64,000 nucleotides of DNA from Candidatus Woesearchaeota archaeon. Lineage in GTDB: Archaea > Nanobdellota > Nanobdellia > Woesearchaeales > JAGVYU01. The notes beneath the pieces were generated by a model. That model made no database searches and was not told where the DNA came from. It saw only the letters and a list, made by a program, of their open reading frames with translations. The translations under genes were made by a program, and so were the position numbers. Below are positions 1 to 64,000 of the stretch, piece by piece; within the stretch, counting starts at the first letter, position 1, and every line of letters begins with the position of its first letter. The stretch lies in contig JAGVYU010000061.1 in NCBI GenBank assembly GCA_018303105.1, forward strand, positions 3,109-67,108, given 5' to 3'.

Positions 1-1009
1 TTATGACATTATGGTCTTCAAGGAAAAACACAAGTTCGTGCTTTTTGAAGGCGCCGGATTTTATGACAATAGGATACATCATGAACACATGCGTGCTTCC
101 GGGCCTGATTTTAGGAAGCTGAAGATATTTTTCGTATTTTTTAAGACGATTTGTAAAAAACGCAGCGTTTTCCTGCCTTTTTTTCACGATTTCCTCCCAG
201 CGCTCAAGCTGCGCGCAGCCCAAAGCTGCTTCCATCTCGGTGATCCGATAGCTGTAGCCGAGCCGCTCAAATGAGAATCGCTTTGATATGATCGCATGCA
301 GCTCCCCATCATCTTTGTCCTTGTCATCATCTATGCTCATGTATGCTTCATTCCTGCCATGATTGCAGAGGCTTCTCAGCACAGCCGCATACTCGGGATT
401 GTTCGTAATGCACATGCCGCCGACACCCGTCGTGATAATATGCGCGACGTATGTGGAGAAACAGCCGATATCGCTTAATGTGCCAACAGGCCTTCCATTG
501 TATGTCGCGAAAATGGTCTCGCACGTGTCCTCAATCACTTTGAGATTATGTTTTTTCGCGATGGCTAGAATAGGATCCATGTCCGCGGGGAGTCCATAAT
601 GATGCACGACCATAATTGCCCTCGTTCTTGGAGTGATCGCTTCCTCGATTTTCTTAGGGTCAATGCAATAGTACTCTTTTTCGACATCGACAAAAACGGG
701 CTTCAGGTTATGCATTATAATGACATTTGATGTAGAGATGAATGTAGACGCGGGGGTGATGACTTCATCGCCGTCGTTCCAATCATGTAGTTCTTTCATG
801 CAGGCGATCGCGACCCTCAGCGCGCTTGTTCCTGAGTTGGAGATAATGCCATATTTCGCGCCGTGCCATTTCGCGATGAATTCTTCCATGCGTTTTGAAT
901 AGGGGCCATAACTCAAGCGCTGCCTCATAAGGACGTCTATTACATACTCTTTCGCCTTCTCGTCGATATTTGGGACCCCAAAACCGATACGGTGGTCAAT
1001 TTTTTGCAT
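1..1009 (-). CDS. DegT/DnrJ/EryC1/StrS family PLP-dependent sugar aminotransferase. The C-terminal part lies outside the window, so the ORF track shows nothing here.
   Basis: The reverse-strand translation reads MQKIDHRIGFGVPNIDEKAKEYVIDVLMRQRLSYGPYSKRMEEF...GYSYRITEMEAALGCAQLERWEEIVKKRQ. The GY(N/S)YRMTEMQAALG block is characteristic of this family. The ATG complement is at 1007-1009, and the reading frame stays open to position 1. Confidence 0.75.
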   Translation of the reverse strand, partial: MQKIDHRIGFGVPNIDEKAKEYVIDVLMRQRLSYGPYSKRMEEFIAKWHGAKYGIISNSGTSALRVAIACMKELHDWNDGDEVITPASTFISTSNVIIMHNLKPVFVDVEKEYYCIDPKKIEEAITPRTRAIMVVHHYGLPADMDPILAIAKKHNLKVIEDTCETIFATYNGRPVGTLSDIGCFSTYVAHIITTGVGGMCITNNPEYAAVLRSLCNHGRNEAYMSIDDDKDKDDGELHAIISKRFSFERLGYSYRITEMEAALGCAQLERWEEIVKKRQENAAFFTNRLKKYEKYLQLPKIRPGSTHVFMMYPIVIKSGAFKKHELVFFLEDHNVI

Positions 1010-1046
1010 GATGTTGTTGAATAGAGAAGCATTTAAATAGGTTTCT

Positions 1047-2012
1047 GTGCTCTATTCCCATATGAAACGCGCGCTGATCACGGGCATCGCAGGACAGGAT
1101 GGAAGCTATCTTGCCGAATTCCTTTTAAAAAAAGGGTATCAAGTATACGCTATTGATCGGAAACGAGATGTTCTTCCCCCATATCTCGAAGCGATTAAAA
1201 ACAAAATCACGCTTGTTCAGGCGGATTTGCTTGATATGCAAACTCTTGTAACGTGCATGCGCGAGGTTAAGCCTGATGAGATCTACAATCTCGCGGCGCA
1301 ATCGCTTGTACAGGATCCTCGCAATCCTCCGTCATATACATTTCAAGTCAATACGATCGCAGTGTATAACCTTCTTGAGGCAGTCCGTGTTTCTGGCATT
1401 ACTACACGGTTTTTTCAGCCGTCAAGCTCGGCGATGTACGGTGATGTGACTACTAGCCCACAGAATGAGAAGACACCGTTCAATCCCAAAACACCGTATG
1501 CGATCTCAAAACTCGCTGCGCATGAGCTCACGGAGTTTTATCGTGATCGTTACACTATGTTTTGCGGCATTGGCATTCTCTATAATCATGAAAGCCCTCG
1601 AAGAAGCCCGGAAGCGATCATGCGCAAGGTTGTCTCTACCGCAGTGAAGATCAAGCACGGCGAGGAAAATAAGCTCAAAATGGGCACACTCGATACGCAC
1701 CGCGATCAGGGCTTTGCGGGCGATTATGCTGAAGCGATGTGGATGATCCTGCAACATGAAAAACCAGACGTGTTTGTCATCGCAACGGGAGAAGTGCACA
1801 GCATACGAGAACTTGTTGACGCTGTTTTCAAAGAACTTGGCATGGGCTATGAGCAATATTATGAGTTTGATGAGCGGTTTGCACGGCTTCCTGAAAAAGG
1901 AGTTCTTGTTGGGGATATTTCAAAGATCAAGATGACGCTGGGCTGGCAGCCAAGGACGAAGTTCAAAGAGCTTATTAAGATGATGATTGAATCGGAAAAC
2001 AGCAAGCGCTAG
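1047..2012 (+). CDS. gmd: GDP-mannose 4,6-dehydratase
   Basis: The N-terminus KRALITGIAGQDGSYLAEFLLKKGYQVY matches the Rossmann fold of short-chain dehydratases. The catalytic Y..K region and overall length fit Gmd. It is divergent from the DegT gene. Confidence 0.85.
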   Translation: MLYSHMKRALITGIAGQDGSYLAEFLLKKGYQVYAIDRKRDVLPPYLEAIKNKITLVQADLLDMQTLVTCMREVKPDEIYNLAAQSLVQDPRNPPSYTFQVNTIAVYNLLEAVRVSGITTRFFQPSSSAMYGDVTTSPQNEKTPFNPKTPYAISKLAAHELTEFYRDRYTMFCGIGILYNHESPRRSPEAIMRKVVSTAVKIKHGEENKLKMGTLDTHRDQGFAGDYAEAMWMILQHEKPDVFVIATGEVHSIRELVDAVFKELGMGYEQYYEFDERFARLPEKGVLVGDISKIKMTLGWQPRTKFKELIKMMIESENSKR

Positions 2013-2094
2013 GTGTTGATCGCGCTTTGAACGGAAGCCTATCCCATATTGCCAGTCGAAAGATTTAAATAGTATATCTCAGTTATACTATTAT

Positions 2095-2646
2095 ATGGCA
2101 AGTCTGAGTAAAGAAGAGAATATACTGAAATTAATTTTAGAAAACAGCCCTTTGAAAGAATGGCACTTTGAAGAGATCGTAAGAGAAGCAAAGGTTACAA
2201 GAGCAGTTGCAAACAAGTGGCTGAAAAAATATGTGTCTGAAGGAATATTGAAGTACATTAGAGAAAAAGGAAAGTTTCCCTATTACACTGCAGGCACGAA
2301 TAATCCCGTATATCACTCTCTAAAACGAGTATACGCATTACAGCAGCTTCATAAAAGCGGGCTTATCCCTAAACTTTTATCTCTCAAAACGGCCAAAGCG
2401 GTCATATTGTTTGGCAGTATTGTGAAGGGGGACTGGTACAGAGATTCTGATATTGATATCTTTATTTTCGGATATGTTTCGGATTTTGATAAAAACATTT
2501 ATGAACGTAAACTTCATAAGCACATTGAATTACATGTCTTTCAAAACAGAAAAGAGATTGAAGAAGTCAAAACCGGATTGATAAAAAATATCATGAATGG
2601 TTATATCATAAAAGGGCAGATACAGGATTTTGCAGAGGTCGCATAA
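2095..2646 (+). CDS. Nucleotidyltransferase-domain protein (MNT-like) with an N-terminal winged-helix region
   Basis: ILFGSIVKGDWYRDSDIDIFIF fits the G[SG]x9-13DxD nucleotidyltransferase motif. Its stop abuts the next ORF's start (2646/2647). Confidence 0.6.
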   Translation: MASLSKEENILKLILENSPLKEWHFEEIVREAKVTRAVANKWLKKYVSEGILKYIREKGKFPYYTAGTNNPVYHSLKRVYALQQLHKSGLIPKLLSLKTAKAVILFGSIVKGDWYRDSDIDIFIFGYVSDFDKNIYERKLHKHIELHVFQNRKEIEEVKTGLIKNIMNGYIIKGQIQDFAEVA

Positions 2647-3120
2647 ATGAAGATTACAATTGACGATCTGAACAAAACATACCAGCTGTGCATGAGCACA
2701 GGCAGCATAAAAGAGAAAAATCCAGATGTTGAGCTCATACGATCACTCAAGACTGTTGCGGAAAAATGCCTCGAGTTCATAAACCGTAAGTCAAAAGACA
2801 TTCCAAGGGACAGCACAGACTGGACATTTGTTTTTCGGGATTACTACGAGTCATTAAGAGGATTCATCGAAGCATATCTTCTATTTGAAGGAATTGAAGC
2901 GGATAATCACCAATGCAAAAACGCATACCTGTGCTTTAAACATCCGGAGCTTGATCTCGACTGGGAATTCCTCGAAACAATACGACTGAGAAGAAACGCG
3001 GTTAATTACAAAGGACAACTACTTAAACATGAGGACTGGAAACTGTTTAAACTGAAATTTGAGTTGCATATCAATGCGTTGAGAAGAGAGATCGAGAAGA
3101 AGTTAGAAAAAGATTTATAA
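2647..3120 (+). CDS. HEPN-domain protein, partner of the preceding MNT
   Basis: It is alpha-helical and contains an R(x4-6)H-like segment (RLRRNAVNYKGQLLKH). Arrangement is adjacent to the MNT gene in an operon. Confidence 0.45.
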   Translation: MKITIDDLNKTYQLCMSTGSIKEKNPDVELIRSLKTVAEKCLEFINRKSKDIPRDSTDWTFVFRDYYESLRGFIEAYLLFEGIEADNHQCKNAYLCFKHPELDLDWEFLETIRLRRNAVNYKGQLLKHEDWKLFKLKFELHINALRREIEKKLEKDL

Positions 3121-3275
3121 ATATCTGATATGCTTTTGGGGACATATGAATGATTTTAATATCCGGGGCATCTTCCGAGCTTCGCCAAAGCGTTCTAATT
3201 ATGCCGTATGGAACGGAAACGTTCTCTGATTAGAAATAAACGCTGCTTAACTGAATAAAAAGCGAGAGTAGATCG

Positions 3276-4205
3276 CTACGTCCTAATTGAAAGCTGATTC
3301 TGCTCCGTTGTTTTCAATGATTCGCCCAATCCATATCCCATATTAAACGAGTATTGCTCGGCCACGGAGCTTAAGAAGTCTAGGAATGATACGGGGGGTT
3401 CGAGCTCCGCCACCGTTATCGTCTCATTCAACTGCTGCCTGAGATACTCCTCTGCGTCTCTCCTACCGCCAAGCGCGTCAATCAATCCAAGCTCTTCTGC
3501 CTCGATACCAAGGTAAATCCTGCCTGTAGCGAGCTCTTTGACCTGCTCCTTTGTCAGGTTTCGGTTCCTCGCAACCTCCTCGATGAAGAATATGTGGATA
3601 CGATCAAGCTCGCCTTGAAGAATTGCGCGCTCTTCTTTGGTTAGCGGTTTGAAGGGAATGCCCATGTCCTTATGTTCTCCTGAGATGAGCTGTTCATACG
3701 TGATATTCCAATCCCTGAGAAGGCCTGAAAACTCAAGATATGAGCCAATGACACCAATAGATCCTGTGACAGACATGCGGTTTGCGAAGATGTAATCTGT
3801 TGAGGAGGCAATCCAATATCCTCCAGATGCTCCGACTTCCCTGATATAACTTACGGTTGGCTTATTGAGCGCCTTCATTGCGGTTCCGATCTCATCACTC
3901 GCTACAGCGCTCCCTCCAGGGGAGTTTATCTCGATCATAATCGCTTTAATAGAGGGGTCTTCTTCCGCTGTCTCCAGAAGATCAATGATCGTGTCGGAGG
4001 CAGCAACATCCTCAGCGAAAAAACCGCTTTGCTCCCCAGAGACTATGGGCCCGTGAATTTTGATGAGCGCGACATTTCCTGATGCGCTCGGTGTCTCCGT
4101 TGCCGTGAGCAGGGCTATACAGCCCGCAAAAAAACTGCTCACGAGGAACAACCCGGCAAGGAATACTATCACAATCCAAAGTTTCGCGCGCGGTTCTGTT
4201 TTCAT
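3276..4205 (-). CDS. sppA: Signal peptide peptidase SppA (S49 family)
   Basis: It has an N-terminal TM anchor and the IEINSPGGSAVASDEI ... YIREVGASGGYWIASSTD blocks typical of the ClpP/crotonase-fold S49 peptidases. Confidence 0.8.
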   Translation of the reverse strand: MKTEPRAKLWIVIVFLAGLFLVSSFFAGCIALLTATETPSASGNVALIKIHGPIVSGEQSGFFAEDVAASDTIIDLLETAEEDPSIKAIMIEINSPGGSAVASDEIGTAMKALNKPTVSYIREVGASGGYWIASSTDYIFANRMSVTGSIGVIGSYLEFSGLLRDWNITYEQLISGEHKDMGIPFKPLTKEERAILQGELDRIHIFFIEEVARNRNLTKEQVKELATGRIYLGIEAEELGLIDALGGRRDAEEYLRQQLNETITVAELEPPVSFLDFLSSVAEQYSFNMGYGLGESLKTTEQNQLSIRT

Positions 4206-4228
4206 GATGGTTTTGGAAGTGCCTCTCT

Positions 4229-4738
4229 TTATAAAGATTGTTCAAAATTGTGCTGCTCAACAACATTCGCCTTCACGATGACATCTGAAAGGCGCTTGTT
4301 TTCTTTTGAAAACACGATCCATAAGGGATCAAGGAGCCAAAGGAGGATGAATGGGATGACGGGCAGCAAGAAAAGGTTTCTGGCAAGCACGCGCCAGAAC
4401 CCTAGGTCTCCATTCTCGGACACGACATGCAAGCCGAGCAGCATTTTCCCAATACTCTGGCCAAACCAATACTCAAGAAATGTGAAATAACAGATGGAAA
4501 GGATGCTGGCGTAGAGGAAGATGAGAAAAATAAGATTAGCGGCATACGGATTCTGCGTGAAGAGCTGGAGGTTATCGGACATCGTGCCGAGAGGCACAAT
4601 GCCCATGATGAGATTCCGCAAGGGAAAAAGGATGAGCGTGTCCAGAACGATAAGATCAACAAGGAACGCCAACCCCCTCCTGAGAAGATTAGCGGGAGCC
4701 TGGAATGATTTCCGCCGGGGAAGGTTTAATCGCATCAC
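4229..4738 (-). CDS. RDD-family membrane protein
   Basis: The RRGLAFLVDLIVLDTLILFP start and three TM segments fit the RDD family. Confidence 0.55.
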   Translation of the reverse strand: MMRLNLPRRKSFQAPANLLRRGLAFLVDLIVLDTLILFPLRNLIMGIVPLGTMSDNLQLFTQNPYAANLIFLIFLYASILSICYFTFLEYWFGQSIGKMLLGLHVVSENGDLGFWRVLARNLFLLPVIPFILLWLLDPLWIVFSKENKRLSDVIVKANVVEQHNFEQSL

Positions 4739-4789
4739 TCGGGTTGAGCGCAGGGGCTATTTAAAGATTGTGACATAAGTTAGTAAGAT

Positions 4790-5045
4790 TTGATTTGTAT
4801 TTCTTGCACGCCACCATGTCGGCGGCTTACGGCCATGCATCGCATGGCCTACTCGCCACCCCGGATGTCTAAGAAATCGAAGATTTCTGAGATCTTAAAA
4901 ATTGCAGAGCAATTTTTCAGAGGGCATCCCCCGGCTCGTCCAGCGCCGACGTGGCGTGCGGCGAGGGTGGGGATGCGCCGTCCGGGCTCCCGAGCAGGAC
5001 AGATTTACGAAGTAAATCTGGACGTCGCACCGCCACTGTCGGCGC
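4790..5045 (+). ncRNA. Candidate GC-rich structured non-coding RNA of unknown class, strand uncertain
   Basis: This is the highest-GC non-coding stretch in the window. It holds several perfect hairpins: GGCCATGC/GCATGGCC at 4831-4849, AGAAATC-GAA-GATTTCT at 4872-4888, AAAAATTGC-AGA-GCAATTTTT at 4896-4916, GCATCCCC...GGGGATGC at 4924-4976, and CAGATTTAC-GAA-GTAAATCTG at 5000-5020. The only ORFs here are Arg-rich shadow frames. Confidence 0.3.
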
Positions 5046-5113
5046 AAATATTGTTAACAACTGAAGATCATTGACCACAATCCTTATAAACTGCGTTCCG
5101 TTCCATAAACTCA

Positions 5114-5452
5114 ATGCAAAGAAAACCGTTCAGGCAACCTGAAGCGCCCGAGGCGCAGATTGCACGCATATTTTTACCGCGTGATAAGCAGGTATTCGGA
5201 CTTCTTGAGCAGAGGCTTGGCGCTTCGCGAATCAGAGTGCGCTGCCTTGATGGCAAGACTCGGATCTGCAGGATTCCAGGAAGGCTCAAGAGGAAGTTAT
5301 GGGTGCGTGAGGGCGATATCGTGATTGTGGAGCCCTGGGAGTTTGGGGGAGACGCGAAAGGCGATGTCGTGTACAAGTATACGCCCACGCAAGTGCAGTT
5401 TTTGAAGAATAAGGGCTATCTGAAACAGCTTGATGAGTTCTCAGAGTTTTAA
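5114..5452 (+). CDS. eif1a: Translation initiation factor aIF-1A
   Basis: GKTRICRIPGRLKRKLWVREGDIVIVEPWEF is the S1-like OB fold of eIF-1A. A TATA-like cttataaa box sits about 25 nt upstream, consistent with a leaderless mRNA. Confidence 0.9.
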   Translation: MQRKPFRQPEAPEAQIARIFLPRDKQVFGLLEQRLGASRIRVRCLDGKTRICRIPGRLKRKLWVREGDIVIVEPWEFGGDAKGDVVYKYTPTQVQFLKNKGYLKQLDEFSEF

Positions 5453-5512
5453 AACGTATCACTACTCGACCATAGAAATCCTTATATACGAGTTTTCAAC
5501 TTCAAAAACTGT

Positions 5513-5947
5513 ATGTGGGGACAAAAATTCATACAGTTTTCGATCATCTTATTCATAACATACGTCTGCACGATCCTGCTTATCTTCAAAACGTCAGGAT
5601 GGCTGTTTAAGATTGAGTTTTTCGTGTTTTTGCTGTTTATCCTCGTTAGCTTTTTGTTCATGCTGGGCTTATTTGTCGAAGAGCGCTGGGGCTATGTTGT
5701 TGGATTTATGCTGTTCCTGCTTGTGCTCGTCAATCTGCTTGTCCTGAAGTTTATGCTCGTGGACAATCTCGCGGTTTTTGCCATAGCGATGATTGCGGCA
5801 CTCATTGGCTTCATCATATGCATAGCAAATATGAAGAAAGAGCCATTGGAAGTTCCCGAGCCTGTACCGGAGCACAAGATTTTACCGTATGGCGTTGGGG
5901 GCAAGAAAGCCCCGGCTAAGAATCAAAGAAAGCGCAAGAAGCGCTAG
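5513..5947 (+). CDS. Small polytopic membrane protein with a basic C-terminal tail
   Basis: It has four hydrophobic segments and ends in KKAPAKNQRKRKKR. Confidence 0.4.
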   Translation: MWGQKFIQFSIILFITYVCTILLIFKTSGWLFKIEFFVFLLFILVSFLFMLGLFVEERWGYVVGFMLFLLVLVNLLVLKFMLVDNLAVFAIAMIAALIGFIICIANMKKEPLEVPEPVPEHKILPYGVGGKKAPAKNQRKRKKR

Positions 5948-7083
5948 AGCATTCTAATATCCACTTCCATTCCATCACGTGTGGGATACTCCTCAACGAT
6001 CGCGGGGAGGAGGCGAAGGCGTTTTACATCCTTACGCTTCTTGAATAACTCTTGTGGATCGCAGAGAAGCCTGAGCTTTTCGTGGTCAATGATGCTTTGG
6101 AGCGGGAGTTTCGCTTGTTTTTCCCTGAGGCGCTTGAGAACATTGTTTTTCTCTACAGGTGTTAAGCTCTGCAAGCGCTTCCGATACGAGAATCCGGGCT
6201 CAAGATCTGGTAAATATGCCACTCCGCGAATGAGTAAACCGTCCTTTGTGATTGTGTCGAAAGGCAATGCTATGCGTTTAGCTCTTCGCCTAATCCTTTG
6301 AGTGAGTTGCACCTTGTCTTTGAGTTTTGACGTGCAGAAGTGAATGGGATACGAGTGAGGATCACGCATGAGCCTTAATGCGAGTGCTTTGCTTCCCTTA
6401 ACCGCGTATGATGTTTTGTCTTTCGCTTCATATTTTAGCTTTCTGAGCATGGACGCGTTCGTGTCAGAAAGCTCAAGCTCATTCATGTTGACGAAGTCAA
6501 CTTTATGGTCAAGAAAATGTAAGAGTTTCTTTGTTTGTTTTTCATAGCTGGGGATTGAGGGAATCTCAACACCAATTGTCCAAGGGAATTTTCTTGCTAT
6601 GTCAATGCGGTTCCATAACGTATCATTCCATAGCACTGGATGAAAACGGATTTCATCCAATCCGGCATTGCATAATGCTTTGAGCCTTTTTGGTTCGACA
6701 TGCTCAAAGCCCGTGTACAGGTGGATGTGGAAGTTTTTTCCAAACTCTTTTTTTAATGCTTTAATTGCCTTTACAGTGCGCTGCCATTGGATTAAAGGAT
6801 CCCCACCTGTGATACCTGCGCCTTCCGCACCGCAAAGCTTCGCTTCTTTGATTATGATGTCTAGATGTTTTTTTTCGAGTTTGTTCGTAAAGCCAGTATC
6901 CCACTCATTCGCGAACACTTTATCCGTCCTTCTGATCTCTGACAACGGGCAGTAAAAGCATTTCCTGAAACAATCGCCTGTGATGAAGAGCACGAGTTTC
7001 TTACCCTGCACGCAGAGTTCGCAGCCTTTAGGGAGTTTGCCTGTCGTATAGGAATAATACACGGTTTTATGGATTGAGGGCAT
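5944..7083 (-). CDS. Radical SAM domain protein
   Basis: It carries the CxxxCxxC cluster motif (GDCFRKCFYCP) followed by GGDPL, then an extended basic C-terminal region. Confidence 0.7.
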   Translation of the reverse strand: MPSIHKTVYYSYTTGKLPKGCELCVQGKKLVLFITGDCFRKCFYCPLSEIRRTDKVFANEWDTGFTNKLEKKHLDIIIKEAKLCGAEGAGITGGDPLIQWQRTVKAIKALKKEFGKNFHIHLYTGFEHVEPKRLKALCNAGLDEIRFHPVLWNDTLWNRIDIARKFPWTIGVEIPSIPSYEKQTKKLLHFLDHKVDFVNMNELELSDTNASMLRKLKYEAKDKTSYAVKGSKALALRLMRDPHSYPIHFCTSKLKDKVQLTQRIRRRAKRIALPFDTITKDGLLIRGVAYLPDLEPGFSYRKRLQSLTPVEKNNVLKRLREKQAKLPLQSIIDHEKLRLLCDPQELFKKRKDVKRLRLLPAIVEEYPTRDGMEVDIRML

Positions 7084-7244
7084 GGCTTGAGTTGTTTTTG
7101 GAGGATTTATAAATTCGCACTATTCAGAACGGAAACTTTTCGGACATCAAATTGTTTATTCAAAATTGTGTCGAAATACCTCGAAAAATATCCGAATTTT
7201 ATTGGGAAAGATATATTAAGGGGAAGATCATAAGATATAAATAG

Positions 7245-7475
7245 GTGTTATACATGAATTATACTATGGCATTCGAAGTGAAAGTGAAAAAGTGGGGGAA
7301 CTCCCTGGGTGTTGTCATCCCCCGGGAAGTCATTGCAGAAAAACGATTGCGTGAGGGAGAGCGCATTGCACTTGAGGTCTTTAAAGTGGGAAACTTGAAG
7401 GACTTATTCGGAAAATATCCTGATCTTCCATCCGGGATGCATGTGAAGAGAATTGTAAGGAAAGGATGGAAATAA
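7245..7475 (+). CDS. AbrB/MazE/SpoVT-family antitoxin (VapB-like)
   Basis: VKKWGNSLGVVIPREV is a swapped-hairpin beta-barrel motif. It overlaps the PIN gene by 10 nt. Confidence 0.6.
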   Translation: MLYMNYTMAFEVKVKKWGNSLGVVIPREVIAEKRLREGERIALEVFKVGNLKDLFGKYPDLPSGMHVKRIVRKGWK

Positions 7476-7834
7476 TGAACACATTCTTTTTTGACACGTA
7501 TGCGCTAATAGAGATGTTGAAGGGAAATCCGAATTATGACGCATATACCAGCGCAATCCTGATCACGGGCAGATTAAACCTGATGGAACTCTACTATTAT
7601 TTTCTTCGTGAACGCAATGAGCCGAGAGGAAGAAAGGCCTTTTTAGACTTGCGCGCATTTTGTGTCGCGTTCTCAGATGATGAGCTCATGGAGGCGTGCC
7701 ACTTGCGACGTACAATAAAGAAGGCCTCTTATGTGGATGCGCTTGGCTATGTCCTTGCGAAGCGATGCCGGGCGCGCTTCCTGACAGGGGATCCTGCGTT
7801 CAAGGGTGTGGAAGATGTGGAGTTTGTGGTGTGA
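7466..7834 (+). CDS. PIN-domain ribonuclease (VapC-like toxin)
   Basis: The FFFDTYALIE start carries the first acidic residue of a PIN domain. Size and operon position with the AbrB-like gene fit VapC. Confidence 0.6.
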   Translation: MEIMNTFFFDTYALIEMLKGNPNYDAYTSAILITGRLNLMELYYYFLRERNEPRGRKAFLDLRAFCVAFSDDELMEACHLRRTIKKASYVDALGYVLAKRCRARFLTGDPAFKGVEDVEFVV

Positions 7835-7846
7835 GGGGTTGCATGT

Positions 7847-8236
7847 ATGAACGTTCATCCAGCTTACAGCTTTTTTGAGAAACATTGGAACGATCCAAAA
7901 CACGATATTCATTGTAGCGCTGTCCTCAAGGCCTGTTTGGGCATGATTCAGGATACGGATTTGAATCCTGAGGTTTTTATCGTTGCTGCCTGGATTCATG
8001 ATATGGGCAAATTAAGGGATAAGGAAAACCACCACGTTGAGAGCATGCATTATCTTGATCTCTTTATGCAAGAGTATCCGCAATTCCGTGGGATTTATGA
8101 TACCGTGAAAGATTGCATCATTCACCATCGCACTCATGGAACGCCTCAAATACTCTATGGTCAGATTTTCCAAGTCGCGGACAAAGTTGCGCTTGAGAAT
8201 AAGGAATGGAAGGCGTTTAAGAAAGCGCAGAAGTGA
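7847..8236 (+). CDS. HD-domain phosphohydrolase
   Basis: H..H...D is spread through the sequence, including AAWIHDMGK (the HD motif). Confidence 0.6.
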   Translation: MNVHPAYSFFEKHWNDPKHDIHCSAVLKACLGMIQDTDLNPEVFIVAAWIHDMGKLRDKENHHVESMHYLDLFMQEYPQFRGIYDTVKDCIIHHRTHGTPQILYGQIFQVADKVALENKEWKAFKKAQK

Positions 8237-8302
8237 TAATTGTAACTTACTAGTAGTAAATAGCGAAACATTTATATATGAGTTTATCTTTAAGCACCCA
8301 TT

Positions 8303-9289
8303 ATGCTAAGACGAGGGCCTCCGGGTGGACCGCGAAGAATACAAGGCGAAAGATTGATGTTCGGGCCAGGCGGAGAATTATGTTCTATTACTGGAAATCC
8401 TAAAACCTCAGATGTACAGGGATGCGCGGCTTCTCTGAGTGATGCTTGTATAGATCCTGCATCAACAATATCTAGAGTGTATGATGATTTGGAGCAACGA
8501 GTATTCGCTTTCTTGAGAAAAGCAAGAAATACGGGAGCAGCCATTATCGCTGGAGCGTATTTAGCCTTCACACCTTGCCATGCACGCGCAGACCAAGCGC
8601 TTGCAGATGAAGTTGTGGATTATCTTCTCACGGCAACCGAACAACCCACAACGGCCGTAATAAACCAATACGATCATAACGATGATGGAACAATAGACGC
8701 GGCAGACGTTGTTCGCGCAATGAGCATGCCGGCGGAATGGCACACGGTCTATGAGAATGAGTTTGATGATGGAATATGGCCGGATCCCGGAATTGTTTAT
8801 TTGAGTGGGAGCGTACATGGGGATTCCGAAGCAAACGGCGTGTTAAATTTGAGTGGGTTGCCGGCGGCGAATGATTTGATTGGTATAGGCCTCCCTTATG
8901 ATGGACAAGTTAGAGTATCTTGCAGTTTTGAAGGTGCAGTTCCAACTGGTTCCGGGGGTTATGGTATCGCACTTGCTAACACTGATCAAAATAAAAGGGT
9001 GATTGTAGGCGTTCAAAATAGGGCAACTGAAGGGATTCAGTTGCGTTTTCAGGAAACGGGGGGTCCCATATATTGGACGCCGATAAGTGATGTTTCTAAT
9101 CTACAACTGCGCCTAATAAGAAATGATCAAGGATTAGTGACAGCAGAATACAATGAAGGTAATACTTGGAATAGTGTCAACGGCGTAAGTAATATTTTGC
9201 AGTTCTTGGATTGTGTTCCGTCTATTAACTGTTCATATCAAGGAACGGACGTCTATAGAATCAAAAGTGTTCAAATAGAACAACGCTAA
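8303..9289 (+). CDS. Secreted protein with a dockerin-like calcium-binding repeat. The start codon is uncertain.
   Basis: NQYDHNDDGTIDAADVVRAM matches the dockerin/EF-hand-like D.N.DG..D loop, and a beta-rich C-terminal domain follows. The first roughly 60 residues of the track ORF are probably not translated. Confidence 0.4.
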   Translation: MLRRGPPGGPRRIQGERLMFGPGGELCSITGNPKTSDVQGCAASLSDACIDPASTISRVYDDLEQRVFAFLRKARNTGAAIIAGAYLAFTPCHARADQALADEVVDYLLTATEQPTTAVINQYDHNDDGTIDAADVVRAMSMPAEWHTVYENEFDDGIWPDPGIVYLSGSVHGDSEANGVLNLSGLPAANDLIGIGLPYDGQVRVSCSFEGAVPTGSGGYGIALANTDQNKRVIVGVQNRATEGIQLRFQETGGPIYWTPISDVSNLQLRLIRNDQGLVTAEYNEGNTWNSVNGVSNILQFLDCVPSINCSYQGTDVYRIKSVQIEQR

Positions 9290-10570
9290 TCAATTACAGG
9301 TGCCCGGTAATCCGGCAAATGTGTCACAATCATTGCTTGCACATTCGCTGTAGTAATAGCAGGATACTCCCCCGCAGAGCCCACAATCAGGATTGTTAGT
9401 TGGGGATATTGGATTGCTAGGATTATAACAGACACCAGAGCAAGTTGCCGTATCCACCGCCCCTTCAATAATCCCCTGAAACTCTTTCTTGCAATTGTGC
9501 AAAATTTCTTTTTTAATTTTGTATCCTATATCCTCTCCTGCATCAAGAAGCTGCCCTGCGTTGCCGTAAAAATTCCAAACCAAAAGCGGATCGTCTTGCT
9601 TAATTATCAGATCATTCTCTCCTGCAAAAGTTCCTTCAACGATTCTATTATCTGGGGCGAGATAAATACTATTTCTAGCAGTCGGAATAATAGCCGCATC
9701 ATTTGAGAAGAAAAACCGGTCACTTCCAATCTCATCACTCAATTGCTCATTCAACGCACTCAACGCACATTTCGGTATTTTTTCCCAATATTTGAGTCTT
9801 GTAAGGGTTCCTTCAGGGTCTATCTTCACGCGCACCGTTGTCTCTCCCGTTGTTTCATCGTATTCAAACGTTCTCTCTATTTTAACTCTGTCCTGTTCAT
9901 CAAAGATCTTATCGCATTCCGGTCCAAGTTCAGAATCTGATATTAATCTAAGGGGAACATCTCGCTTTGCTGCCATTATCTCCCTTACTATTTCACAAAA
10001 ATCCTTTTTCGTCAATTCAACATTCACCTCATCAATGAATGTGCAGTCATAGAGACTATTCTCTGACTCATCCGTTTGTCTAAATATGGCAAACTGCCCT
10101 TTGCCTTCAATCTTAGCTTGTAACCTTCCTTCATGCACGGCATAGCATTCAAAGTATGGCCAGGAGATGTCAATCTCGCCAATGTCAAAACTGCTCACAA
10201 TGGCGCCTTTCCTCATCATGAACACATCATCACCCATGCCAGACTCAATATTATCCTGAATAAGAGGATACTGCGCAAAAGAAGATGAAATCTCTTTCTT
10301 AGCGTCAATAAGATACACTTTATCCACGCCGCACGGCACCGTATACGTTTTAATCTGCTGATCACCGCGCTTTAAACCAACAACACGTGTATCATGCTTC
10401 AAATCCCCGGAAAACACCTGCAATTCTGTTTTACACCCGGCATTCTTGAAATCATAATACATCTTAAACCCAAAAACAATGATCAAGCCAACTATGACTA
10501 AGACAATAATAAACGCGAACTGTTCGCCTTCGATTTGCGCTTTTTTCAATTTGATAATTTTTCTTATCAT
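9290..10570 (-). CDS. Membrane-anchored extracellular protein with a Cys-rich C-terminus
   Basis: An N-terminal TM segment (FAFIIVLVIVGLIIVFGF) is followed by a large ectodomain that ends in a Cys cluster (CGLCGGVSCYYYSECASNDCD). Confidence 0.4.
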   Translation of the reverse strand: MIRKIIKLKKAQIEGEQFAFIIVLVIVGLIIVFGFKMYYDFKNAGCKTELQVFSGDLKHDTRVVGLKRGDQQIKTYTVPCGVDKVYLIDAKKEISSSFAQYPLIQDNIESGMGDDVFMMRKGAIVSSFDIGEIDISWPYFECYAVHEGRLQAKIEGKGQFAIFRQTDESENSLYDCTFIDEVNVELTKKDFCEIVREIMAAKRDVPLRLISDSELGPECDKIFDEQDRVKIERTFEYDETTGETTVRVKIDPEGTLTRLKYWEKIPKCALSALNEQLSDEIGSDRFFFSNDAAIIPTARNSIYLAPDNRIVEGTFAGENDLIIKQDDPLLVWNFYGNAGQLLDAGEDIGYKIKKEILHNCKKEFQGIIEGAVDTATCSGVCYNPSNPISPTNNPDCGLCGGVSCYYYSECASNDCDTFAGLPGTCN

Positions 10571-10606
10571 GTGATATCTTTTGTTATCAGTTGATACTTT
10601 TTATTA

Positions 10607-11683
10607 TCACTTTTTACTTAGGGTTATTTCCCTTAGCAATCTTCCAAACTTCCGATACCCTGAGAATTTATTGAAATGCCCTGCACCTTTGATAACGGTA
10701 ACAGATGCTTCGAGCTTTTTAGCGAGCATCTCAGCTTTTGCCAGGGGAACATACGGATCATTATTCGAGTGAATTATGGTAAAATGAGCACAGTGTTTTC
10801 TGATGTTATCCCAGTTGAACGACTTTGTGACAAAGGATCTGTTTACAGCGTCAAACTTGTTTCTTAACAATCCCGTAAACCCTGAAACAAAATACGCAGA
10901 CTTTACTTTTTTACGCTCAAGCACGTCAAGCAAAAACGCGCAGCCTAAACTATGGCCTATGACAATCGAATCTGGTTTTATCTTCTTCTCGTACTTTCTA
11001 AACTTTCTTCTCCACGTCTGCAGCGACTGTTTTGGGGGCTTCGGAAGTTTAGGGACATAGACACGATACCCTAAACGCTCAAGCTCTCCGCGGAGCCACG
11101 GATACCAGTTCTCCCCGGGACTGCCATAGGATCCGTGAATAATGAAAACACGCTGCGCATTTCTCTTCAGCCTGCTCTTGATACGGCCGGGAATCCTTTT
11201 GATCCTTTGCGGGATCTCCTGAACCGCCTCGCTTTTCCTGAAGTGCCATAATAAACCGAGCGCGCCTATGACGATCGCGCTGTCCGCGATATTAAACGTC
11301 GGCCAATGGTCATTCATGAGGAAAAAATCAAAAAAATCGGTCACATGCTGAAACGCAAACCGATCAATCATGTTGCCAATCGTGCCTCCGAGAATAAGTG
11401 CGGTTGCGAGCAGTGTTGTCCTTTCCTTTATCGCCTCATCAAAGTAATACAAGATAAAACCCAGGACTATTACTGAGATCCACGCGAGCATCAATGTCCA
11501 TTCCTTGAATAAGCCAAATCCTGCTCCCGTATTCTGCACATACCATAATGAGAAAAAGCCGTCAATAATAGGCATTGTCTGCCCAGGAATCAGAGAAGCA
11601 CGGACAACATGCTTCGTCCACTGATCAACGATCAAAATTAATAATGCAATTCCAAAGAATTGGAAGCCGCGATAGTCTCTCAT
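10607..11683 (-). CDS. lspA: Fusion of lipoprotein signal peptidase II (LspA) with a YdeN/RBBP9-type serine hydrolase
   Basis: Residues 1-160 read FQFFGIALLILIVDQWTKHVVRASLIPGQTMPIIDGFFSLWYVQNTGAGFGLF and NIADSAIVIGALGLL, the LspA signature blocks. The C-terminal 190 aa read VFIIHGSYGSPGENWYPWL...VIGHSLGCAF...GAGHFN, a Ser-Asp-His alpha/beta hydrolase. It is a single uninterrupted ORF. Confidence 0.7.
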   Translation of the reverse strand: MRDYRGFQFFGIALLILIVDQWTKHVVRASLIPGQTMPIIDGFFSLWYVQNTGAGFGLFKEWTLMLAWISVIVLGFILYYFDEAIKERTTLLATALILGGTIGNMIDRFAFQHVTDFFDFFLMNDHWPTFNIADSAIVIGALGLLWHFRKSEAVQEIPQRIKRIPGRIKSRLKRNAQRVFIIHGSYGSPGENWYPWLRGELERLGYRVYVPKLPKPPKQSLQTWRRKFRKYEKKIKPDSIVIGHSLGCAFLLDVLERKKVKSAYFVSGFTGLLRNKFDAVNRSFVTKSFNWDNIRKHCAHFTIIHSNNDPYVPLAKAEMLAKKLEASVTVIKGAGHFNKFSGYRKFGRLLREITLSKK

Positions 11684-11811
11684 CAGCCTATAAAGAACTC
11701 AGCGGTTTAAATATGTTTCTTGTCAGTGCCTTCCATAGCATAGCTTCTGCCCTGTTATAGCAGCTCACACTCTCACGTTGCTCAACACAAGAATTTATAA
11801 ATGCGAAGAGG

Positions 11812-12483
11812 ATGTGCTTACGATTTATGAATTTGTACTCTAAACTTTTTTTGTTTGGACAATTTGGATGCACGACCATACCCGCTACCGAGCCTACAGG
11901 ACAAGCGATGATGGACTCTGACAAATGTTCCTCATGGGTTCGTAACTATTTTAGGCCATTTACAAACGAGGATCTTCTCGATCTTGTTGAGGATTATCCG
12001 AATAACCCCCACATCCAACGCTTGAAGGAAGAAGGCCAGCCGAAAACCGGGCCGGGCATTGTTGAACAAGCGTATTGCGAGCTTGCTGCACGCCACAAGG
12101 GCATACGACTGGCTGCCCCCTTCTATCGAGACGATGCTCATAATACAGAAGTTGACGCACTGGATGAGCTCATCGGAGGAGTCTCTGGTTTTAAGCACAG
12201 AGGCCTTACCGCAATGGACAATTTTACAGGCACAACAGTAACAGCAGCTGGAATCGCATGGATCGTTTGCTGTGGGATGCTCAAAGGCCTGGACGGTATG
12301 CTTCCTGAGCTCGGATCATTTGAGCCAGCGTTTCACTGGGTTCAGAATTATGCGCCTGTTTTTTTCACACTCAGCCTCGCTCCCGTCTATGGCATGTTAA
12401 CGCATATGTTCAGAAGACATGTCAGTCCTGACGCCCTAGTCCGCGCGCGGACTTTAGATGACCATTTTGGGCAGGTTTATTGA
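11812..12483 (+). CDS. Hypothetical protein. The true start is probably an internal Met.
   Basis: Long ORF with membrane-like segments and no recognisable motif. Confidence 0.3.
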   Translation: MCLRFMNLYSKLFLFGQFGCTTIPATEPTGQAMMDSDKCSSWVRNYFRPFTNEDLLDLVEDYPNNPHIQRLKEEGQPKTGPGIVEQAYCELAARHKGIRLAAPFYRDDAHNTEVDALDELIGGVSGFKHRGLTAMDNFTGTTVTAAGIAWIVCCGMLKGLDGMLPELGSFEPAFHWVQNYAPVFFTLSLAPVYGMLTHMFRRHVSPDALVRARTLDDHFGQVY

Positions 12484-12499
12484 ATTTCTCAGGGTAAGA

Positions 12500-12913
12500 T
12501 TACCACCGTCTTGAATAACTCGGCTGCTGCTCCCGCATCGCAATTCTTTCAATGTTCATAAGCCTTTGATTAATGCTTTCCAAACTTGCCTGCAGCGCAT
12601 CCATCTTTGAGGATAGAATCTCAATGTTTTTTCCAATGATGACCGTATCTTGATTAGGATATGCTTGTTGTTGATAAGCGGGCTGAGCGAAACTAGGCTG
12701 CAATTGAGGCGTCATGAACGGCCTAGGCTCCTGGAATGGCTCAATGCGGTCAAGACCCAAACCAGACTGCGTGTTCTGGCCATAACGCTGCTGGCCAAAC
12801 GGATCATTCACGCCGGGAATACTTGTGTCTGTTGGATTCAAATCCGTCGGAAGCTCAGGAAGCCCTGAATCCTTCTTCCAGAACATCAGCTTGTCCATGA
12901 AACCCATGACCAC
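12500..12913 (-). CDS. Hypothetical Q/P-rich protein with a C-terminal coiled coil
   Basis: ORF with a low-complexity N-terminus and a heptad-like C-terminus (ILSSKMDALQASLESINQRLMNIERI). Confidence 0.3.
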   Translation of the reverse strand: MVMGFMDKLMFWKKDSGLPELPTDLNPTDTSIPGVNDPFGQQRYGQNTQSGLGLDRIEPFQEPRPFMTPQLQPSFAQPAYQQQAYPNQDTVIIGKNIEILSSKMDALQASLESINQRLMNIERIAMREQQPSYSRRW

Positions 12914-13233
12914 ACCTCTTTTTCAATATAGCTACGGAAACCACTATTTAAAGGTTACGAGCGAAGTTAAGATGAATGAATCGTTTGTTAGAAGGCAACA
13001 ACAAGAATGGCTTCGGACGACCTCATTGCATTCGGCCTCCTCGGGACTCCGGAGGTTATGGAAATCGCAAATTTCCAGAACTTCTGGAAACCCTTCAGGT
13101 TTCCATAAGAGCCAACCCTCCCCTCGGCCTCGCCTACGGCGCCAGAACTGGAGTTGAAGTCCGCCGCCTGCAACCGGCGCCGCGGTGACCACATTTAGAG
13201 GGTTTTGTAGTCATCTCTATAGATAGCAAATCC

Positions 13234-13692
13234 ATGAAATCGATAATGAGAGTGTTAGTATTACAAACATATAAGGAGTATTTAGCATTATTTGTTAGTA
13301 TCATTAACACGTTATCACTACTAACCATAAAGCTTAAATATTACCCCATGGTTATTATAGCTAACATGACCTCAAAGCAGCACATTCTCACATTCAAGCG
13401 CTCTGCTGATGCAGTATACGCTATGGGGGACTTTACAAGCGCCACGATTCTGTACTTTAAAACGCTCTTTGCTCTCCATGATTATCTCTTGCTCGAGAAA
13501 ATTGGATATGCTCCTAAAGATCACACAGAACGATTCAGGCTCCTGCAACAAGAGTTTCCGGAACTCTATGCCGAGTTAGACGCTGAATTCAACACGTACA
13601 GAAGTACATACACAAGAATTGCCTCCAAGGAGACATGCAATCGTATAAAAAAGATGATTGAACATGCCATCACTACTCACCACATTGCATAA
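13234..13692 (+). CDS. HEPN-like helical protein, upstream partner of an MNT
   Basis: It is alpha-helical and overlaps the start of the downstream nucleotidyltransferase ORF, so the arrangement looks like an operon. Confidence 0.35.
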   Translation: MKSIMRVLVLQTYKEYLALFVSIINTLSLLTIKLKYYPMVIIANMTSKQHILTFKRSADAVYAMGDFTSATILYFKTLFALHDYLLLEKIGYAPKDHTERFRLLQQEFPELYAELDAEFNTYRSTYTRIASKETCNRIKKMIEHAITTHHIA

Positions 13693-14254
13693 AGCGGCAA
13701 AGGCCGTTTACAACGAGTATAAAGACAAAATAGAAGATATCATTCTCCTAGGGTCATTCATGAAGGGAAAAGAAGATCCAGAGGACATTGATGTGCTCAT
13801 CATTTTTAAGGAACAGGTGGATAAGCCTGTTGAGTCTGCGTTGAAAAAGGCATTGCATTTGAACAACTTGGACTTGAATTCGATCACACTCCAGGAACTT
13901 GAGGGAGACGGATTCATTGCCAAAGAGGGCGTTTACCTTGAAGGGTTTAGTCTTCTCCGGAATGCCCCTGTGAGCTCGAGGCTTGGGTTCTACAGTGTCG
14001 CATTCCTTTGCTATAATTTGAGTTCTCTTAAAGGATCTGCGCGCGTGAGATTCTACTACGCGCTTCAGGGAAGAGGTGTTGCTCCCGGATTTCTTAAAAC
14101 CCTGCAGGCAGCGCGATATTCTGACAATATCATACTCTGCGCATATGGAGAGATCGAGAAGCTAAAAAGTTTTTTTGAACAGTGGAAGATTCCGTATGTG
14201 ACTACACCCGCCCTGATTCCAAAAAGGTTGAAGCAAGTGCTGTTGGGGAAGTGA
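13658..14254 (+). CDS. Nucleotidyltransferase-domain protein (MNT-like) with a C-terminal extension
   Basis: IILLGSFMKGKEDPEDIDVLIIF fits the GS..DxD nucleotidyltransferase motif. Confidence 0.55.
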   Translation: MNMPSLLTTLHKAAKAVYNEYKDKIEDIILLGSFMKGKEDPEDIDVLIIFKEQVDKPVESALKKALHLNNLDLNSITLQELEGDGFIAKEGVYLEGFSLLRNAPVSSRLGFYSVAFLCYNLSSLKGSARVRFYYALQGRGVAPGFLKTLQAARYSDNIILCAYGEIEKLKSFFEQWKIPYVTTPALIPKRLKQVLLGK

Positions 14255-14293
14255 TTCACAATGAGTCGTGGGACTAGATAGAAATGATGGCTG

Positions 14294-14590
14294 TTGAGGG
14301 GAGGGTCATGCACTATTGAAATGGTGCTGGAGTTGGAAGGGTTGTGGTGGATATCTGTGTGTTTACCCGCAAGCATTATAAAGAATCCGGAAGTGAGTAT
14401 CCTAATGAGCAGTTATATTTGTAATGTATGCAAAAATCCAGTTGAACACGATGAAAATACCCAGATATTAGAGTTTAATGGTTATTTTGTCTGTAGCGGA
14501 TGCTACCTAAAGCTGAATGGAGCAGAGCTATCTGATATTAAAGAGATACTTTTGAGAATTGAAAAGAAGATTGATTCAAAGATGAAATAG
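14294..14590 (+). CDS. Small zinc-ribbon protein
   Basis: It has two CxxC pairs (CNVCKN ... CSGCY). Confidence 0.3.
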   Translation: MRGGSCTIEMVLELEGLWWISVCLPASIIKNPEVSILMSSYICNVCKNPVEHDENTQILEFNGYFVCSGCYLKLNGAELSDIKEILLRIEKKIDSKMK

Positions 14591-14905
14591 TTCTAGTTGC
14601 CATAAGAGACAATATGTGTCGGTAATGATCTATTATCCCTACGCTGGTTAGCGTGAAGTTACTCAACTGAATTCTTTTTGGTTCCATACGTTTTAGCACA
14701 GAATCTTGCTGACTTTTTGTGGTTTTTCTACCATGCTAAATGATAATCTCTTCAGAGATTGCTTAGCAAAGATTTACATGATGGCAAAACCCAATATGTA
14801 CATGGGCCTCGCCCAAAGTGAGGTCTAGGCGTTAACTAAAGACAGGGGATCACAATGTACGTTGGACTATAACAAGATTTATATAATCTCGGTAGTACGG
14901 GCGTC

Positions 14906-15298
14906 ATGTGGGGTTTAGTGGGAAAGATATACCTGATCATTGTGCTTCTTTTTGTGCTGTCGTGCGCCCCTCTAAGCAGAGAATACGTTAACAATTGTGA
15001 ACAATCCGGGGGAGATTATACTTCTGGTTTCTCTGAAACCAAAGGCCAATATTATTTTTGTGAATGTCCAGATGGCAAATACGAATCAGGAGGGATCTGT
15101 CACGATATCGCTGCTCAACAGGTGGAACTCTGCGAAAAAGTATCTAACAAATTTGTAAACTGTGCGGTTGATGGCAGCGAGTGCATATGCACATTTATAG
15201 ATTCTGGAACAGTCTCTTTTTTACCAATTGGAGTATTGGAAACTTCAAATTGTGAATGCTTTGATGGAGGATGTGGATGCGGACCAAACCTAAACTAA
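14906..15298 (+). CDS. Small Cys-rich secreted lipoprotein
   Basis: A signal peptide ends in the lipobox LFVLSC. The protein has 16 Cys and overlaps the start of the giant gene. Confidence 0.4.
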   Translation: MWGLVGKIYLIIVLLFVLSCAPLSREYVNNCEQSGGDYTSGFSETKGQYYFCECPDGKYESGGICHDIAAQQVELCEKVSNKFVNCAVDGSECICTFIDSGTVSFLPIGVLETSNCECFDGGCGCGPNLN

Positions 15299-18200
15299 TG
15301 GCGTTGCTGAATATATCCGTCTTTTTTCTCTTCATCCTTGTCCAAGTAGCTTATGCTGATTTAGAAGGATATGTGTATAAAGTTAAAGACGGACCAGAAG
15401 GATACTACGCAAGTTCTTCATTTTCTTCAGGAACGCTTCATTTTTTCTTCGATAACGCTGAGGAAATTTCAACTCAACTAAATGAAGATGGCTCTTTTGA
15501 GATCGATCCGGGTGACCTGTTTTGTTGGGAGGGGTGTAATATTTACCCTGCAATCACCCTAAAAGAAATTCGCGTATATGAGGGGGAAGAGCCCCTAAGT
15601 TCATTATTAATCCCTTATTCAAATATAAATCAGTCATACAATGCTATCAATCCCGTTTTTATAAATTTATTTTTAGATAACAAAGAGATTAATGACGACG
15701 TGATAACCTGGGATTCATCGTTTATAAGTGCTGAAGACCTAATTGGAATACAATCCTCGGAGGAATCTATTTATTTTGTGTCCTGGAATGGAACAATAGT
15801 TATCCCAGAGGAGGAGGAATATTTTTTTAGTTTTGAGGGGATGGGAAGTGTAAACTTTTGGATTGATGGTCAACAGGGGATATTCAAAGGTAAGGTGGGG
15901 GAGGGAATAAAACTTACTCCGGGAGAACACGAACTAAGAGCAGAATATTTTATACTCAATAGTACTTCATCTCCGAATATACTTTGGCGATACAACGAGG
16001 TTTCTGGGTTTGTCCCTTTGGAAAATCTTCGAATTACTTCAGGAGAATCCAAGAAAGTAATGAAGGACTCGCGTTTCCAGACGTTATCATTATCTGATTA
16101 TGGACTTTCTGAGATTTATCCATCTTGGAGCTGGTGGGGATATGTTACGTACAATACGCAAAAAAGACCATTACTTTTGATACATGGTTGGTCTAATAAT
16201 AATCTCGGTCCAGCGCAGACTAATCTCTGGACACAGTGGGGGACATTGCCGGGGGGCTTGGAGAATTTGGGAGATGAAATACTTGAAGTGGTTTATAACC
16301 CTGCAAATTTGGACAATCGGAAAAATGCGGGAATGCTGAATTTAGTCCTGTCCCAAATAAAGAATTACGGCTATAATTTTGAAAAAATAGATGTTGCCGC
16401 TCATAGCATGGGCGGATTAGCTGTCAGGGGGTATATACAAAACATGGGATTAACATCGAGTGGGAACTCTGTTTCATACGGATCTAACATTAGGAAAGCG
16501 ATATTTATTGGTAGTCCACTCCAGGGAACATATTTAGCAAATCTGATAAATGATGGATATAACTTCCCAGGTTCCTGTGATGCTTTGGATTTTTTCTTCA
16601 ACCTCAATGTAGTATCAGAGGCTACCAAGAACATGGAAATTGGTAGTGATTACTTATGGAACTTGAATACTGCATCTTTCAACAGCAATGTTGATTACTT
16701 AACGATCGGAGGATTTAATCAGTATGTTGCCTGCTTATATAATAGTAATATGGTAGAGGATGGCGTTGTGCCTATGAGCAGCTCCAACTTATTAGGGTAT
16801 AACGTCCCACATATTACACTAGATAGAGTCCACACAACAATCGTGGACAATCCGCAGGTGCTCGGAGTTATCGATGATTTTCTAAATAATCGAGGAACAA
16901 ATGAAATTAAATCCAACTTATATTATTCAGGAGAGTATTATATTGATCCAAGCTCCCATTATTATTTGGCACTAGGAGGTATTACCATTTCATTCACGGA
17001 CAAAAATCGGGTGACCGGAGTTCAAATTTATAACCCGACTACCGGATGGAAGAATTTATACCAAAATTCAAGAACCAAACGGTGGTTTTATCTTAATCCA
17101 GTTCCGCCAAATTTCAATTTTAACTCGTTTACAACTGAACTTCCTGTAGGGACTTACAACATTTACTATAATGAAGGGTCGGGTTTCTTTTATTCGGGTC
17201 AAAATGCATATATAGACTATGACAGTACAACTTATGTAACAATAAATAACTTGGATTCTGACAACGACGGAATAAAAGATGTAAACGATAACTGTCCTTA
17301 TAGTTATAACCCAAATCAAGCCAATTATGATGGAGATTCTGCCGGAGATAACTGTGACCCAGATGATGATAATGATGGGTTCAATGATAATCAGGATGTT
17401 TGCCAGTTTCAATATGGAACGTGTAGGGGCTGTCCGTTAAATCCAAATTGGACATTAAATTCAACTTGGTCTGCATGCACTGTCCAAGATACACAATTCA
17501 AAAATTATTATGACACAAATATGTGCGGGCAGACACCTCCACCTCCAGTATCGCAAGCTTGCAATTTCTGCAATTACTCACCAACTAACACCAGCTGGTC
17601 CTTTTTTGCTAACGTAAGCTTATGCCGCACCAACGACACTCAGCTTATCAATGTGAGCAGAAAAGAATACGATTCAAATTACGCATCCTGCTATCAAATT
17701 ACGGGGATTTCATTCGACCTTTGGAACAATGGGCAGAATAAGACCCATTACACAACAAATCAAACATCCTGTGATTACTGCTATCCAATACCCCTGAACT
17801 CCTCATGGGGCGACTGGTACAATATCACTGTATGTAGAGCGAATAAGACTAAAGTCCAGGAGAGGGAAAAAACCGAGTTTGACTCCGCCTACAGCATGTG
17901 CTATGCTCTTACACAGAATCCATTAGATAAATGGAATAATGGGAACAACAAAACGCACTATCAGCAGACAACGATACCCTGTTGTGATCCTATCCTTACA
18001 AATACATCGCCCAGTCAGTGGACAAACGTCTCCTGCCTAATCAATGATACTATGAATCAAACTCGGTTCAAGATAGAGTATGATTCTAATAGTTGCGGTA
18101 CGGTCCAAAACAGAACAATTATTGAATACCAACAAATAGAAAAATGCGACTTCTGCAAACCAAATCCTATAAACACGAGCTGGAGTCCATGGCAAAACGC

Positions 18201-20067
18201 GACTCAGTGTATGCCCAATGATAAGTATGTCCAGAATTCCTCCAAGACAGAGTACGATGCTAATTATCAAAGTTGTTATGCAGTGACTAATTTATCCACT
18301 GATCGATGGAATAATGGCATTAATAAGACTTATTGGAATTTCACAAACAAGACGTGCGACTTCTGCACTCCCTCGTGGAGTTGCTCAGGATACGGCGCTT
18401 GTCAGATGAATGGAACTCAGAGGTGCAATGCCGCACTCGATGCAAACTCCTGTTTCGCCCAGACCCATCTAAATAATGATAATTACCCGGGCAATTATTC
18501 AGAATTCCCAACGAACATGTGCCCCATCGAGTGCTCAACGAATTCTGATTGCAATGATGGGAATCAAAGCACAGAGGATAGCTGCATTAACGCCTCAACG
18601 ATAATCTCTAACTGTACATATTCCACTATCAACTGCTTCACAGACTCTGAATGTGGCGAGACTGGATTTATTGGCTCTTTGTTCTGCGGGGGTAATGATA
18701 TTCAACAGAATTATCAAACCGCCACTTGTTCCAATCCGGGAACGTCACAAAGCAATTGTTCCGTAACACTCTCTCCAGAATACATCCAAACGTGCGATTT
18801 TGCATGCTTTGAAGGAGTGTGCAAGGAGTGCGATGAAGATGCGGACTGTAATGACAACAATGCTGCAACAGAGGACACTTGTCAAAATGAGGGAACGTCA
18901 AATGCCATTTGCAGAAGTCTACCCATCAGATGCTTCACTGATATAGATTGCGGAATTAACGGTTACGAAGGAGATGAGTTTTGTAGCGGAGATAATATCC
19001 AACAAGAGTACAGATCATTTACATGCTTAGATCCAGCAACATCCGATAGCTCCTGCACATCGAGTACAACACCGTTAACCAATAATATTTGCGATTACGC
19101 CTGCCTCGAAGGCTCATGCATTCGATGCAATGAAAACGCTGATTGTAATGACAACAATAGCCTAACAGCAGACACTTGTATTAACCCTGCAACATTCCAA
19201 AGCAATTGCTCAAACAAACTTAGTCCTCTAGTTATCAACTCTCCTGCGGATGCAGTATTCGGTGTAAAACGTATTCCCGTAAATATCTCCACGAATGAAG
19301 CCATTGATGAAATAACATACCGGGATTTACGAGATGCCCGAGGCAGAGAAAGAACACTATGTAGTAGAGGATGCGAAGGCTACGGCAATGACAAGAAGAA
19401 AACCATCACCTTTAATGACGGGGAGCATGAAGTCAGCTTTAAAGCATACAACCCAACAGGACAGGTTATAGACGAAGAGATCGTAACTTTTAGGGTAGAC
19501 AGCAAAAAACCAAAAATAACCAAAACAAGCCCAACATCAGGATTTGGAACGGGAATTTTTGAGGTGGAGTTTAAAGAAGAAAACCCTGCAGAGCTCATGC
19601 TCCATTATGGCAGCGAAGATCCAAGACTGGTTAACATAGAAGATGAATGCACGTTGGAGAAGGATACATACGCCTGCGCGCCAGAAGTGGATGTATCCCA
19701 GTATGATGGAAGCTCTTTGAGCTATTGGTTTGGCCTTAAAGACATTGCTGGAAGTATGGACTCTTCGCGACCGCGTAGTATTGATGTGGATATAACACCG
19801 CCAGTCATCAATTCATTTGGCTTCCCGCCACCTGATGGAAGAAGCGTCACATTTACATTCAACGTAACTGAACAGAACTTCGATTCCATCAAATATGAAG
19901 ATTGGAGCAACGGAAAGCCAAAAACAGGCACACTCTGCACACGATTAAAGAATGGGATATGTGAAGCTAGGAAAACATTTAGTAAAGGAAGTCATAACGT
20001 CATCTTTACAATAGCAGATTATGCGGGGAATGAAGAGCAAACGAGTGCGGTGTTTACGATAACATAG
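15271..20067 (+). CDS. Giant secreted surface protein: PGAP1-like lipase domain, thrombospondin type-3 calcium-binding repeats, and two families of Cys-rich repeats rich in N-glycosylation sequons
   Basis: A signal peptide is present. AAHSMGGLAVRGY is the GHSMGG nucleophile elbow. DSDNDGIKDVNDNCPYSYNPNQANYDGDSAGDNCDPDDDNDGFND is a TSP3-type DxDxDG repeat. A roughly 60-aa module (CxxC...NxSW...YDSNYxSCY...WNNGxNKTHY) occurs at least 5 times. A second roughly 95-aa module (CxTDxDCG...NCS...CDxAC.EG.C..C.E.ADCND.N..T.D.C) occurs 3 times. There are dozens of NxS/T sites. Confidence 0.8.
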   Translation: MWMRTKPKLMALLNISVFFLFILVQVAYADLEGYVYKVKDGPEGYYASSSFSSGTLHFFFDNAEEISTQLNEDGSFEIDPGDLFCWEGCNIYPAITLKEIRVYEGEEPLSSLLIPYSNINQSYNAINPVFINLFLDNKEINDDVITWDSSFISAEDLIGIQSSEESIYFVSWNGTIVIPEEEEYFFSFEGMGSVNFWIDGQQGIFKGKVGEGIKLTPGEHELRAEYFILNSTSSPNILWRYNEVSGFVPLENLRITSGESKKVMKDSRFQTLSLSDYGLSEIYPSWSWWGYVTYNTQKRPLLLIHGWSNNNLGPAQTNLWTQWGTLPGGLENLGDEILEVVYNPANLDNRKNAGMLNLVLSQIKNYGYNFEKIDVAAHSMGGLAVRGYIQNMGLTSSGNSVSYGSNIRKAIFIGSPLQGTYLANLINDGYNFPGSCDALDFFFNLNVVSEATKNMEIGSDYLWNLNTASFNSNVDYLTIGGFNQYVACLYNSNMVEDGVVPMSSSNLLGYNVPHITLDRVHTTIVDNPQVLGVIDDFLNNRGTNEIKSNLYYSGEYYIDPSSHYYLALGGITISFTDKNRVTGVQIYNPTTGWKNLYQNSRTKRWFYLNPVPPNFNFNSFTTELPVGTYNIYYNEGSGFFYSGQNAYIDYDSTTYVTINNLDSDNDGIKDVNDNCPYSYNPNQANYDGDSAGDNCDPDDDNDGFNDNQDVCQFQYGTCRGCPLNPNWTLNSTWSACTVQDTQFKNYYDTNMCGQTPPPPVSQACNFCNYSPTNTSWSFFANVSLCRTNDTQLINVSRKEYDSNYASCYQITGISFDLWNNGQNKTHYTTNQTSCDYCYPIPLNSSWGDWYNITVCRANKTKVQEREKTEFDSAYSMCYALTQNPLDKWNNGNNKTHYQQTTIPCCDPILTNTSPSQWTNVSCLINDTMNQTRFKIEYDSNSCGTVQNRTIIEYQQIEKCDFCKPNPINTSWSPWQNATQCMPNDKYVQNSSKTEYDANYQSCYAVTNLSTDRWNNGINKTYWNFTNKTCDFCTPSWSCSGYGACQMNGTQRCNAALDANSCFAQTHLNNDNYPGNYSEFPTNMCPIECSTNSDCNDGNQSTEDSCINASTIISNCTYSTINCFTDSECGETGFIGSLFCGGNDIQQNYQTATCSNPGTSQSNCSVTLSPEYIQTCDFACFEGVCKECDEDADCNDNNAATEDTCQNEGTSNAICRSLPIRCFTDIDCGINGYEGDEFCSGDNIQQEYRSFTCLDPATSDSSCTSSTTPLTNNICDYACLEGSCIRCNENADCNDNNSLTADTCINPATFQSNCSNKLSPLVINSPADAVFGVKRIPVNISTNEAIDEITYRDLRDARGRERTLCSRGCEGYGNDKKKTITFNDGEHEVSFKAYNPTGQVIDEEIVTFRVDSKKPKITKTSPTSGFGTGIFEVEFKEENPAELMLHYGSEDPRLVNIEDECTLEKDTYACAPEVDVSQYDGSSLSYWFGLKDIAGSMDSSRPRSIDVDITPPVINSFGFPPPDGRSVTFTFNVTEQNFDSIKYEDWSNGKPKTGTLCTRLKNGICEARKTFSKGSHNVIFTIADYAGNEEQTSAVFTIT

Positions 20068-20207
20068 CTTTTCTGGAAACCCCCGGAACTATTCCGACGC
20101 TCTCCCAAAGGTTTAAATAGATAAACTTTTGAAAGATAACTCATGGCTTTTATGACAATTAAAGCTCCCACCAGCAATCTTTTTAAACGTTCTAATAACC
20201 ACAGAGG

Positions 20208-21026
20208 ATGGTGAGGGGTGTGTTGCTAACAAAAGATGAGGCTATATGCCTCATATTGAAACTGTCAAAAAACGGAGAAGTCTCGTCTCCAACTAAATTA
20301 AACAAGCTGCTGGCAAGATTAAACCTCTTCTTTATTCCCATTGAATTTAAATTTTCATTGAATAAGTTTGGTTCCTTTAGCGCTGACGTATCTGATTTGC
20401 AGGACAACGATTATTTTGGCGTGGTGCCCTATGAGTATATGGGAAAAATCACCAGGAAATTCGTGTTAAAACCGGAAGGAAGCGTACTTTTTGCACAGAC
20501 CATCAAGCCAAAGATTGATAAGATACTTAAACCAGAAGAATTCGAGGAACTGAAAGAAACGATTCAACATCTTAGCTCATTACGCGCAGCTGAAATTTCT
20601 GATAATGAACACAAAAAACTTCTTGTTGATATTGATGACCGGTTTAAGCTCGCACAAAAGATCAACTCAACATTTGTAGAACTGTCTGAGATTTACCAGA
20701 AGATAAACACGATACAAGAGAACACCATTGCAGAAATAGGGTTAAAAGCATTGATAGAATACTGTTATCACCTCATCAAGTATTTGAAGGAAAAAAGGTT
20801 TAAACACCTTCCAGAGGAGGAATATGATTTTGATGCTCACATGTTTGACTATTATTTCTTGGAGAACGTATCCAAAATAATACCTTTTTTAAATGAACAA
20901 ATCTCGAGTCAGGAGAAAGATGCTATAAAAATAAATAAGTTTTATCAATATTTTGTAAATTCCGTAAGAGAGGAGTATCCCTTCTCGATTGATAATAAGC
21001 ATCTGAAAGAATTGATCACTTGCTGA
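20208..21026 (+). CDS. Hypothetical protein in the AT-rich cassette
   Basis: Open reading frame with codon usage distinct from its neighbours (about 35% GC) and a helical C-terminal half. Confidence 0.4.
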   Translation: MVRGVLLTKDEAICLILKLSKNGEVSSPTKLNKLLARLNLFFIPIEFKFSLNKFGSFSADVSDLQDNDYFGVVPYEYMGKITRKFVLKPEGSVLFAQTIKPKIDKILKPEEFEELKETIQHLSSLRAAEISDNEHKKLLVDIDDRFKLAQKINSTFVELSEIYQKINTIQENTIAEIGLKALIEYCYHLIKYLKEKRFKHLPEEEYDFDAHMFDYYFLENVSKIIPFLNEQISSQEKDAIKINKFYQYFVNSVREEYPFSIDNKHLKELITC

Positions 21027-21610
21027 CCATGCCAAATACGTATGCCTTCGATGATTGCTCAATCTTAAAATTGTGTTCAATACATATCCCGGTAGCATTT
21101 CAGGCATTCTTCCATAAAACCAGCGTGACTGCAAAAAACGGTAATAACGTGAAAGCACTCATTGATAAGCTGGCAGCGGCGGGATATCCCAAGTATAGAT
21201 TTGTCCCTTCTGAGAATATGGATGGGAACATAATAAAAGTTGCGAACCAGCTCTTAGAAGGATACAATATTCGTATGCTTTCCCCCGTATTCAAATACGA
21301 AGTTATAGGTCAATTAAAGGAGTTTAATGGCCGGATTAACGAAGAATTCCTGAAGATCAATAAAGGGGAGGATATTGCTGAGATTAAACAAATGTTTAAA
21401 CAAAGTATAAGAGAACTCAGTAAACAGGATTCTATGCCTCAGGATGACGACTTAAAGATTATTCAAGGATACTGCAAGTTTGAATGCGCTGGAGACAAAT
21501 ATCTCATTACTGAAGACGAACATTTTTGGGGTTATGCGGATTTAATTCTTAAACGATATAATATCTATGTAGTTAAAGAATGGGAATGTCATACCCTCAG
21601 TATCTCATAA
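21020..21610 (+). CDS. Hypothetical protein in the AT-rich cassette
   Basis: It overlaps the previous ORF by 7 nt, which suggests an operon. Confidence 0.4.
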   Translation: MLTMPNTYAFDDCSILKLCSIHIPVAFQAFFHKTSVTAKNGNNVKALIDKLAAAGYPKYRFVPSENMDGNIIKVANQLLEGYNIRMLSPVFKYEVIGQLKEFNGRINEEFLKINKGEDIAEIKQMFKQSIRELSKQDSMPQDDDLKIIQGYCKFECAGDKYLITEDEHFWGYADLILKRYNIYVVKEWECHTLSIS

Positions 21611-21650
21611 TCCCATGATTACCGACAAATAAATCTTTAAGTGGAGTAAA

Positions 21651-21890
21651 ATGACACAATGCCATCATTGCGGTGGACAAATGAAAAAGAGCGTAGATTT
21701 GATTATCCATAGTGGAAGAACTATTCCGCAAAGAGCACTGAAATGCGTTTCCTGCGGCAAATCCACCGTGAGCATGGAGGAGTACGAACGGGTCAGGAAG
21801 GTTCTGCATCCTTCTCTTTTTGATAAAATCAGGTCTTTTTTTAAGCCCAGCACGGAAGCCGTTGATCTTTTTAAGGGAAGGGTTCTTTAA
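21651..21890 (+). CDS. Small zinc-ribbon protein
   Basis: CHHCGG...CVSCGK gives two CxxC pairs. Confidence 0.4.
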   Translation: MTQCHHCGGQMKKSVDLIIHSGRTIPQRALKCVSCGKSTVSMEEYERVRKVLHPSLFDKIRSFFKPSTEAVDLFKGRVL

Positions 21891-21893
21891 TTT

Positions 21894-23351
21894 TTATAAT
21901 AGACTCTGCCTTTTTTGCTGCCGGGATTTAGGGGAGAAATATGAATGATCATCAAACATTCTCTCAATCTCTTTCAGGCTGAGGAATATGCCGTGTATCT
22001 CTTTGATTCTTGTTATGGCCTTTTCCGTGAATCCGTTTTTTGATATAAATATAAATTTGTATTCTCCCAAAAATGGGATGAGCTTGGATTTTTTCATCAA
22101 GCTATCGACAACGTCTATATCGACTGGCGCATTGGTCCATTTTACCTCTCCGACAAGTATCTTTCTGGATTTGTGATTATATGCGACAATATCTATTTCT
22201 TCGCCGGTCCTGTTCCACCAAGCGCCAATATTTTCAAAATCGAGAACATACTCATCTACCTCTTTGTTTATGTAGGTGATAAGCAGCTCTTTGCATATTC
22301 CCTCGAATACCCTCCCAACGTATGCATTAAGGTTTTCTTTAATTTCATCTTCTACAAGTTTACTATTGCCGATATTAAGGGCAGTCTGATTTGGAAATAC
22401 AAACCGATACCAAAAACTAAAGAAATTATCTTTTAATCCGTACCTTCCAAGCCGTTCCTTGCCCAGTACAGGGTCTTTTCTTCCCAGCAGATCTAGCAAT
22501 TCATCAAGTCTTTTTATGTATGCAGGCATAGTATTTACATCAATTCCTGTAAAATCATGGATTTCTTTGATCGTTTCCTTACCTGCAGAAGCTGCCTGCA
22601 ATATCGAGTTATATTTAGCATGTATTCGCACATTCTCGTATTCAAGCAAGTTTTTTGGCTCTTCAAATAATTCTGCTCCTTTCTTTAGTAATAGCTCATA
22701 TATTTTTTTGTGGATGTCTCCCCCTACTCTTTTGACTTTTTCAAGATAATAAGGTGTACCGCCAAAGACCGCATAGGTAGTTATTTTTTCTTCTTCATTT
22801 AACTCTTTAAACATTAATCTGAAATCAGAATATTTAAAAGGAGCTATTTTTATCCTTGCTGCTCGCCCATATAACGCTCCTGCTTTGCTATTCGTTATCT
22901 TTTGTATCATGCCAATTGATGAGCCAACAAGGAGGAGCATAAGTTTTTTATTCTTTAACTTTTGATCCCAATAATTCTGTAATTCTGTTATAAACTGGGG
23001 TGAAATTTCCAGAAACCTTTGGAATTCATCAATGACTAAGACAAAAACCGTATCCGACTTTCCCGCTATAAAATCCAAAAAATCGCTAAAATCTGCAAAC
23101 GCTCTCACTTCGCCTAGTTGCTCTTGAACTGTTTTCGATAAAGAGTCTAGTATTCCTTGCTTTTCCACCAGATCTACATAGAAATACAGTTTATTTTCCG
23201 GCAGTGATTTAATAAACTGCCGTATTAACTCTGTTTTACCTACTCTTCGCCTTCCATAGACAACGAACATTTTGCCAGACTGCAAATTAGCAAACTCTTC
23301 TTTTAGCAGTTTGAACTCCTGCTTCCTATCGTAAAACGTGCTGTTTTCCAT
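21894..23351 (-). CDS. Archaeal-ATPase family protein (PF01637-like AAA) with a C-terminal DUF234/PD-(D/E)xK-like domain
   Basis: Walker A is VVYGRRRVGKTELI and Walker B is VLVIDEFQ. The C-terminus reads EIDIVAYNH...ILVGEVKW, a D...E.K nuclease-like motif. Confidence 0.75.
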   Translation of the reverse strand: MENSTFYDRKQEFKLLKEEFANLQSGKMFVVYGRRRVGKTELIRQFIKSLPENKLYFYVDLVEKQGILDSLSKTVQEQLGEVRAFADFSDFLDFIAGKSDTVFVLVIDEFQRFLEISPQFITELQNYWDQKLKNKKLMLLLVGSSIGMIQKITNSKAGALYGRAARIKIAPFKYSDFRLMFKELNEEEKITTYAVFGGTPYYLEKVKRVGGDIHKKIYELLLKKGAELFEEPKNLLEYENVRIHAKYNSILQAASAGKETIKEIHDFTGIDVNTMPAYIKRLDELLDLLGRKDPVLGKERLGRYGLKDNFFSFWYRFVFPNQTALNIGNSKLVEDEIKENLNAYVGRVFEGICKELLITYINKEVDEYVLDFENIGAWWNRTGEEIDIVAYNHKSRKILVGEVKWTNAPVDIDVVDSLMKKSKLIPFLGEYKFIFISKNGFTEKAITRIKEIHGIFLSLKEIERMFDDHSYFSPKSRQQKRQSLL

Positions 23352-23476
23352 TTTATATTAGCATGATAATGTTATAACATTAACAAACTAATGTTATATA
23401 TAAATCTTTCGAATTTGGCCATATTAATTACTATGGCCGCGCTCGAAGTACTTGGGGATGAAGGGATGAAAGTTAA

Positions 23477-23603
23477 TCCGGCTTAAAGAACAACCTCTGC
23501 GTAGCACGAACGACCTTTAGCAAGGGAAACCACAATGTCCTCTTTACGATAGCAGATGATGCAGCAAATAACGAGCAAACGAGTGCGGTGTTAACAATTT
23601 GAT
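23477..23603 (+). pseudogene. Remnant of the last roughly 42 codons of a paralogue of the giant surface-protein gene
   Basis: It translates as SGLKNNLCVARTTFSKGNHNVLFTIADDAANNEQTSAVLTI*. The end of the 15271..20067 gene reads LKNGICEARKTFSKGSHNVIFTIADYAGNEEQTSAVFTIT*. The two are about 80% identical in nucleotides over 80 bp. An in-frame stop lies immediately upstream of the fragment. Confidence 0.55.
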
Positions 23604-23835
23604 ACTCCAGCAATTCCACACAGACTTAGTCAAGATGGACGTCTCAATAGAAGATGCGGAAAAGCTCTTTAAAGAAGCAATACAAACCTTAAAAGAAGAA
23701 ATTCCGTATAAAGCGGAAGACTGCCAGTATTGTGTATACATAGACGAAAATAATGCGTAACTCCACATTCTAACTCGGAATTATTCCGACAAATTCTAAG
23801 AAGCCTATGTAAACCCCATAATTTAAATCTAAGGC

Positions 23836-24189
23836 ATGCAGACAAGGATCAGAGCAGAAAATCCTGAGAAAATCAAAAGCATTCTGAGAACATACAAAGA
23901 GCAGGATATTGAGTATAATGAGGTTAATGACCACTTTAACCACAAACTAAAGAGAGAAGGTGTCAACAAGCAGGATGTGATAAGAAACCTATTAAACCCA
24001 GAAAACCTAATATTCGTCGGGGTCTCAAAATCGAAAAATCCACGGTTTGAGTATGTCCATGATCTTTACTTCAAAATTGGCAAAAACAGAATCATAAAAA
24101 TACCGACGAGCATGAAAGCGAAATCTTTATATCTTATCACAATAATCGGAATGAGGAGGATTGATGATGAAGCGCGAAAATACGAGTAA
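23836..24189 (+). CDS. DUF4258-like small protein (putative toxin of a DUF4258/DUF2283 pair)
   Basis: Size and overlap with the downstream DUF2283-like ORF support the pairing. This is a weak motif-level call. Confidence 0.35.
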   Translation: MQTRIRAENPEKIKSILRTYKEQDIEYNEVNDHFNHKLKREGVNKQDVIRNLLNPENLIFVGVSKSKNPRFEYVHDLYFKIGKNRIIKIPTSMKAKSLYLITIIGMRRIDDEARKYE

Positions 24190-24520
24190 GGAAATGGAAT
24201 TCAGCTATGATGCAATAAATGACTTACTCTATGTCTATAAAAAAGACACAAAAGTTGACTACAACGAGGCTATCGGAGATATTCACATCGAATTCACAAA
24301 ATCCGGAAAAGCTATCGGTGTTGAGATCCTGAACGCCTCGGATATCCTCAAGGAATTTGACATCCCTCAGAAGATGCTTGATCATTTAACCGGAGCTGAA
24401 CTAAAAGTTGTAAAAAACGGAGCCGCATTCTTGGTTTTGCTTACACTCCATTCTGAAAACAATGAGAAATCAGCGATGATCGCGCTGAGTCCAACGGCAC
24501 AAGCGATTCACGCGGTATAA
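24161..24520 (+). CDS. DUF2283-like small protein
   Basis: MEFSYDAINDLLYVYKK...IHIEFTKSGKAIGVEILNAS is the DUF2283 pattern (YD...D.LY..F, then G...G.EI..AS). Confidence 0.45.
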   Translation: MMMKRENTSKEMEFSYDAINDLLYVYKKDTKVDYNEAIGDIHIEFTKSGKAIGVEILNASDILKEFDIPQKMLDHLTGAELKVVKNGAAFLVLLTLHSENNEKSAMIALSPTAQAIHAV

Positions 24521-24618
24521 ACATCCATACCCTTGTCCTAAACTATTTGTTTATTAGAGAAACATTTATATATCAGTTGATATTTTAATAGTATCAATTG
24601 ATACTTTGAGGGATCAAT

Positions 24619-24903
24619 ATGCAAAAACTCACCAAAAAGAAAAATAGTTTTACCGGACGCTACCCTAACCTCAATACTGTCTTAATGGTCGAAGATTATC
24701 TCAATAGTCATAGGGATATTCCCATCACACTTGCTGAGTTAAGAACCGTATTACCGAGACAGGTCATGAACCAAACCTTAAAAATAATTCTTGAGTACCT
24801 TTGGGCAAGCGGAAAAATCATTTATGGGCCACGCGGAGTACAATGGATTTATCAGGAGCCGGATCACATTAAGAAGATGCTGGAGAATAGCCTGGAGATC
24901 TAG
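24619..24903 (+). CDS. Small winged-helix-like protein
   Basis: A 94-aa ORF. ITLAELRTVLPRQVMNQTLKIILEYLWASGKIIY reads as a helix-turn-helix plus wing. Confidence 0.3.
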   Translation: MQKLTKKKNSFTGRYPNLNTVLMVEDYLNSHRDIPITLAELRTVLPRQVMNQTLKIILEYLWASGKIIYGPRGVQWIYQEPDHIKKMLENSLEI

Positions 24904-24949
24904 CATGTACTTTGGAAAAGAAGTCATCCTCGCCATTGTTGCTGCAGAA

Positions 24950-25618
24950 CTAATTCGAGAACGGATTCACGTTCAACGGCATATACTTCATAATCTTGAA
25001 GATTATTGTTTCCGGATAAATTTGGATCATGCCCTTCCTAAACTGCGAAGCGAAGAGCGTTGGATCCCCTGAACCCACAACATAGATGCGAATAAGCTCA
25101 TTGAACACATACGCCCTTAATTCATGCGGTTTTTCAAAAAACAACTCTTGAGATGTTGCGTTTAAAATCGCGTCATCGGAGAGCAATTGAAGTATATGCT
25201 GTTTCTCAAACGACTGCCCGGCCACGATGATTTTGAGATCGTCCATGCCCTCAAACATCGCTTTTTCATAAATAATGAGTTTATACACCTCTCCCTGAGC
25301 TTCCTCTTTGCGGTCTTGACTCCACAGAGCTTCGAAAGCATGGAGTTCGCCAGAAGTAAGCGGCAATGCTTCCGCGGGCGTTACTGTAAATCCAGAAAGC
25401 ACTCTGCCCTGATCCATGAGGATCACGAGCTTATTCTGCGTTGGCATATTCTCGCGGAGGTCCCGAACATCCTGATATGTCATATAACCCAGGGCGAGCA
25501 CAGCAAGAACGAGCAGGATTCCAGCTACAAAAAATGCAGTGATGATCTTCTTCACAAACCACCAAACGACAAGAATGACCGCAACATAGATGATAATCGT
25601 GATGAGCAATGGATTCAT
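24950..25618 (-). CDS. Membrane protein, hypothetical
   Basis: It has two N-terminal TM helices followed by a soluble domain. Confidence 0.4.
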   Translation of the reverse strand: MNPLLITIIIYVAVILVVWWFVKKIITAFFVAGILLVLAVLALGYMTYQDVRDLRENMPTQNKLVILMDQGRVLSGFTVTPAEALPLTSGELHAFEALWSQDRKEEAQGEVYKLIIYEKAMFEGMDDLKIIVAGQSFEKQHILQLLSDDAILNATSQELFFEKPHELRAYVFNELIRIYVVGSGDPTLFASQFRKGMIQIYPETIIFKIMKYMPLNVNPFSN

Positions 25619-26256
25619 ACGCGCTTTCTACCCTTGCGGTTATTTAATCTTTGCGTTTTCCCCCATGCGACAATCAACGCGTGAAACTCGTTATAAACTT
25701 TGAAATCGTGTGGAAGCTCACGCATACAGCGCTGTTGAATCTCATCATATGTTTTTTCCTTGAAGCCATGGAGGGCAAATAATCGCTTTGTATACGCGTC
25801 GACAACGAAAATTGGACGCCTGAACGCATACAAAAGGATTGAATCCGCGGTTTCAGGGCCAATGCCATGCACATGAAGAAGTTTTTCCCTCTGTTTCTCA
25901 AGAGAGAGCATGCGAAAATAAGGATTCCGCTTGAAAAATGATGCGATTTCCTTCAATTTTATCGCTTTCTGATTAAAATAACCCGAAGAGCGAATGCATG
26001 TTGCGAGTGTTGACTTTGGACATTTCAGCAGAGCAGAAAACGAGAGCAGTTTATTTTTTCTTAATTGCTCAAGCGCCTTCTCCACATTCTTCCAAGATGT
26101 GTTTTGCGTGAGGATCGCGCCTATGATAATTTCCTCGCGTTGTTGTTGATTCCTCGGACACGAATAATCACGCGGATGATATTTTCCCGCGATGGGCCAC
26201 CAGCCTTGAGGATGATGGTTCTTGAGAAGCATTTTGAAAAGGGTTTGCATATGCAT
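25615..26256 (-). CDS. HhH-GPD base-excision DNA glycosylase (endonuclease III family)
   Basis: LHVHGIGPETADSILLYAFRRPIFVVDAYTKRLF is the helix-hairpin-helix GPD motif with a catalytic Asp. Confidence 0.75.
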   Translation of the reverse strand: MHMQTLFKMLLKNHHPQGWWPIAGKYHPRDYSCPRNQQQREEIIIGAILTQNTSWKNVEKALEQLRKNKLLSFSALLKCPKSTLATCIRSSGYFNQKAIKLKEIASFFKRNPYFRMLSLEKQREKLLHVHGIGPETADSILLYAFRRPIFVVDAYTKRLFALHGFKEKTYDEIQQRCMRELPHDFKVYNEFHALIVAWGKTQRLNNRKGRKRV

Positions 26257-26305
26257 CAGTCATGAAATGTAAACCGCAATTAAAGCATTATGTGATTACT
26301 TTAGA

Positions 26306-27388
26306 GTGACTACTATACAAATATTTAAAAAGAGGGAACACTTAGCAGCGCCTATGGTGGAAAAAACGTTCTTCAGGACAAGAAGTATCGCTGAGCGAAG
26401 GCATCTCCGCAGAAGGCGCGTCTATGGAGTAAAGAATATTGTTGAAAGAGTACTCCAAGAGATTGATCCAACAACAGACTGCCTTGAAGTCAGGGCGCAA
26501 TTGCTTCCCCCGACATTGCAGCATTTGCCATCTGCCATTGCATCGCGGAAGAACCTCAGGCATGGACATTATCTAAGGCTCCCCGTACCAAAAACATGGG
26601 AACAAGCGATTGCAATGAAGGAATCCCCGCTGGAACTTGTCGCACGCGAGATAGATAGCTTACACTTCGTCCAACCTGAAAACCTCCATTTTCTCGGATA
26701 CCAATGGACAGCTCCCCTCGGACGAGGAGTTGATAACAGGCCAAGGATGGCGCCATTCGCATTTATCGATGAGGCAGCGCGATTGCACGCATACATGCAC
26801 CAGGCGCCCGGAAGGGTGAAGGATTATTCTGCTGCCCAAAGAGTCCAGCGTGAAGGAGCGGTATTCATCGTCACGATTCCATCTAGAACAGAGAAAAAAC
26901 AACAGTACACGATACAACTCGCACATGTGCCAATACATGATGATCCGGCACGAAAAGCGTCCGTCTGGCTGCTTGGAACAACCCAACGAAGCGACGTGTC
27001 AGAACACGAGCTGCACCAGTTTGGATACCGGCTCATGCAGGACCAGAGGGGAAGCGACTTTTACATGTTCTATCCGCAAACCATTGCGGCATACTTTCTT
27101 ATAGCCGCAACGCTTGCGCGGCCACGCAAGGCAAATCTCATTCCAAGGCATACTTCACCATTTGCGATGCCGTCAAAAGAGCACGCTGAGTTTTATCGCA
27201 GGCTCCTTAACAATACGCTCATTTACGATGCCCAAGTAAAAGCGCCGGAACATCTCAGACCCTTGCATCTCGATGAAATCAGCAGGCTCATCGGAATCTA
27301 CATCGCGCGCGTTGGCGCTGAGCGCGCTATCTGGTACCAAGACCGCGACGGCGGCATCAAAGACTATGATTACAGCATACCACGATGA
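26306..27388 (+). CDS. Hypothetical protein, first gene of a GC-rich two-gene operon
   Basis: A 360-aa ORF with a 4-nt overlap (ATGA) onto the next gene. No recognised motif. Confidence 0.45.
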   Translation: MTTIQIFKKREHLAAPMVEKTFFRTRSIAERRHLRRRRVYGVKNIVERVLQEIDPTTDCLEVRAQLLPPTLQHLPSAIASRKNLRHGHYLRLPVPKTWEQAIAMKESPLELVAREIDSLHFVQPENLHFLGYQWTAPLGRGVDNRPRMAPFAFIDEAARLHAYMHQAPGRVKDYSAAQRVQREGAVFIVTIPSRTEKKQQYTIQLAHVPIHDDPARKASVWLLGTTQRSDVSEHELHQFGYRLMQDQRGSDFYMFYPQTIAAYFLIAATLARPRKANLIPRHTSPFAMPSKEHAEFYRRLLNNTLIYDAQVKAPEHLRPLHLDEISRLIGIYIARVGAERAIWYQDRDGGIKDYDYSIPR

Positions 27389-30351
27389 CGCTGCAGCACC
27401 TTGAGGCGATTGTTGAAGAAGTCGGGTATCGGTATGATCGACCGTGGATCTCGTTAAGAGGGCTTGGCGGATTCTATGTTGAAGGATATGAGCATTGGTT
27501 TTCCTCAAAACGGCTGACGCGCCGAGAAGCAAAGCAGCTCTATAAACGACTCAAGCAGAAGTTTGGAAGCCGTGTCATTTTTCCAGAGAGCGCAGAATGG
27601 GACGTGAGGAATAACTTCTACAACACGATTGTCGTACAGCTCCCGCGCTCCCAAAGCAGTCAACTCCCTGACGAATTCAGAGCTCAAGGAAGAGCCACTG
27701 CACATTACAAAAAACAGCTCAAGTACAGGACGATCACTCCGGGAATGGTTGCCGCGCTGGATGAACGCGCCGTTGAAATTCTCAAGAAGAGAGCAGAATT
27801 TGAACGAAAAAAAGAAGCAGTTGATCATCTTCTCAGTACAGCGCTCGCTCCTCACTATAAGGGGCAGGCTACTATGACTAAAGCAAAGGGAGATTGGTAT
27901 GACACCGTAACGCACGCATATGCTGGCGAATCCACCCTTGAGGAAGCTGCGTTGAATACTTCTTTTTTCAGAAAACTTGACACTGATCAACAACAAGAAC
28001 TCATGCGCATAACGCAAAAACTCTTTGAAGAGGTCATCTGTTTCAACAAACAACATGAAGCGTATGGCAAAAGAGTCATCACATTCAGGGATCGGAATCG
28101 ACAGAACGCGACCACGCAGAGAGCATACGAATTCCAGGCACATCTCAGAGAGGATGTGATTCAAAGCAAGCGACCCATGACCTTTGAGGAATGGCTGGGC
28201 CTCACCTTCCTCTTCAAGGATATTGAAATCCCAAGATTCACAGACGAAGATAGAGAAATTTCGCATGTCGGGATGCATTACATTGAGCAGGGCAAGCATG
28301 TCAAGGTCATTCACACGCTGCGCAACCCAGGCCGCAAACATATTAAGGGTTACAGCGTGCCTGTCCACGAAAACGAGGCAGCGCTCATTAACGCAGTCGT
28401 TGAATCCGTTCAAACCCATGACCCTTTCTGGTTCTCTGCATTCAACGCAAAATTTGATCTCATCCAATTGCGTGAAAATCTTTCTGGCGAGTGCTATGGT
28501 GTTTCAAACCGGCAGAGTCCTCCAACAAAAGATGTCGCAATCCAAATGTTTGAGCGCGTTGGAATTACGGGAAGGCAAGTCATCTGTGAATGGCTGCTCG
28601 CGCGCACTGGATACAAGGACCTACCGAACAGAAAATTCGAAATGGTCTCGCAAATGGCGCTCGGGGACGACGGATTGCACAAGAGCATCACCTATCCTGA
28701 ACAGGAAAGCCTCGAGCGTTTCGCAATGGGGCGAGGAAACCTCACAGACTCCGCCCGTGAGAAATTTCAAAAACGGTTTGGTAGGCTGCCGGGGCAATCC
28801 GTGCAGGATCGGCAGGATGCAGCATGCATGATTCTGGAATATCTAGTTGACGACGTTGAGGCGATGCCACGCTTCCTTGAAGAAACACCGTTCTTCAGGC
28901 ATGTACACGCAATCTCGAGCATTTTTGAGCTTGAGCCGACGCGCGCCGCGTACGGTCCCATGACTATGCGCAACGTGCTTGACCATTATTTCTGGAAAAA
29001 ATATCATGTTGATCCCGAGACCGTTTTCCCGATCACGAGCGCGACGATTGACTTCCAAGAGGGTCTAAAGGCTCATGTGGAAAAGCTTTTAGAAGAGCAT
29101 TTTCCCGTAAAACCGCAACAGGGCATTCATCATCATGTGGCAAAGGTACAGCTCGCACTTGGCCAGCTTTTTCTCCCCTTAATCAAACAAGGCATTGCTG
29201 ATGATCCGGATCTTTTGGCACGGGTCACTGAATTCGAGACGTATATCGGGGAGCAGCACGACGTGCGATCTCGCATGTTCCTTGAGGAATATCTTCTGAC
29301 ATGGGCAAATGAAATCTTGGTTGATTTCGCGCATTATGACCGGCCGCGCAGGCAGTTCGAGGAAAAACTGAAGACGTATGAAATCACGACGGGAGCGTTC
29401 GCGCAGCAATGGCATCGGATTACAGATGAACTCTTCGAGCGGGATCTTCAGTCGCTTCGACAAGGAAGAATCACGAAGAAAGCGTACAAAAAGCTCGAAG
29501 CGTATCATGATTTTGCGGATACGTACGGGCTTGATGAAGACGAGGCTAAAGAAATCTTGAACATCCGCGGCAGGATGATGACGGGCAAGGGGCTCGTCAT
29601 GGGAAGACATAACATAGACCCTGATGTTGTTCCCGCATTTCTCAAACAGCTCCAGTTCCAGGTCAATGTATTTATGCAGAGACATGGTATTGAACCCATA
29701 GGCCGAAGTTCCCATTTCTTTTATTTCATCAAATTTCCAGAAGGAGTAGACTCCCCACTCATCGTTGCTGATACTCTTGAGTCAGTTGTTGTCGCAGACA
29801 AAATATATTATCCAAAAGGAAGATGGATTTCAGGACTGCCACAGAGCGATGATCCAGCATATAATGCGTCTTTGTTTGAAATGCGCGTGTTTGGCGACTA
29901 TATTCGCGAACTCTGCCGCGGAGAAGTGCAACAAGCGGAATCACACATACAAAGGGAGCTGCTCGCATTTCCGCACAACACAGATCCGCACGAGCTTGTG
30001 GGAAAAATTAAATCGCGCAACACATTTTGGACATACGTGAAAAATCAGGAGGAAAAATTCATGTTTTTCGAGCCTGAAGAGTTCGCGAGAATTCATGAGA
30101 TTAACATGACTGAGATTTCAACGTATTCTGGTGTCAGCAAAGATGCCACATCGGGGCTTTTGATGTACACTGAGAACAATGAAGAGGGTGTTGCGATTCG
30201 TTCAACATTCATAGCTCCTCTGTTTGCTCTCGACATAGATTATGACCGATGGAGAACACATCTCAATGAGCGCTACAAAGAGATGAGCAGATGGAAACCA
30301 AAGAGGAAATTTGCAGAAGAAGGACAATTAGGTCTTACGTTGGTGCACTAA
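27385..30351 (+). CDS. Large (988 aa) hypothetical protein with DEDD-exonuclease-like motifs
   Basis: LTFLFKDIEIPRF is Exo I-like, with a DxE preceded by hydrophobic residues. About 75 aa downstream, WFSAFNAKFDLIQL is Exo II-like (NxxxFDxxxL). No Walker motifs are present. Codon usage is more GC-rich than the flanks. Confidence 0.5.
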   Translation: MTLQHLEAIVEEVGYRYDRPWISLRGLGGFYVEGYEHWFSSKRLTRREAKQLYKRLKQKFGSRVIFPESAEWDVRNNFYNTIVVQLPRSQSSQLPDEFRAQGRATAHYKKQLKYRTITPGMVAALDERAVEILKKRAEFERKKEAVDHLLSTALAPHYKGQATMTKAKGDWYDTVTHAYAGESTLEEAALNTSFFRKLDTDQQQELMRITQKLFEEVICFNKQHEAYGKRVITFRDRNRQNATTQRAYEFQAHLREDVIQSKRPMTFEEWLGLTFLFKDIEIPRFTDEDREISHVGMHYIEQGKHVKVIHTLRNPGRKHIKGYSVPVHENEAALINAVVESVQTHDPFWFSAFNAKFDLIQLRENLSGECYGVSNRQSPPTKDVAIQMFERVGITGRQVICEWLLARTGYKDLPNRKFEMVSQMALGDDGLHKSITYPEQESLERFAMGRGNLTDSAREKFQKRFGRLPGQSVQDRQDAACMILEYLVDDVEAMPRFLEETPFFRHVHAISSIFELEPTRAAYGPMTMRNVLDHYFWKKYHVDPETVFPITSATIDFQEGLKAHVEKLLEEHFPVKPQQGIHHHVAKVQLALGQLFLPLIKQGIADDPDLLARVTEFETYIGEQHDVRSRMFLEEYLLTWANEILVDFAHYDRPRRQFEEKLKTYEITTGAFAQQWHRITDELFERDLQSLRQGRITKKAYKKLEAYHDFADTYGLDEDEAKEILNIRGRMMTGKGLVMGRHNIDPDVVPAFLKQLQFQVNVFMQRHGIEPIGRSSHFFYFIKFPEGVDSPLIVADTLESVVVADKIYYPKGRWISGLPQSDDPAYNASLFEMRVFGDYIRELCRGEVQQAESHIQRELLAFPHNTDPHELVGKIKSRNTFWTYVKNQEEKFMFFEPEEFARIHEINMTEISTYSGVSKDATSGLLMYTENNEEGVAIRSTFIAPLFALDIDYDRWRTHLNERYKEMSRWKPKRKFAEEGQLGLTLVH

Positions 30352-30361
30352 ATTTTGCAAA

Positions 30362-31225
30362 TTAAAGAAGCGATACTTGGGGATCTGCAGGCAGGTAATC
30401 TTGTAATGACTTGATCTCACGCTCAAGCATTCTCAGCTCAGGCTGTGTCAGCGCAGCATACTCTTTTTGAAGAACATCTGTAACTTCGCACTGATGCCTT
30501 TTGTCGCCAACTTCCTCAGCAAGTCGCAATTGGCTCAGCAAATACTGAAATCGAGGAGCCAATGCAGATCTTGATCCTGGTTTCGCCATGATTCCTATAC
30601 GAGGTCTGCAAGAAGGATCTGTCCCTGGATTAAATACAAAATGCCCGAGTAGGGGAGGAAGCAAAGAAGCAGTCTCTGAAAGAATTGACTCGCTCGGGTA
30701 GCGCTCCGGAGTATGATAGATTCCCTTTTCTCTATTTTCTGCTGTAATTGTGTCAAGATGCGCAACTCCTGAGTGCATTGTCTCTGCGATGATTTCAGGA
30801 AGTGAAATCGACGCTAGCCTGCCGACGGTATGACGCGCTCTCGTGAATGAAGTATCATCGAGCCCTGCAAAGAATGCGATGAGAGGGTGTACATGATCAG
30901 AAAAATGTTCATAGAAGCCGTCGGGCAAATGAGTTTCGTATCCGTTCATTCCTGCCACAATCGCGAAGAGATGCAGCTTGTTGTACATTGATAACAATCG
31001 CGGGGAGTGCACGTGGTGCTCAGCGAAGTGATCATGCACAAACTGCGCAAGATCTTCATCTCTGTACACATGTTCAAATCGACCTACATTGAGAGCTGAG
31101 CCTCGAATCAGCGCACGCACAACGCTGTCTTTGAGCTCCGGCGGAGCACTTTGAATGCGTGTATTAAGCGATCCCATGCGTGCTAGGAATGTCGAGAAGT
31201 ATATAAATATTCTTATTTTAACCAC
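30362..31225 (-). CDS. Hypothetical protein
   Basis: A 287-aa ORF with several His-rich segments (HDHFAEHHVHSP) and no recognised family. Confidence 0.4.
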   Translation of the reverse strand: MVKIRIFIYFSTFLARMGSLNTRIQSAPPELKDSVVRALIRGSALNVGRFEHVYRDEDLAQFVHDHFAEHHVHSPRLLSMYNKLHLFAIVAGMNGYETHLPDGFYEHFSDHVHPLIAFFAGLDDTSFTRARHTVGRLASISLPEIIAETMHSGVAHLDTITAENREKGIYHTPERYPSESILSETASLLPPLLGHFVFNPGTDPSCRPRIGIMAKPGSRSALAPRFQYLLSQLRLAEEVGDKRHQCEVTDVLQKEYAALTQPELRMLEREIKSLQDYLPADPQVSLL

Positions 31226-31242
31226 TATATAGTAACAATACT

Positions 31243-31623
31243 CTATTCAACGAGAACTGCGTTAATCGTTCCATGCTGGCCCGGACGGGAAGTCACTCTG
31301 GCTTTGCCAAGCTCAGTATTAATAATCGCGCCACGAGTCATGATGTTTCTTCGCACGAAAAATGAGTTCGCCGGATTTTCGACGACGCTGATGATTTTCG
31401 CCTTCGTATATTTCTTGGATTTCGCATTAAACACGTTTGCAACGTCTGTCGCGAGGAGCTTCACTTTGCGGTTGCCGCCCATGCCGCGAATGTTGCGAAC
31501 GTTGCGCGATGCCGTGAGGGTATTCGCGGGAAGGCTTCCTTTTTCATATCTGCGCTTTTTCCTAGCGGCGATATAGCGAGATCCCGACGGCTTCAAGCGC
31601 GATCTGTTTTGTGTAACGACCAT
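31243..31623 (-). CDS. rps8e: 30S ribosomal protein S8e
   Basis: MVVTQNRSRLKPSGSRY...ENPANSFFVRRNIMTRGAIINTELGKARVTSRPGQHG matches S8e. The start is taken at the internal Met at 31621-31623, not at the track's start codon. Confidence 0.85.
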   Translation of the reverse strand: MVVTQNRSRLKPSGSRYIAARKKRRYEKGSLPANTLTASRNVRNIRGMGGNRKVKLLATDVANVFNAKSKKYTKAKIISVVENPANSFFVRRNIMTRGAIINTELGKARVTSRPGQHGTINAVLVE

Positions 31624-31807
31624 GCATACAAGGAGTTTTTGTTCTTTTATAAATGTTGTTGTGCAGTACTTTGAAAAAATATCAAGAAAAATAGTTAATC
31701 TAGTATACACTTCATGTAGAATAACCTACTATCTATTAGTATAATAAGTAAGGATTTCATCTTTCTAACAAAACAAATAAGATATAATGATTCCTTGCTG
31801 GCAATAA

Positions 31808-32770
31808 ATGGCTAAATTAGTCACAGCAATAACAAAATTTATATATTATCTATACTTTCTAACCATTATGATTCCCACACGTCCGCAAGGAGCCGAAATC
31901 ACAGATTATGTGGATGATCCCATTCTGTTTGCCTTGCTCAGAGTCAACCTTGAGCACAACTATCTCGGACATCCCGAAGCGGCTGGCTTGAAAAAAGAAG
32001 GGGAAGAAAACAGGGACTTAGTCGGCGCACTACTCATCGCAAACGGCAATCGCTTTCCGGGGCCCCATCACAAATACACAAGGGATAGAATACAATTCGA
32101 ACATATCCCCCTTCACGAAGATATGTCGCAAGCTTTAGAACAGCGCATTATCGAGACAAAGGACGGCGCACGCATTGTCGGAGAACGCAGCATAAGCGCT
32201 CCACTGCACTTCGATGGAGCGATTCTTGACGCTTATGATGAATTAAAACACACTGCCCTGCCTTGGTATAAGCGCGCCGCCCACCGCATCACTCGTGCAT
32301 CTCCTACAAATGGCACGGGATTTGAAGCGCTGCTTGAACGCTACTTGCCCCCCGACTACCAACATCTTGGAGCAGAAACTCTTGATCCGACCGAACTTAG
32401 CGGCAGAACGAAAACCGCGCTCGCGTTCGCGCTTTTAGGAGGAACTTCATACCTGCTGCGTCAGACTATATATGACGGGGCGCACACGGGAGCAGTCGTG
32501 CGCATGGAAGGGCGGAAAGACGGCGCCGGTAATTTAATCTCATACGAGCTCGTACAGGCATTTATCCAAGAGGGAGTAGAACTCCCCAACAAGAAAGCAT
32601 ACATCAATGAAGGACGAAAGGCTGTAATGCGCGTGCGCAAATACAGTTTTGATATCGCGTCACAACAGCTCAGACTCGTGAATGACGGCTTCATTAATCC
32701 CAGTGAATTGCGCAGCCGTGAAACGCCCATTGTCCCTGTGTACCATGCGAGAGCCCAGCGCTCAGTATGA
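31808..32770 (+). CDS. Hypothetical protein
   Basis: A 320-aa ORF with an N-terminal hydrophobic segment. Confidence 0.4.
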   Translation: MAKLVTAITKFIYYLYFLTIMIPTRPQGAEITDYVDDPILFALLRVNLEHNYLGHPEAAGLKKEGEENRDLVGALLIANGNRFPGPHHKYTRDRIQFEHIPLHEDMSQALEQRIIETKDGARIVGERSISAPLHFDGAILDAYDELKHTALPWYKRAAHRITRASPTNGTGFEALLERYLPPDYQHLGAETLDPTELSGRTKTALAFALLGGTSYLLRQTIYDGAHTGAVVRMEGRKDGAGNLISYELVQAFIQEGVELPNKKAYINEGRKAVMRVRKYSFDIASQQLRLVNDGFINPSELRSRETPIVPVYHARAQRSV

Positions 32771-32817
32771 GATTTTCTAAGCAATATTAATAAAGAGAGC
32801 TCATTTCAATTGCCGAT

Positions 32818-33414
32818 ATGAAGGTGTACAAAGCAACGACTCCTTTTTCAAGAGCCACGTCAGCACTTCTCACGGTCATGCACCACTATAAGCCCGGGAT
32901 TCCGCTCACGCGGGAGCTTGAATTCTCAATGTGGCAGCGCTCAGCAAGCCTCCCTGTGCTCACATCATCGATATTTGCGCTTGCGTCCCTGGCACATGAC
33001 GCCGGGATTAAAGTGCACGTCGTTGTAGGAGATCTCGACTATAAATTCCCGGATTACCGGTTTCAGGGCTACACGAAGCAAGAGATTCAGGATGCTGAGT
33101 TTTCCGCAAAAATCCATTATGACGGGCTGCTCAAACGCGGTGTTGAAGTGGAGGAGAAGGAGTTTACCTTGGATGATGTAAAATATTATTTGCGGCAGGG
33201 AAAAATCATCCTGCTGCGGCTCAACGCGGGCGTGCTCCGCGATACGAAAAGCGTTTCCAACTATATCATTGTCACCGCATACAAAGACAAGATCTTTCAC
33301 TGCATCGATCCGATCATCGGGGAAGAAGAAGTCCCGAGGGATAAGCTTGAGCATGCATTCGTCACGCTCGAAACCATAAAGAAACGCGATAATCGAATGA
33401 TTATATTTGGATAA
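32818..33414 (+). CDS. Hypothetical protein, possibly a papain-like/C39-like fold
   Basis: A 198-aa ORF with Cys and His spaced as in small peptidase-like domains. Weak call. Confidence 0.3.
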   Translation: MKVYKATTPFSRATSALLTVMHHYKPGIPLTRELEFSMWQRSASLPVLTSSIFALASLAHDAGIKVHVVVGDLDYKFPDYRFQGYTKQEIQDAEFSAKIHYDGLLKRGVEVEEKEFTLDDVKYYLRQGKIILLRLNAGVLRDTKSVSNYIIVTAYKDKIFHCIDPIIGEEEVPRDKLEHAFVTLETIKKRDNRMIIFG

Positions 33415-33420
33415 CGATAG

Positions 33421-34110
33421 TTGTTCTTGTGTTTTGCATCAGCCAAAATCTTTTATACGATGCTCTCATGGCCAGTATATGGTGATAGCTTGAAATACGC
33501 TCCGCTCATATTTGCCGTTGTTGTCCTCTTGATGCCATTTGTGGTTGCGGAGGAGCGCATCTACAAAGGGCAGCATGAAGTATTGCTCATGCGCAACGAC
33601 CAGCTCTGGATTGGAGATATCGCAGTGAAACTTGTAGACGCGGATCATCGATATGGAACCGCGAAGCTGCGCTTTCGCATCAATGACGGGGGAAGCTCGT
33701 ACGTCACATTGAGCAAAGGCACATCCACATTGTTCCAGGGAAGGCTCAAAATCACCGTCGAGGATGTTTTCAGGAGAAAAGTGTATGAGGGATCACGCAC
33801 AGAATTCGCGCGCGTCAGCATCGAACAACGCGCAGGAGGATCACTCAGCGCCGCATATGATTATGGAAGAAGATTCTCGTTCTTTGTTGAAAACACGGGA
33901 GCAAAGCCTCAGACGTATTACCTGAGTGCCAAGGCAGCGCATCAGCAATATGACGTTGAGCTGTACAAACAGGCGGTAACGCTTGAGCCGTTTGAATCAC
34001 GCAGAGTATATGGAAAGCTCACACATCAAGGCACGGACAGCGAGGATACGATTGTAGTCACGCTCTCGGATGGAAACAACGTTGTGGATACGGTTAGGAT
34101 ACCGGTTTAG
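33421..34110 (+). CDS. Secreted or membrane-anchored hypothetical protein
   Basis: An N-terminal hydrophobic segment (LIFAVVVLLMPFVVA) is followed by a beta-rich sequence. Confidence 0.4.
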   Translation: MFLCFASAKIFYTMLSWPVYGDSLKYAPLIFAVVVLLMPFVVAEERIYKGQHEVLLMRNDQLWIGDIAVKLVDADHRYGTAKLRFRINDGGSSYVTLSKGTSTLFQGRLKITVEDVFRRKVYEGSRTEFARVSIEQRAGGSLSAAYDYGRRFSFFVENTGAKPQTYYLSAKAAHQQYDVELYKQAVTLEPFESRRVYGKLTHQGTDSEDTIVVTLSDGNNVVDTVRIPV

Positions 34111-34972
34111 CTTCTCTTCGTTCTCTTATTTCTTTCCATTGTATCCAATCCCGCTCCGTACTTGGCAATAGAATCCAATTCTCTTGCGCGATTTTCTCGC
34201 GGATACGGGCATGCATATCAGGATCATAACGCTCGCTCAAGCGGTATTGAATACCTGCTTCAACGTCCTTGCCTTCCATCACGTGACCTTTCATTGCAGA
34301 TGTCACAGTCATTCCGGCAATCGCATCAAGCGTTCTGTCTACTAGGTGAGGATACGCCTCATAAAACTCTCTTCTGATTTCAGGACTAGGATTTGGCCAC
34401 CAGAGAATTGCCATGGCGAGCCAAAAGGGGCTTAATGGAGGATGCGTATTCAATGATTCCTGCAGCTCTTTCCAGGAGTTATGTTCCGCAAATAATGTAT
34501 GATATTCAGAGAATCCACACCAATACAGCCGTCGGTTGACAATAATATCTCCCACAAGCCACGGCTCTTTCATGCGTTCCACATGATTCTGACTGTAGAA
34601 ATAATTGAGTCCATCAAGATAATCAAGTACACTGAGTAGAGCACGTTCCCGCACAGGTTTTTGCAGTGAGGGATACATGAGCCCAACAACATTGAGCACA
34701 GGAACCGTCCAGTCATGATTCGGACCCCCTGCAGCCGCCTCTACAAACGCCCGATCTGTATTAATGTCGCGAACCTCCTCAAGGAAGCCATGCAGGGAAG
34801 CGATCGCTTTGTCCGTGTCCTCGAGAAAAAGGTCCTCGAGGCGCTCTGCGGCATCCGCTGCAATGCAATGCCCTCTCACAAAGATATTCCTCAGTTGATC
34901 CATCAGCTCGTCAACGGGCCATGAAGGGATGTCTTCCATGCGCGATGGAATACTACAGCAAGATATAAGCAT
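34094..34972 (-). CDS. Hypothetical protein
   Basis: A 292-aa helical ORF that overlaps the 3' end of the upstream gene on the opposite strand. Confidence 0.4.
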   Translation of the reverse strand: MLISCCSIPSRMEDIPSWPVDELMDQLRNIFVRGHCIAADAAERLEDLFLEDTDKAIASLHGFLEEVRDINTDRAFVEAAAGGPNHDWTVPVLNVVGLMYPSLQKPVRERALLSVLDYLDGLNYFYSQNHVERMKEPWLVGDIIVNRRLYWCGFSEYHTLFAEHNSWKELQESLNTHPPLSPFWLAMAILWWPNPSPEIRREFYEAYPHLVDRTLDAIAGMTVTSAMKGHVMEGKDVEAGIQYRLSERYDPDMHARIREKIAQENWILLPSTERDWIQWKEIRERREAKPVS

Positions 34973-35093
34973 TATTCGACTGCATTAGAATGAACCGGGA
35001 ATCATGTTTGCAAAGCGGAGATTTCATGCTGCGCCAGCGCAACCTTTATATAGACACTGGATTTTCTCTTGTATACGATTTTCGGGGGTTACC

Positions 35094-35321
35094 ATGAACG
35101 AATTATCACGGCCATTGGACGCGCTCAATAAAGCACGAGACAAACGCGTCATTGTAGAGCTTAAGAACGGCAGGCAGTACGTTGGAAAGCTGCACGCATT
35201 CGACATCCACATCAACGTTGTCCTGCATGAAGCGGAGGAGCGCGTTGACGGCGAGGTTAAGCGCAAGCTCGGCGTCACGTTCATCAGGGGCGACACGATC
35301 ATTATGATTTCTGCAGAGTAG
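35094..35321 (+). CDS. Sm-like archaeal protein (LSm)
   Basis: RVIVELKNGRQYVGKLHAFDIHINVVLHEAEE...GDTIIMI carries the Sm1 and Sm2 motifs. The start is taken at the internal Met. A tttatata box lies about 45 nt upstream. Confidence 0.85.
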   Translation: MNELSRPLDALNKARDKRVIVELKNGRQYVGKLHAFDIHINVVLHEAEERVDGEVKRKLGVTFIRGDTIIMISAE

Positions 35322-35328
35322 ATGATCC

Positions 35329-35499
35329 ATGAGCAAAGGAACAGCGTCCATGGGTGTTAAGTCTGGCAAGAAGAATCATATCTATTGCAGACGCTGTGGG
35401 AGAAAGACGTATCACCTTACTCGAAAGCGCTGCTCAAGCTGCGGGTATGGAAAGAGTGCCCGAATCAGAGCATACACGTGGGCTAAGAAGAAGCATTAG
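35329..35499 (+). CDS. rpl37e: 50S ribosomal protein L37e
   Basis: [56 protein letters not shown] is a C4 zinc ribbon typical of L37e. This frame was not listed in the track because of length. Confidence 0.85.
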
Positions 35500-36196
35500 C
35501 GCGTTCTACGCAAAACGATTTTGGCTCGGATTCCTTGATGAGATCACAGGCTGATTCATTCTGCTGGAGCCGGGCGATTCTCGAGATGCATGTCACCCGC
35601 AAGCCGAAATCCTCAATCGTGAGGCATCCTGACGTATTCTGCGTCTTTGTATAAACACGAAATTTACAGCCTTGTGCCTCATATGAATTATCGATGAATG
35701 AGCAGATGGAATCCGTTGTCGTGTTGACTGCAACTTTGTTATAACATTCATTGCGGTCTACGCCTTCATCGACCTCATGGCAGAGCTCTATGTTATTTGT
35801 CGCAATGCCAATATTCTTAAAGCATACATCCGACCAGTATGAGTTCGTGAGGTCATAACAATCATTCCCTGCAAGCTGCTCCTGAGCAACCCCGGCGAAG
35901 CAAAAATTCCTGCGCTTGTCATCCACAACAGATGCACATATCGACTTGTTCATCGTCTGAACGCCTATCTCCGCAGTGCACTGATCCCTGAATTTTTGAT
36001 CCGTCACTTGCGCACAGAGCTCAAGGGAGTGTGCCGAGACCGCGGTGTCAGCATAACAGTTCTGCCTATCCGTGTCTGAAGAGAATTGTTTGCACGGATC
36101 AGGTGTGCACGCTACAAGGAGCGCGAGCATCCCAAAGAGTAATAGTAACCGCATACAGCTGCGGAAAAAAACGAGTTTATAAAAGTTATGGAACAT
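35483..36196 (-). CDS. Cys-rich secreted lipoprotein
   Basis: The signal peptide [16 protein letters not shown] ends in a lipobox, and the protein has about 20 Cys. The true start is probably the internal MRLLL. Confidence 0.5.
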
Positions 36197-36225
36197 TTAT
36201 ATATATTTCCGATTCAAAGACGCGC

Positions 36226-37929
36226 ATGAAGATCTCGCCCATATTCACATTTGGAATAGTTGTCTTTCTTGCCGCGGTGCTTATGTATGTCAACACGATC
36301 CCAAATGAGTTTGCATGGGATGACCGCGACTTTATTTTTGAGAATCCGCAGATTACGTCGCTCTCAAATGTCCCCAGCTTCTACGTTACAGAGTCAAGCC
36401 ATGGGCTTTGGAGGCCACTGCGCGAAACGGTATACGCATTGACGTATGCTATATGGAAATTGAATCCTGTTGGTTATCATATAAATGGCATTGTGTTACA
36501 TGCGTTCATTTCTTTGTTATGTTACGGTATTACGCTAAGACTTTCCAAAAAACCTATGCTTGCATTATTTACTGGGTTATTGTTTGCAGTGCATCCCCTC
36601 CACACAGACAGAGTCACGAACATGACCGCGGGATTTGACCTCTGGGGGATATTGTTTATGCTCCTTGCATTCTATGTGTTCATTAGATATCGCGAGTCTG
36701 CAAAAATTTCGTTGTATGGAGCAAGCCTCATCATGCTCATACTTGCGTTGTTGGCGTCGGAGGAAGCAGTCGTGTTCGTTCTTCTGCTGCTGCTCTTTGA
36801 TTTTGTGTATACGTATGGTTGGAGCCTCAGAAAAACTGTTGCATCATGGAGATCATATGTCCCGTTCATCCTTATCACGCTGCTCTTTGTTTTTGCGCAC
36901 ATCATGATCGTGGGCAGAGTCGGACGCGCATCACATTATTTTTACAATAGCTTTTTAGCCACACAACTCACGAGCATTAAAGCGCTGGCACTCTATGTTG
37001 GATATTTCTTTCTCCCATTCAAGCTGACGATCCACCATGAACTCGCGGCTACCACGTCATTGCTCAGCATTCCACTGCTCATCTCCACCATTGTGCTGCT
37101 CGCGCTCTTCGTTCTCGTATGGGCATCGTATAAGAAAAACAAAATTATCTTTTTCTCGATCGCGTGGTTTTTCATCACGATGCTCCTGTTCATGAACTTC
37201 CTGCCTAAGCCAACGATCTTTGCTGAACGGTATGCGTATCTCGCGTCATTCGGGTTTTGCCTGGCGGTTGCCTATGGATTACATCAACTAACTTCACAGA
37301 AGAAGTCTAAGTTCCTGGGATTTGCGCTCATTCTTTTGATCGTCATTGCGTTCAGTGCCCGTACGTATGCGCGAAACATGGACTGGCGTGACGAGGAAAC
37401 ACTGCTCGTGAAAACGCTCGAAACCTCCCCACTCAGCACGAGCGCGCACTCCGACATTGGGGAATTCTACAAACGCGCAGGAGATTTTGAAAAAGCGGAG
37501 GAGCATTTGCTTAGAGCCGCAGAATTGTCACGGAATAATTTCCGGGCGCGGGATGAGTTAGGAACACTCTACGCCGAGCAGCAGCGCTATGACCTCGCGG
37601 AACAATACCTTATAGAAGCTATTGATGCCTACCAAGAGGACGATCGCGGGTATTACAAAGGGTACAACGACCTCGGAGTGCTCTATCTGCGCTGGGGAAA
37701 GATTGATGAGGCCATATTCACCCTGAAAAAAGCCATTGCAATTCGGCCAGATTTCGCAAAAGCACATCATGACATGGGGCTCGCATACGCGCAGAACGGA
37801 TTACTCGAGGAAGCGGAGCAGGAAATGCGAACCGCGATCGCGATTAATCCTTATGAACCCATGTATCAAAACAATTTGCGTATCCTTCTAGAAAAACGTA
37901 AAAGCTTAAATACGGAAGAATCGCCGTGA
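36226..37929 (+). CDS. TMTC-like GT-C membrane glycosyltransferase with C-terminal TPR repeats
   Basis: It has about 11 TM segments and a first-loop acidic motif NEFAWDDRDFIFEN (DD/DE as in PMT/TMTC GT-C enzymes), then at least 6 TPR units. The start is taken at MKISPIF, not the upstream GTG. Confidence 0.65.
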   Translation: MKISPIFTFGIVVFLAAVLMYVNTIPNEFAWDDRDFIFENPQITSLSNVPSFYVTESSHGLWRPLRETVYALTYAIWKLNPVGYHINGIVLHAFISLLCYGITLRLSKKPMLALFTGLLFAVHPLHTDRVTNMTAGFDLWGILFMLLAFYVFIRYRESAKISLYGASLIMLILALLASEEAVVFVLLLLLFDFVYTYGWSLRKTVASWRSYVPFILITLLFVFAHIMIVGRVGRASHYFYNSFLATQLTSIKALALYVGYFFLPFKLTIHHELAATTSLLSIPLLISTIVLLALFVLVWASYKKNKIIFFSIAWFFITMLLFMNFLPKPTIFAERYAYLASFGFCLAVAYGLHQLTSQKKSKFLGFALILLIVIAFSARTYARNMDWRDEETLLVKTLETSPLSTSAHSDIGEFYKRAGDFEKAEEHLLRAAELSRNNFRARDELGTLYAEQQRYDLAEQYLIEAIDAYQEDDRGYYKGYNDLGVLYLRWGKIDEAIFTLKKAIAIRPDFAKAHHDMGLAYAQNGLLEEAEQEMRTAIAINPYEPMYQNNLRILLEKRKSLNTEESP

Positions 37930-37933
37930 ATGC

Positions 37934-39610
37934 ATGAAAAAGCACATTCTGTCCATCATTCTCATCCTCGTCCTAACGCTCATCGCGTACGGGAATATTT
38001 TTTCGAACGAATTCGTTTGGGATGATCGGATTTATCTTGAGGAGAATCTTGTCATAAGGTCTTTAGCGAACACGCCCACCTTTTTTGTAACTCCTACACA
38101 CGGGAATCTCTACAGACCACTGCGCAGTGTCCTGCAGGCGTTCGTTTTTTCCATATGGGAGTTTGATGTGTTCGGATACCACCTTAATGCGTTGCTTTTA
38201 CACATGATAGCGAGCGTTCTCGTTTACGTTATTGTGCTCAAGCTATTTCAAAAAAGAAAACTGGCGCTCTTCACCGGAATTTTATTCGCCGTGCATCCTA
38301 TCCACACAGACAGAGTCACAAATATGACTGCGGGATTTGATCTGCTTGGAATTGTACTCATGCTTGCCGCGTTTCTCGCATATCTTCTCTATAAGGAATC
38401 CCGAAAGAAGATTCCACTAGTAATCAGCATTGTGTTATTCGTTCTCGGGCTTTTCTCAAGCGAGGAGGCGTTCATGCTGCCATTCCTCATCTTGCTCTAT
38501 GAGTTAGCGTTTGCGAAAACAACGCTCATGGAAAGAGCCCGTGAACTTGCCAAGCATAAGGCGCTCTATGTGTTTCCCGCGCTTCTTGTTCTTTACTTGA
38601 TCATTCGCATCGCCGTCACAGGAAGTCTTGGACGTGCTGCCCAATATCCTGCCGGAACATTCTCAGCAACGATAGTCATCACGATCAAAATCCTCGCTCA
38701 TTACCTCGGCCTGCTCATCCTTCCCATCAATCTGTCGCTTCAGCGCGTAGTTCCCGTGGCAACATCGCTCTTTGATCCTCTTGTGTTTATCTCTCTCCTA
38801 CTACTTCTTGCATTGATTGCTGTCGCATTTTGGTCGCGAACGCGACGGCCCATCATCTTCTTCGCGATCGGATGGTTTTTTCTCACGCTAGTCCCCTTCA
38901 TGAATATCCTCCCAAACTTCTCGCTCATGGAAGAACGGTATACATACGTTGCAAGCATCGGTTTTTGTTTGCTTATCGCATACGCATTCACGCTTGCATA
39001 TCAAAAAAAGGAGTGGAAAATCCCTACGCTTGTCGTTTTCGCATTGGTTTTGATCCTCTACACGGTGGGAACGATGCAGCGTAACGCGGAATGGAGAGAC
39101 GACATCACGCTCTGGGAACGCACGGTAATCACCTCGCCGAACAGCGCACGGGCTTGGGACAACCTTGGGCAGAGTTACGAAGCACTCGGCAGGTTTGATG
39201 ACGCGCTTGAGGCGATTGATACGTCGTTAACAATAGACGAGAATAACGCATTCGCGCATAACAACCTTGGCATTGTATTTGCAGAAAAAGGCCTCTATAA
39301 TTATTCCATCGCTGAGTTTCTCATCGCTATTGAGCTTGAGCCTAATTACGCTCGGGCGTATGACCATCTGGGGCTTGCATATCTGCGATTGAATGATACG
39401 GACAAGGCCATAGCGGCATTCGCAACCGCGATCCAACTTGAACCGGGACTTTACAAAGCATACAATGACCTGGGAACAGCATTAGTGTATACAGGAGAAA
39501 TGGACCGCGCTGAACTCGCGTTTCAGCAAGCGCTCAAAATCAACCCGCGCTATGAAGCAGCGCAGAAGAACCTGGAATCATTGCAGCGTCTGAAGGCGAA
39601 GACGCAATGA
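37934..39610 (+). CDS. TMTC-like GT-C membrane glycosyltransferase with C-terminal TPR repeats (tandem paralogue)
   Basis: Same architecture as the upstream gene. It carries NEFVWDDRIYLEEN, HPIHTDRVTNMTAGFDLLG (compare HPLHTDRVTNMTAGFDLWG in the upstream copy), and TPRs at the C-terminus. Confidence 0.65.
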   Translation: MKKHILSIILILVLTLIAYGNIFSNEFVWDDRIYLEENLVIRSLANTPTFFVTPTHGNLYRPLRSVLQAFVFSIWEFDVFGYHLNALLLHMIASVLVYVIVLKLFQKRKLALFTGILFAVHPIHTDRVTNMTAGFDLLGIVLMLAAFLAYLLYKESRKKIPLVISIVLFVLGLFSSEEAFMLPFLILLYELAFAKTTLMERARELAKHKALYVFPALLVLYLIIRIAVTGSLGRAAQYPAGTFSATIVITIKILAHYLGLLILPINLSLQRVVPVATSLFDPLVFISLLLLLALIAVAFWSRTRRPIIFFAIGWFFLTLVPFMNILPNFSLMEERYTYVASIGFCLLIAYAFTLAYQKKEWKIPTLVVFALVLILYTVGTMQRNAEWRDDITLWERTVITSPNSARAWDNLGQSYEALGRFDDALEAIDTSLTIDENNAFAHNNLGIVFAEKGLYNYSIAEFLIAIELEPNYARAYDHLGLAYLRLNDTDKAIAAFATAIQLEPGLYKAYNDLGTALVYTGEMDRAELAFQQALKINPRYEAAQKNLESLQRLKAKTQ

Positions 39611-39999
39611 GAGAAAGAATTTCTGCCATCATCATCAAAGACAAAAAGATCCTCCTCGTCACAGGATATGATGAATCCTTTTATTGGACGCCGGGAGGGA
39701 AAGTGGAACCAGGAGAATCGCACCAAGAGGCGATGAAGAGGGAACTTAAAGAGGAGATATCCGTCAAACTCGTTGAGATGCGCCCATATTGTGCGTACAA
39801 GGCAACGAACGAGACAACCGGACAACCTCAAAAAGTTCACTGTTATCTTGTTGAGATTAAAGGAACTCCTTCCCAAAAAGCGGAGCTGACAAAAAGCATG
39901 TGGTGTTCATCTCAGGATATTTTGACTGGAAAGACCAAAGTATCCAAAAGGATATCTTCTCAACTCTTGCCAAGACTAATGAAGGATAAAATTCTTTGA
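39607..39999 (+). CDS. NUDIX hydrolase
   Basis: The Nudix box is GGKVEPGESHQEAMKRELKEEISV (Gx5Ex7REUxEExGU). Confidence 0.8.
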   Translation: MRERISAIIIKDKKILLVTGYDESFYWTPGGKVEPGESHQEAMKRELKEEISVKLVEMRPYCAYKATNETTGQPQKVHCYLVEIKGTPSQKAELTKSMWCSSQDILTGKTKVSKRISSQLLPRLMKDKIL

Positions 40000-40050
40000 G
40001 ATGCTTCTAAGAAATGTTTATAAGGGCTGTGCAATTTATGATTTTAGTAA

Positions 40051-40134
40051 GCGGGGATGCCGGAGAGGTCAAACGGGCTACGTTCAGGGCGTAGTAGCTT
40101 AGTGCTTACGGGGGTTCGAATCCTCCTCCCCGCA
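40051..40134 (+). tRNA. tRNA-Leu (anticodon CAG), class II with long variable arm, no encoded CCA
   Basis: The acceptor stem pairs GCGGGGA with TCCCCGC. The D arm is CCG/CGG around an 11-nt loop. The anticodon stem is CTACG/CGTAG with loop TTCAGGG, giving CAG with G37. The variable arm has an AGC/GCT stem. The T arm is GGGGG-TTCGAAT-CCTCC. The discriminator is A. Confidence 0.75.
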
Positions 40135-40258
40135 GCCTTTTTACAAAAAAGTCTGGCCAAAAAGAAGGGAGTTGAACTCACGTTCAAGCTCCCTAAGTTT
40201 AATTCGTGGGCTCGAGCGGTAGCGAGACCCACAGACGCCAGCGGGCTTCCGCTGGTGG

Positions 40259-40275
40259 GAATCCTCCTCCCCGCA
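40259..40275 (+). repeat. Direct repeat of the tRNA-Leu 3' end (GAATCCTCCTCCCCGCA; other copy at 40118-40134)
   Basis: An exact 17-nt repeat. The 3' flank is similar in both copies (A-rich linker plus hairpin), but the 5' side has no acceptor or T-arm partner, so the second copy is not a functional tRNA. Confidence 0.5.
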
Positions 40276-40359
40276 ATCCTTTTAAAAAAAGGCTTGACCG
40301 AAAAAAGAGGGTTGCTCTCACGAGCAAGCCCTCTGAGTGTTTTTTGAGGGCTTGAGGTG

Positions 40360-41121
40360 TTATTTACTTACTTTTTTGGCGATCACAAGAAAGCGTTCAT
40401 CCGTAAACGCTAGGAGCTCACCTTGATCTAGACGAGTTTGGAGGTTGTACAGTACTGACTTATATTTGTCTACTGTAAATCCAGGCACAATCCACGGGAT
40501 CGCCTTGAGAAAATACACGATTGCGCCAACATCATGGAAGACCCGTTTGCCGGACCATTCCTCCGACTTCACAATGGTGAGACCATCTGAAGTCAGATTT
40601 TTCTGAACTTTCGCTGCTCCCCAGTCCGATTTTTTCTTAACTCTGAAGAGTGAAATCAAATCATGGAGGTTTTTACCTCCGACTTGCTGCGTACAAAAGA
40701 CTCCGTTAGGCTTTAGGAGACGCCTTATTTCGACAGCGTTAAAGGTGCCATGTCTGTTCAGAATGACATCAAAATACCCCTCTGGAAATGAAAGAGGGGC
40801 GTCCCCCATACAATGAATAACGTGTATGCCGAGCGGTGAAAGCCTTCTCTTTGCCAATTCATAATTTGGTGCGTATCCCTCTGTCGCATACATTTTCGTT
40901 GGAAGCGGCTTGAGAGAGCTGAGAAATTCGCCTCCCCCCGTTTCCAAATCAATTGCTGACTCAGCATTTGCCAAATACTCGCGCACAATATCGGTGTAAT
41001 CCCAAGGAGGTGATTCAGATGCCATTCGGTTCCGAATGTAAGAAAAATCCCAACCGTGCATAGGTGCAGATTCATCATGCCTCCACCGCTCAAGCAAAAT
41101 TTCAGCACTGTTTTTCTTCAT
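40360..41121 (-). CDS. Class I SAM-dependent methyltransferase
   Basis: It has a glycine-rich motif I region (IDLETGGGEFL) and size and fold-level features of a Methyltransf_11/23-type enzyme. Confidence 0.55.
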   Translation of the reverse strand: MKKNSAEILLERWRHDESAPMHGWDFSYIRNRMASESPPWDYTDIVREYLANAESAIDLETGGGEFLSSLKPLPTKMYATEGYAPNYELAKRRLSPLGIHVIHCMGDAPLSFPEGYFDVILNRHGTFNAVEIRRLLKPNGVFCTQQVGGKNLHDLISLFRVKKKSDWGAAKVQKNLTSDGLTIVKSEEWSGKRVFHDVGAIVYFLKAIPWIVPGFTVDKYKSVLYNLQTRLDQGELLAFTDERFLVIAKKVSK

Positions 41122-41837
41122 TTACCGTATCTCCCCATCACATCATTCCACCGTATCCTCAAAAGATCAAGCATCATCTTCATGGGATCTCTTAAAATTC
41201 GCACTTTAGAGTTCGGATCATTTCTCCATGACACCGGAACCTCTTTGATGGAATAGCCATGTTTTTGTGCAAGGTAGAGTAATTCGACGTCAAACGCCCA
41301 GCCATGCAAACGCTGCTGTTTGACAAGCTTCTTTGCAATAGCTGTTTTGAACAGTTTAAATCCGCATTGAGTATCCTGTATTCCCTTTACTCCCAGCATG
41401 CGAACGAGTAATGGGAAGAGTTTTCCCATTGAGCTTCTCAGGAAAGGTTGCGGCTTCGTGATTTTCGATTCTGGAAGGTTCCTTGAGCCGACCACAATAT
41501 CATATTTAAGATACTGGGAAAACACATCAAGGGTATGTATGGGTGTGGAATGGTCCGCGTCGCAGAACAGTACGTGAGGCATTTTTGCAGCAAGAATTCC
41601 TTTTTTTACTGCGCTGCCTTTACCCTCATTACTGCTTCCACGAATGACTCGTATAGGTGCCTTGCTTTGGGTTGCGGCGTTACGAGCAACAGACGCCGTG
41701 CTATCCGCGCTTCCGTCATCAACTACAATTATCTCGTAAACGATATTTCGCTTCCTGCAGTATGCTATGATATCTGTCAATGTCTTTCGAATTCGTTTCT
41801 CTTCATTATATGCGGGAATAACGATTGAAAGCCTCAC
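41118..41837 (-). CDS. Family 2 glycosyltransferase (dolichyl-phosphate sugar synthase-like)
   Basis: MRLSIVIPAYNEE...IIVVDDGSADST is the GT-A DxD-type N-terminus, and a conserved QCGFK-type block follows. It overlaps the upstream MTase gene by 4 nt. Confidence 0.8.
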   Translation of the reverse strand: MRLSIVIPAYNEEKRIRKTLTDIIAYCRKRNIVYEIIVVDDGSADSTASVARNAATQSKAPIRVIRGSSNEGKGSAVKKGILAAKMPHVLFCDADHSTPIHTLDVFSQYLKYDIVVGSRNLPESKITKPQPFLRSSMGKLFPLLVRMLGVKGIQDTQCGFKLFKTAIAKKLVKQQRLHGWAFDVELLYLAQKHGYSIKEVPVSWRNDPNSKVRILRDPMKMMLDLLRIRWNDVMGRYGK

Positions 41838-42285
41838 ACAGTAACTAAAAGTTAGGTTATATAAATATTATATGAAGCGATTTACTAATTACTAGTAAGA
41901 ATTGCTGGGTATCGAATATAATCCGAAACATTTTATACTCTAAAGGGATCCTTATAAAAGGAAGAGCAAAATAAGCGCGGTTCCCGCAAGAAAAGGGGGG
42001 TCTTGGTCAAACACCATCAAAAAGTAACAACGGTCTATAAACTGCCTTTCTGGCATTAATAGCGATCAAGGTTGCCTTGTACTGCATAAAAAAGCCATTT
42101 TTTGCGAAATGTTTATAAGCCAGTTTTTTCTCTATGCCTAAATAGCCAGTTAGAACTATCAAATATAGGTTCTCCAATGGGTATATTGGAGTGTCTAGAG
42201 TACGCAGAAAGGCTTAAATACGAAAAACCTTTCACTGGCATAAAACTCAATGAGAGGGGTGTAACAATCACCCAACCACAAGGAG

Positions 42286-44910
42286 GTGTGTAGATTGAGA
42301 CTAAGTAAAGCGATTAAGAAGGTCGCTGCAGTCGGCATTGGTGCATCAATGATCGGCGCTACACTATTCGGTGCAGCAGCAGCAAACCTAAGCGAGTATC
42401 CGTCGCCGTTCGTCATGGACGGTAAGTTTAACGGCATTCTCGTTGTAGGAACTGGAGGAACGGATGCGGCCGGACTCGCAGCCGATATTATCGGCGTGAC
42501 CGACATCATCAGCAGCCTGCAGTTCGCAAGCACGACACCTGGAACCGGTGCGAAGAAATCAGTAACGGTACAGGGAGACTCGTGGAAAGTAGGAACCGCA
42601 ACGAAGAAGCTTGAGATAAGCAACGAATGGACGAACAGTTCTGGAAGCCGAGAAAACTTCAAGAGCCAAATTGATTTCATCGATGATGGTGATTTGGACG
42701 CATTGAAGTCGGGAAGTGTTGACAACACGAAAGGAAACGCGCAGTACAACCAATACTTGCGATTCCGCAACTCAACAACCGGCGGCGCGAAAGACACAGG
42801 ATATGTCGTGTACAAGGAAGATAGCGACAACAATGTCGGAGACTTCCTCTTCTTTAAGAGCGGCCAAGAAATAGCGCAATATGAGATGGAGTTTACGTCT
42901 TCATTTGACTCAGACGTTGAAGATTCCGGTGGAGCAGTTACTTCAACGGGAACGTATCTGTCTGATTACGAAGATGAGACGATCACCCTCTTGGGCAAGG
43001 AGTACACAATCGTGAAAGCACGAGTACCTACCGCTGGAGCTTGGCATGGCATGGAGCTCACGTTGATGGGTGGAGCCGTAAAGGACATCCTCCAGGAAGG
43101 CGAGACAAAGACGTATACTATCGCTGGCAAGCCGTACGAGGTTACTGTTGACGCGATCACGGACCAAGGCACAATCATTGCCAAGTTCACCGTGAACGGC
43201 GAGTCGACAAAATCCATTTCGGATGGTGACTCGGACAAACTTGCAGACGGAACAGAGATTGGCGTAACCGATCTTATTCCGAACGAGGCAGGAGACGTCA
43301 CGCAGGATCTCGTTGAGTTCTTCATCGGAGCCCAAAAGGTCGTGTTGAAGGATACAAACATCAGCGTTGTTGGAACAGGAGACACCGCGATCAAGGTGAA
43401 TGATGAAAGCATTGATGGATCTCTTGTAACCATTAAGGGTACACCAACAGCAACTGAGAGCCAGGTCAACAACATCCTCGTGAACATGGATGCTGATGAT
43501 GACTACTATGTCCCTGCAGGCAAGAAACTCAGTGAAGTCATTGCAGCAGAGGGTGATGAGAAAGAAGTTCTCTTCACGAACAACTGGGACATCGAGTACC
43601 TTGGCTTAGAGGAAGCAGAGGCAGAAGAGATCAGCATCAAGACGAGCGGCAAAGACAAGTATAGGCTCAGCTTTATGGACTGGGGCGGAAATCTTGTCCA
43701 AGCACCATTAGCGTACGCATCCGCAGCAAGTGTCCTGAAGATGGGAGACGATGATGACGACTTTATCATCAACGAAAGCCGAAACGTCAGCAAAGATGAC
43801 TACTTCATCATAACGGACGCGACGAAAGATGCTGGAGAGCGACCAACGTACCTGCTGCGCTACAAGGGAGCTGACAAGTCAACGGACGAAAACCCGAAGT
43901 TTAAAATCGAGAACGTCGGTTCAAAAGAGACTCTAGAAAAGACGTACACAGCAGCTGGCGGATCAGCTACGGCTACCTTCAATATTGGAGGAGGCTCATA
44001 TAAGGTTGAGAACCACGAAGCCATTACAAGCAACGACTTCTCAATCAAGGTCGACCTTGATGGAGACGGAACCATTAACGAGTCGAACGCGGTCTCAATA
44101 ACCACACGTGCAGGTGCCCAAATAGCGATAGCGGGCAACCAGACAGGTGGAGCCGCGACAATTGATCTTGCCGATAAGCTAACGGTAACGATCAGCACAC
44201 CTGATTCGGACGACTACGAGGACCTGACACCAGCAAACATCCAATACAACATCTCAGCAACGTCTGATACAGAAGTTGACCTGACAAAGTTGGATGTCTA
44301 TAGCCTTGTGACACCAGACGACGAGGACAACGTGCAGTACGGATACAACTCACTTGGTGCGTTCATTAAATACACAAACCCATCAAGCGACCCCGATGAG
44401 CTCATCATCGACTATCCAGAAGCGCAGAGACTGCCTCAGGTGTACATCACCTCGGGAGCATCCTCGAGTTCAGGTGGCGTAGGAGCGGGCTCTGAAAACG
44501 TCAACATCAATAAGATTGAAGTTGGCGCTGCAAAGCTCGACAAGGACGTCAGCTCAGCGGATCTCGCGGCGAACAACGTGCTATCCATCGGTGGATCTTG
44601 CGTCAACGCTATCAGCGCAGAGATCATGGGTCTTGAAGCAGGAACCTGTGGCGCGGCCTCAGGAATCCCGCAAAACAAGGCTTTGATCAAGCTGTTCGAG
44701 AACGGTGAGAAGGTTTCCATGGTCATCGCAGGTTGGACTGCTGAAGACACACAGAGAGCATCGAGAGTCCTTGCAAATTACGAGGACTATGCACTCAGTG
44801 GCATGGAAGTCGAAGTGACTGGAACGAGCTTGTCTGACATCTCCGTAGGAGCACCTTCCCCAGTGATGGAAGAAGAAGAAGCCCCTGCTGAAGACGAAGC
44901 AGCTGAATAA
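42286..44910 (+). CDS. S-layer protein of the Methanococcales/Thermococcales type (S_layer_N plus S_layer_C)
   Basis: A signal peptide is followed by ILVVGTGGTDAAGLAADIIGVTDIISSL, the S_layer_N hallmark. The C-terminus carries ALIKLFENGEKVSMVIAGWTAEDTQRASRVLANYEDY, the S_layer_C hallmark, and an acidic tail. A GGAGGTG Shine-Dalgarno-like element lies 5 nt upstream. The start may instead be the TTG at 42295. Confidence 0.8.
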   Translation: MCRLRLSKAIKKVAAVGIGASMIGATLFGAAAANLSEYPSPFVMDGKFNGILVVGTGGTDAAGLAADIIGVTDIISSLQFASTTPGTGAKKSVTVQGDSWKVGTATKKLEISNEWTNSSGSRENFKSQIDFIDDGDLDALKSGSVDNTKGNAQYNQYLRFRNSTTGGAKDTGYVVYKEDSDNNVGDFLFFKSGQEIAQYEMEFTSSFDSDVEDSGGAVTSTGTYLSDYEDETITLLGKEYTIVKARVPTAGAWHGMELTLMGGAVKDILQEGETKTYTIAGKPYEVTVDAITDQGTIIAKFTVNGESTKSISDGDSDKLADGTEIGVTDLIPNEAGDVTQDLVEFFIGAQKVVLKDTNISVVGTGDTAIKVNDESIDGSLVTIKGTPTATESQVNNILVNMDADDDYYVPAGKKLSEVIAAEGDEKEVLFTNNWDIEYLGLEEAEAEEISIKTSGKDKYRLSFMDWGGNLVQAPLAYASAASVLKMGDDDDDFIINESRNVSKDDYFIITDATKDAGERPTYLLRYKGADKSTDENPKFKIENVGSKETLEKTYTAAGGSATATFNIGGGSYKVENHEAITSNDFSIKVDLDGDGTINESNAVSITTRAGAQIAIAGNQTGGAATIDLADKLTVTISTPDSDDYEDLTPANIQYNISATSDTEVDLTKLDVYSLVTPDDEDNVQYGYNSLGAFIKYTNPSSDPDELIIDYPEAQRLPQVYITSGASSSSGGVGAGSENVNINKIEVGAAKLDKDVSSADLAANNVLSIGGSCVNAISAEIMGLEAGTCGAASGIPQNKALIKLFENGEKVSMVIAGWTAEDTQRASRVLANYEDYALSGMEVEVTGTSLSDISVGAPSPVMEEEEAPAEDEAAE

Positions 44911-44950
44911 GGCTAACGCCTTTTTTTCTTTTTATTTTTTTTATTTAACT
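44911..44950 (+). terminator. Oligo-T transcription terminator after the S-layer gene
   Basis: The sequence is gcctttttttctttttattttttttattt. Consecutive T runs are the usual archaeal intrinsic termination signal. Confidence 0.5.
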
Positions 44951-45242
44951 TTGATGCGAATTCTGGGAGATTGATTGGGAGTAAAGTATCCAAATAAGGC
45001 CCTTTGCGAACTCCATGCAATCCCTGTCTTTGCGAGCCAGCCATGGCGGCGGCGAGGGAGGGGATGGTTGCCGAGCGAAGCGAGCGCAACTAGGAAAATC
45101 CATGATTTTCCGTGCTCCATACGGGAATCCCGAGCAGGGCATTTTGTGCAGCAAAATGACCGTCGCCCGCCATGATTGGCTGGCTCATCCTAAATACCTG
45201 CCGCCTGACTGTGATTTTATCAACAACATTTAAATAGAAAAC

Positions 45243-45983
45243 GTGCTCAAAACCCCTAAAAAGGAGGTTTCTCATATGAAAACAGGACTATGGATACTGT
45301 GTGTACTTACATTGTTTATTGTGGCATGCGCGCCAACACCGCCTGAAGCGCCGCCCGCTCCAGAACCCGCGGCTCCACAGGAACAGGTTACAGAGCCTGT
45401 AACACCCGCCCCGGAACCTACTAAGGAGATCGACTCCCCAACACGGGAATTCCTTGCCAAACATGATAAAGTGACGAGTTATAGCTACGGATTCGGCGAG
45501 CTCAACCAGCGTGACAAGATTAACGTAAAAGGTGACTTCATACGCATTGATCTCAGCGAGCGCAGAGGCAAGAATGATGAGGAGCGCTATGATGTTGTTT
45601 TCCTCGACGTGAAGGCGAAAACAGCGAAGGGAACGTGCGAAGCGAGCATCTGTGAGCCGAATTATTACAAAACGTATGTCGAGGCCGTCTATGGAGCGCA
45701 TGACCTAGAAAAGCTGCCATTGGATTACTTGGGAGATATCGCATATGCGGAGCTGGGCAAGAACACGCAGCTTCTTGAGAATAGAAAAACACAGGAAGTC
45801 CTTGTCGAGATGAAGGATGGCAGCACAGGAACGATGTGGCTGGACGAGTTTTATGGCTTCCCGTTCCAGATCGAGCTGACAAAAAACGACAAGAAAACAA
45901 CGATAACGTTCTATGATGTAGCCATAAACAGCCTCAACGACGATGACGTGAAGGTGCCTTCAAGCTTTACGCTGCGCCAATGA
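45243..45983 (+). CDS. Secreted lipoprotein, hypothetical
   Basis: The signal peptide ends in the lipobox LFIVAC, and a Pro/Glu-rich linker follows. Confidence 0.5.
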   Translation: MLKTPKKEVSHMKTGLWILCVLTLFIVACAPTPPEAPPAPEPAAPQEQVTEPVTPAPEPTKEIDSPTREFLAKHDKVTSYSYGFGELNQRDKINVKGDFIRIDLSERRGKNDEERYDVVFLDVKAKTAKGTCEASICEPNYYKTYVEAVYGAHDLEKLPLDYLGDIAYAELGKNTQLLENRKTQEVLVEMKDGSTGTMWLDEFYGFPFQIELTKNDKKTTITFYDVAINSLNDDDVKVPSSFTLRQ

Positions 45984-46576
45984 ACGGACTCCAACATTTT
46001 GCCCTGATCACAGGGCTTCTTATTCTTATTGCTTCATTTCTTATTTTTCAGAATGCGTTGACGGACAGGCCGCCCCCAGAGCCGCAGACAACTCCTCTCG
46101 ACTCTGTGATTCCTGAAGTCCCTTTAGCGCCGCCCGTGCCGGAAGAGGTATTTATTCCAGAAGATTCTCAGCAAGAGGTCTTTGTCGAGATAAAAAACCT
46201 TCAATTCCAGCCTAAGGTCATAACCATACTGCCCGGGACAACCGTAACCTGGATTAACAAGGACGAGCTTCCGGGAAGCCCGGGAAGGGCAAGAACACAC
46301 ATGATAAAAGGATTCGCCGGATTCAGAAGCGAACGCCTTGAACTCAACCAAAGTTACAGCTACACGTTCACTGAGGTCGGGGAATACCGCTACATAGATA
46401 CAATCTTCACAAAACAAATGGAAGGAACGGTTGTCGTTTCCGAGAAGGCTCTGGATGCTGTCACGGGAAATGTCATTCTGAATGTGCCATCGTCTCTCGG
46501 CCCGGGAACGTTAGTCATGGTCGTATTCTTCGTGAGCATGGCCGGAGCGCTCATTGTTACTCACAGACATGCTTAA
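45980..46576 (+). CDS. Cupredoxin-like beta-sandwich protein with a C-terminal PGF-CTERM-like sorting tail
   Basis: It has an N-terminal TM segment and a PE-rich linker. The block ITILPGTTVTWINKDE...YSYTFTEVGEYRYID is paralogous to the 50089..50574 protein. The C-terminus GPGTLVMVVFFVSMAGALIVTHRHA reads as Gly-Pro-Gly, a TM helix, then a basic tail. Confidence 0.45.
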   Translation: MNGLQHFALITGLLILIASFLIFQNALTDRPPPEPQTTPLDSVIPEVPLAPPVPEEVFIPEDSQQEVFVEIKNLQFQPKVITILPGTTVTWINKDELPGSPGRARTHMIKGFAGFRSERLELNQSYSYTFTEVGEYRYIDTIFTKQMEGTVVVSEKALDAVTGNVILNVPSSLGPGTLVMVVFFVSMAGALIVTHRHA

Positions 46577-47769
46577 ACGGCAAAACCATAGAAGATGTTG
46601 TGCTTGCTCCGCGTGATCTTCACTTTGACTTTTTGCTTACCCTGAGGACATTTCAGCACGGTAATGCAGCGATCCTTCGCAACCGCAATGACCTCCCCGG
46701 GCAGTCTCCCTGGACATTTCACGTCTGCTTCAACAATATCCCCTTTCTGAAAAGGCTTAGGAAGCTTCGCGCTTGGCACAATGTCAAATTTTGGATGCAG
46801 GTCAAATCCCTTCTCGCGCTCGAGTTCATCGAGGTAGTTATAGAAAGCGTTCCACGGGAGTTCTTTAGCCGGCTTTTTTCCATACTCATACGATAAGAAA
46901 TTCTGAATCCCGATTTTCACTGGAAATTTTCCCTGAACGGACTTCGCAAAGTCTATAATCAACGGGATTTCTGCGTCATTAATGCCCATCATGAGAACCG
47001 GGGCAATGACAATCTCAAAATACTTAGCGGCGTAGCGGACATTGTCTTTAATATGCTCAATGTTAATAGGAGCGCCTTCAACTTTTTTTGCCTTCTCTGG
47101 ATTCATGGCATGCAGGGAAACGCTGCACTGGTCTAATCCTGCCACTGCTAATTCATCGACGAGCTTTTTGCTTAAGAGCACGGCATTCGTGTATATCGCG
47201 ACGGTTTTTACCCCTTTTATTTTTTTAAGGTCACGCACGAGCGGGGCAAGATCATGGTACAATGTCGGATCCCCATGCGGATTAATCACGATATGAATAT
47301 TCTCCGTATTCTTGAACGCGACAACCTTTTCAGTCTCCTGAACAAGATAGTCTTTTTCAACAATGAAATCACGCTCGCGCCTTCCCATATCCACCGAACA
47401 GAAGATGCAATCGATATTGCAACCGGTTATAGGCTTGAGGTCGATGACATTCGTGTTTCTGTCCACAATGCCAAAGTAGAGCGTGCCCAGAAGCGGAATC
47501 CCCGAGTTTTTATGGATGTATGTTGTCTCATTTTTCTTGATCCTGTTTATTAAGTGGGGAAAATGCTTTTGCAGAAGGGTATTGAGCGCATGCTCAGCCA
47601 CATACTGCTTTTCGGTTTTGAACACGAGCTCTTTTTTCCTCACTTCAACGATGCCTGAAGCCTCAATTTCATCCTGAGGCACATCAAAATAGTACAGCGT
47701 GAGGAAGTTAAACCGCACATATTCTGGCTTTGCATCGAACGTAAAGTCCTGAAAGGAGAGTGTAACCAT
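46573..47769 (-). CDS. Radical SAM protein with a C-terminal TRAM-like domain
   Basis: The CxxxCxxC cluster motif is ITGCNIDCIFCS. The C-terminus GDIVEADVKCPGRLPGEVIAV...KVKI looks like a beta-barrel TRAM fold. Confidence 0.65.
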   Translation of the reverse strand: MVTLSFQDFTFDAKPEYVRFNFLTLYYFDVPQDEIEASGIVEVRKKELVFKTEKQYVAEHALNTLLQKHFPHLINRIKKNETTYIHKNSGIPLLGTLYFGIVDRNTNVIDLKPITGCNIDCIFCSVDMGRRERDFIVEKDYLVQETEKVVAFKNTENIHIVINPHGDPTLYHDLAPLVRDLKKIKGVKTVAIYTNAVLLSKKLVDELAVAGLDQCSVSLHAMNPEKAKKVEGAPINIEHIKDNVRYAAKYFEIVIAPVLMMGINDAEIPLIIDFAKSVQGKFPVKIGIQNFLSYEYGKKPAKELPWNAFYNYLDELEREKGFDLHPKFDIVPSAKLPKPFQKGDIVEADVKCPGRLPGEVIAVAKDRCITVLKCPQGKQKVKVKITRSKHNIFYGFAV

Positions 47770-47918
47770 TATTTACGAGAAGCACAGCGGTCTTTTAAAG
47801 GTTATGTTAGAGCATGGTTTCGATTCTAATTAATTAGGAGAGTTTTTTGTGTAATCCCAAGTTTGGCAAATGTAAATCTTAATAAAGGATCCACAGAACG
47901 GTGTTTCATGAATTGGCA

Positions 47919-48669
47919 GAAACGAGGAGGGCAGCACATTCACTGGGGAAGTCCTTCGTTGCATTTGACTTCAGGATTAAGGCGAAGAATTGCAGTTGTT
48001 CAGCCATATGTTTCTTTTCGGGGTAAGCGCGTGCTGGACATCGGATGCGGAACAGGCATCTTTCTCAAAAGCTTCAAAAAGCTTGGCGCTCGTGCATATG
48101 GTGTGGATATCGACAGAAAGAAGATTCGAAAAGTGCCATTTGCAGTTTATGGCAATGCCGAGCAGCTCCCTTTTAAAGACGAAATCTTCGATATCGTATG
48201 GTCGCATGAAGTTCTTGAACACGTCGATGATGATAAGAAAGCGGCAGTGGAATCGTTTAGAGTGCTTAAGCCCGGAGGGTATCTCATTGTGTTTGCGCCG
48301 AATAGAGCGTGGCCGTTCGAAACTCATGGGATTTATGTCGGCAAGAAATATATTTTTGGAAATATCCCTCTGATCCCATGGCTTCCAAAATGGATGACCC
48401 GAAGACTCACGCCCCATGTAAGAAATTACACCAATAAGCAATTACGGTCTCTTTTTCTTGGCGGCAAGGTTATTCTTCATAAGCATGTTTACCCTGGATT
48501 TGATAAACTGTCAAGACATTCGAAAGCCCTTGGTCAAATACTACAATTCTTCTTTCATAATCTGGAGCGGCGTTTTCACCACCTTGGCATATCTCATGTT
48601 TTAATAGTGCAAAAACCAAAGCGTAATCCAATAGCACGCTCGGATTTGGTATTCCTCGGGCACAATTAA
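47919..48669 (+). CDS. Class I SAM-dependent methyltransferase (type 11)
   Basis: Motif I is VLDIGCGTGIF. An acidic residue follows after the beta2 strand (GVDID). Confidence 0.7.
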
Positions 48670-48684
48670 GCTTAAATAATAGCA

Positions 48685-49329
48685 GTGCTGCCTTCGGAAG
48701 GGGGAATAATGGACGATCACATTAAAATTACGTATGAGACGCTGTTTGAGCTGCTTAGAAAAGAGAAAAGCAGCGCGGATATTCATAAAGTTTCTCCCTC
48801 ATTCTACACTGACGTTGCGCATTATATCCAGGAGAAGATGATGATTATTGAGCAGGGCCAGCATAAGCTTGATCTTTTCTCTGCTACGGAGCGCGAGAAC
48901 GTGCAGCAGCAGCTCAAGAACATCCATAGAATCCTGAAGGAGATTTATGAACGGCGTGAGAAGAAGATCATGGAGCTCGCGCTCGCGAAGTCCATCACCC
49001 AAAGCCCGCTCATTGACGTTACCGCGCTGCTTCCTGAAGAACGGGAGCTGTTCGAGGATGCCGTGCATCTCTTTACACAATACCGGAGCAAACTCCTCCA
49101 CAATATCCTGCTTGGCAAATATCCTTTAGCGACGGAGCAAAAAACGGATACCAAAATAGTTCGATTCCTCAATCCTGTGCCAAAGTTTGTGGGCAAAGAA
49201 CTCGAAAGCTATGGCCCATTTCAAGAAGATGATATCGCGAATCTTCCCCTGAAAATCGCGGACATTCTCATCAAGAAAGGCTCTGTTGAGGAGATCAGGG
49301 AAGGCGATGCGGAGAAAAAGTTTATATAA
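48685..49329 (+). CDS. Hypothetical helical protein
   Basis: A 214-aa ORF with a good Kozak-free archaeal context and no motif recognised. Confidence 0.4.
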   Translation: MLPSEGGIMDDHIKITYETLFELLRKEKSSADIHKVSPSFYTDVAHYIQEKMMIIEQGQHKLDLFSATERENVQQQLKNIHRILKEIYERREKKIMELALAKSITQSPLIDVTALLPEERELFEDAVHLFTQYRSKLLHNILLGKYPLATEQKTDTKIVRFLNPVPKFVGKELESYGPFQEDDIANLPLKIADILIKKGSVEEIREGDAEKKFI

Positions 49330-49350
49330 GGATTAGATATTTGCCCTATT

Positions 49351-49737
49351 ATGAGTGTTCCGGGTGCGGTTCAATCCGCGCTTACCGAAGAAGAAGCTTT
49401 ACTGTTGCGCATTCTTCAGCTTGCGAAGTCCGGTCTTGATGCGCCTAAACTCACCGTGTCCGCTGCTTCCCTGCATGACTTGATTGATCGGGTGAGATAT
49501 GTTCTACCCGGGGATGTCCCGGATTATCTCGAGTGTTTTTCTGATCCATCTAGGATCGCGAGTGCACTAGAACACCTCGCTGCGGAGGGAGCCTTGCATA
49601 ACGGCAATGGAGTATATGAAACCGCAGATTTGCTCATGCACCTTGAAGGCTCGCAGTATCTTAATGGTCCATATTCTGCAGGCTTGAAAGCGGTTCTTCC
49701 CGAATGGCTGGATGCAAATACCTCTCCGAGGCCTTGA
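49351..49737 (+). CDS. Hypothetical protein
   Basis: A 128-aa ORF following the previous gene. Confidence 0.35.
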   Translation: MSVPGAVQSALTEEEALLLRILQLAKSGLDAPKLTVSAASLHDLIDRVRYVLPGDVPDYLECFSDPSRIASALEHLAAEGALHNGNGVYETADLLMHLEGSQYLNGPYSAGLKAVLPEWLDANTSPRP

Positions 49738-49775
49738 CAGCAAGCTTTTTAAATACACCGTGATCCCTGATTCTT

Positions 49776-50084
49776 ATGAAGAAACCTAAAGAGGTTAACC
49801 GATATTGTCCTTTTTGCAAGAAACATACTTCGCATAAAGTTTCTCAATCGAAGAAAAGGCAGGCGAGCTCTTTGACATACGGAAGCAAGTATCGAGCACG
49901 TCTTCGAGGGAAAGCCCGCGGCCTTGGCAATCTCGGAAGATATTCTAAGCCCGCAGTCACGAAATTCAAGCGCGCCGGAAAAAAATCAACGAAGAAGACA
50001 GATCTTCGGTATGAATGCAAGGTGTGCAAGAAGCAGCATACGCAGAAAAAAGGATTCAGGGCAAAGCGCGTTGAGTTTGTGTAA
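49776..50084 (+). CDS. rpl44e: 50S ribosomal protein L44e
   Basis: RYCPFCKKHTSHKV...KKTDLRYECKVCKKQH is a C4 zinc ribbon with the characteristic KKTDL block of L44e/L36a. Confidence 0.9.
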   Translation: MKKPKEVNRYCPFCKKHTSHKVSQSKKRQASSLTYGSKYRARLRGKARGLGNLGRYSKPAVTKFKRAGKKSTKKTDLRYECKVCKKQHTQKKGFRAKRVEFV

Positions 50085-50088
50085 AATT

Positions 50089-50574
50089 CTAAATAACCCT
50101 AATAATCAAATTAAAATCTTCCCGTAATTGCTCATCTTCAATGCTGACATCTATGACCTCATACGTTCCTTTGGTTTCAAACGTGTATGACCAATTAGCT
50201 CCGGAACGGACTGCTGCGGAAGAGAATCTGTCCTTCGTGTTTTTACGATTCCAGCCGATGAGCGAATGCCCCTGCTGCGTGAGATCATTGTTTATGAATT
50301 CAAGCGTTTCTCCTCTGGGGATGGTAATATTGTTGGGTAGAAAACCAAGCTCATCGATTAGGATTTGGGGATTCTTCGGCTCCTCAACAACGGGAGGTTC
50401 TTCGATTGGTTCTTCCTCCTCAGCTTCTGGCCCCTCAACAATGGGCTCAGGCGTTTCTTCTACAGGAATTTCTTCAATGGGGACTTCAGGCTCTTGAACA
50501 ACGACTTGCTGGGGAAATGCTGGAGCGCATGCTACGAGAAGCACAATGCACACAAGGATTGCTGCTATTCTCAT
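50089..50574 (-). CDS. Cupredoxin-like secreted lipoprotein (paralogue of the 45980..46576 protein)
   Basis: The signal peptide MRIAAILVCIVLLVAC ends in a lipobox. A PE-rich linker follows, then ITIPRGETLEFINND...WSYTFETKGTYEVID. The start is taken at the internal Met at 50574. Confidence 0.5.
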   Translation of the reverse strand: MRIAAILVCIVLLVACAPAFPQQVVVQEPEVPIEEIPVEETPEPIVEGPEAEEEEPIEEPPVVEEPKNPQILIDELGFLPNNITIPRGETLEFINNDLTQQGHSLIGWNRKNTKDRFSSAAVRSGANWSYTFETKGTYEVIDVSIEDEQLREDFNLIIRVI

Positions 50575-50835
50575 TTCTTCACGCTCTTGCAGGGCTGATC
50601 CGCGTACGCGCAAATGACACAATGCGCGTCTCGTGGGCATGGGATGATCATGCCGCAGCCTCTGCAGCTATAAAATGGCAATACCCCCCTGTCCGGAGCC
50701 TTAATGTCCTGCGTATGCTTACAGTCAGGGCATGTGATGCGCATGCATTGTAAGTGGTGATCCCCTATTTATACATTTGGATGCCGGAATGGATGCACGA
50801 AACCTTTATAAACGAACGGAAACCTCTTTTACCTT

Positions 50836-51093
50836 ATGAAAGCCGTCATCGCGCACTTCAGGCAAAACCGGCATAGGACCGTTGGGAATCACATGATCGT
50901 GAGGGTAGACGGTGTAGAAGATCGAAAAAAAGCTTCTGACCTCCTTGGAAAAACCGTAGTGTGGAAAAGTCCAAAAGGAAAAGAAATCAAGGGAAAAGTC
51001 GCTGCTCCTCATGGGAATAAAGGCGCAGTCCGCGTCATCTTTGAGAAAGGCATGCCGGGACAGAGCATCACGCAGCATGTTGAGATTAGTTGA
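50836..51093 (+). CDS. rpl35ae: 50S ribosomal protein L35Ae
   Basis: HMIVRVDGVEDRKKASDLLGKTVVWKSPKGKEIKGKVAAPHGNKGAVRV is an L35Ae beta-barrel. Confidence 0.85.
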   Translation: MKAVIAHFRQNRHRTVGNHMIVRVDGVEDRKKASDLLGKTVVWKSPKGKEIKGKVAAPHGNKGAVRVIFEKGMPGQSITQHVEIS

Positions 51094-51133
51094 GTTCTCG
51101 ATATATTTTTAGAGTTATGATGTGATTACGATT

Positions 51134-51236
51134 TCGATTGCAACACCCCAACTGGCTTCGGACGGCCTTCGGCCTCCGCGGGAGCCCGGAGGGCGCGTCC
51201 CCACCCGCGGCCTCGCCAGTGGTGTTGCATACATTA
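51134..51236 (+). ncRNA. Candidate structured small RNA of unknown class, about 100 nt
   Basis: An atatattttt TATA-like box at 51101-51110 would place the start near 51134. A 15-bp terminal stem pairs TGCAACACC[CCA]ACTGGC with GCCAGTGGTGTTGCA. It encloses a three-way junction carrying a GGCC-TTC-GGCC hairpin and a CCGCGGG/CCCGCGG stem. GC is far above local background. ACA lies 1-2 nt 3' of the closing stem. Confidence 0.35.
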
Positions 51237-51665
51237 ACTTCTATGATATGCTGTCGCGATATGCTCAACAGAATTCCTTATGCGGTTCTTATGAGTTCTT
51301 CTTAACGTCGTGACATCACCATGGAGATTCGCATGGAACCTTCTGCTCTGGTCAAGCTCGCGCAATAATAAGTCACGCTGCTTAGCGTCTTTGGGAGTTG
51401 CGTGTTTTTTATGATCAATATCCCTTATACGCCCTCTGAGATCGGACTCCAAGGTTCGAATGGATGCGGCGAGCTTCATGTTTTTTATGGCGATAATCGA
51501 AGCGAGCGCGTGCAATAACTCAACCTCCTGCTTCATGCGGTTAACGCGCTGCACAATATCCGTTGTATAATGCCGGTGCTGCTCAGACTGGATGAGGATC
51601 TGTGCTGTTTCCAGAATTTTTTTTGAAAGGTCAATATCGCTTGATAGGATTGACAGGGCTGCCAT
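51234..51665 (-). CDS. Hypothetical coiled-coil protein
   Basis: ORF with heptad periodicity. The start is taken at MAALSIL. Confidence 0.35.
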   Translation of the reverse strand: MAALSILSSDIDLSKKILETAQILIQSEQHRHYTTDIVQRVNRMKQEVELLHALASIIAIKNMKLAASIRTLESDLRGRIRDIDHKKHATPKDAKQRDLLLRELDQSRRFHANLHGDVTTLRRTHKNRIRNSVEHIATAYHRS

Positions 51666-51764
51666 ACCACACCTCGTTTTCAAGGATTGAGCGCATCTTG
51701 TTTAAAAAGATTTCCCACCGGAATGTTTTTATTTGCTCTTATACTTCTCTGATTATGGAAGAAA

Positions 51765-52102
51765 AAGAATCCATGGGGATCGTAGAAATAGAAGGATTTG
51801 GAGGAGAGGGAGGATTTAGGGCAAACACGCTTGAAAAGATTCTTGTTAATGTTTGTACCCCCTTAGGGGTTGTGTGTTATAAAGCATTCCCCTTCGTCCG
51901 TTATTTTGAAATTGGCGATTTTGAGTCACAACCTTTCCGAGAGGAATTCATGTGGCTCTGCAGGGAGAATATTGCAGCATATGAACATCTCATTGGGTTA
52001 AAGAGGCATTACGGCGGCAACATTCCTCAGGAGATAAGAGAAGTAGCTGGTCAAACCGTATGCGGGAAGATATGGCTGAAAGTGGCGTACTTCCGAAGAT
52101 AG
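51765..52102 (+). CDS. Hypothetical protein
   Basis: ORF starting at MEEKESMGIVEIEGFGGEGG. The upstream part of the track ORF is probably untranslated. Confidence 0.35.
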
Positions 52103-52156
52103 GCCATAGAAAAGTTTAAATACTGTTTTGGCTCGAACAGCTCAAAGAGGGATAGA

Positions 52157-53647
52157 TTGAAAGCACTGAAGCGATTCACCATTCTCGGCGTGTTGGCGAC
52201 TGTTGCGAGCTTGCAGGTTGTGCATGCTGATATCATTCCGAGATTTATCACAGATAATATTCGCAATTGGTTTACACTGGGTGTCCAAGATTGGTTCTTG
52301 AAGGTTTTACTCTGGGTGCTCATCTTCTGTATCATGTACGTTGGGGCAATCAAGATCCCTGCATTCGCAGACCACAAGAACATCGTTATCACGTTCGCTT
52401 TTGTAATAGCAACTTTAAGCGCTGTCATGGCACCTGCAGATATGCTCCGCAGCATCGCGAAAAGTTACGGATTCCTCTCAAATGCTATACTCCTCCTAAT
52501 TCCCGTTGCTGGCGGTTTGTACCTTGCGCACACCTTCGATAAGTCTACTGGGTGGGGCAGAGGAATGCGAGCAATGATATTTGCGATCGCCGCATGGATG
52601 ATAGGCAGCGCGGCTATTTATGTGCAACAAACAGGCGTAGGACAATGGTCCTGGCGAGATCTCTTTGACCTTTCCACAACAATATTGTTTGTGCTTGCGA
52701 TTGCTAATTTGGTGATGGCGTTTAAGGGAAGCGGTTCTTCAAGTTCAGTAACTTCCACCCCTGCTGCGCAAGCCGAACAAAAAGCGGAATCGCAAAAAGC
52801 GCAGAAACAGGTTGCCGAGGCTGATGCGGAGGAAAAGGAGTTAGAAGCGGAAGAGAAAAAGGAAAAGCAGGCCGAGAAAAAGCTGCTCAAGGATATTGAG
52901 AAGATACGACAGCGCGATGTCCATGAAGTGGACAAACAGATAGCTGATCTTAACCTGATTATTACCGCGCTGCAGCAGGGCATCATTCCAGATGATACGA
53001 AGAAGAAAGTCAACAAAGCGATAGCGAGCCTGAAAGAAGAGATCAGCAGGGAGGATGAATTTGAGCGACAGTTTATTCAACGCTCCGCTGAATTTCAAAA
53101 TATCGTTAACAAAGATTTCTCCATCTTGAAAAAACTTGGTGACGCAACACAGTTTGATGCGATTGCGGTTAAACTCAAGGAGGTTATGGATGCAAATCAG
53201 GCATCATATGGATGGCATACCCCTGAACCAGGTAGGCTAGCTAAGATTAGGCAAGCACTTGGAGGACCCTTTGGAGGTGCTCCGTTAGCTGCTACTGCAC
53301 CTCTGAAAGCGCTTTTTGATGACCTGAAAAAGGTCCGTGATGATGTTGGCAATGCAATTCGTACAGAAGTGGATCTACTCAAACAACATCAACAAAACTA
53401 CGAAACGTTGATCAATGAAGGTGTTGAACGCTACCAGGCAAGGGATAGAATCGCTGTTCAGGCCTTTGTGAATGCGCGTGAGGAGAAAAAAGAGCAGCAA
53501 AAAATCCTCAAAGATCTAGGCGGGGTCACTAAGATGGCACGAGACTGGACAAACCATGCGGTGCACGATCTTGAGAAGTTTAGATCAAATACGAACCTCA
53601 ATAACCACCGGATCTTAGCCTGGTTGGCGAAAGTCGACAAACCGTAG
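52157..53647 (+). CDS. Membrane-anchored long coiled-coil protein (paralogue 1)
   Basis: An N-terminal roughly 200-aa domain with 5 TM helices is followed by about 290 aa of charged heptad-rich sequence (AEAEEKKEKQAEKKLLKDIEKIRQRD...). Confidence 0.6.
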   Translation: MKALKRFTILGVLATVASLQVVHADIIPRFITDNIRNWFTLGVQDWFLKVLLWVLIFCIMYVGAIKIPAFADHKNIVITFAFVIATLSAVMAPADMLRSIAKSYGFLSNAILLLIPVAGGLYLAHTFDKSTGWGRGMRAMIFAIAAWMIGSAAIYVQQTGVGQWSWRDLFDLSTTILFVLAIANLVMAFKGSGSSSSVTSTPAAQAEQKAESQKAQKQVAEADAEEKELEAEEKKEKQAEKKLLKDIEKIRQRDVHEVDKQIADLNLIITALQQGIIPDDTKKKVNKAIASLKEEISREDEFERQFIQRSAEFQNIVNKDFSILKKLGDATQFDAIAVKLKEVMDANQASYGWHTPEPGRLAKIRQALGGPFGGAPLAATAPLKALFDDLKKVRDDVGNAIRTEVDLLKQHQQNYETLINEGVERYQARDRIAVQAFVNAREEKKEQQKILKDLGGVTKMARDWTNHAVHDLEKFRSNTNLNNHRILAWLAKVDKP

Positions 53648-53684
53648 AGCTAAATTTATATACTCTTTGTTCACGTTTTAATGG

Positions 53685-55343
53685 ATGGCAGTTAGACCCG
53701 GCTTCTGGAAATTAACATCTGTTGTTCTGGCATTCCTTATTTCACTTCCTTTCGCATTCGCCGCCCTCATCCCTGCCATTGTAACAGATAACCTCCGCGT
53801 CTGGTTTGGATCCGGTCTAGGTCTCGATCAAGTTTGGGTTGTGAGGTTTATGCTCTTCATTCTTCTTTACGCCATTATTTACTTCGGCGCGAGCAAAGTG
53901 TTTCAGGGGCATCAAAACATCGCGATCACGGTTTCAATTGTGCTCGGGCTGCTCGGGTCACTTACGGCTCCACCAGACATGCTTATGTCGATTGCCACAA
54001 CATATGGGTTGCTCGGGAATGTTCTTTTCCTCTTAGCGCCTGTTTTTGCAGGGTTGTATGTGGCCCATAAACTCAATACGGGCGGAGCGTATGGTCATGT
54101 CATTCGCGCGTTTATCTTCTTCATGCTCGCATGGTTATTGTCCACAGGGCTCACGATGTACGACATGCAGTGGAGCATGGGCAATTTCGAGTTTTCAGAC
54201 GGAGTACAGCTGGCGATGACTGCGTTTATTATCCTGGGCATATGGTCCTTGATAAAAGGATCCGGAGAAGCCGTTAGAGGAGATATCTCATCATCAGGCT
54301 CCGGATCCGGCTTTTTCGGGAGCAGCAGGGAACGCGGCAGCAGGATTATGGGAAAAATAGGAGATTGGTGGAGAGGAAGAAGGAGAGATCCGCGGGAGAT
54401 TCGACCAAAAAGAAGATGGTGGCAGTTTTGGAGGAGGAAAATGACTCCCGAACAGGAAGCGGATGCTGCTCTCGAAACAACAGATGTTGCCCAAATTGGA
54501 CAGACAACAGCCCAGATTGACAGAGCTATAGCAGAAAATCGCCAGGATGAAGAAGCGGAAGATACTCAGGCAGGCCGGGTGGCAACTACTGAAGATAACA
54601 TAGCGGGGGAAGAAGAACAAGAGCTGGAGGTATTAGCTGCAGATTTGGGGGGTTTATCGGGTGCACCTCAAGAAAAAAAGGAGGCTATCGTAACTGATAT
54701 GAAACGTAGAATTAGCACTCTAAAAAGATGGGATGCTGAGGATAGAGAGCTCATTAAAACTCTTGAAAACATCGAAGGACACATTAAAAAAACAGAAGAA
54801 AAACCAATGTTGATTGTGAGATGGGCTCGGAAAAACTTGCGAGACCAAGTAACGAAGCTGGCGAATATTGAATTAAAGAAGATTGAAAAGCGTAAAGACG
54901 AAATTATGAAAAGCGAGGGTAAAATACCTGAGAAGGACATGAAAGCTATTATGGAAGATAAGAAAAAAGTTGAATCATTGCTGGCTCAAGCAATTAAAAT
55001 GATTGAAGATGACGTTAATAAGGAAGCGGAAAGCTGGCAAAGACAAATCGTTGCTTCCTTAAATACTGTGCAACAATTAATTCCGCAGATAAGACAAGAT
55101 CAGCAGGCTTATGAAAACTATGTGTCGAAAGCTATTCAAGAGGTAAACGGTGGAAATCCGCAAGCTTTGCCCCTATCAGAGGAAGATTTCAGAGCAGCTC
55201 AGAAAATCAAATCAGATCAGAGAAAGAGATTAAAAAGACTTAAAGAGATTGTGAATTCCAAATTAAGATTCGATCAACGTGTAGTGGGGAAATACGATTT
55301 CAAGGATTTACAGAAGTTTGTAAAGAACAAATTCAAGGTTTAA
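53685..55343 (+). CDS. Membrane-anchored long coiled-coil protein (paralogue 2)
   Basis: The N-terminal TM domain aligns with paralogue 1. IPAIVTDNLRVWF aligns with IPRFITDNIRNWF, and PPDMLMSIATTYGLLGNVLFLLAPVFAGLYVAH aligns with PADMLRSIAKSYGFLSNAILLLIPVAGGLYLAH. An RG/RR-rich linker and a coiled coil follow. Confidence 0.6.
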   Translation: MAVRPGFWKLTSVVLAFLISLPFAFAALIPAIVTDNLRVWFGSGLGLDQVWVVRFMLFILLYAIIYFGASKVFQGHQNIAITVSIVLGLLGSLTAPPDMLMSIATTYGLLGNVLFLLAPVFAGLYVAHKLNTGGAYGHVIRAFIFFMLAWLLSTGLTMYDMQWSMGNFEFSDGVQLAMTAFIILGIWSLIKGSGEAVRGDISSSGSGSGFFGSSRERGSRIMGKIGDWWRGRRRDPREIRPKRRWWQFWRRKMTPEQEADAALETTDVAQIGQTTAQIDRAIAENRQDEEAEDTQAGRVATTEDNIAGEEEQELEVLAADLGGLSGAPQEKKEAIVTDMKRRISTLKRWDAEDRELIKTLENIEGHIKKTEEKPMLIVRWARKNLRDQVTKLANIELKKIEKRKDEIMKSEGKIPEKDMKAIMEDKKKVESLLAQAIKMIEDDVNKEAESWQRQIVASLNTVQQLIPQIRQDQQAYENYVSKAIQEVNGGNPQALPLSEEDFRAAQKIKSDQRKRLKRLKEIVNSKLRFDQRVVGKYDFKDLQKFVKNKFKV

Positions 55344-55398
55344 CCACTGGACATCCTCCTGCGCTTCATTTATATTCTCGCGTTTTTCACAAGCTACC

Positions 55399-56196
55399 AT
55401 GATTTTCAACACGTTTCTCTTCCTCAAAGGCATCAGCGCGAGTACGGAGGAGAAGCTCTGGAGCCTTGGCATTCAGGATTGGGAGTGTTTCCTTGCTGCA
55501 CGCACAATTCCCGGGATTTCTCAAAAGCGAAAACAAGCATTTAACGCATGCATCAAAGAGGCGAAACATAACTTATATTCCGGGAACATTGAGTACTTCA
55601 CGGGGCGTTTGCCAGCGGTTGAGCACTGGAGGCTCTATCCCTTCTTTAAAACAGAAGCAGTGTTCTTAGATATAGAAACTTCCGGAGTTGAGGGAGATGC
55701 ATATATCACCGTTATCGGCCTATATGACGGCGAGCGTACGAAGACGATGATTAAAGGTGTCAACTTGGATCCGGGTATATTAAAAAAAGAGTTGCAGCGC
55801 TACAAAATGATTGTAAGTTTTAATGGCAGCGCGTTTGATCTTCCGTACATTGAAAAGCGTTTTCCTGAACTGCTCCCAAAGGCATTACACATGGATTTGA
55901 GGCATCTCTGCGCGCGCATGGGCCTGAAAGGCGGTTTGAAGCAGGTAGAGAGAGAACTCGGCATAAAACGGACGAATCCGATCGTGGAGCGCTTATATGG
56001 GGGAGACGCATTAACCCTCTGGAAAATGTTCAGGGCAACAGGAGATGAGTACTATCTTCACCTGCTTGTGGAATATAATGAAGAAGACTGTGTCAACTTA
56101 CAGATTATCGCGGAAAAAATAATGAAAAAAATTCAAACAAACTTTTATGAGCTTAATGGCAGCATGCTCCCTTTGGCTTGCAGCAGCAGCCGGTGA
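55399..56196 (+). CDS. RNase H-like (DEDD-type) 3'-5' exonuclease of the YprB/PF13482-like family
   Basis: VFLDIETSGVEG is Exo I-like DxE. MIVSFNGSAFDLPYI is Exo II-like. An HLLVEYNEEDCVNL region lies at the C-terminus. Confidence 0.55.
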   Translation: MIFNTFLFLKGISASTEEKLWSLGIQDWECFLAARTIPGISQKRKQAFNACIKEAKHNLYSGNIEYFTGRLPAVEHWRLYPFFKTEAVFLDIETSGVEGDAYITVIGLYDGERTKTMIKGVNLDPGILKKELQRYKMIVSFNGSAFDLPYIEKRFPELLPKALHMDLRHLCARMGLKGGLKQVERELGIKRTNPIVERLYGGDALTLWKMFRATGDEYYLHLLVEYNEEDCVNLQIIAEKIMKKIQTNFYELNGSMLPLACSSSR

Positions 56197-56398
56197 ATGC
56201 AGTTACGAGGACCACTGCTCCTAACACAATTAAGGCTACTTGAGACCATGATGGATTCCACAGAGCGAGTATGATGACAAGCAATCCGAGAATCGCCTGA
56301 CACCAGCAGGCTTTCTTCTTATCCTGACAACATTCATGCATCTTTTCCATTTTCGCTTCAGACTTAGCAGATTTCTTCTTGACCATTGAAATAATCAC
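56153..56398 (-). CDS. Small Cys-rich membrane protein
   Basis: An 81-aa ORF with a basic N-terminus, one to two TM helices, and CCCKPKGACCH at the end. Confidence 0.3.
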   Translation of the reverse strand: MIISMVKKKSAKSEAKMEKMHECCQDKKKACWCQAILGLLVIILALWNPSWSQVALIVLGAVVLVTAFTGCCCKPKGACCH

Positions 56399-56632
56399 CT
56401 CATGAATAAGTTAAGCCTAGGAGTTTATAAAGGTATTGTTAATCTTAGTTAGGTTACCCTCTGACACTCCCAATCCGAAAAAACTCCGGTTTTTCCGTCG
56501 AAAACTATAAATAGCAGGAGGAACTTCTTGAAGGGATGGAACAAGTCGCTCTTCAAAAGTCAAAAGCGGCAAAGTGGCTCTATAAACGCCTTGAGGAATT
56601 CAAAAGGAACGCGCAGGATGAAATGTATGAGC

Positions 56633-56938
56633 TTAAGCATGGCGAATGCGTTCTCGTAAAGCATCGATAAGTTTATTCTGTGCCTTTGAGGAATGTTTCA
56701 TACGAATCTCTAGCAGATAGATAGAATCCCCCTCCACTTGAAAATATATTCTGAGAGGAGGCCGTTTGCACTTTGACTCATAGAGCTGATTATGAGCATC
56801 AAGAAGTTTTCCAGCTCGCGGACCGAGTGCATGTATCCGCAAGAGGTGTTTGCCGATGATCTCTTTGACTGTCGCACTTCTTGAGATTGCTTCCATCTGA
56901 CGCTGGACATGCTTATCGGTATATATCCTGAAAGGCAT
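56633..56938 (-). CDS. RelE/ParE-superfamily toxin-like protein with no recognisable antitoxin partner
   Basis: Size is about 100 aa. LRIYFQVEGDSIYLLEIRMKH resembles the conserved beta-strand core of RelE/ParE/HigB. No upstream antitoxin-sized ORF lies on the same strand. Confidence 0.45.
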   Translation of the reverse strand: MPFRIYTDKHVQRQMEAISRSATVKEIIGKHLLRIHALGPRAGKLLDAHNQLYESKCKRPPLRIYFQVEGDSIYLLEIRMKHSSKAQNKLIDALRERIRHA

Positions 56939-56999
56939 GTATTATTCTGAAAAACCCCTTGCTAAAATTGCTTAACTCTGTAGTACAGAAAAATCTCCA

Positions 57000-57860
57000 A
57001 TGGAATTGAAGAATCACCGGATACTTCGGAAATATAATGATATTTTTGAATTTATTCGAAAGTGCAATAAGAAAATCGCAGGTTTTGCTATGGCTGTTTT
57101 CACAGTATCCGAAACATATATATACAACGCTCTTAGAATTTTCTCAGGTGAGGATATGGCATTGCAACTGAAGAAAATACCGAAAAACCCGATTATTATC
57201 GAAGGATTCCCGGGATTTGGCCTTGTTGGCACGATCACGACGGAATTTCTCATGGATCATCTTAAAGTCGAAAAGATTGGAAAGATCACGTTTGACAACA
57301 TGCCTGCGATAGCGGCCGTGCATGAGGGCAAGCTTGTGGAGCCCATGGGAATCTTCTATAACAGCGATCATAATCTCGTGCTTGTGCACAGCATTCACGC
57401 TGCCCAGGGCAGCGAATGGGTAATGGCTGAGTCTATTGCGGAGCTCGCAAAAAAAGTCAGCGCGAAAGAAATCATCAGCATTGAGGGTGTAGGCACAGCA
57501 AATGCGACAGGTGAGAGAACTTTCTATTTTACGAAGAATCCTGAGTTGGAGAAGAAGCTCAAAGCGATTACGCAGCCTTTGAGGGAAGGGATTATTATGG
57601 GCGTAACAGGAGCTGTTTTGCTCCATGTGGATAAAGTGCCCATAAGCTGCCTTTTCGCCGAAACTACGGCAGAGATGCCTGACAGCAAGGCAGCTGCACG
57701 CATTATAGGGCTTCTTGACAAGTATCTTGGACTTAAGATAGATACTGGGCCATTGTTGAAACAGGCAGAGCAGTTTGAGGCGAAGCTTAAGGGAATACTC
57801 TCACAAAGCAAGCAAGTTGAGGAAATTAGCGAAAAAAAGAAGATGAGCTATGTAGGTTAA
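57000..57860 (+). CDS. PAC2-family protein (proteasome assembly chaperone-like). The true start is probably an internal Met.
   Basis: PIIIEGFPGFGLVGTITTEFL is the PAC2 hallmark G.PG.G.VG. A hydrophobic-Tyr near the C-terminus (SYVG) is weakly reminiscent of HbYX. Confidence 0.5.
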   Translation: MELKNHRILRKYNDIFEFIRKCNKKIAGFAMAVFTVSETYIYNALRIFSGEDMALQLKKIPKNPIIIEGFPGFGLVGTITTEFLMDHLKVEKIGKITFDNMPAIAAVHEGKLVEPMGIFYNSDHNLVLVHSIHAAQGSEWVMAESIAELAKKVSAKEIISIEGVGTANATGERTFYFTKNPELEKKLKAITQPLREGIIMGVTGAVLLHVDKVPISCLFAETTAEMPDSKAAARIIGLLDKYLGLKIDTGPLLKQAEQFEAKLKGILSQSKQVEEISEKKKMSYVG

Positions 57861-58497
57861 TTTTCTATTAAGCTTATTTTTTGTTTTAATAATGGCTATT
57901 AGCAAGTTTCTTATTATTTATTCATGGTGCCTAACTTCGCATATTGGCTCACTTTTCATATTGGGATATGCAAGACTGCTGCGTATGCTGAGAATCGCAG
58001 ATTGTTTGTCTTCAAATATTTTTTTACGCTAGTTATTAGTAAAACATGATTTTGGCATCGGGCATAATATCACTAGTTATTAGTATAAGATACCCAATAA
58101 ACTTTTCCACTAATTGTTATAGGAATTGTTCTTGATATATTCGATATTGTGCTTCTAATTTGATTCTGCTTTAAACTAGTTTTTGCTCTCACTTTTTATG
58201 CGTAAACAGCAAATTCAAACAATTGTTTTCATTATTGTAATTTATTAAATTATTTGTAGAAGAATTAGTAATAGATTATTTAAGTTATGATTAAAATATT
58301 TAGACTATTATATTTTTGAAAATTCCCTTTTTTAAGGCACATTGTATGCACATCCATGTCCAGAGTCACTTGGCTTCAAAATGTGGTTTATCGTCGACAA
58401 AAGGCACTGCCCAAAAAGCTTAAATAGGAGAAAGAATCAGCAGGCATTGGTAAGTACAAGTATTCTTGAGTGATTAACCATGAGGTGAGTTAAGTTG

Positions 58498-58980
58498 ATG
58501 AGTACTAATCCATTCGAGCCGCAAAGTGCACTAGCTAGGGAAATGTCCCGCCTGAGCCCTGTAGGAACTGTTTCAGGTGCAGCACAACCATCCGCCCAAA
58601 ATACGCTGGGATCGTCAAAGGATGCTGCGCAAAATCCGAACATTGGTCTCCTCGTAACGAGGATAAACGTTCTCGAGATGAAAATGCAGGAAATCCTCAT
58701 GAAAGCGCAGCAGCAGGAACAGGCGTTTCAGAGAAAGCTAGGGGAAGTGGAAACAATGCTACAGGCTGTCCAGAATATCCAGGACCAGCCTCAGAGGATT
58801 GAGATAAGCGCGGCAGCGCCTCCACAAGCAGCTCCGGCATCAGCAGTTACTGTTATGCCTCCCCCTCCAAAGACAACGGAAGGCGCCCAAATGCAGGGAA
58901 GGCCGCAGCGTGACCAAATGGATCCAAACCTGTTCAGCATAAACAAATTCTTCCACGCATCAAACATGAAGAAGAAGTAA
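58498..58980 (+). CDS. Hypothetical Q/P-rich protein with a central coiled coil
   Basis: ORF following a 600-bp AT-rich non-coding block. It is low-complexity, and INVLEMKMQEILMKAQQQEQAFQRKLGEVETMLQAVQNIQ is heptad-like. Confidence 0.35.
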   Translation: MSTNPFEPQSALAREMSRLSPVGTVSGAAQPSAQNTLGSSKDAAQNPNIGLLVTRINVLEMKMQEILMKAQQQEQAFQRKLGEVETMLQAVQNIQDQPQRIEISAAAPPQAAPASAVTVMPPPPKTTEGAQMQGRPQRDQMDPNLFSINKFFHASNMKKK

Positions 58981-59014
58981 CATATATTGTGTTTTTTGTT
59001 AAAAATTAAAAATA

Positions 59015-59110
59015 TGGTAAAACGCAACATAACTACCACTTTTGTTGCGTTTTTAGGGGGTTTTTTGGCAGAAACGCAACATATATATACAAGTGTTGCG
59101 TAAATTGTTG
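59015..59110. promoter_or_regulatory. Inverted-repeat cluster (AACGCAACA / TGTTGCGTT) immediately upstream of the recombinase gene
   Basis: IR1 is AACGCAACA (59021-59029) paired with TGTTGCGTT (59043-59051). IR2 is AACGCAAC (59073-59080) paired with GTTGCG (59095-59100). A further half-site TTGTTGC is at about 59106. Confidence 0.45.
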
Positions 59111-59137
59111 CTATGCAAGATATAGTTTCCAGCATAT

Positions 59138-59806
59138 ATGTGGGTTGTTTTCATGGCTAGAACGTATAATGAGTATTATCTCGGATGGCAGGAGATTAAC
59201 AGGATCATAGCCTGTGCCAAGAACCTCAAAGAGCGGGTAATTCTAAAGATTCTGGCGAGAACAGGCATGCGAAGATTCGAGCTTGCAAATCTTCGCGTAA
59301 AAGACGTCGATTTTGACCGCAAGCGCATCTATATCAGCAAGGGAAAAGGAGGAACTGACGAGGATCCAAAATCGAGGATCGTTCCTATCGACGATGACAC
59401 CCTTCAAGATATCAAGTTTTATCTCGAAGGACGCCGGGCCGGAATATTGATCCAGAGCAATAAAAAAGCGCATGACGGCATCTCTTTATCCGCAATAAAC
59501 AGGATTACCGAAGGGGCTGCTGAACGGGCAGGAATCCGGAATCCTAATCCAAAGCTTAAGCATCTCAATCCCCATATCTTCAGGCACAGTTTCTCACGGC
59601 TCAGCCTCATGGAGGGCATTCCCTTCAACATTGTGCAGAAAATTGTTGGACACGCCGATGCGCGAACAACGCTGCAAATGTACGGAGTACCGTCGATAAA
59701 TGACGCTCAGCATATGTACAACGAAAAGCTGACTATGCGCTTTCACCAAAAAGTGAGCCTTGAGGAAGATAACAAGCTTTCAAAATTTACGTCTGACAGA
59801 TCGTAA
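59138..59806 (+). CDS. Minimal tyrosine recombinase/integrase (catalytic domain only)
   Basis: The catalytic residues are R in TGMRRFEL, K in ISKGKGG, HxxR in HIFRHSF, the second R in HADARTT, and the nucleophile Y in LQMYG. No N-terminal SAM-like core-binding domain is present. Confidence 0.8.
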   Translation: MWVVFMARTYNEYYLGWQEINRIIACAKNLKERVILKILARTGMRRFELANLRVKDVDFDRKRIYISKGKGGTDEDPKSRIVPIDDDTLQDIKFYLEGRRAGILIQSNKKAHDGISLSAINRITEGAAERAGIRNPNPKLKHLNPHIFRHSFSRLSLMEGIPFNIVQKIVGHADARTTLQMYGVPSINDAQHMYNEKLTMRFHQKVSLEEDNKLSKFTSDRS

Positions 59807-59882
59807 TCCTGTTTTCTTACTAGTAATTAAGAGAAAGTAGCTAAATGCATATTATAATAAATGCTTAAATATTTTAATAATA

Positions 59883-60434
59883 TTATCCCCAGTTTTGAAT
59901 GTTCTGCTGCTCAATATGTAAGAGATTAGACTTTGCCTGGACGGTCTTAAAATCTCGATCCAGACAGAAATAGACCGTATTACGCGTATATTTTTTCAAA
60001 ATAGGGATTCCTTTTCGCATGAGGTTGCCAATATAATCCTGAGCGGTTTTATCCGTAACGCCCAGCCCACGAGCAAGATCGTGATAAGTGAGAGTTCCCT
60101 TTGCTTCTTCCAATGCGTACAAAACCATGAAGATTTCCTTCTCCTGCTTGGAAAGCGGCTCAATATTGTATCTGGGAGCATTTTCTGGGACAAAAGTATG
60201 ATTCTTTTCAAGAAATATCTGTATTTTATCAATTCTTTCAGCTAATTTATCTAATTTTTGCTCTATTTGAGAAAAAAGCTCAAAATTCGCCTGTATTTCA
60301 TTAGTGTTCTCATTAATGGCATTTAAATGATCATCAAATTGTTCCTGAATACTTTCAAGAGCACGCTTCAGCTGCTGCGCAGCATCATTCACGGCGTCGT
60401 GATCTAAAACCTCTTTCCTTGAAATATTAAACAA
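59883..60434 (-). CDS. Coiled-coil protein with a C-terminal winged helix-turn-helix (putative regulator)
   Basis: N-terminal heptads are followed by TLTYHDLARGLGVTDKTAQDYIGNLMRKGIPILKK, read as helix-turn-helix plus wing. Confidence 0.45.
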   Translation of the reverse strand: MFNISRKEVLDHDAVNDAAQQLKRALESIQEQFDDHLNAINENTNEIQANFELFSQIEQKLDKLAERIDKIQIFLEKNHTFVPENAPRYNIEPLSKQEKEIFMVLYALEEAKGTLTYHDLARGLGVTDKTAQDYIGNLMRKGIPILKKYTRNTVYFCLDRDFKTVQAKSNLLHIEQQNIQNWG

Positions 60435-60524
60435 TGAAATCTTACCACCCCAACACTCTAAGCGCTTCTAAAATTCGCTGGTTTATATAGTTTTTGAAAT
60501 AAAGAGGAATTTCATTAATACTGG

Positions 60525-61310
60525 CTATTGGGCATGTTTAATGAGCTTATAGAAGTAAAGTTTTTCCTTCCCCTGTTTAACAACCTCGATTTCTTCCAAG
60601 GCCTCAAGCTCATCTAGAATGCGATAAAAGGAGCTTTTAGACGCTATTCCCTGTTCCTCAACGATCATTTCCCTTAATTTGAGGGCGGAAATTTGCTCAT
60701 ACTTGCGGATATATGAAACCAAGAGGTTTTTGACATACTCCTTTGACCTCTGTGTAATTTTTTTGATAAGTCTCTCCCGCAGGGGCATTCTTTTAGGTAT
60801 TGTGGTTTTTTCAATTTGATCAACTTTCTGCCGCAACTCTTTGATCTCGCTCAGATACCCAATCTGAGCTGCCATACCAAATTGATTGTGTGTGCCGAAT
60901 TTTTCAAGTTTAGCATTTATACTAATTACTTCAGAATCGATTTCCTTAATTTTCCTAAGCTCTTTTTCGTTCGAATAATAATAATCAACCAGTTGTTTTA
61001 GCTGAGATTGCATGTGAGGAATTTCGCGAACTAATTTGCGCAGATCCTCAATCTCACTTCTGACTTTTCTTACTTCATTTGCATGCTCTCCGATCTGAAT
61101 TTTTGCATGATTGATCAACGCTTCCTGTGATGAAAGTTTTGAAGCGCTTGATTGAACGGATTCTATCAGCATGCCTTGGTTATCATACAGCAGCTGCATC
61201 CAGGAAGCGACGCTCTGAACGTCTTGCTTCACATTCGCAAATGCGAGTTGAAGAGACTGCTGCATAGCGCGCAGTTCCTGAGCCTCTCTTTTTTTTGAAA
61301 ATAATAGCAT
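60525..61310 (-). CDS. Coiled-coil protein with a C-terminal winged helix-turn-helix (paralogous architecture)
   Basis: About 180 aa of coiled coil are followed by SKSSFYRILDELEALEEIEVVKQGKEKLYFYKL. The start codon abuts the iteron array. Confidence 0.45.
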   Translation of the reverse strand: MLLFSKKREAQELRAMQQSLQLAFANVKQDVQSVASWMQLLYDNQGMLIESVQSSASKLSSQEALINHAKIQIGEHANEVRKVRSEIEDLRKLVREIPHMQSQLKQLVDYYYSNEKELRKIKEIDSEVISINAKLEKFGTHNQFGMAAQIGYLSEIKELRQKVDQIEKTTIPKRMPLRERLIKKITQRSKEYVKNLLVSYIRKYEQISALKLREMIVEEQGIASKSSFYRILDELEALEEIEVVKQGKEKLYFYKLIKHAQ

Positions 61311-61640
61311 TTTTTCTCATTCCCAGTGTCATTTTGGGAATATTATGGGACTATTCTAGGACTATTCTGGGAATGTCTTTTACGTCAATAAATCAAGGTT
61401 GTTTATATACTTTTTGGGAATGTTATGGGAAATTCCTGGGAATATCATGGGAATGAGCCAGTGAATACGGTTTTCCCAATGAGATTAGACGACGTAAGAT
61501 CCCTTGTTCTTTGTTCTTAATCCCATTGGGAATGTGCTGGGAATGAGGCTTATCGACGAGGAATTACGTGCAATCACGCTGTAAACAGCGTTGGGAATGA
61601 AACTGGGAATGATAAGTATCGACGAGCTTATCAGTTTTAA
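61305..61640. repeat. Iteron array: at least 13 copies of (C/T)TGGGAAT(G/A) in both orientations with about 10-11 bp phasing, plus two copies of a TATCGACGAG...GTGCAATCACG module
   Basis: Examples are cattcccag (61309), ttgggaatatt / atgggactatt / ctaggactatt / ctgggaatgtc spaced 10-11 nt apart (61334-61366), and ttgggaatgtt / atgggaaattc / ctgggaatatc / atgggaatgag (61403-61446). Further copies are ttcccaatgag (61453), cccattgggaatgtgctgggaatgagg (61513-61538), and ttgggaatgaaactgggaatgataag (61581-61604). TATCGACGAG occurs at about 61542 and 61607, and TGCAATCACG at about 61560 and 61645. Confidence 0.65.
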
Positions 61641-62147
61641 TGGCGCAAGCATGTGCAATCACGAGGAAGGGAAAAATACGAGGGGGAACCTTCTGATTAA
61701 TCAACCAGAGACATATATGCACAAAAATGTGCAAGATATGGATTTGTTTACTATTTCTAAAATAACGGTGGGAAGATGACGCGCGTGTGAAATTTATGCT
61801 TTGAAACTTTAAGAGTATGTGCGTTACGTAGATCATAATGTCATCAGCTAAATTGAACTCTTGAATGCTTTTAATCCATTGAGTATACGAAACTATTTAA
61901 AGGGGGATATGGCTGTTTTTAAGGAGTGTGTGGTGGAAAAGTGAGTGCAACAGCCATAAGAAAGGAGAAGGACAGAAGCGCAATAATTGCTTTTAATACC
62001 GATTCTACTAATGATTATATAATGGGATCAAGAAAGGTTATATCTTTGAGTACAAAAAGTGAGAGTACATGCTGGGTGCTTTGCAATGAAGAGCCATGGA
62101 AACATTAAGCGATATGGCACAGAGAGTTATACTAATATTTAGCAGAA

Positions 62148-62792
62148 GTGAATGTGATGGATCAAAAAACCATGTCAAAAGGGGCTTTGGCAATAGCTCT
62201 AAGTAAACTAGATGTTTTTCCCGAAGCAAAAGTGAGAGTTGAGCAATACCCCACAGACCCTGAAGTTGCCGCTGAAGTGCTCTGGGATGCCCATATTGCC
62301 GGGGACATGGAAAACAAGGCGATATTGGACCTCGGAGCCGGAACGGGCATCCTAGGCCTTGGCTGCCTCCTTTTGGGAGCTCGAAAAGTGACATTCATCG
62401 ACGCTGATCAAGCGGCTCTGGCCATCGCTGAAAAGAACTATGCTAAGCTCAAAAGTGAGATTTCAGGAAAAGCTGCCTTTGTTGCGATGGATATCCACAA
62501 ATTCCAAGAGGCTGCAGACGTCGTCGTCGAGAACCCGCCCTTCGGCACAAAGACAAAGCACGCTGACAGGGAGTTTCTGGAGAAAGCATTCACATTGGCT
62601 CCCGTGATTTACACGTTTCATAAGGCATCAACAAGCGCGTTTATCAATCAGCTCGCTACGCAGAGAGGGTTTAACGTCGAGAAAACACAGCGTTTTGCGT
62701 TTCCGCTCAAAAGGACAATGCCGTTCCACGCCAAGAATATCAAGAGGATCTCCGTGGACTGCTTCCGATTACGGAAACCACAACGCTTTTAA
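62148..62792 (+). CDS. METTL5-like putative rRNA/RNA N6-adenine methyltransferase (COG2263 type)
   Basis: Motif I is ILDLGAGTGILGLG. The NPPF catalytic motif is VVENPPFGTK. Confidence 0.7.
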   Translation: MNVMDQKTMSKGALAIALSKLDVFPEAKVRVEQYPTDPEVAAEVLWDAHIAGDMENKAILDLGAGTGILGLGCLLLGARKVTFIDADQAALAIAEKNYAKLKSEISGKAAFVAMDIHKFQEAADVVVENPPFGTKTKHADREFLEKAFTLAPVIYTFHKASTSAFINQLATQRGFNVEKTQRFAFPLKRTMPFHAKNIKRISVDCFRLRKPQRF

Positions 62793-62815
62793 ACATTTAG
62801 CAGTTTCCTCAAATA

Positions 62816-63094
62816 ATGGAGCTTAAAGTTCTCGAGGAATCTAAAACAAAGCTACACCTTGAAATTCAAGGGTTAGGGCATGGATTCTGCAACATTCTCA
62901 AGCAGGAGCTGTGGAATGATGAGCATATAAAAATCAGCGCGTACTCATTAAAACATCCACTGGTTGGTCATCCTATGCTCATCGTGGAGACGGATACGAA
63001 AAAATCTCCGCGTGACGCTATCGAAGATGCGATTAAACGCCTTCAGAAGACGAATGAAAAAACGTCCAAGGAATTTGACAAAGCGTTTAAGTGA
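62816..63094 (+). CDS. rpoL: DNA-directed RNA polymerase subunit L (Rpb11 homologue)
   Basis: MELKVLEESKTKLHLEIQGLGHGFCNILKQEL...HPLVGHPMLIVETD is the RpoL alpha-motif dimerisation fold. Confidence 0.75.
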   Translation: MELKVLEESKTKLHLEIQGLGHGFCNILKQELWNDEHIKISAYSLKHPLVGHPMLIVETDTKKSPRDAIEDAIKRLQKTNEKTSKEFDKAFK

Positions 63095-63175
63095 TACTAT
63101 AACCCCCTTTTTCTATGCTTATAGCCCGTATTGGTATGCAAACGTATATTAATCACATAGTGCCTAACCGCATAT

Positions 63176-63625
63176 ATGTTCATTCGTGTAAAACGTATAA
63201 AGAAACAAGAATATGCGTACCTCGTAAAAAACATGTGGATAAAAGGCAACGTCAAACAGCGTGTAGTAAAGTACTTAGGCAAACTCATGCGAACGCCAAG
63301 CGAACACACGTGCACATTTCAAGAATTCCATCACATACAAAATCTCTCAGACTACGTTGAGCGCACGTCCCGCTTAAAAATCCTCCAGGATATAAAAAAA
63401 TGGGAAATCGCAGCACATGGAATCACCTCTCATCGTGGACAGGTGTATGCTCTTCATGACGGATATGTGTGCGAATATACGTTCCGCAAGCTCGCACAAT
63501 TCCAGCCCGGAGAAGATGATCGCGCATCCGGACTTCAGCTTGCCCAGCTTTTCGTACATGCGGGCTTTCGTATACCTCAAGACCTCTTTGTTTTGTATTT
63601 CCAGAAGCTGACAAAAGATATTTAA
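63176..63625 (+). CDS. Hypothetical protein
   Basis: A 149-aa ORF with a basic N-terminus. No motif recognised. Confidence 0.3.
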   Translation: MFIRVKRIKKQEYAYLVKNMWIKGNVKQRVVKYLGKLMRTPSEHTCTFQEFHHIQNLSDYVERTSRLKILQDIKKWEIAAHGITSHRGQVYALHDGYVCEYTFRKLAQFQPGEDDRASGLQLAQLFVHAGFRIPQDLFVLYFQKLTKDI

Positions 63626-63648
63626 AACAGCTCACGATTCGCAACGCT

Positions 63649-64000
63649 ATGGAAAACGTGCCTCGTCACATTGGCATCATCATGGACGGCAATCGCAGAT
63701 TCGCGAAACGCCTCATGCTCAAACCCTGGAAAGGGCATGAGTGGGGCCCAAAAAAGCTTGCTGAGATCCTGGAATGGTGCAAGGAGTACGATATTCATGA
63801 ACTTACGTTGTACACGTTCTCCGTCCAGAACTTCAACAGGCCGAAAGAAGAGTTTGACTATCTTATGAACCTCTTTCGGGAAGAATTTGACAAACTCAAA
63901 GATGATAAGAGGATTCATGAAGAACAGATTCGCGTGAATGTGATAGGCAGAACATGGATGTTTCCCAAAGATGTGCAGGATAAGATTAAAGAAATCATGG
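63649..64000 (+). CDS. uppS: Undecaprenyl/dehydrodolichyl diphosphate synthase (cis-prenyltransferase). The 3' part lies outside the window.
   Basis: HIGIIMDGNRRFAKR ... GHEWG ... ELTLYTFSVQNFNRP are the UPPS signature blocks. The frame is open to the window end. Confidence 0.85.
   Translation, partial: MENVPRHIGIIMDGNRRFAKRLMLKPWKGHEWGPKKLAEILEWCKEYDIHELTLYTFSVQNFNRPKEEFDYLMNLFREEFDKLKDDKRIHEEQIRVNVIGRTWMFPKDVQDKIKEIM

What the first reader, a model, noticed from the sequence alone, without database searches (positions are those of the whole stretch)
57870..61900. Probable integrated plasmid/virus-like element: minimal tyrosine recombinase, inverted repeats, two coiled-coil/wHTH paralogues and an iteron array
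The element lies between two conserved genes, a PAC2-like gene on the left and a METTL5-like methylase plus rpoL on the right. Reading from left to right it contains:
- a 600-bp AT-rich non-coding block at about 28% GC;
- a Q/P-rich coiled-coil ORF;
- a cluster of AACGCAACA/TGTTGCGTT inverted repeats;
- a 222-aa catalytic-domain-only tyrosine recombinase;
- two divergently similar proteins, each a long coiled coil with a C-terminal winged helix;
- an array of phased TGGGAATG iterons.

This combination of recombinase, DNA-binding regulators, iterons and an AT-rich unwinding-like block looks like a small integrated replicon or a replicon-derived regulatory island. I did not recognise any replication initiator or capsid gene.
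Basis: partly seen in the sequence, partly recalled or inferred. Interest (0 to 1): 0.7.

Follow-up and report, generated by a model that had tools for sequence, protein, structure and literature searches.

The report
Flippable minimal recombinase module in Woesearchaeota
The flagged 4 kb is not an integrated plasmid or virus: it is a conserved chromosomal neighbourhood of a DPANN archaeon (Woesearchaeota) holding two unrelated units, one an optional 0.8-kb cassette (a stripped-down recombinase gene plus two palindromic sites) that has flipped orientation many times in evolution, the other a pair of DNA-binding protein genes with their own phased operator array.

Summary
They do not form one mobile replicon.

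**Unit A (59019-59806).** This is a catalytic-domain-only tyrosine recombinase of about 217 aa, with the R-K-H-R-H-Y residues invariant. Two dyad sites (11-nt arms, 12-13-nt spacers) precede it, and the proximal one encloses the gene's own TATA box. The sites-plus-gene cassette occurs at the same place, near PAC2, in dozens of Woesearchaeota. It is the best-conserved protein in the neighbourhood. Its orientation has changed at least 10 times on the recombinase tree. It is missing from three more distant lineages that keep the same synteny. Its 37-44 % relatives in CPR and other bacteria sit in mobile-element contexts, and many carry a similar upstream dyad.

**Unit B (59883-61610).** This comprises two unrelated coiled-coil and winged-helix proteins and an 11-bp-phased TGGGAMT array around promoter-like TATA boxes. 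It is conserved even where the recombinase is absent.

**Interpretation.** No replication initiator, capsid gene, att direct repeats, or close viral or plasmid relatives were found. My best reading (confidence about 0.4) is a self-contained recombinase-plus-site module of mobile-element ancestry, retained by the host like XerS/difSL and autoregulated at its promoter. It is a new variant of a known kind.

The parts
57861..58494 (.). AT-rich non-coding spacer between PAC2 and ORF161. It lies in the interval that varies between species.
   Evidence: GC is 0.25-0.31. The block is conserved between strains of this species (few differences). In other species the same interval holds 0.6-6 kb of unrelated genes. 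No ORB or iteron-like repeats were found.
58290..58302 (+). Left copy of the palindromic motif 'm3' (ATTAAAATATTTA).
   Evidence: It is an exact 13-nt inverted partner of 59866-59878. The motif family GATTAAAnnTTTTAAT is rare (0.03-0.2 per kb). It recurs in 1-3 copies beside the rec cassette in relatives.
58498..58980 (+). ORF161 (160 aa from the ATG). A species-specific small protein with a central coiled coil and low-complexity Q/P/A-rich ends.
   Evidence: No Pfam, NCBIfam or PHROG family matches. tblastn finds no homologue in the first 74 fetched loci. The substitution pattern between strains is that of a coding sequence, and the gene diverges fast: 86 % nt identity over the ORF, while the flanks show only scattered differences.
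59019..59053 (+). Site 1: dyad AAAACGCAACA - 13 nt (TAACTACCACTTT) - TGTTGCGTTTT. This is the candidate core recombination site.
   Evidence: It is conserved in position and sequence in the 21 main-clade relatives aligned; its spacer consensus is TTCTACTAC. The dyad symmetry is selected: 78.5 % of cells pair against 33-49 % in slid controls, and 18 double-change cells are reached by 0 of 500 shuffles. Perfect dyads in the analogous position, 80-93 nt upstream, occur in about 8 of 25 bacterial relatives. The site is absent where rec is absent.
59071..59104 (+). Site 2: dyad GAAACGCAACA - 12 nt (TATATATACAAG) - TGTTGCGTAAA. Its spacer is the TATA box of the recombinase promoter, so this is the candidate autoregulatory operator.
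   Evidence: The consensus in relatives is AAAACACAACA-TTTAAATACAAG-TGTTGCGTTTT, lying 20-60 nt before the start codon and immediately before the start codon in the distant clade.
59138..59806 (+). Minimal tyrosine recombinase consisting of the catalytic domain only. The likely start is 59153 (217 aa).
   Evidence: PF00589 matches at 1.4e-27. The XerA_Arch model scores 126.5 bits, below its cut-off of 220, and covers positions 95-263 only. The PDB 4a8e match covers residues 106-263. The catalytic R, K, H-x-x-R, H and Y residues are invariant in 20 homologues. At least 172 homologues were detected; nearly all of the 120 listed are 200-226 aa, and every source name given is Woesearchaeota or Nanoarchaeota.
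59866..59878 (-). Right copy of motif m3, 5 nt beyond the ORF183 stop codon.
   Evidence: The m3 region stays with the ORF183 3' end whichever way the rec cassette points.
59883..60434 (-). ORF183: a 65-aa helix plus a MarR/ArsR-like winged helix. The N-terminal motif HLxAINENTNEIQ is invariant.
   Evidence: AF2 pLDDT is 83 and Foldseek E-values are about 1e-3 to MarR and ArsR proteins. The weak Pfam hits to HTH_11 and HTH_24 are below cut-off. Homologues are also present in rec-less loci.
60525..61310 (-). ORF261: a helix of about 110 aa plus further helices and a C-terminal winged helix with an invariant recognition helix (SKSSFYRIL).
   Evidence: AF2 pLDDT is 85. The best Foldseek hit is the Hop2 winged helix (6.8e-4), followed by MarR, PadR and Fur. 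The search found 115 homologues; every one that a source names is from Woesearchaeota or Nanoarchaeota.
61319..61610 (+). Phased operator-like array of TGGGAMT. It holds one inverted copy (61319-61325), four copies at 61335-61374, a TATA-like box at 61401-61410, four copies at 61415-61454, and pairs at 61527-61544 and 61592-61610. The last pair is 12 bp apart; the others are 11.
   Evidence: The layout (inverted copy, TATA, about 4 repeats, TATA, 4-5 repeats) is clear in most main-clade relatives examined. Arrays of the same motif are present in the rec-less lineages L160-L162.
61937..62239 (+). Three copies of AAAAGTGAG(A/T)G (61937, 62055, 62228) between the array and the methylase gene. The last copy is inside the methylase coding sequence.
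   Evidence: See (repeat D7). Two to four copies are present in every relative examined, including the rec-less loci. The role is unknown.

Best explanation
The region is a conserved chromosomal neighbourhood of a Woesearchaeote containing two independent units.

**Unit A: the recombinase cassette.** This is a self-contained cassette of about 0.8 kb: site 1, site 2, then the minimal tyrosine recombinase gene.
- I propose that the recombinase binds as a dimer to the 11-nt inverted arms of both sites.
- Site 2 wraps the gene's own BRE/TATA. Occupancy there would repress transcription, giving autoregulation.
- Site 1, with its conserved asymmetric spacer, would be the crossover site.
- The cassette descends from minimal mobile-element integrases, but the host has kept it. 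The most likely host use is resolving chromosome dimers or multimers, in the way the XerS/difSL and XerH/difH 'gene next to its site' modules work.
- Because gene and site travel together, the cassette's orientation in the chromosome is functionally neutral. That would explain why repeated inversions were tolerated.

**Unit B: the wHTH pair.** ORF261 and ORF183 are coiled-coil winged-helix DNA-binding proteins. They regulate themselves, and probably the divergent methylase-rpoL operon, through the phased TGGGAMT array that surrounds the promoter-like TATA boxes.

**Shown:** the anatomy, conservation, optional presence, inversions, and co-occurrence of the sites with the recombinase.

**Inferred:** who binds what, catalysis, and the cellular role.
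For: **Host retention of the cassette**
- The cassette is at the same locus in dozens of species.
- The recombinase is the most conserved protein in the neighbourhood. In L007, for example, identities to the window are rec 69 %, PAC2 57 %, methylase 54 %, rpoL 51 %, ORF183 47 %, ORF261 32 %.
- All six catalytic residues are invariant.
- The best family and structure matches are archaeal XerA.

**The sites belong to the recombinase**
- The two-site layout accompanies the gene in the 27 archaeal loci inspected; it is clear in at least 21 main-clade loci, is altered in L026, and has changed arms in L032-L036.
- The arms change together in the divergent clade L032-36 (GCAACA becomes GTAACA in most half-sites).
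- The dyad symmetry is statistically supported.
- Several bacterial relatives, which lack ORF183 and ORF261, also carry a perfect dyad 80-93 nt upstream; a TAnTA-like spacer core recurs in several.
- Rec-less loci keep ORF183, ORF261 and the array but have no such dyads.

**Autoregulation**
- The site 2 spacer is a TTTAAATA-type TATA box in nearly every species.
- There is precedent for tyrosine recombinases that repress their own synthesis (PMC10516654).

**Module precedent**
- xerS lies immediately next to difSL, which has an unusually long 11-bp central region. difH lies near xerH (PMC5357621).

**Orientation neutrality**
- Only sites plus coding sequence (about 750 bp) are inverted between sister taxa.
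- Fitch parsimony on 50 distinct recombinase sequences gives at least 10 orientation changes.

**Unit B**
- The array layout around TATA boxes is conserved.
- The TGGGAMT motif is conserved across lineages, in parallel with the invariant recognition helix of ORF261.
Against: - Nothing shows that these genomes lack a canonical XerA, or that the cassette is single-copy.
- The protein lacks the core-binding domain that every characterised Xer protein has, and it scores below the XerA cut-off.
- The sites are 11-12/13-11, not the archaeal dif layout of 11-6-11 (PMC2958812, PMC8371274).
- Three lineages with the same synteny have no cassette. The function is therefore dispensable, or supplied from elsewhere in the genome.
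- The right arm of site 1 is degenerate in several species: L007, L009, L011 and L014.
- The L032-36 recombinases group with the bacterial mobile-element forms in a neighbour-joining tree. That hints at repeated acquisition rather than pure vertical descent.
- The position relative to the replication terminus could not be assessed. GC skew across the window is uninformative.
Confidence: 0.4

Rival explanations
1. The cassette is a resident minimal integrative element, or an integration platform. Under this reading, sites plus recombinase form a tiny selfish or semi-domesticated mobile module. It excises and re-enters the same locus in either orientation, or it services mobile DNA that lands in the neighbouring variable interval.
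For: - The closest non-Woesearchaeal relatives (37-44 % identity, 190-206 aa) sit beside a terminase and a ParB-methylase, rve, DDE and Mutator transposases, or Prim-Pol/DUF3987. Several carry a similar upstream dyad.
- Rec-less variants of the locus exist.
- The L032-36 clade may be a separate acquisition at the same PAC2-adjacent spot.
- Only the cassette flips.
- The interval between PAC2 and the cassette is highly variable. It holds Fic, LigD_N, TrmB and radical-SAM genes in B3_Woes, and 11 small unknown co-directional ORFs in L078.
Against: - There is no second site or direct repeat at the far end of the cassette.
- The variable DNA always lies on the PAC2 side, whichever way site 1 points. 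It is therefore not bracketed by the site.
- Sequence conservation is very high over a depth at which rpoL is only about 50 % identical.
- All contigs of the same species show one orientation and one location.
- There are no close relatives in IMG/VR or plasmid collections.
Confidence: 0.25
2. The cassette is a self-inverting genetic switch. Under this reading the minimal recombinase, which is about the size of FimB/FimE, inverts its own cassette and so changes transcription of itself or its neighbours (phase variation).
For: - The size and domain content resemble the roughly 200-aa tyrosine invertases. There are weak NCBIfam hits to 'tyrosine-type DNA invertase' (3.8e-6).
- There are at least 10 orientation changes, and the closest pair with opposite orientations shares 90 % amino-acid identity.
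- In the window, an exact 13-nt inverted repeat (m3) brackets ORF161, the sites and rec.
- Contig L006 ends exactly at the left m3 copy.
Against: - The flanking inverted repeats are not consistent between species, and the AT-rich context yields chance repeats.
- m3 usually lies on one side only, next to ORF183.
- No population shows both orientations in assemblies.
- No outward promoter is evident.
- The invertase models score far below their cut-offs (26.7 bits against 221).
Confidence: 0.12
3. The protein is mainly a DNA-binding regulator that uses a recombinase fold, like MrpR/YopR of phage SPbeta. Sites 1 and 2 would then be operators only.
For: - Site 2 overlaps the BRE/TATA of its own gene.
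- Many homologues carry a weak precomputed hit to PF22823, MrpR_C_cat.
- There is precedent in PMC10516654.
Against: - MrpR has lost its catalytic residues, whereas here R-K-H-R-H-Y are invariant in all homologues. That argues for selection on catalysis.
- In my own Pfam scans of the window protein and of four family members, only PF00589 passes the cut-off.
Confidence: 0.08
4. The whole interval 57870-61900 would be an integrated plasmid or virus-like replicon, with the TGGGAATG repeats as iterons and the AT-rich block as an unwinding element.
For: The region combines a recombinase, DNA-binding proteins, a repeat array and an AT-rich block.
Against: - The synteny is conserved across the phylum-level group, including in genomes without the recombinase.
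- The array sits between divergent promoter-like TATA boxes of host genes.
- There is no initiator or structural gene and no PHROG hit for ORF161, ORF183 or ORF261.
- There are no att repeats.
- There are no close viral or plasmid relatives.
Confidence: 0.03

Closest known systems
XerS/difSL (streptococci, lactococci) and XerH/difH (epsilon-proteobacteria) single-recombinase modules
   Same: - One tyrosine recombinase gene lies immediately beside its own dyad site.
- The site is atypical, with a long central region: 11 bp in difSL (PMC5357621) and 12-13 nt here.
- In both cases the module could have been acquired as a unit.
   Different: - XerS and XerH are about 355 aa and have a core-binding domain. 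The protein here is about 217 aa and is a catalytic domain only.
- Here there are two sites rather than one, and one of them encloses the promoter.
- The NCBIfam XerS model scores 33.8 bits against a cut-off of 267.
- Archaea have no FtsK partner.
Archaeal XerA/dif (Pyrococcus, Thermoplasma, Sulfolobus)
   Same: - XerA is the best sequence and structure match: NF040815 at 1.3e-36 and PDB 4a8e at 2.3e-23.
- It has the same catalytic residues.
- It acts without partner proteins in vitro (PMC2958812).
   Different: - The roughly 100-aa N-terminal domain is lacking, and the score is below the family cut-off (126.5 against 220).
- XerA's dif is 11-6-11 and is not next to xerA (PMC2958812). Here the sites are 11-12/13-11 and abut the gene.
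FimB/FimE-type tyrosine DNA invertases
   Same: - The proteins are about 200 aa and are essentially catalytic domain only.
- They are associated with inversion of a short DNA segment.
   Different: - fimB and fimE lie outside the segment they invert, which is bounded by 9-bp inverted repeats. Here the gene itself is inverted, and no consistent bounding repeat was found.
- Sequence similarity is weak: 26.7 bits against a cut-off of 221.
Cre/loxP of phage P1
   Same: - The site is lox-like, about 34-35 bp, and can be read as 13-nt arms with an 8-nt asymmetric spacer.
- The site is close to the recombinase gene.
- Cre/loxP serves in multimer resolution (from my own knowledge of P1 biology).
   Different: - Cre is 343 aa and has an N-terminal DNA-binding domain.
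- There is no specific sequence relationship beyond the superfamily.
MrpR (YopR) of SPbeta
   Same: - It is a tyrosine-recombinase fold that binds operator sites and represses transcription (PMC10516654).
- There are weak PF22823 hits on homologues.
   Different: - MrpR is 320 aa and catalytically dead.
- This family keeps every catalytic residue.
ParR/parC of plasmid R1 (comparison for the TGGGAMT array only)
   Same: Two blocks of 11-bp direct repeats flank a promoter, placing the repeats on one face of the helix. The R1 layout is from my own knowledge.
   Different: - There is no ParM or ParA-type NTPase gene nearby.
- The proteins here are winged-helix, not ribbon-helix-helix.
- The context is chromosomal and conserved with rpoL.

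Membership tests
Tyrosine recombinase superfamily (PF00589) | Pfam catalytic-domain model above the gathering score | tested here: met
   The score is 97 bits against a cut-off of 27.1, E = 1.4e-27.
Tyrosine recombinase superfamily (PF00589) | Catalytic R-K-H-x-x-R-H/W-Y residues | tested here: met
   R45/R46, K70, H146, R149, H172 and Y182 are invariant in 20 homologues. They align with the XerA catalytic motifs.
Archaeal XerA (NCBIfam NF040815) | Whole-protein score at or above the curated cut-off | tested here: not met
   The score is 126.5 bits against a cut-off of 220. Only model positions 95-263 are matched.
Archaeal XerA (NCBIfam NF040815) | N-terminal core-binding domain of about 100 aa | tested here: not met
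   The protein begins about 10-15 residues before the catalytic domain. Nearly all listed homologues are 200-226 aa. The 157 nt upstream are occupied by sites 1 and 2 and encode no remnant of such a domain.
Archaeal XerA (NCBIfam NF040815) | Cognate dif of 11-nt arms and a 6-nt spacer, located in the termination region | tested here: not met
   The adjacent sites are 11-13-11 and 11-12-11. The published dif layout is in PMC2958812 and PMC8371274. Terminus location is not testable with a 64-kb window.
Archaeal XerA (NCBIfam NF040815) | Sole chromosomal Xer-type recombinase of the genome | not testable with these tools
   Whole genomes could not be scanned. Within the window and within each fetched archaeal locus that carries it, only one copy is found.
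Single-recombinase Xer modules (XerS/difSL, XerH/difH) | Recombinase gene immediately adjacent to its dyad site | tested here: met
   Site 1 lies about 100 nt and site 2 about 50 nt upstream of the start codon in the window. The two-site layout is seen in the 27 archaeal loci inspected, altered in L026 and with changed arms in L032-L036.
Single-recombinase Xer modules (XerS/difSL, XerH/difH) | Sequence membership of the XerS or XerH families | tested here: not met
   The XerS model NF003462 scores 33.8 bits against a cut-off of 267. XerH (PDB 5jjv) matches at E = 1.9e-4 only.
Single-recombinase Xer modules (XerS/difSL, XerH/difH) | Demonstrated dimer-resolution activity at the site | not testable with these tools
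   This requires in-vitro or in-vivo recombination assays.
Tyrosine-type DNA invertases (FimB/FimE; NF007370, NF007371) | Model score above the cut-off | tested here: not met
   The scores are 26.7 and 22.8 bits against cut-offs of 221 and 222.
Tyrosine-type DNA invertases (FimB/FimE; NF007370, NF007371) | Invertible segment bounded by inverted repeats | tested here: inconclusive
   The window has an exact 13-nt inverted pair at 58290 and 59866. L007 has a 24-nt pair at 79 % identity. Other loci show no consistent pair, and no inverted copy of the site 1 core lies downstream of rec.
Tyrosine-type DNA invertases (FimB/FimE; NF007370, NF007371) | Both orientations present within one population | tested here: not met
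   All contigs carrying the identical or near-identical recombinase have the same arrangement. Assemblies could hide minority forms.
Integrated plasmid or provirus | Replication, packaging or structural hallmark genes | tested here: not met
   There are no such hits in Pfam, NCBIfam or PHROGs for ORF161, ORF183 or ORF261.
Integrated plasmid or provirus | Direct repeats (attL/attR) at the borders | tested here: not met
   No meaningful direct repeat pairs 57.87 kb with 61.9 kb.
Integrated plasmid or provirus | Empty-site variants in relatives | tested here: inconclusive
   No relative lacks the 4-kb block as a whole. Three lineages lack only the rec cassette and keep ORF183, ORF261, the array and PAC2.
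Iteron-controlled replicon | Iterons linked to a Rep initiator gene and an AT-rich DUE (unwinding element) | tested here: not met
   No initiator was found. The repeats flank TATA boxes between divergent host genes and are conserved chromosomally. The AT-rich block is about 3 kb away, on the other side of four genes.

The most novel reading that the evidence does not exclude
The sites-plus-recombinase cassette would be a complete, portable site-specific recombination system of only about 0.8 kb, shared between ultra-small archaea (DPANN) and bacteria (CPR and others). A catalytic-domain-only tyrosine recombinase would work without any core-binding domain on long-spacer dyad sites. It would control its own promoter from inside one of those sites. 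In Woesearchaeota it would serve as the chromosome's dimer-resolution system, while still able to flip or relocate itself.
Probability: 0.15. Interest if true: 0.75.

Novelty: new variant of a known kind. Interest (0 to 1): 0.5.

Why it matters
- If the cassette is functional as proposed, it would show that a tyrosine recombinase can recognise and recombine a specific site with its catalytic domain alone.
- It would identify a candidate chromosome-resolution system for a major DPANN lineage.
- It would provide a very small natural recombinase-plus-site pair, with the promoter built into the site, that could be tested as a genetic tool.
- The repeated inversion of a single gene cassette at a fixed locus is a clean natural experiment on recombinase-driven micro-rearrangement.
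- Separately, the ORF261/ORF183 proteins and their phased array define an uncharacterised, lineage-wide regulatory unit next to the rpoL gene.
- As a scan result, it also corrects a plausible-looking 'integrated element' call.

Tried and rejected
- **att-type direct repeats at the borders of 57.87-61.9 kb.** None were found.
- **A third copy of the AACGCAACA arm near the cassette.** None is present in the window or in eight relatives.
- **An inverted copy of the site 1 core downstream of rec.** It appears in 3 of 30 loci at loose stringency, and the three are weak 2-mismatch matches.
- **Consistent inverted repeats bracketing the cassette.** They are inconsistent across species.
- **m3 as a general terminator motif.** Only the two copies beside the cassette occur in the 64-kb window, and the degenerate pattern as a whole is not above chance. 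Its role remains unresolved.
- **Cassette exchange at site 1 between strains.** Rejected. The strain differences lie in two low-complexity patches inside ORF161, not at a boundary defined by site 1.
- **Paralogy of ORF183 and ORF261.** Not supported.
- **Rfam and tRNA scans.** No RNA family matches anywhere in the window, and no tRNA integration target lies nearby. The only tRNA is at 40051.
- **GC skew as a terminus or origin signal.** Uninformative.
- **Orc1/Cdc6 among the ten largest window ORFs.** None found.
- **Viral and plasmid collections.** No close relatives.
- **Literature on DPANN or Woesearchaeota Xer systems.** Nothing was found in the held library.

Full report
**Source and checks on the observation.**
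- The window matches a 63-kb ENA metagenome scaffold carrying the same genes. NCBI labels the identical recombinase 'Candidatus Woesearchaeota archaeon'.
- The AT-rich gap (57861-58494) has 25-31 % GC.
- AACGCAACA/TGTTGCGTT occurs four times in 64 kb against 0.36 expected, and none of 100 shuffles reaches four. Three of the four lie within 61 bp.
- Eleven of the 24 TGGGAMT matches in the window fall within 61319-61610, where about 0.07 would be expected. Copies are arranged 4+4+2+2; spacing is 11 bp except in the last pair, which is 12 bp.
- The 222-aa ORF is a tyrosine recombinase (PF00589, 1.4e-27). It matches only the catalytic half of archaeal XerA: model positions 95-263 at 126.5 bits against a cut-off of 220, and PDB 4a8e residues 106-263.
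- ORF183 and ORF261 are each a long helix followed by a winged helix (AF2 pLDDT 83 and 85; Foldseek hits to MarR, ArsR, PadR and Hop2-WH). They have no detectable sequence similarity to each other (E = 0.33), so 'paralogues' is not supported.

**The neighbourhood is conserved, not inserted.**
- The recombinase has at least 172 detected homologues at 57-77 % identity, nearly all 200-226 aa, and every source name given is Woesearchaeota or Nanoarchaeota. Some lie on contigs of 0.4-1.0 Mb.
- I fetched 68 genome loci and 80 metagenome loci, plus several by exact look-up. They show the same order: PAC2, a variable interval, rec, ORF183, ORF261, the array, the methylase, rpoL, ORF149.
- The recombinase is the best-conserved protein of the set. 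In L007, identities are rec 69 %, PAC2 57 %, methylase 54 %, rpoL 51 %, ORF183 47 % and ORF261 32 %.
- None of ORF161, ORF183 or ORF261 matches a viral family.
- IMG/VR holds one 30 % relative of the recombinase, and PLSDB holds nothing above 33 %.
- No direct repeats bracket the region.
- The 4-kb 'integrated replicon' reading therefore fails.

**Two sites travel with the recombinase gene.**
- Upstream of the gene, the 27 archaeal loci inspected show a paired-dyad layout. It is clear in at least 21 main-clade loci, is altered in L026, and has changed arms in L032-L036.
- Site 1 is AAAACGCAACA, 12-13 nt with a TTCTACTAC core, then TGTTGCGTTTT. A T-rich linker of about 20 bp follows in most loci.
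- Site 2 is AAAACRCAACA, TTTAAATACAAG, then TGTTGCGTTTT. Its spacer is an archaeal TATA box 20-60 nt before the start codon.
- In the window these are 59019-59053 and 59071-59104.
- The dyad symmetry is under selection: 78.5 % of cells pair against 33-49 % when the partner is slid. Eighteen cells change on both sides, which none of 500 shuffles reach.
- In the divergent clade L032-36 most half-sites carry GTAACA/TGTTAC.
- The exact arm occurs nowhere else near the gene.

**The sites belong to the recombinase, and the array to the wHTH genes.** Two comparisons separate the units.
- *Bacterial relatives.* Relatives of the same minimal architecture (190-206 aa, 37-44 % identity) occur in Andersenbacteria, other Patescibacteria, Omnitrophota and Chloroflexota, and on unbinned metagenome contigs. 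They have no ORF183 or ORF261 nearby. About 8 of 25 still carry a perfect dyad 80-93 nt upstream of the start, with lineage-specific arms. Several have a second dyad at the start.
- *Rec-less lineages.* Three more distant Woesearchaeota lineages (L160 on a 580-kb contig, L161 on 323 kb, and L162) keep rpoL, ORF261-like, ORF183-like and PAC2 in order. They also keep the TGGGAMT arrays and the AAAGTGAG motifs. They have no recombinase in any frame and no dyads of this kind.
- The region is therefore a composite of an optional recombinase cassette and a core regulatory unit.

**The cassette flips.**
- Relative to all its neighbours, the recombinase points one way in the window and in 22 further contigs. 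It points the other way in 48 contigs.
- blastn between sister taxa shows that the inverted DNA is just site 1, site 2 and the coding sequence, about 750 bp.
- The two states are interleaved on neighbour-joining trees. Fitch parsimony on 50 distinct sequences needs at least 10 changes. The closest opposite pair shares 90 % amino-acid identity.
- All contigs of the window's own species show one orientation, so there is no sign of rapid phase variation.
- I could not find a consistent pair of inverted sites at the cassette's ends.
- A rare palindromic motif (GATTAAAnnTTTTAAT, 'm3') sits beside the cassette on the ORF183 side in most main-clade loci. In the window it forms an exact 13-nt inverted pair at 58290 and 59866. 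Whether it is a crossover site, a terminator or a protein-binding site is open.

**Ancestry.**
- The bacterial relatives lie next to a terminase and a ParB-methylase (L030), an rve integrase (L031), a DDE transposase (L037), a Mutator transposase (L156) and Prim-Pol/DUF3987 (L145). These are mobile-element contexts.
- A profile search of 1.84 billion representative proteins finds 87 clusters at E <= 1e-30. Most are 185-250 aa, and some are 650-700 aa with two recombinase domains.
- In a neighbour-joining tree the L032-36 recombinases group with the bacterial forms rather than with the main Woesearchaeal clade. This rests on weak methodology. It suggests either an old split or a second acquisition at the same PAC2-adjacent spot.
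- The interval between PAC2 and the cassette varies from 0.6 to over 6 kb, with unrelated cargo.

**Mechanism proposed.**
- The recombinase binds as a dimer to both dyads.
- At site 2 it covers its own BRE/TATA and represses itself. Recombinases repressing their own synthesis are noted in PMC10516654.
- Site 1 is the crossover site.
- Strong purifying selection, intact catalytic residues and a fixed locus argue that the host uses the activity.
- The closest functional model is the XerS/difSL and XerH/difH type of module, where the gene abuts its site and difSL has an unusually long 11-bp central region (PMC5357621).
- A module whose gene and site move together works in either orientation. That would make the inversions neutral.
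- Against this reading: the protein fails the XerA family test on two defining features (cut-off score, N-terminal domain). The sites are not 11-6-11 (PMC2958812, PMC8371274). The cassette is dispensable in some lineages. I could not check for a second Xer or for terminus location.
- I therefore give it 0.4. The alternatives are a resident mobile or integration module (0.25), a self-inverting switch (0.12), a pure regulator (0.08) and the original replicon model (0.03).

**Unit B.**
- In most main-clade relatives the array has a conserved layout: an inverted copy, a TATA box facing ORF261, about four 11-bp repeats, a second TATA box with a purine-rich BRE facing the methylase side, then four or five more repeats. 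The window has lost the first TATA box.
- The TGGGAMT motif persists across lineages in which ORF261 is only about 30 % identical overall but keeps an invariant recognition helix (SKSSFYRIL). I infer that ORF261 is the array binder.
- ORF183's helix is more variable. In L028 a different 11-bp-phased motif (CACTCATTA) precedes the ORF183-like gene.
- These are correlations, not tests.

**ORF161 and the AT-rich block.**
- ORF161 is a genuine gene but species-specific.
- Between strains that are otherwise nearly identical, it differs in two low-complexity patches and by an in-frame 21-nt indel.
- The AT-rich block has no repeats or genes that suggest an origin. It occupies the interval that is variable between species.

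**Verdict.**
- What remains is a moderately interesting, undescribed variant of a known kind: a minimal tyrosine-recombinase-plus-sites cassette with a built-in promoter, retained by the host yet repeatedly inverted and occasionally absent. It sits beside an unrelated lineage-specific regulator pair.

Noticed in passing
window 58290-58302 and 59866-59878; L013 about 1140-1215, L009 about 9745-9820, L082 29-100: A rare palindromic motif, GATTAAAnnTTTTAAT ('m3'), occurs in 1-3 copies right beside the recombinase cassette. It usually lies at the 3' end of ORF183, whichever way the cassette points. In the window an exact 13-nt inverted pair brackets ORF161, the sites and rec. Contig L006 begins exactly at the left copy.
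   Followed up: partly
window 61937-61948, 62055-62066, 62228-62239; same interval in L009, L011, L012, L015, L024, L160-L162: The motif AAAGTGAG(A/T)GTT is repeated 2-4 times between the array and the methylase gene in every lineage examined. One copy lies inside the methylase 5' coding region (the KVRVEQY motif). In L011 it is part of a tandem unit of about 85 nt with a hairpin (AACCGTTATAATGCGGTT).
   Followed up: no
window 61551-61560 and 61617-61626; L022, L025, L027 and L028 downstream of rec: A (T/C)CGACG(A/G) motif recurs. In several relatives it lies about 12-18 nt upstream of a TTTATATA box, as if it were a promoter-upstream element. In the window it is part of a larger twofold repeat (CTGGGAATGAnnnnTATCGACGAG ... 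GTGCAATCACG).
   Followed up: no
L096 4873-4991 (same as L013 and L095); L014 upstream of rec: An insertion of about 150-200 nt, bounded by a 19-nt inverted repeat (GCAAAGCCAAGCTATGCCA / TGGCAATGCTTGGCTTTGC), sits between site 2 and the recombinase start codon in some species. It could be a MITE-like element or a structured 5' leader.
   Followed up: no
L005 4997-5096 versus window 57611-58008: One near-identical strain (about 98-99 % nt identity) has about 400 bp replaced by about 100 bp. This removes the 3' end of the PAC2 gene, and no PAC2 gene is called there.
   Followed up: no
window 58550-58650 and 58800-58900 (inside ORF161): ORF161 is a hotspot of divergence between strains: 86 % nt identity over the ORF, against only scattered differences in the flanks. 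The differences are confined to its low-complexity ends, and the pattern is that of a coding sequence.
   Followed up: yes
L160 8135-8638, L161 8321-8824, L162 8462-9004: In the recombinase-less lineages a conserved 167-180-aa protein lies convergent with the ORF183-like gene, overlapping its 3' end in L160 and L161. It looks helix-turn-helix-like (…GIKRQTMYDHLRRWLDLQILKKTSFV…), has a C-terminal charged helix, and has no Pfam hit on record.
   Followed up: no
L078 11485-17413: Directly after the recombinase gene there are eleven small co-directional ORFs, none with a confident Pfam hit (one weak DnaJ-type zinc-finger hit), where other species have PAC2. This may be an integrated element in the variable interval.
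   Followed up: no
Representative proteins P0274, P0275, P0281, P0286 and others: Proteins of about 650-700 aa with two, and sometimes three, matches to the minimal-recombinase profile. They look like tandem-fused recombinase domains.
   Followed up: no
window 56560-56938 (minus strand): A 101-aa ORF with a weak ParE-toxin match (E = 0.022) lies next to an overlapping 34-aa gene called in the source assemblies. This may be a toxin-antitoxin pair just upstream of PAC2.
   Followed up: no
window 15271-20067, 27385-30351, 42286-44910: Three very large ORFs (1598, 988 and 874 aa) have no Pfam match at E <= 1e-5.
   Followed up: no
L028 7360-7560: A different 11-bp-phased repeat (CACTCATTA / CACTTACTA) lies upstream of the ORF183-like gene in a distant clade. 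This suggests that phased operator arrays are a general feature of these wHTH proteins, with specificity that co-evolves.
   Followed up: partly

What the first reader, a model, noticed from the sequence alone, without database searches (positions are those of the whole stretch)
61305..61640. Helically phased array of at least 13 TGGGAATG iterons upstream of a coiled-coil/wHTH gene
In about 330 bp the motif (C/T)TGGGAAT(G/A) recurs at least 13 times in both orientations. Centre-to-centre spacing clusters at 10-11 bp, for example tgggaatatt|atgggactat|tctaggacta|ttctgggaat. Two copies of a second module, TATCGACGAG followed by GTGCAATCACG, lie at the distal end.

Phasing at one helical turn places all sites on one face of the DNA. 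This is typical of cooperative binding by a Rep protein or a regulator at plasmid or viral origins and partition sites. The array begins 1 bp from the start codon of 60525..61310, so autoregulation by that wHTH protein is an alternative reading.
Basis: seen in the sequence. Interest (0 to 1): 0.65.

Follow-up and report, generated by a model that had tools for sequence, protein, structure and literature searches.

The report
Conserved archaeal 11-bp protein-docking repeat array
A real, strictly phased array of about 15 TGGGAAT sites lies just upstream of an uncharacterised DNA-binding gene pair, and the same array-plus-genes locus is kept on the chromosome of most of 83 loci examined in tiny Woesearchaeota-type archaea, so it is almost certainly that protein's docking platform, not a plasmid or viral origin.

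Summary
TGGGAAT occurs 10 times exactly in 61319-61610 and 12 times in the other 63.7 kb. There are about 15 copies counting degenerate ones, 12 of them on the + strand, stepped by 11 bp in clusters of 4 + 4 + 2 + 2.

The window is the chromosome of a DPANN archaeon (Woesearchaeota/Nanoarchaeia). The locus is not a mobile element. In 83 loci examined (80 from the species genome set plus three metagenome contigs) the order RpoL-methyltransferase | array | 261-aa gene | 183-aa gene is kept. The same TGGGA(A/C)T motif is 33-fold enriched upstream of the gene (67 of 82 loci have at least 5 copies), oriented 963:155 and spaced at 11 bp.

Both genes encode a long helix plus a C-terminal winged helix. 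Neither belongs to a described family. The recognition helix SKSSFYR is invariant.

The arrays abut the archaeal TATA box. My best reading is a cooperative head-to-tail binding platform for the adjacent protein(s) that at least autoregulates the operon. Its design resembles ParR/parC and TubR/tubC centromere-operators and PhoB-type 7+4 repeats. No motor gene, Rep or Orc1 lies nearby.

Two further conserved motifs mark the locus: outward-facing AAAGTGAG clusters that run into coding sequence, and a TTATCGWCGATAA palindrome. These hint at a larger chromosome-level complex. That function is inferred, not shown.

The parts
61316..61326 (-). Proximal inverted copy (CTGGGAATGAG on the - strand) between the putative core promoter and the ATG at 61310
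   Evidence: I7, I9. In the pooled loci 24 opposite-orientation copies fall within 0-50 bp of the start. Equivalent inverted copies were read in L001 and L056.
61332..61375 (+). Cluster A: four 11-bp units (TGGGAAT, TGGGACT, TAGGACT, TGGGAAT), arranged strong-weak-weak-strong
   Evidence: (D1). The same 4-unit proximal cluster with degenerate middle units occurs in L001 and L056.
61376..61411 (.). A/T-rich spacer between clusters A and B containing TTTATATA (61403-61410), a TATA-box-like element
   Evidence: sequence. Comparable in length to the 39-bp promoter spacer of R1 parC (PMC2241845). Its role as a promoter is inferred.
61412..61455 (+). Cluster B: four 11-bp units (TGGGAAT, TGGGAAA, TGGGAAT, TGGGAAT). 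A possible degenerate fifth unit lies at 61459.
61472..61532 (.). Two inverted copies (61472-61478 and 61519-61525, - strand) lying within a 15-nt inverted repeat (arms 61473-61487 and 61518-61532)
   Evidence: (I3).
61526..61545 (+). Pair C: two units, 11 bp apart
   Evidence: D3.
61551..61560 (+). TATCGACGAG, a degenerate copy of the palindrome TTATCG(A/T)CGATAA
   Evidence: D4. The palindrome occurs in the array region of 36 of 83 loci.
61591..61611 (+). Pair D: two units, 12 bp apart
61617..61626 (+). Second TATCGACGAG copy
60525..61310 (-). w261: a 261-aa protein with an N-terminal ~110-residue helix plus two further helices and a C-terminal winged helix (about residues 190-254). It is the presumed array-binding protein.
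   Evidence: The family has 555 clusters at 50% identity. It is not in Pfam, NCBIfam or the PDB.
59883..60434 (-). w183: a 183-aa protein with helix 5-77 and a winged helix at 96-158. It always follows w261.
   Evidence: (83 of 84 loci).
61938..62459 (+). Right-hand cluster of four AAAGTGAG sites (61938, 62056, 62229, 62452). The last two lie inside the methyltransferase ORF 62148-62792.
57948..58195 (-). Left-hand cluster of two AAAGTGAG sites (57948, 58188) in the opposite orientation, in the 630-bp non-coding stretch after PAC2
59138..59806 (+). XerA-like tyrosine recombinase consisting of the catalytic domain only. It is a frequent but not constant neighbour.
   Evidence: Present within 4 kb in 50 of 84 loci, in either orientation.

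Best explanation
The array is the dedicated docking platform of the winged-helix protein encoded next to it (w261, 60525-61310), possibly together with its constant partner w183 (59883-60434).

**Proposed mechanism.**
- Each 11-bp unit is a 7-bp recognition element, TGGGA(A/C)T, followed by a 4-bp, mostly A/T, spacer.
- Winged-helix domains bind successive units head-to-tail along roughly one face of the DNA.
- The long N-terminal helices hold the subunits together, so that binding is cooperative and occurs in blocks, typically of 4 units.
- The blocks start just upstream of the BRE/TATA of the w261-w183 operon. In the window and in some relatives one inverted copy lies between the TATA box and the ATG. 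Occupancy therefore feeds back on the operon's own transcription.

**What is shown.** The array, its phasing and its polarity are real. Its association with the gene pair is conserved across an order-level group of archaea. It is chromosomal. It sits at the promoter. The protein has a winged helix with an invariant recognition helix.

**What is inferred.** That w261 rather than w183 reads TGGGAAT. That binding is cooperative. The sign of regulation. Any role beyond autoregulation.
For: **Enrichment and phasing.**
- In the window the motif is enriched and phased against shuffles.
- In 82 related loci TGGGA[AC]T runs at 11.2 per kb in the 760 bp spanning the 700 bp upstream of, and the first 60 bp into, w261, against 0.34 per kb elsewhere. 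That is a 33-fold enrichment. 67 of 82 loci have at least 5 copies.
- In the pooled loci 963 copies point away from the gene and 155 point the other way. Adjacent spacing peaks sharply at 11 bp (310 of 976), with harmonics at 22, 33 and 44. Copies lie 0-350 bp from the start codon.
- Runs of units have a mode of 4. Most loci have 2 clusters, and the gaps between clusters tend to keep the 11-bp register.

**Gene association.**
- The gene order is constant, and w183 follows w261 in 83 of 84 loci.
- In a metagenome-wide scan for the array pattern, every hit in a Woesearchaeota-like context had w261 beside it or ended at the contig edge.

**Protein.**
- The AlphaFold model has mean pLDDT 82.7, with a C-terminal winged helix that matches Hop2, MarR, ArsR, Fur, BlaI and TubR domains.
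- SKSSFYR is invariant in all 83 loci, matching the invariant TGGGA core.

**Promoter position.** A TATA-like box lies 20-39 nt upstream of the start in most loci. The nearest unit lies a median of 60 nt upstream.

**Precedents for the design.**
- PhoP binds 7-bp direct repeats with a 4-bp spacer (PMC4832192).
- R1 parC has two sets of five 11-bp repeats that act as both operator and centromere (PMC2241845).
- TubR (winged helix) binds tubC (PMC9178275).
Against: - No binding data exist.
- Protein and motif are both invariant, so there is no covariation to show which protein reads which motif.
- The arrays lie mostly upstream of the TATA box rather than over it. Simple repression by occlusion is therefore not obvious, and activation is equally possible.
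- Run lengths of 3 and 5 are common, so binding strictly by dimers on pairs of sites is not supported.
- A pair of genes that only regulates itself would hardly be conserved across an order. The two other locus-specific motifs are not explained by autoregulation.
Confidence: 0.65

Rival explanations
1. Chromosomal centromere-like or chromosome-organising site. w261 polymerised on the arrays forms a segrosome-type complex, as ParR does on parC, TubR on tubC, omega on its heptads, or SegB and AspA in archaea. w183 or another factor would bind the outward-facing AAAGTGAG sites that spread into the neighbouring genes. Autoregulation would be a by-product, as it is in those systems.
For: - The two-cluster 11-bp direct-repeat design upstream of the operon mirrors parC and tubC.
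- Both proteins carry long helices suited to bridging or to acting as adaptors.
- The locus is conserved across the whole order at a fixed chromosomal position.
- AAAGTGAG occurs in 79 of 79 loci. There are 357 copies in one orientation and none in the other upstream, and an opposed cluster lies 2-4 kb downstream.
- The AAAGTGAG sites are kept inside coding sequence by codon choice: GTG 39 of 44, Ser always AGY, Arg always AGR. Bacterial parS sites likewise often lie within genes (from general knowledge, not checked here).
- Intergenic AAAGTGAG spacings show a periodicity of about 10.5 bp.
Against: - No ParA, ParM or TubZ-type NTPase or other motor is present in the conserved neighbourhood.
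- There is no sequence relationship to any known centromere-binding protein.
- The spacing statistics are not phylogenetically independent.
Confidence: 0.25
2. Replication origin or replication-control region built like an iteron origin. It would comprise a direct-repeat array bound by the adjacent winged-helix protein, an inverted copy at the promoter for autorepression, an A/T-rich unwinding segment, and a second set of polar sites (AAAGTGAG) for another factor. It would be comparable to plasmid Rep/iteron origins, or to Sulfolobus oriC3, which is specified by the winged-helix protein WhiP (from memory).
For: - The order of elements is: gene, TGGGAAT arrays, an A/T-rich stretch (85-95% A+T over 60 bp, at -200 to -450 in most loci), then the AAAGTGAG repeats.
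- An inverted copy lies next to the start codon.
- Synteny around the site is extremely conserved.
- GINS51 lies 12 kb away.
Against: - ORC1/Cdc6 is present in 206 of 208 complete Nanobdellota genomes, so a canonical initiator exists (preprint 10.64898/2026.05.13.725050). None lies in this 64-kb window.
- There is no excess of ORB-like elements (consensus recalled from memory).
- There is no skew turnover at 61 kb.
- Genes to the left point towards the site, not away from it.
- The protein has one winged helix and no Rep or AAA+ domain.
- The A/T-rich stretch can equally be the divergent methyltransferase promoter.
Confidence: 0.12
3. Terminus or recombination module. The opposed AAAGTGAG clusters would act as polar sites, like Ter sites bound by the winged-helix protein RTP next to its own gene in Bacillus (from memory). 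Alternatively, the arrays would act as accessory architecture for the neighbouring N-terminally truncated XerA-like recombinase.
For: - The recombinase has only the catalytic domain (XerA profile positions 95-263 of 263). It lies within 4 kb in 50 of 84 loci.
- The two AAAGTGAG clusters face outwards around the gene pair.
- Genes to the left of the locus run towards it.
Against: - The recombinase is absent from the neighbourhood in 34 of 84 loci, and its orientation varies.
- No dif-like element is conserved: no 9-mer other than AAAAGTGAG is shared downstream, and there is no suitable palindrome with a 6-8 bp centre.
- The w261-w183 segment never appears inverted.
- Genes on the right run away from the site.
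Confidence: 0.07
4. Not a protein-binding site: a slippage-generated minisatellite, a G-quadruplex-forming tract, or a chance repeat.
For: Unrelated 11-bp TGGGAAT tandem arrays do exist elsewhere, in phage contigs, giant-virus contigs and eukaryote-like transposon ends. Four G3 tracts per cluster could in principle form a quadruplex.
Against: - Motif, orientation, register and position are conserved across proteins that have diverged to about 30% identity. A neutral satellite would not survive that divergence.
- The middle units of cluster A lack GGG in the window, L001 and L056, so a quadruplex is not the conserved feature.
Confidence: 0.03

Closest known systems
ParR/parC of plasmid R1 (type II partition centromere-operator)
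   Same: - 11-bp direct repeats in two clusters (5 + 5 in parC; 4 + 4 here, plus extra pairs).
- The clusters are separated by a spacer of about 39 bp, which in parC holds the promoter. Here the spacer of about 36-40 bp holds a TTTATATA.
- The repeats lie directly upstream of the operon that encodes the binding protein, and in parC they serve as the operator (PMC2241845).
   Different: - ParR is a ribbon-helix-helix protein; w261 is a winged helix with a long helix.
- parMRC encodes an actin-like motor. Here the second gene is another winged-helix protein, and no NTPase is conserved nearby.
- This locus is chromosomal and archaeal, not on a plasmid.
- In most relatives the TATA box is proximal to cluster A, not between the clusters.
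TubR/tubC (type III partition)
   Same: A winged-helix protein binds short tandem direct repeats upstream of its own operon and forms a superhelical nucleoprotein filament (PMC9178275). Weak fold matches to TubR were found.
   Different: - There is no TubZ-like GTPase.
- There is no sequence homology.
- TubR has no long coiled coil.
- The tubC repeat unit is 12 bp (from memory).
OmpR/PhoB-family response regulators at pho-box-type sites
   Same: 7-bp direct repeats separated by 4 bp, giving an 11-bp unit, bound head-to-tail and cooperatively by winged-helix domains (PMC4832192).
   Different: - There is no receiver domain and no Trans_reg_C match.
- The arrays are much longer: a median of 11 units, and up to 23.
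- Only one locus was seen, rather than a regulon.
Iteron-type plasmid origins (Rep with WH1-WH2 domains)
   Same: - A direct-repeat array lies next to a winged-helix gene.
- An inverted copy lies at the promoter.
- An A/T-rich segment is adjacent.
   Different: - The units are 11 bp rather than about 17-22 bp (from memory).
- There is a single winged helix plus a coiled coil, and no Rep family match.
- The locus is chromosomal, and no relatives were found on plasmids or viruses.
Archaeal SegB and AspA centromere-binding proteins
   Same: These are archaeal site-specific DNA binders encoded next to their sites that build superhelical or spreading complexes. The winged helix of w183 gives a weak fold match to AspA.
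   Different: - SegB is a ribbon-helix-helix protein that binds palindromes and is paired with the ParA-like SegA.
- AspA works with ParB and ParA.
- Neither partner type is present here.

Membership tests
Iteron-type replication origin with Rep initiator | Adjacent gene encodes a Rep-family initiator (two winged-helix domains; Rep_3/RepA-type) | tested here: not met
   There is no Rep family hit in Pfam or NCBIfam. The model shows one winged helix after long helices.
Iteron-type replication origin with Rep initiator | Located on an extrachromosomal or mobile replicon | tested here: not met
   Chromosomal synteny with rpoL, a methyltransferase, uppS and PAC2 holds in 83 loci. No relatives were found in viral, phage or plasmid collections.
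Iteron-type replication origin with Rep initiator | Direct repeats next to an A/T-rich unwinding element | tested here: inconclusive
   A segment of 85-95% A+T lies beyond the arrays in most loci. It coincides with the promoter region of the divergent gene.
Iteron-type replication origin with Rep initiator | Supports autonomous replication | not testable with these tools
   This needs a replication assay.
Archaeal oriC (Orc1/Cdc6 with ORB elements) | ORB or mini-ORB elements (dyad TCCA..TGGAAA type) flanking an unwinding element | tested here: not met
   TTCCASTGGAAAC with up to 3 mismatches gives 29 hits against 29.9 expected, and none cluster at the locus. The consensus was recalled from memory.
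Archaeal oriC (Orc1/Cdc6 with ORB elements) | Adjacent initiator gene (usual, not obligatory) | tested here: not met
   No Orc1/Cdc6 domain was found in any large ORF of the window. The conserved flanks hold other genes.
Archaeal oriC (Orc1/Cdc6 with ORB elements) | Strand-composition switch or replication-coverage peak at the site | tested here: inconclusive
   Cumulative GC skew does not turn over at 61 kb, but only 2.5 kb lies to the right of the locus. Coverage profiles were not available.
Type II/III partition locus (parMRC, tubZRC) | Array of short direct repeats, in clusters, upstream of the operon that encodes the binding protein | tested here: met
Type II/III partition locus (parMRC, tubZRC) | Cognate NTPase motor (ParM, TubZ or ParA) encoded in the same locus | tested here: not met
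   The operon is w261-w183. The neighbours are a recombinase, PAC2, a methyltransferase and RpoL.
Type II/III partition locus (parMRC, tubZRC) | Homology of the binding protein to ParR (ribbon-helix-helix) or TubR | tested here: not met
   There are no sequence matches. Only generic winged-helix fold matches were found, with TubR at E about 0.1.
OmpR/PhoB-type tandem winged-helix binding | 7-bp direct repeats with a 4-bp spacer | tested here: met
   The unit logo is TGGGA(A/C)T plus 4 nt, with an 11-bp step.
OmpR/PhoB-type tandem winged-helix binding | Receiver domain plus Trans_reg_C effector domain | tested here: not met
Autoregulated archaeal transcription factor with operator at its own promoter | Binding motifs positioned at the BRE/TATA/start region of the factor's own gene | tested here: met
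   A TATA-like box lies 20-39 nt upstream of the start. The arrays begin a median of 60 nt upstream. In the pooled loci 24 opposite-orientation copies lie within 0-50 bp of the start.
Autoregulated archaeal transcription factor with operator at its own promoter | Specific binding of the protein to the motif and an effect on transcription | not testable with these tools
   This needs EMSA or footprinting and in vitro transcription.

The most novel reading that the evidence does not exclude
The locus is the cis-acting core of a lineage-specific chromosome-maintenance system of Woesearchaeales. In this reading a new family of coiled-coil/winged-helix proteins polymerises on 11-bp arrays. A second factor, w183 or another protein, reads outward-facing AAAGTGAG sites that are kept even inside neighbouring genes. 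Together they would form a centromere-like segrosome, or an origin- or terminus-control complex that is not tied to orc1.
Probability: 0.3. Interest if true: 0.8.

Novelty: new variant of a known kind. Interest (0 to 1): 0.6.

Why it matters
DPANN archaea are uncultivated, have tiny genomes and few regulators, and nothing is known about how they organise, segregate or time their chromosomes.

This locus gives a concrete, order-wide conserved pairing of cis-elements and proteins:
- a new protein family (555 clusters at 50% identity, in no family database);
- a precisely phased binding array;
- two further motifs, one of which is maintained inside a coding gene by codon choice.

That makes a testable entry point. 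Recombinant w261 and w183 with synthetic arrays can be assayed in vitro. The position of the locus relative to replication-coverage peaks can be read from the newly available complete genomes.

If it proves to be only an autoregulated transcription factor, it still defines that factor's operator and a textbook-clear archaeal example of head-to-tail winged-helix binding.

Tried and rejected
- **Mobile element, plasmid or virus.** Rejected by conserved chromosomal synteny and by the absence of relatives in IMG/VR, INPHARED, PLSDB and PHROGs.
- **Viral contigs with the same 11-bp pattern.** 20 were found. They are unrelated: phage repeats upstream of a gene next to the large terminase subunit (L086 and similar loci), phage tandem repeats I took to be coding (L087 and similar), and giant-virus satellites.
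- **Metagenome scan for the pattern.** 69 of 80 loci are eukaryote-like transposon ends or minisatellites, or phage repeats. The 11 in a Woesearchaeota-like context all carry the w261 locus genes; in one (L173) the array lies at the contig end, so w261 itself is not on the contig.
- **Structured RNA.** No Rfam family matched at the gathering threshold or at E <= 5. The left non-coding region folds no better than shuffles (z = -0.08).
- **Repeat-encoded peptide.** An 11-bp period is not a multiple of 3, and only a spurious 53-aa ORF overlaps the array.
- **G-quadruplex.** The middle units lack GGG.
- **w261 and w183 as paralogues.** BLASTP gave nothing, and hhalign gave a probability of 5.5%.
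- **Covariation between recognition helix and motif.** Impossible, because both are invariant.
- **Even-only run lengths, as expected for dimer-per-pair binding.** Not seen.
- **dif-like site near the recombinase.** None found.
- **Canonical ORB elements.** At chance level.
Not conserved.
- **AlphaFold-database fold search.** The library was unavailable.
- **Literature.** No paper in the searchable library mentions the motif in this context or a Woesearchaeota origin.
Full report
**1. The observation**

Reading 59700-64000 and scanning the whole window confirms a dense motif cluster.
- TGGGAAT occurs exactly 10 times between 61319 and 61610, against 12 times in the other 63.7 kb.
- With one mismatch there are 14 hits in 330 bp. 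The next densest window has 6.
- The in-phase TAGGACT at 61357 brings the total to 15.
- Dinucleotide shuffles of 61305-61640 give 2.1 +- 1.4 hits (maximum 8 of 2000).
- The lag-11 identity is 0.348, against 0.265 +- 0.024 in shuffles. No shuffle reaches it, and harmonics appear at 22 and 33.
- Tandem Repeats Finder independently reports 11-bp arrays at 61331-61372 and 61415-61455.

The anatomy is as follows.

| Element | Unit positions | Strand / step |
|---|---|---|
| Cluster A | 61335, 61346, 61357, 61368 | +, 11 bp |
| Cluster B | 61415, 61426, 61437, 61448 | +, 11 bp |
| Pair C | 61527, 61538 | +, 11 bp |
| Pair D | 61592, 61604 | +, 12 bp |
| Inverted copies | 61319, 61472, 61519 | - |

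A spacer of about 38 bp between clusters A and B contains TTTATATA (61403-61410).

- The step is 11 bp, not 10-11 bp.
- Twelve of the 15 copies share one orientation.
- The nearest motif core starts 9 bp from the ATG.

**2. What genome this is**

Pfam annotation of the neighbours gives RNA polymerase subunit L, an MTS-type methyltransferase, PAC2, an RNase H-like protein and a tyrosine recombinase. Further along the window lie GINS51, glycosyltransferases, TPR proteins and radical SAM enzymes. This is an archaeal chromosome.

Homologues of the 261-aa protein are all hypothetical proteins of Woesearchaeota or Nanoarchaeota. The family has 555 clusters at 50% identity in 1.84 billion representatives. 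It has no consistent Pfam, NCBIfam, PHROG or PDB match.

**3. The locus is conserved; it is not a mobile element**

Three metagenome contigs with orthologues at 43-48% identity keep this order: methyltransferase, a long intergenic region, w261, w183, recombinase, then PAC2. Their intergenic regions carry the same TGGGAAT/TGGGACT arrays at 11 bp.

A scan of one genome per species found 190 species encoding a relative. I examined the best 80 loci.
- Synteny p149-RpoL-methyltransferase | w261-w183 holds almost everywhere. w183 follows w261 in 83 of 84 loci.
- TGGGA[AC]T runs at 11.2 per kb in the 760 bp spanning the 700 bp upstream of, and the first 60 bp into, w261, against 0.34 per kb in the rest of the loci. 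That is 33-fold. 67 of 82 loci have at least 5 copies.
- In the pooled loci 963 copies point away from the gene and 155 towards it. The adjacent same-strand distance peaks at 11 bp (310 of 976), with harmonics at 22, 33 and 44. Copies lie 0-350 bp from the start.
- Chains of units have a modal length of 4. Most loci have two clusters and a median of 11 units (up to 23). Gaps between clusters peak at 33-34, 22 and 55-57 bp, so the register tends to be kept.
- The proximal cluster repeatedly has four units with degenerate middle ones: in the window, L001 and L056.

No relative of w261 exists in IMG/VR, in phage records or in plasmid records. Other TGGGAAT 11-bp arrays in viral and metagenome collections are unrelated phage, giant-virus or eukaryote-like repeats. 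The 11 hits in a Woesearchaeota-like context all carry the w261 locus genes; in one (L173) the array lies at the contig end, so w261 itself is not on the contig.

**4. The proteins**

- **w261.** The model has mean pLDDT 82.7: a helix of about 110 residues, two shorter helices and a C-terminal winged helix. Fold matches are generic winged helices: the Hop2 WH domain, MarR, ArsR, Fur, BlaI, and weakly TubR. The C-terminal domain is the most conserved part. The presumed recognition helix SKSSFYR is identical in all 83 loci, as is the TGGGA core.
- **w183.** It has the same plan: helix 5-77 and a winged helix at 96-158. It carries an invariant N-terminal motif, HLxAINENTNEIQxN. Its fold matches are to ArsR/MarR-type regulators and weakly to AspA.
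- The two proteins are not demonstrably paralogous.

**5. Position relative to the promoter**

A TATA-like box lies 20-39 nt upstream of the start codon in most loci. This implies a leaderless or short-leader mRNA. The nearest outward-facing unit lies a median of 60 nt upstream, immediately beyond the expected BRE. In the pooled loci 24 opposite-orientation copies fall within 0-50 bp of the start. In the window (61316-61326), L001 and L056 one such copy lies between the TATA box and the ATG.

In the window the proximal TATA is weak, and a canonical TTTATATA lies between clusters A and B. This resembles R1 parC, where two sets of five 11-bp repeats flank a 39-bp promoter spacer and act as both operator and centromere (PMC2241845).

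**6. Most likely mechanism**

The 7 + 4 bp unit, its strict polarity and its 11-bp step are what winged-helix domains use when they bind head-to-tail. PhoP, for example, binds 7-bp direct repeats with a 4-bp spacer (PMC4832192).

I therefore propose the following.
- Winged-helix domains of w261 occupy successive units along roughly one face of the DNA.
- The long helices couple them into cooperative blocks.
- Occupancy next to the core promoter, and in the window and some relatives over it, feeds back on w261-w183 transcription.

The association, phasing, polarity, promoter position and fold are shown. Binding, cooperativity, which of the two proteins reads the motif, and the sign of regulation are inferred.

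**7. More is going on at this locus**

Two other motifs are locus-specific.

*AAAGTGAG (extended AAAAGTGAGRGTT).*
- In the window 7 of 8 copies lie between 57.9 and 62.5 kb.
- All 79 loci with enough sequence have it within 1.2 kb upstream of w261: 342 copies, with the reverse orientation present in only one locus.
- Density is 3-6 per kb at -250 to -1250, against about 0.05 per kb in the background. A weaker, opposed cluster lies 2-4.25 kb downstream, next to PAC2 (77 against 27 copies). The two clusters therefore face outwards around the gene pair.
- Several copies lie inside the methyltransferase ORF in two reading frames.
- At the PKV[R/S]xEQY site, Val is GTG in 39 of 44 genes (background 35%). 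Ser is always AGY (12 of 12; background 49%). Arg is always AGR (29 of 29; background 69%). The residue toggles between Arg and Ser while the nucleotides stay. This points to a constraint at the DNA level, with the caveat that the species are not independent.
- Intergenic copies are spaced with a periodicity of about 10.5 bp (same caveat).

*The palindrome TTATCG(A/T)CGATAA.*
- It occurs among the arrays in 36 of 83 loci.
- The window's two TATCGACGAG copies are degenerate versions.

In addition, an A/T-rich stretch (85-95% A+T over 60 bp) separates the arrays from the AAAGTGAG cluster in most loci (an example is L019).

**8. Rival readings**

- **Centromere-like.** The parC- and tubC-like design, the long helices, the order-wide conservation and the in-gene sites fit a centromere-like or chromosome-organising complex. 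But no motor NTPase is conserved nearby.
- **Origin.** The gene / array / A+T-rich / second-repeat order also resembles an iteron-type origin. Against this:
  - ORC1/Cdc6 is present in 206 of 208 complete Nanobdellota genomes.
  - None lies in this window.
  - ORB-like elements are at chance level.
  - Skew does not turn at the site.
  - Genes to the left point towards it.
- **Terminus or Xer accessory.** This is suggested by the opposed polar sites and by the XerA-like recombinase that lacks its N-terminal domain. But the recombinase is missing from 34 of 84 neighbourhoods, no dif-like element is conserved, and the segment is never inverted.
- **Neutral satellite or G-quadruplex.** Excluded by the conservation pattern and by the non-G3 middle units.

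**9. Comparison and novelty**

By design the array works like partition centromere-operators (parC, tubC) and like PhoB-type tandem sites. It is a member of none of these families, because their defining proteins and partners were tested and are absent.

The protein family and the arrays are undescribed in the searchable literature. I rate the finding a new variant of a known kind: a chromosomal, order-wide conserved winged-helix array locus in DPANN archaea with a three-motif architecture. Its function beyond autoregulation is open.

The decisive tests are in vitro binding assays and placing the locus on replication-coverage and skew profiles of the complete genomes now available.

Noticed in passing
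window 61938, 62056, 62229, 62452 (+); 57948, 58188 (-); 59750 (+); loci L001-L084: AAAGTGAG (extended AAAAGTGAGRGTT) is a second locus-specific motif. It is present in 79 of 79 related loci, strictly oriented, and forms two outward-facing clusters around the gene pair. Inside the methyltransferase ORF it is maintained by codon choice in two reading frames. Its function is unknown.
   Followed up: partly
window 61551-61560 and 61617-61626; array region of 36 of 83 loci: A palindrome TTTATCG(A/T)CGATAAA lies among the TGGGAAT arrays in many relatives. The window has two degenerate half-conserved copies. It is a likely site for a dimeric factor, which has not been assigned.
   Followed up: partly
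window 59138-59806 (+): This is an XerA-like tyrosine recombinase of 222 aa. It matches only profile positions 95-263 of the archaeal XerA model, so it has no N-terminal core-binding domain. The orthologues read in L001 and L004 are similarly short (221 and 212 aa), and a recombinase match lies within 4 kb in 50 of 84 loci.
   Followed up: partly
window 57861-58494: A 630-bp non-coding stretch after PAC2 carries two TACTAATAACTAG copies, two AAAGTGAG copies and GTTAGGCAC. The composite AAAAGTGAG-N14-25-GTTAGGCAC recurs in L001, L019 and L058. There is no Rfam hit and no RNA-fold signal.
   Followed up: partly
window 63176-63625 (+): A 149-aa protein with no family match is conserved in synteny (72 of 84 loci) beside rpoL.
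   Followed up: no
window 40051-40134 (+): ARAGORN calls a tRNA-Leu(CAG) of 84 nt. The Rfam gathering-threshold scan of the whole window listed no family at all.
   Followed up: no
window 15271-20067, 27385-30351, 42286-44910 (+): Three very large ORFs (1598, 988 and 874 aa) have no Pfam match at E <= 1e-5.
   Followed up: no
window 10551-10612: A 20-bp tandem repeat (TTGATACTTTTTATTATCAC, 3.1 copies) spans the junction between the 9290-10570 and 10607-11683 genes.
   Followed up: no
window 56633-56938 (-): A weak ParE-toxin-like ORF (E = 0.022) lies near the locus. A ParE_toxin gene also lies near the locus in L001 and L002.
   Followed up: no
L086, L097, L099, L101 (IMG/VR phage contigs): Bacteriophage contigs carry a six-unit TGGGAAT 11-bp array. 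In L086, the one contig whose context I read, the array lies upstream of the gene next to the large terminase subunit. This is possibly a packaging or replication site of its own. It is unrelated to the archaeal locus.
   Followed up: partly
L106, L108, L116, L117, L124, L136, L180 (metagenome contigs): A repeated element begins TAGAGATGTGCATGGGAATGGGATTCCCA and is followed by TGGGAAT/ATTCCCA runs. It looks like the terminal region of a eukaryotic transposon in host-associated metagenomes.
   Followed up: no
L041, L045, L057, L058, L061, L062, L065, L070-L072, L076, L077, L080, L083: In a subgroup of loci no methyltransferase match lies between rpoL and w261. These loci have the largest arrays (up to 23 units spread over about 450 bp). 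In L058 the gene next to the array encodes a protein that looks RsmE-like by eye and contains AAAGTGAG and GTTAGGCAC.
   Followed up: partly
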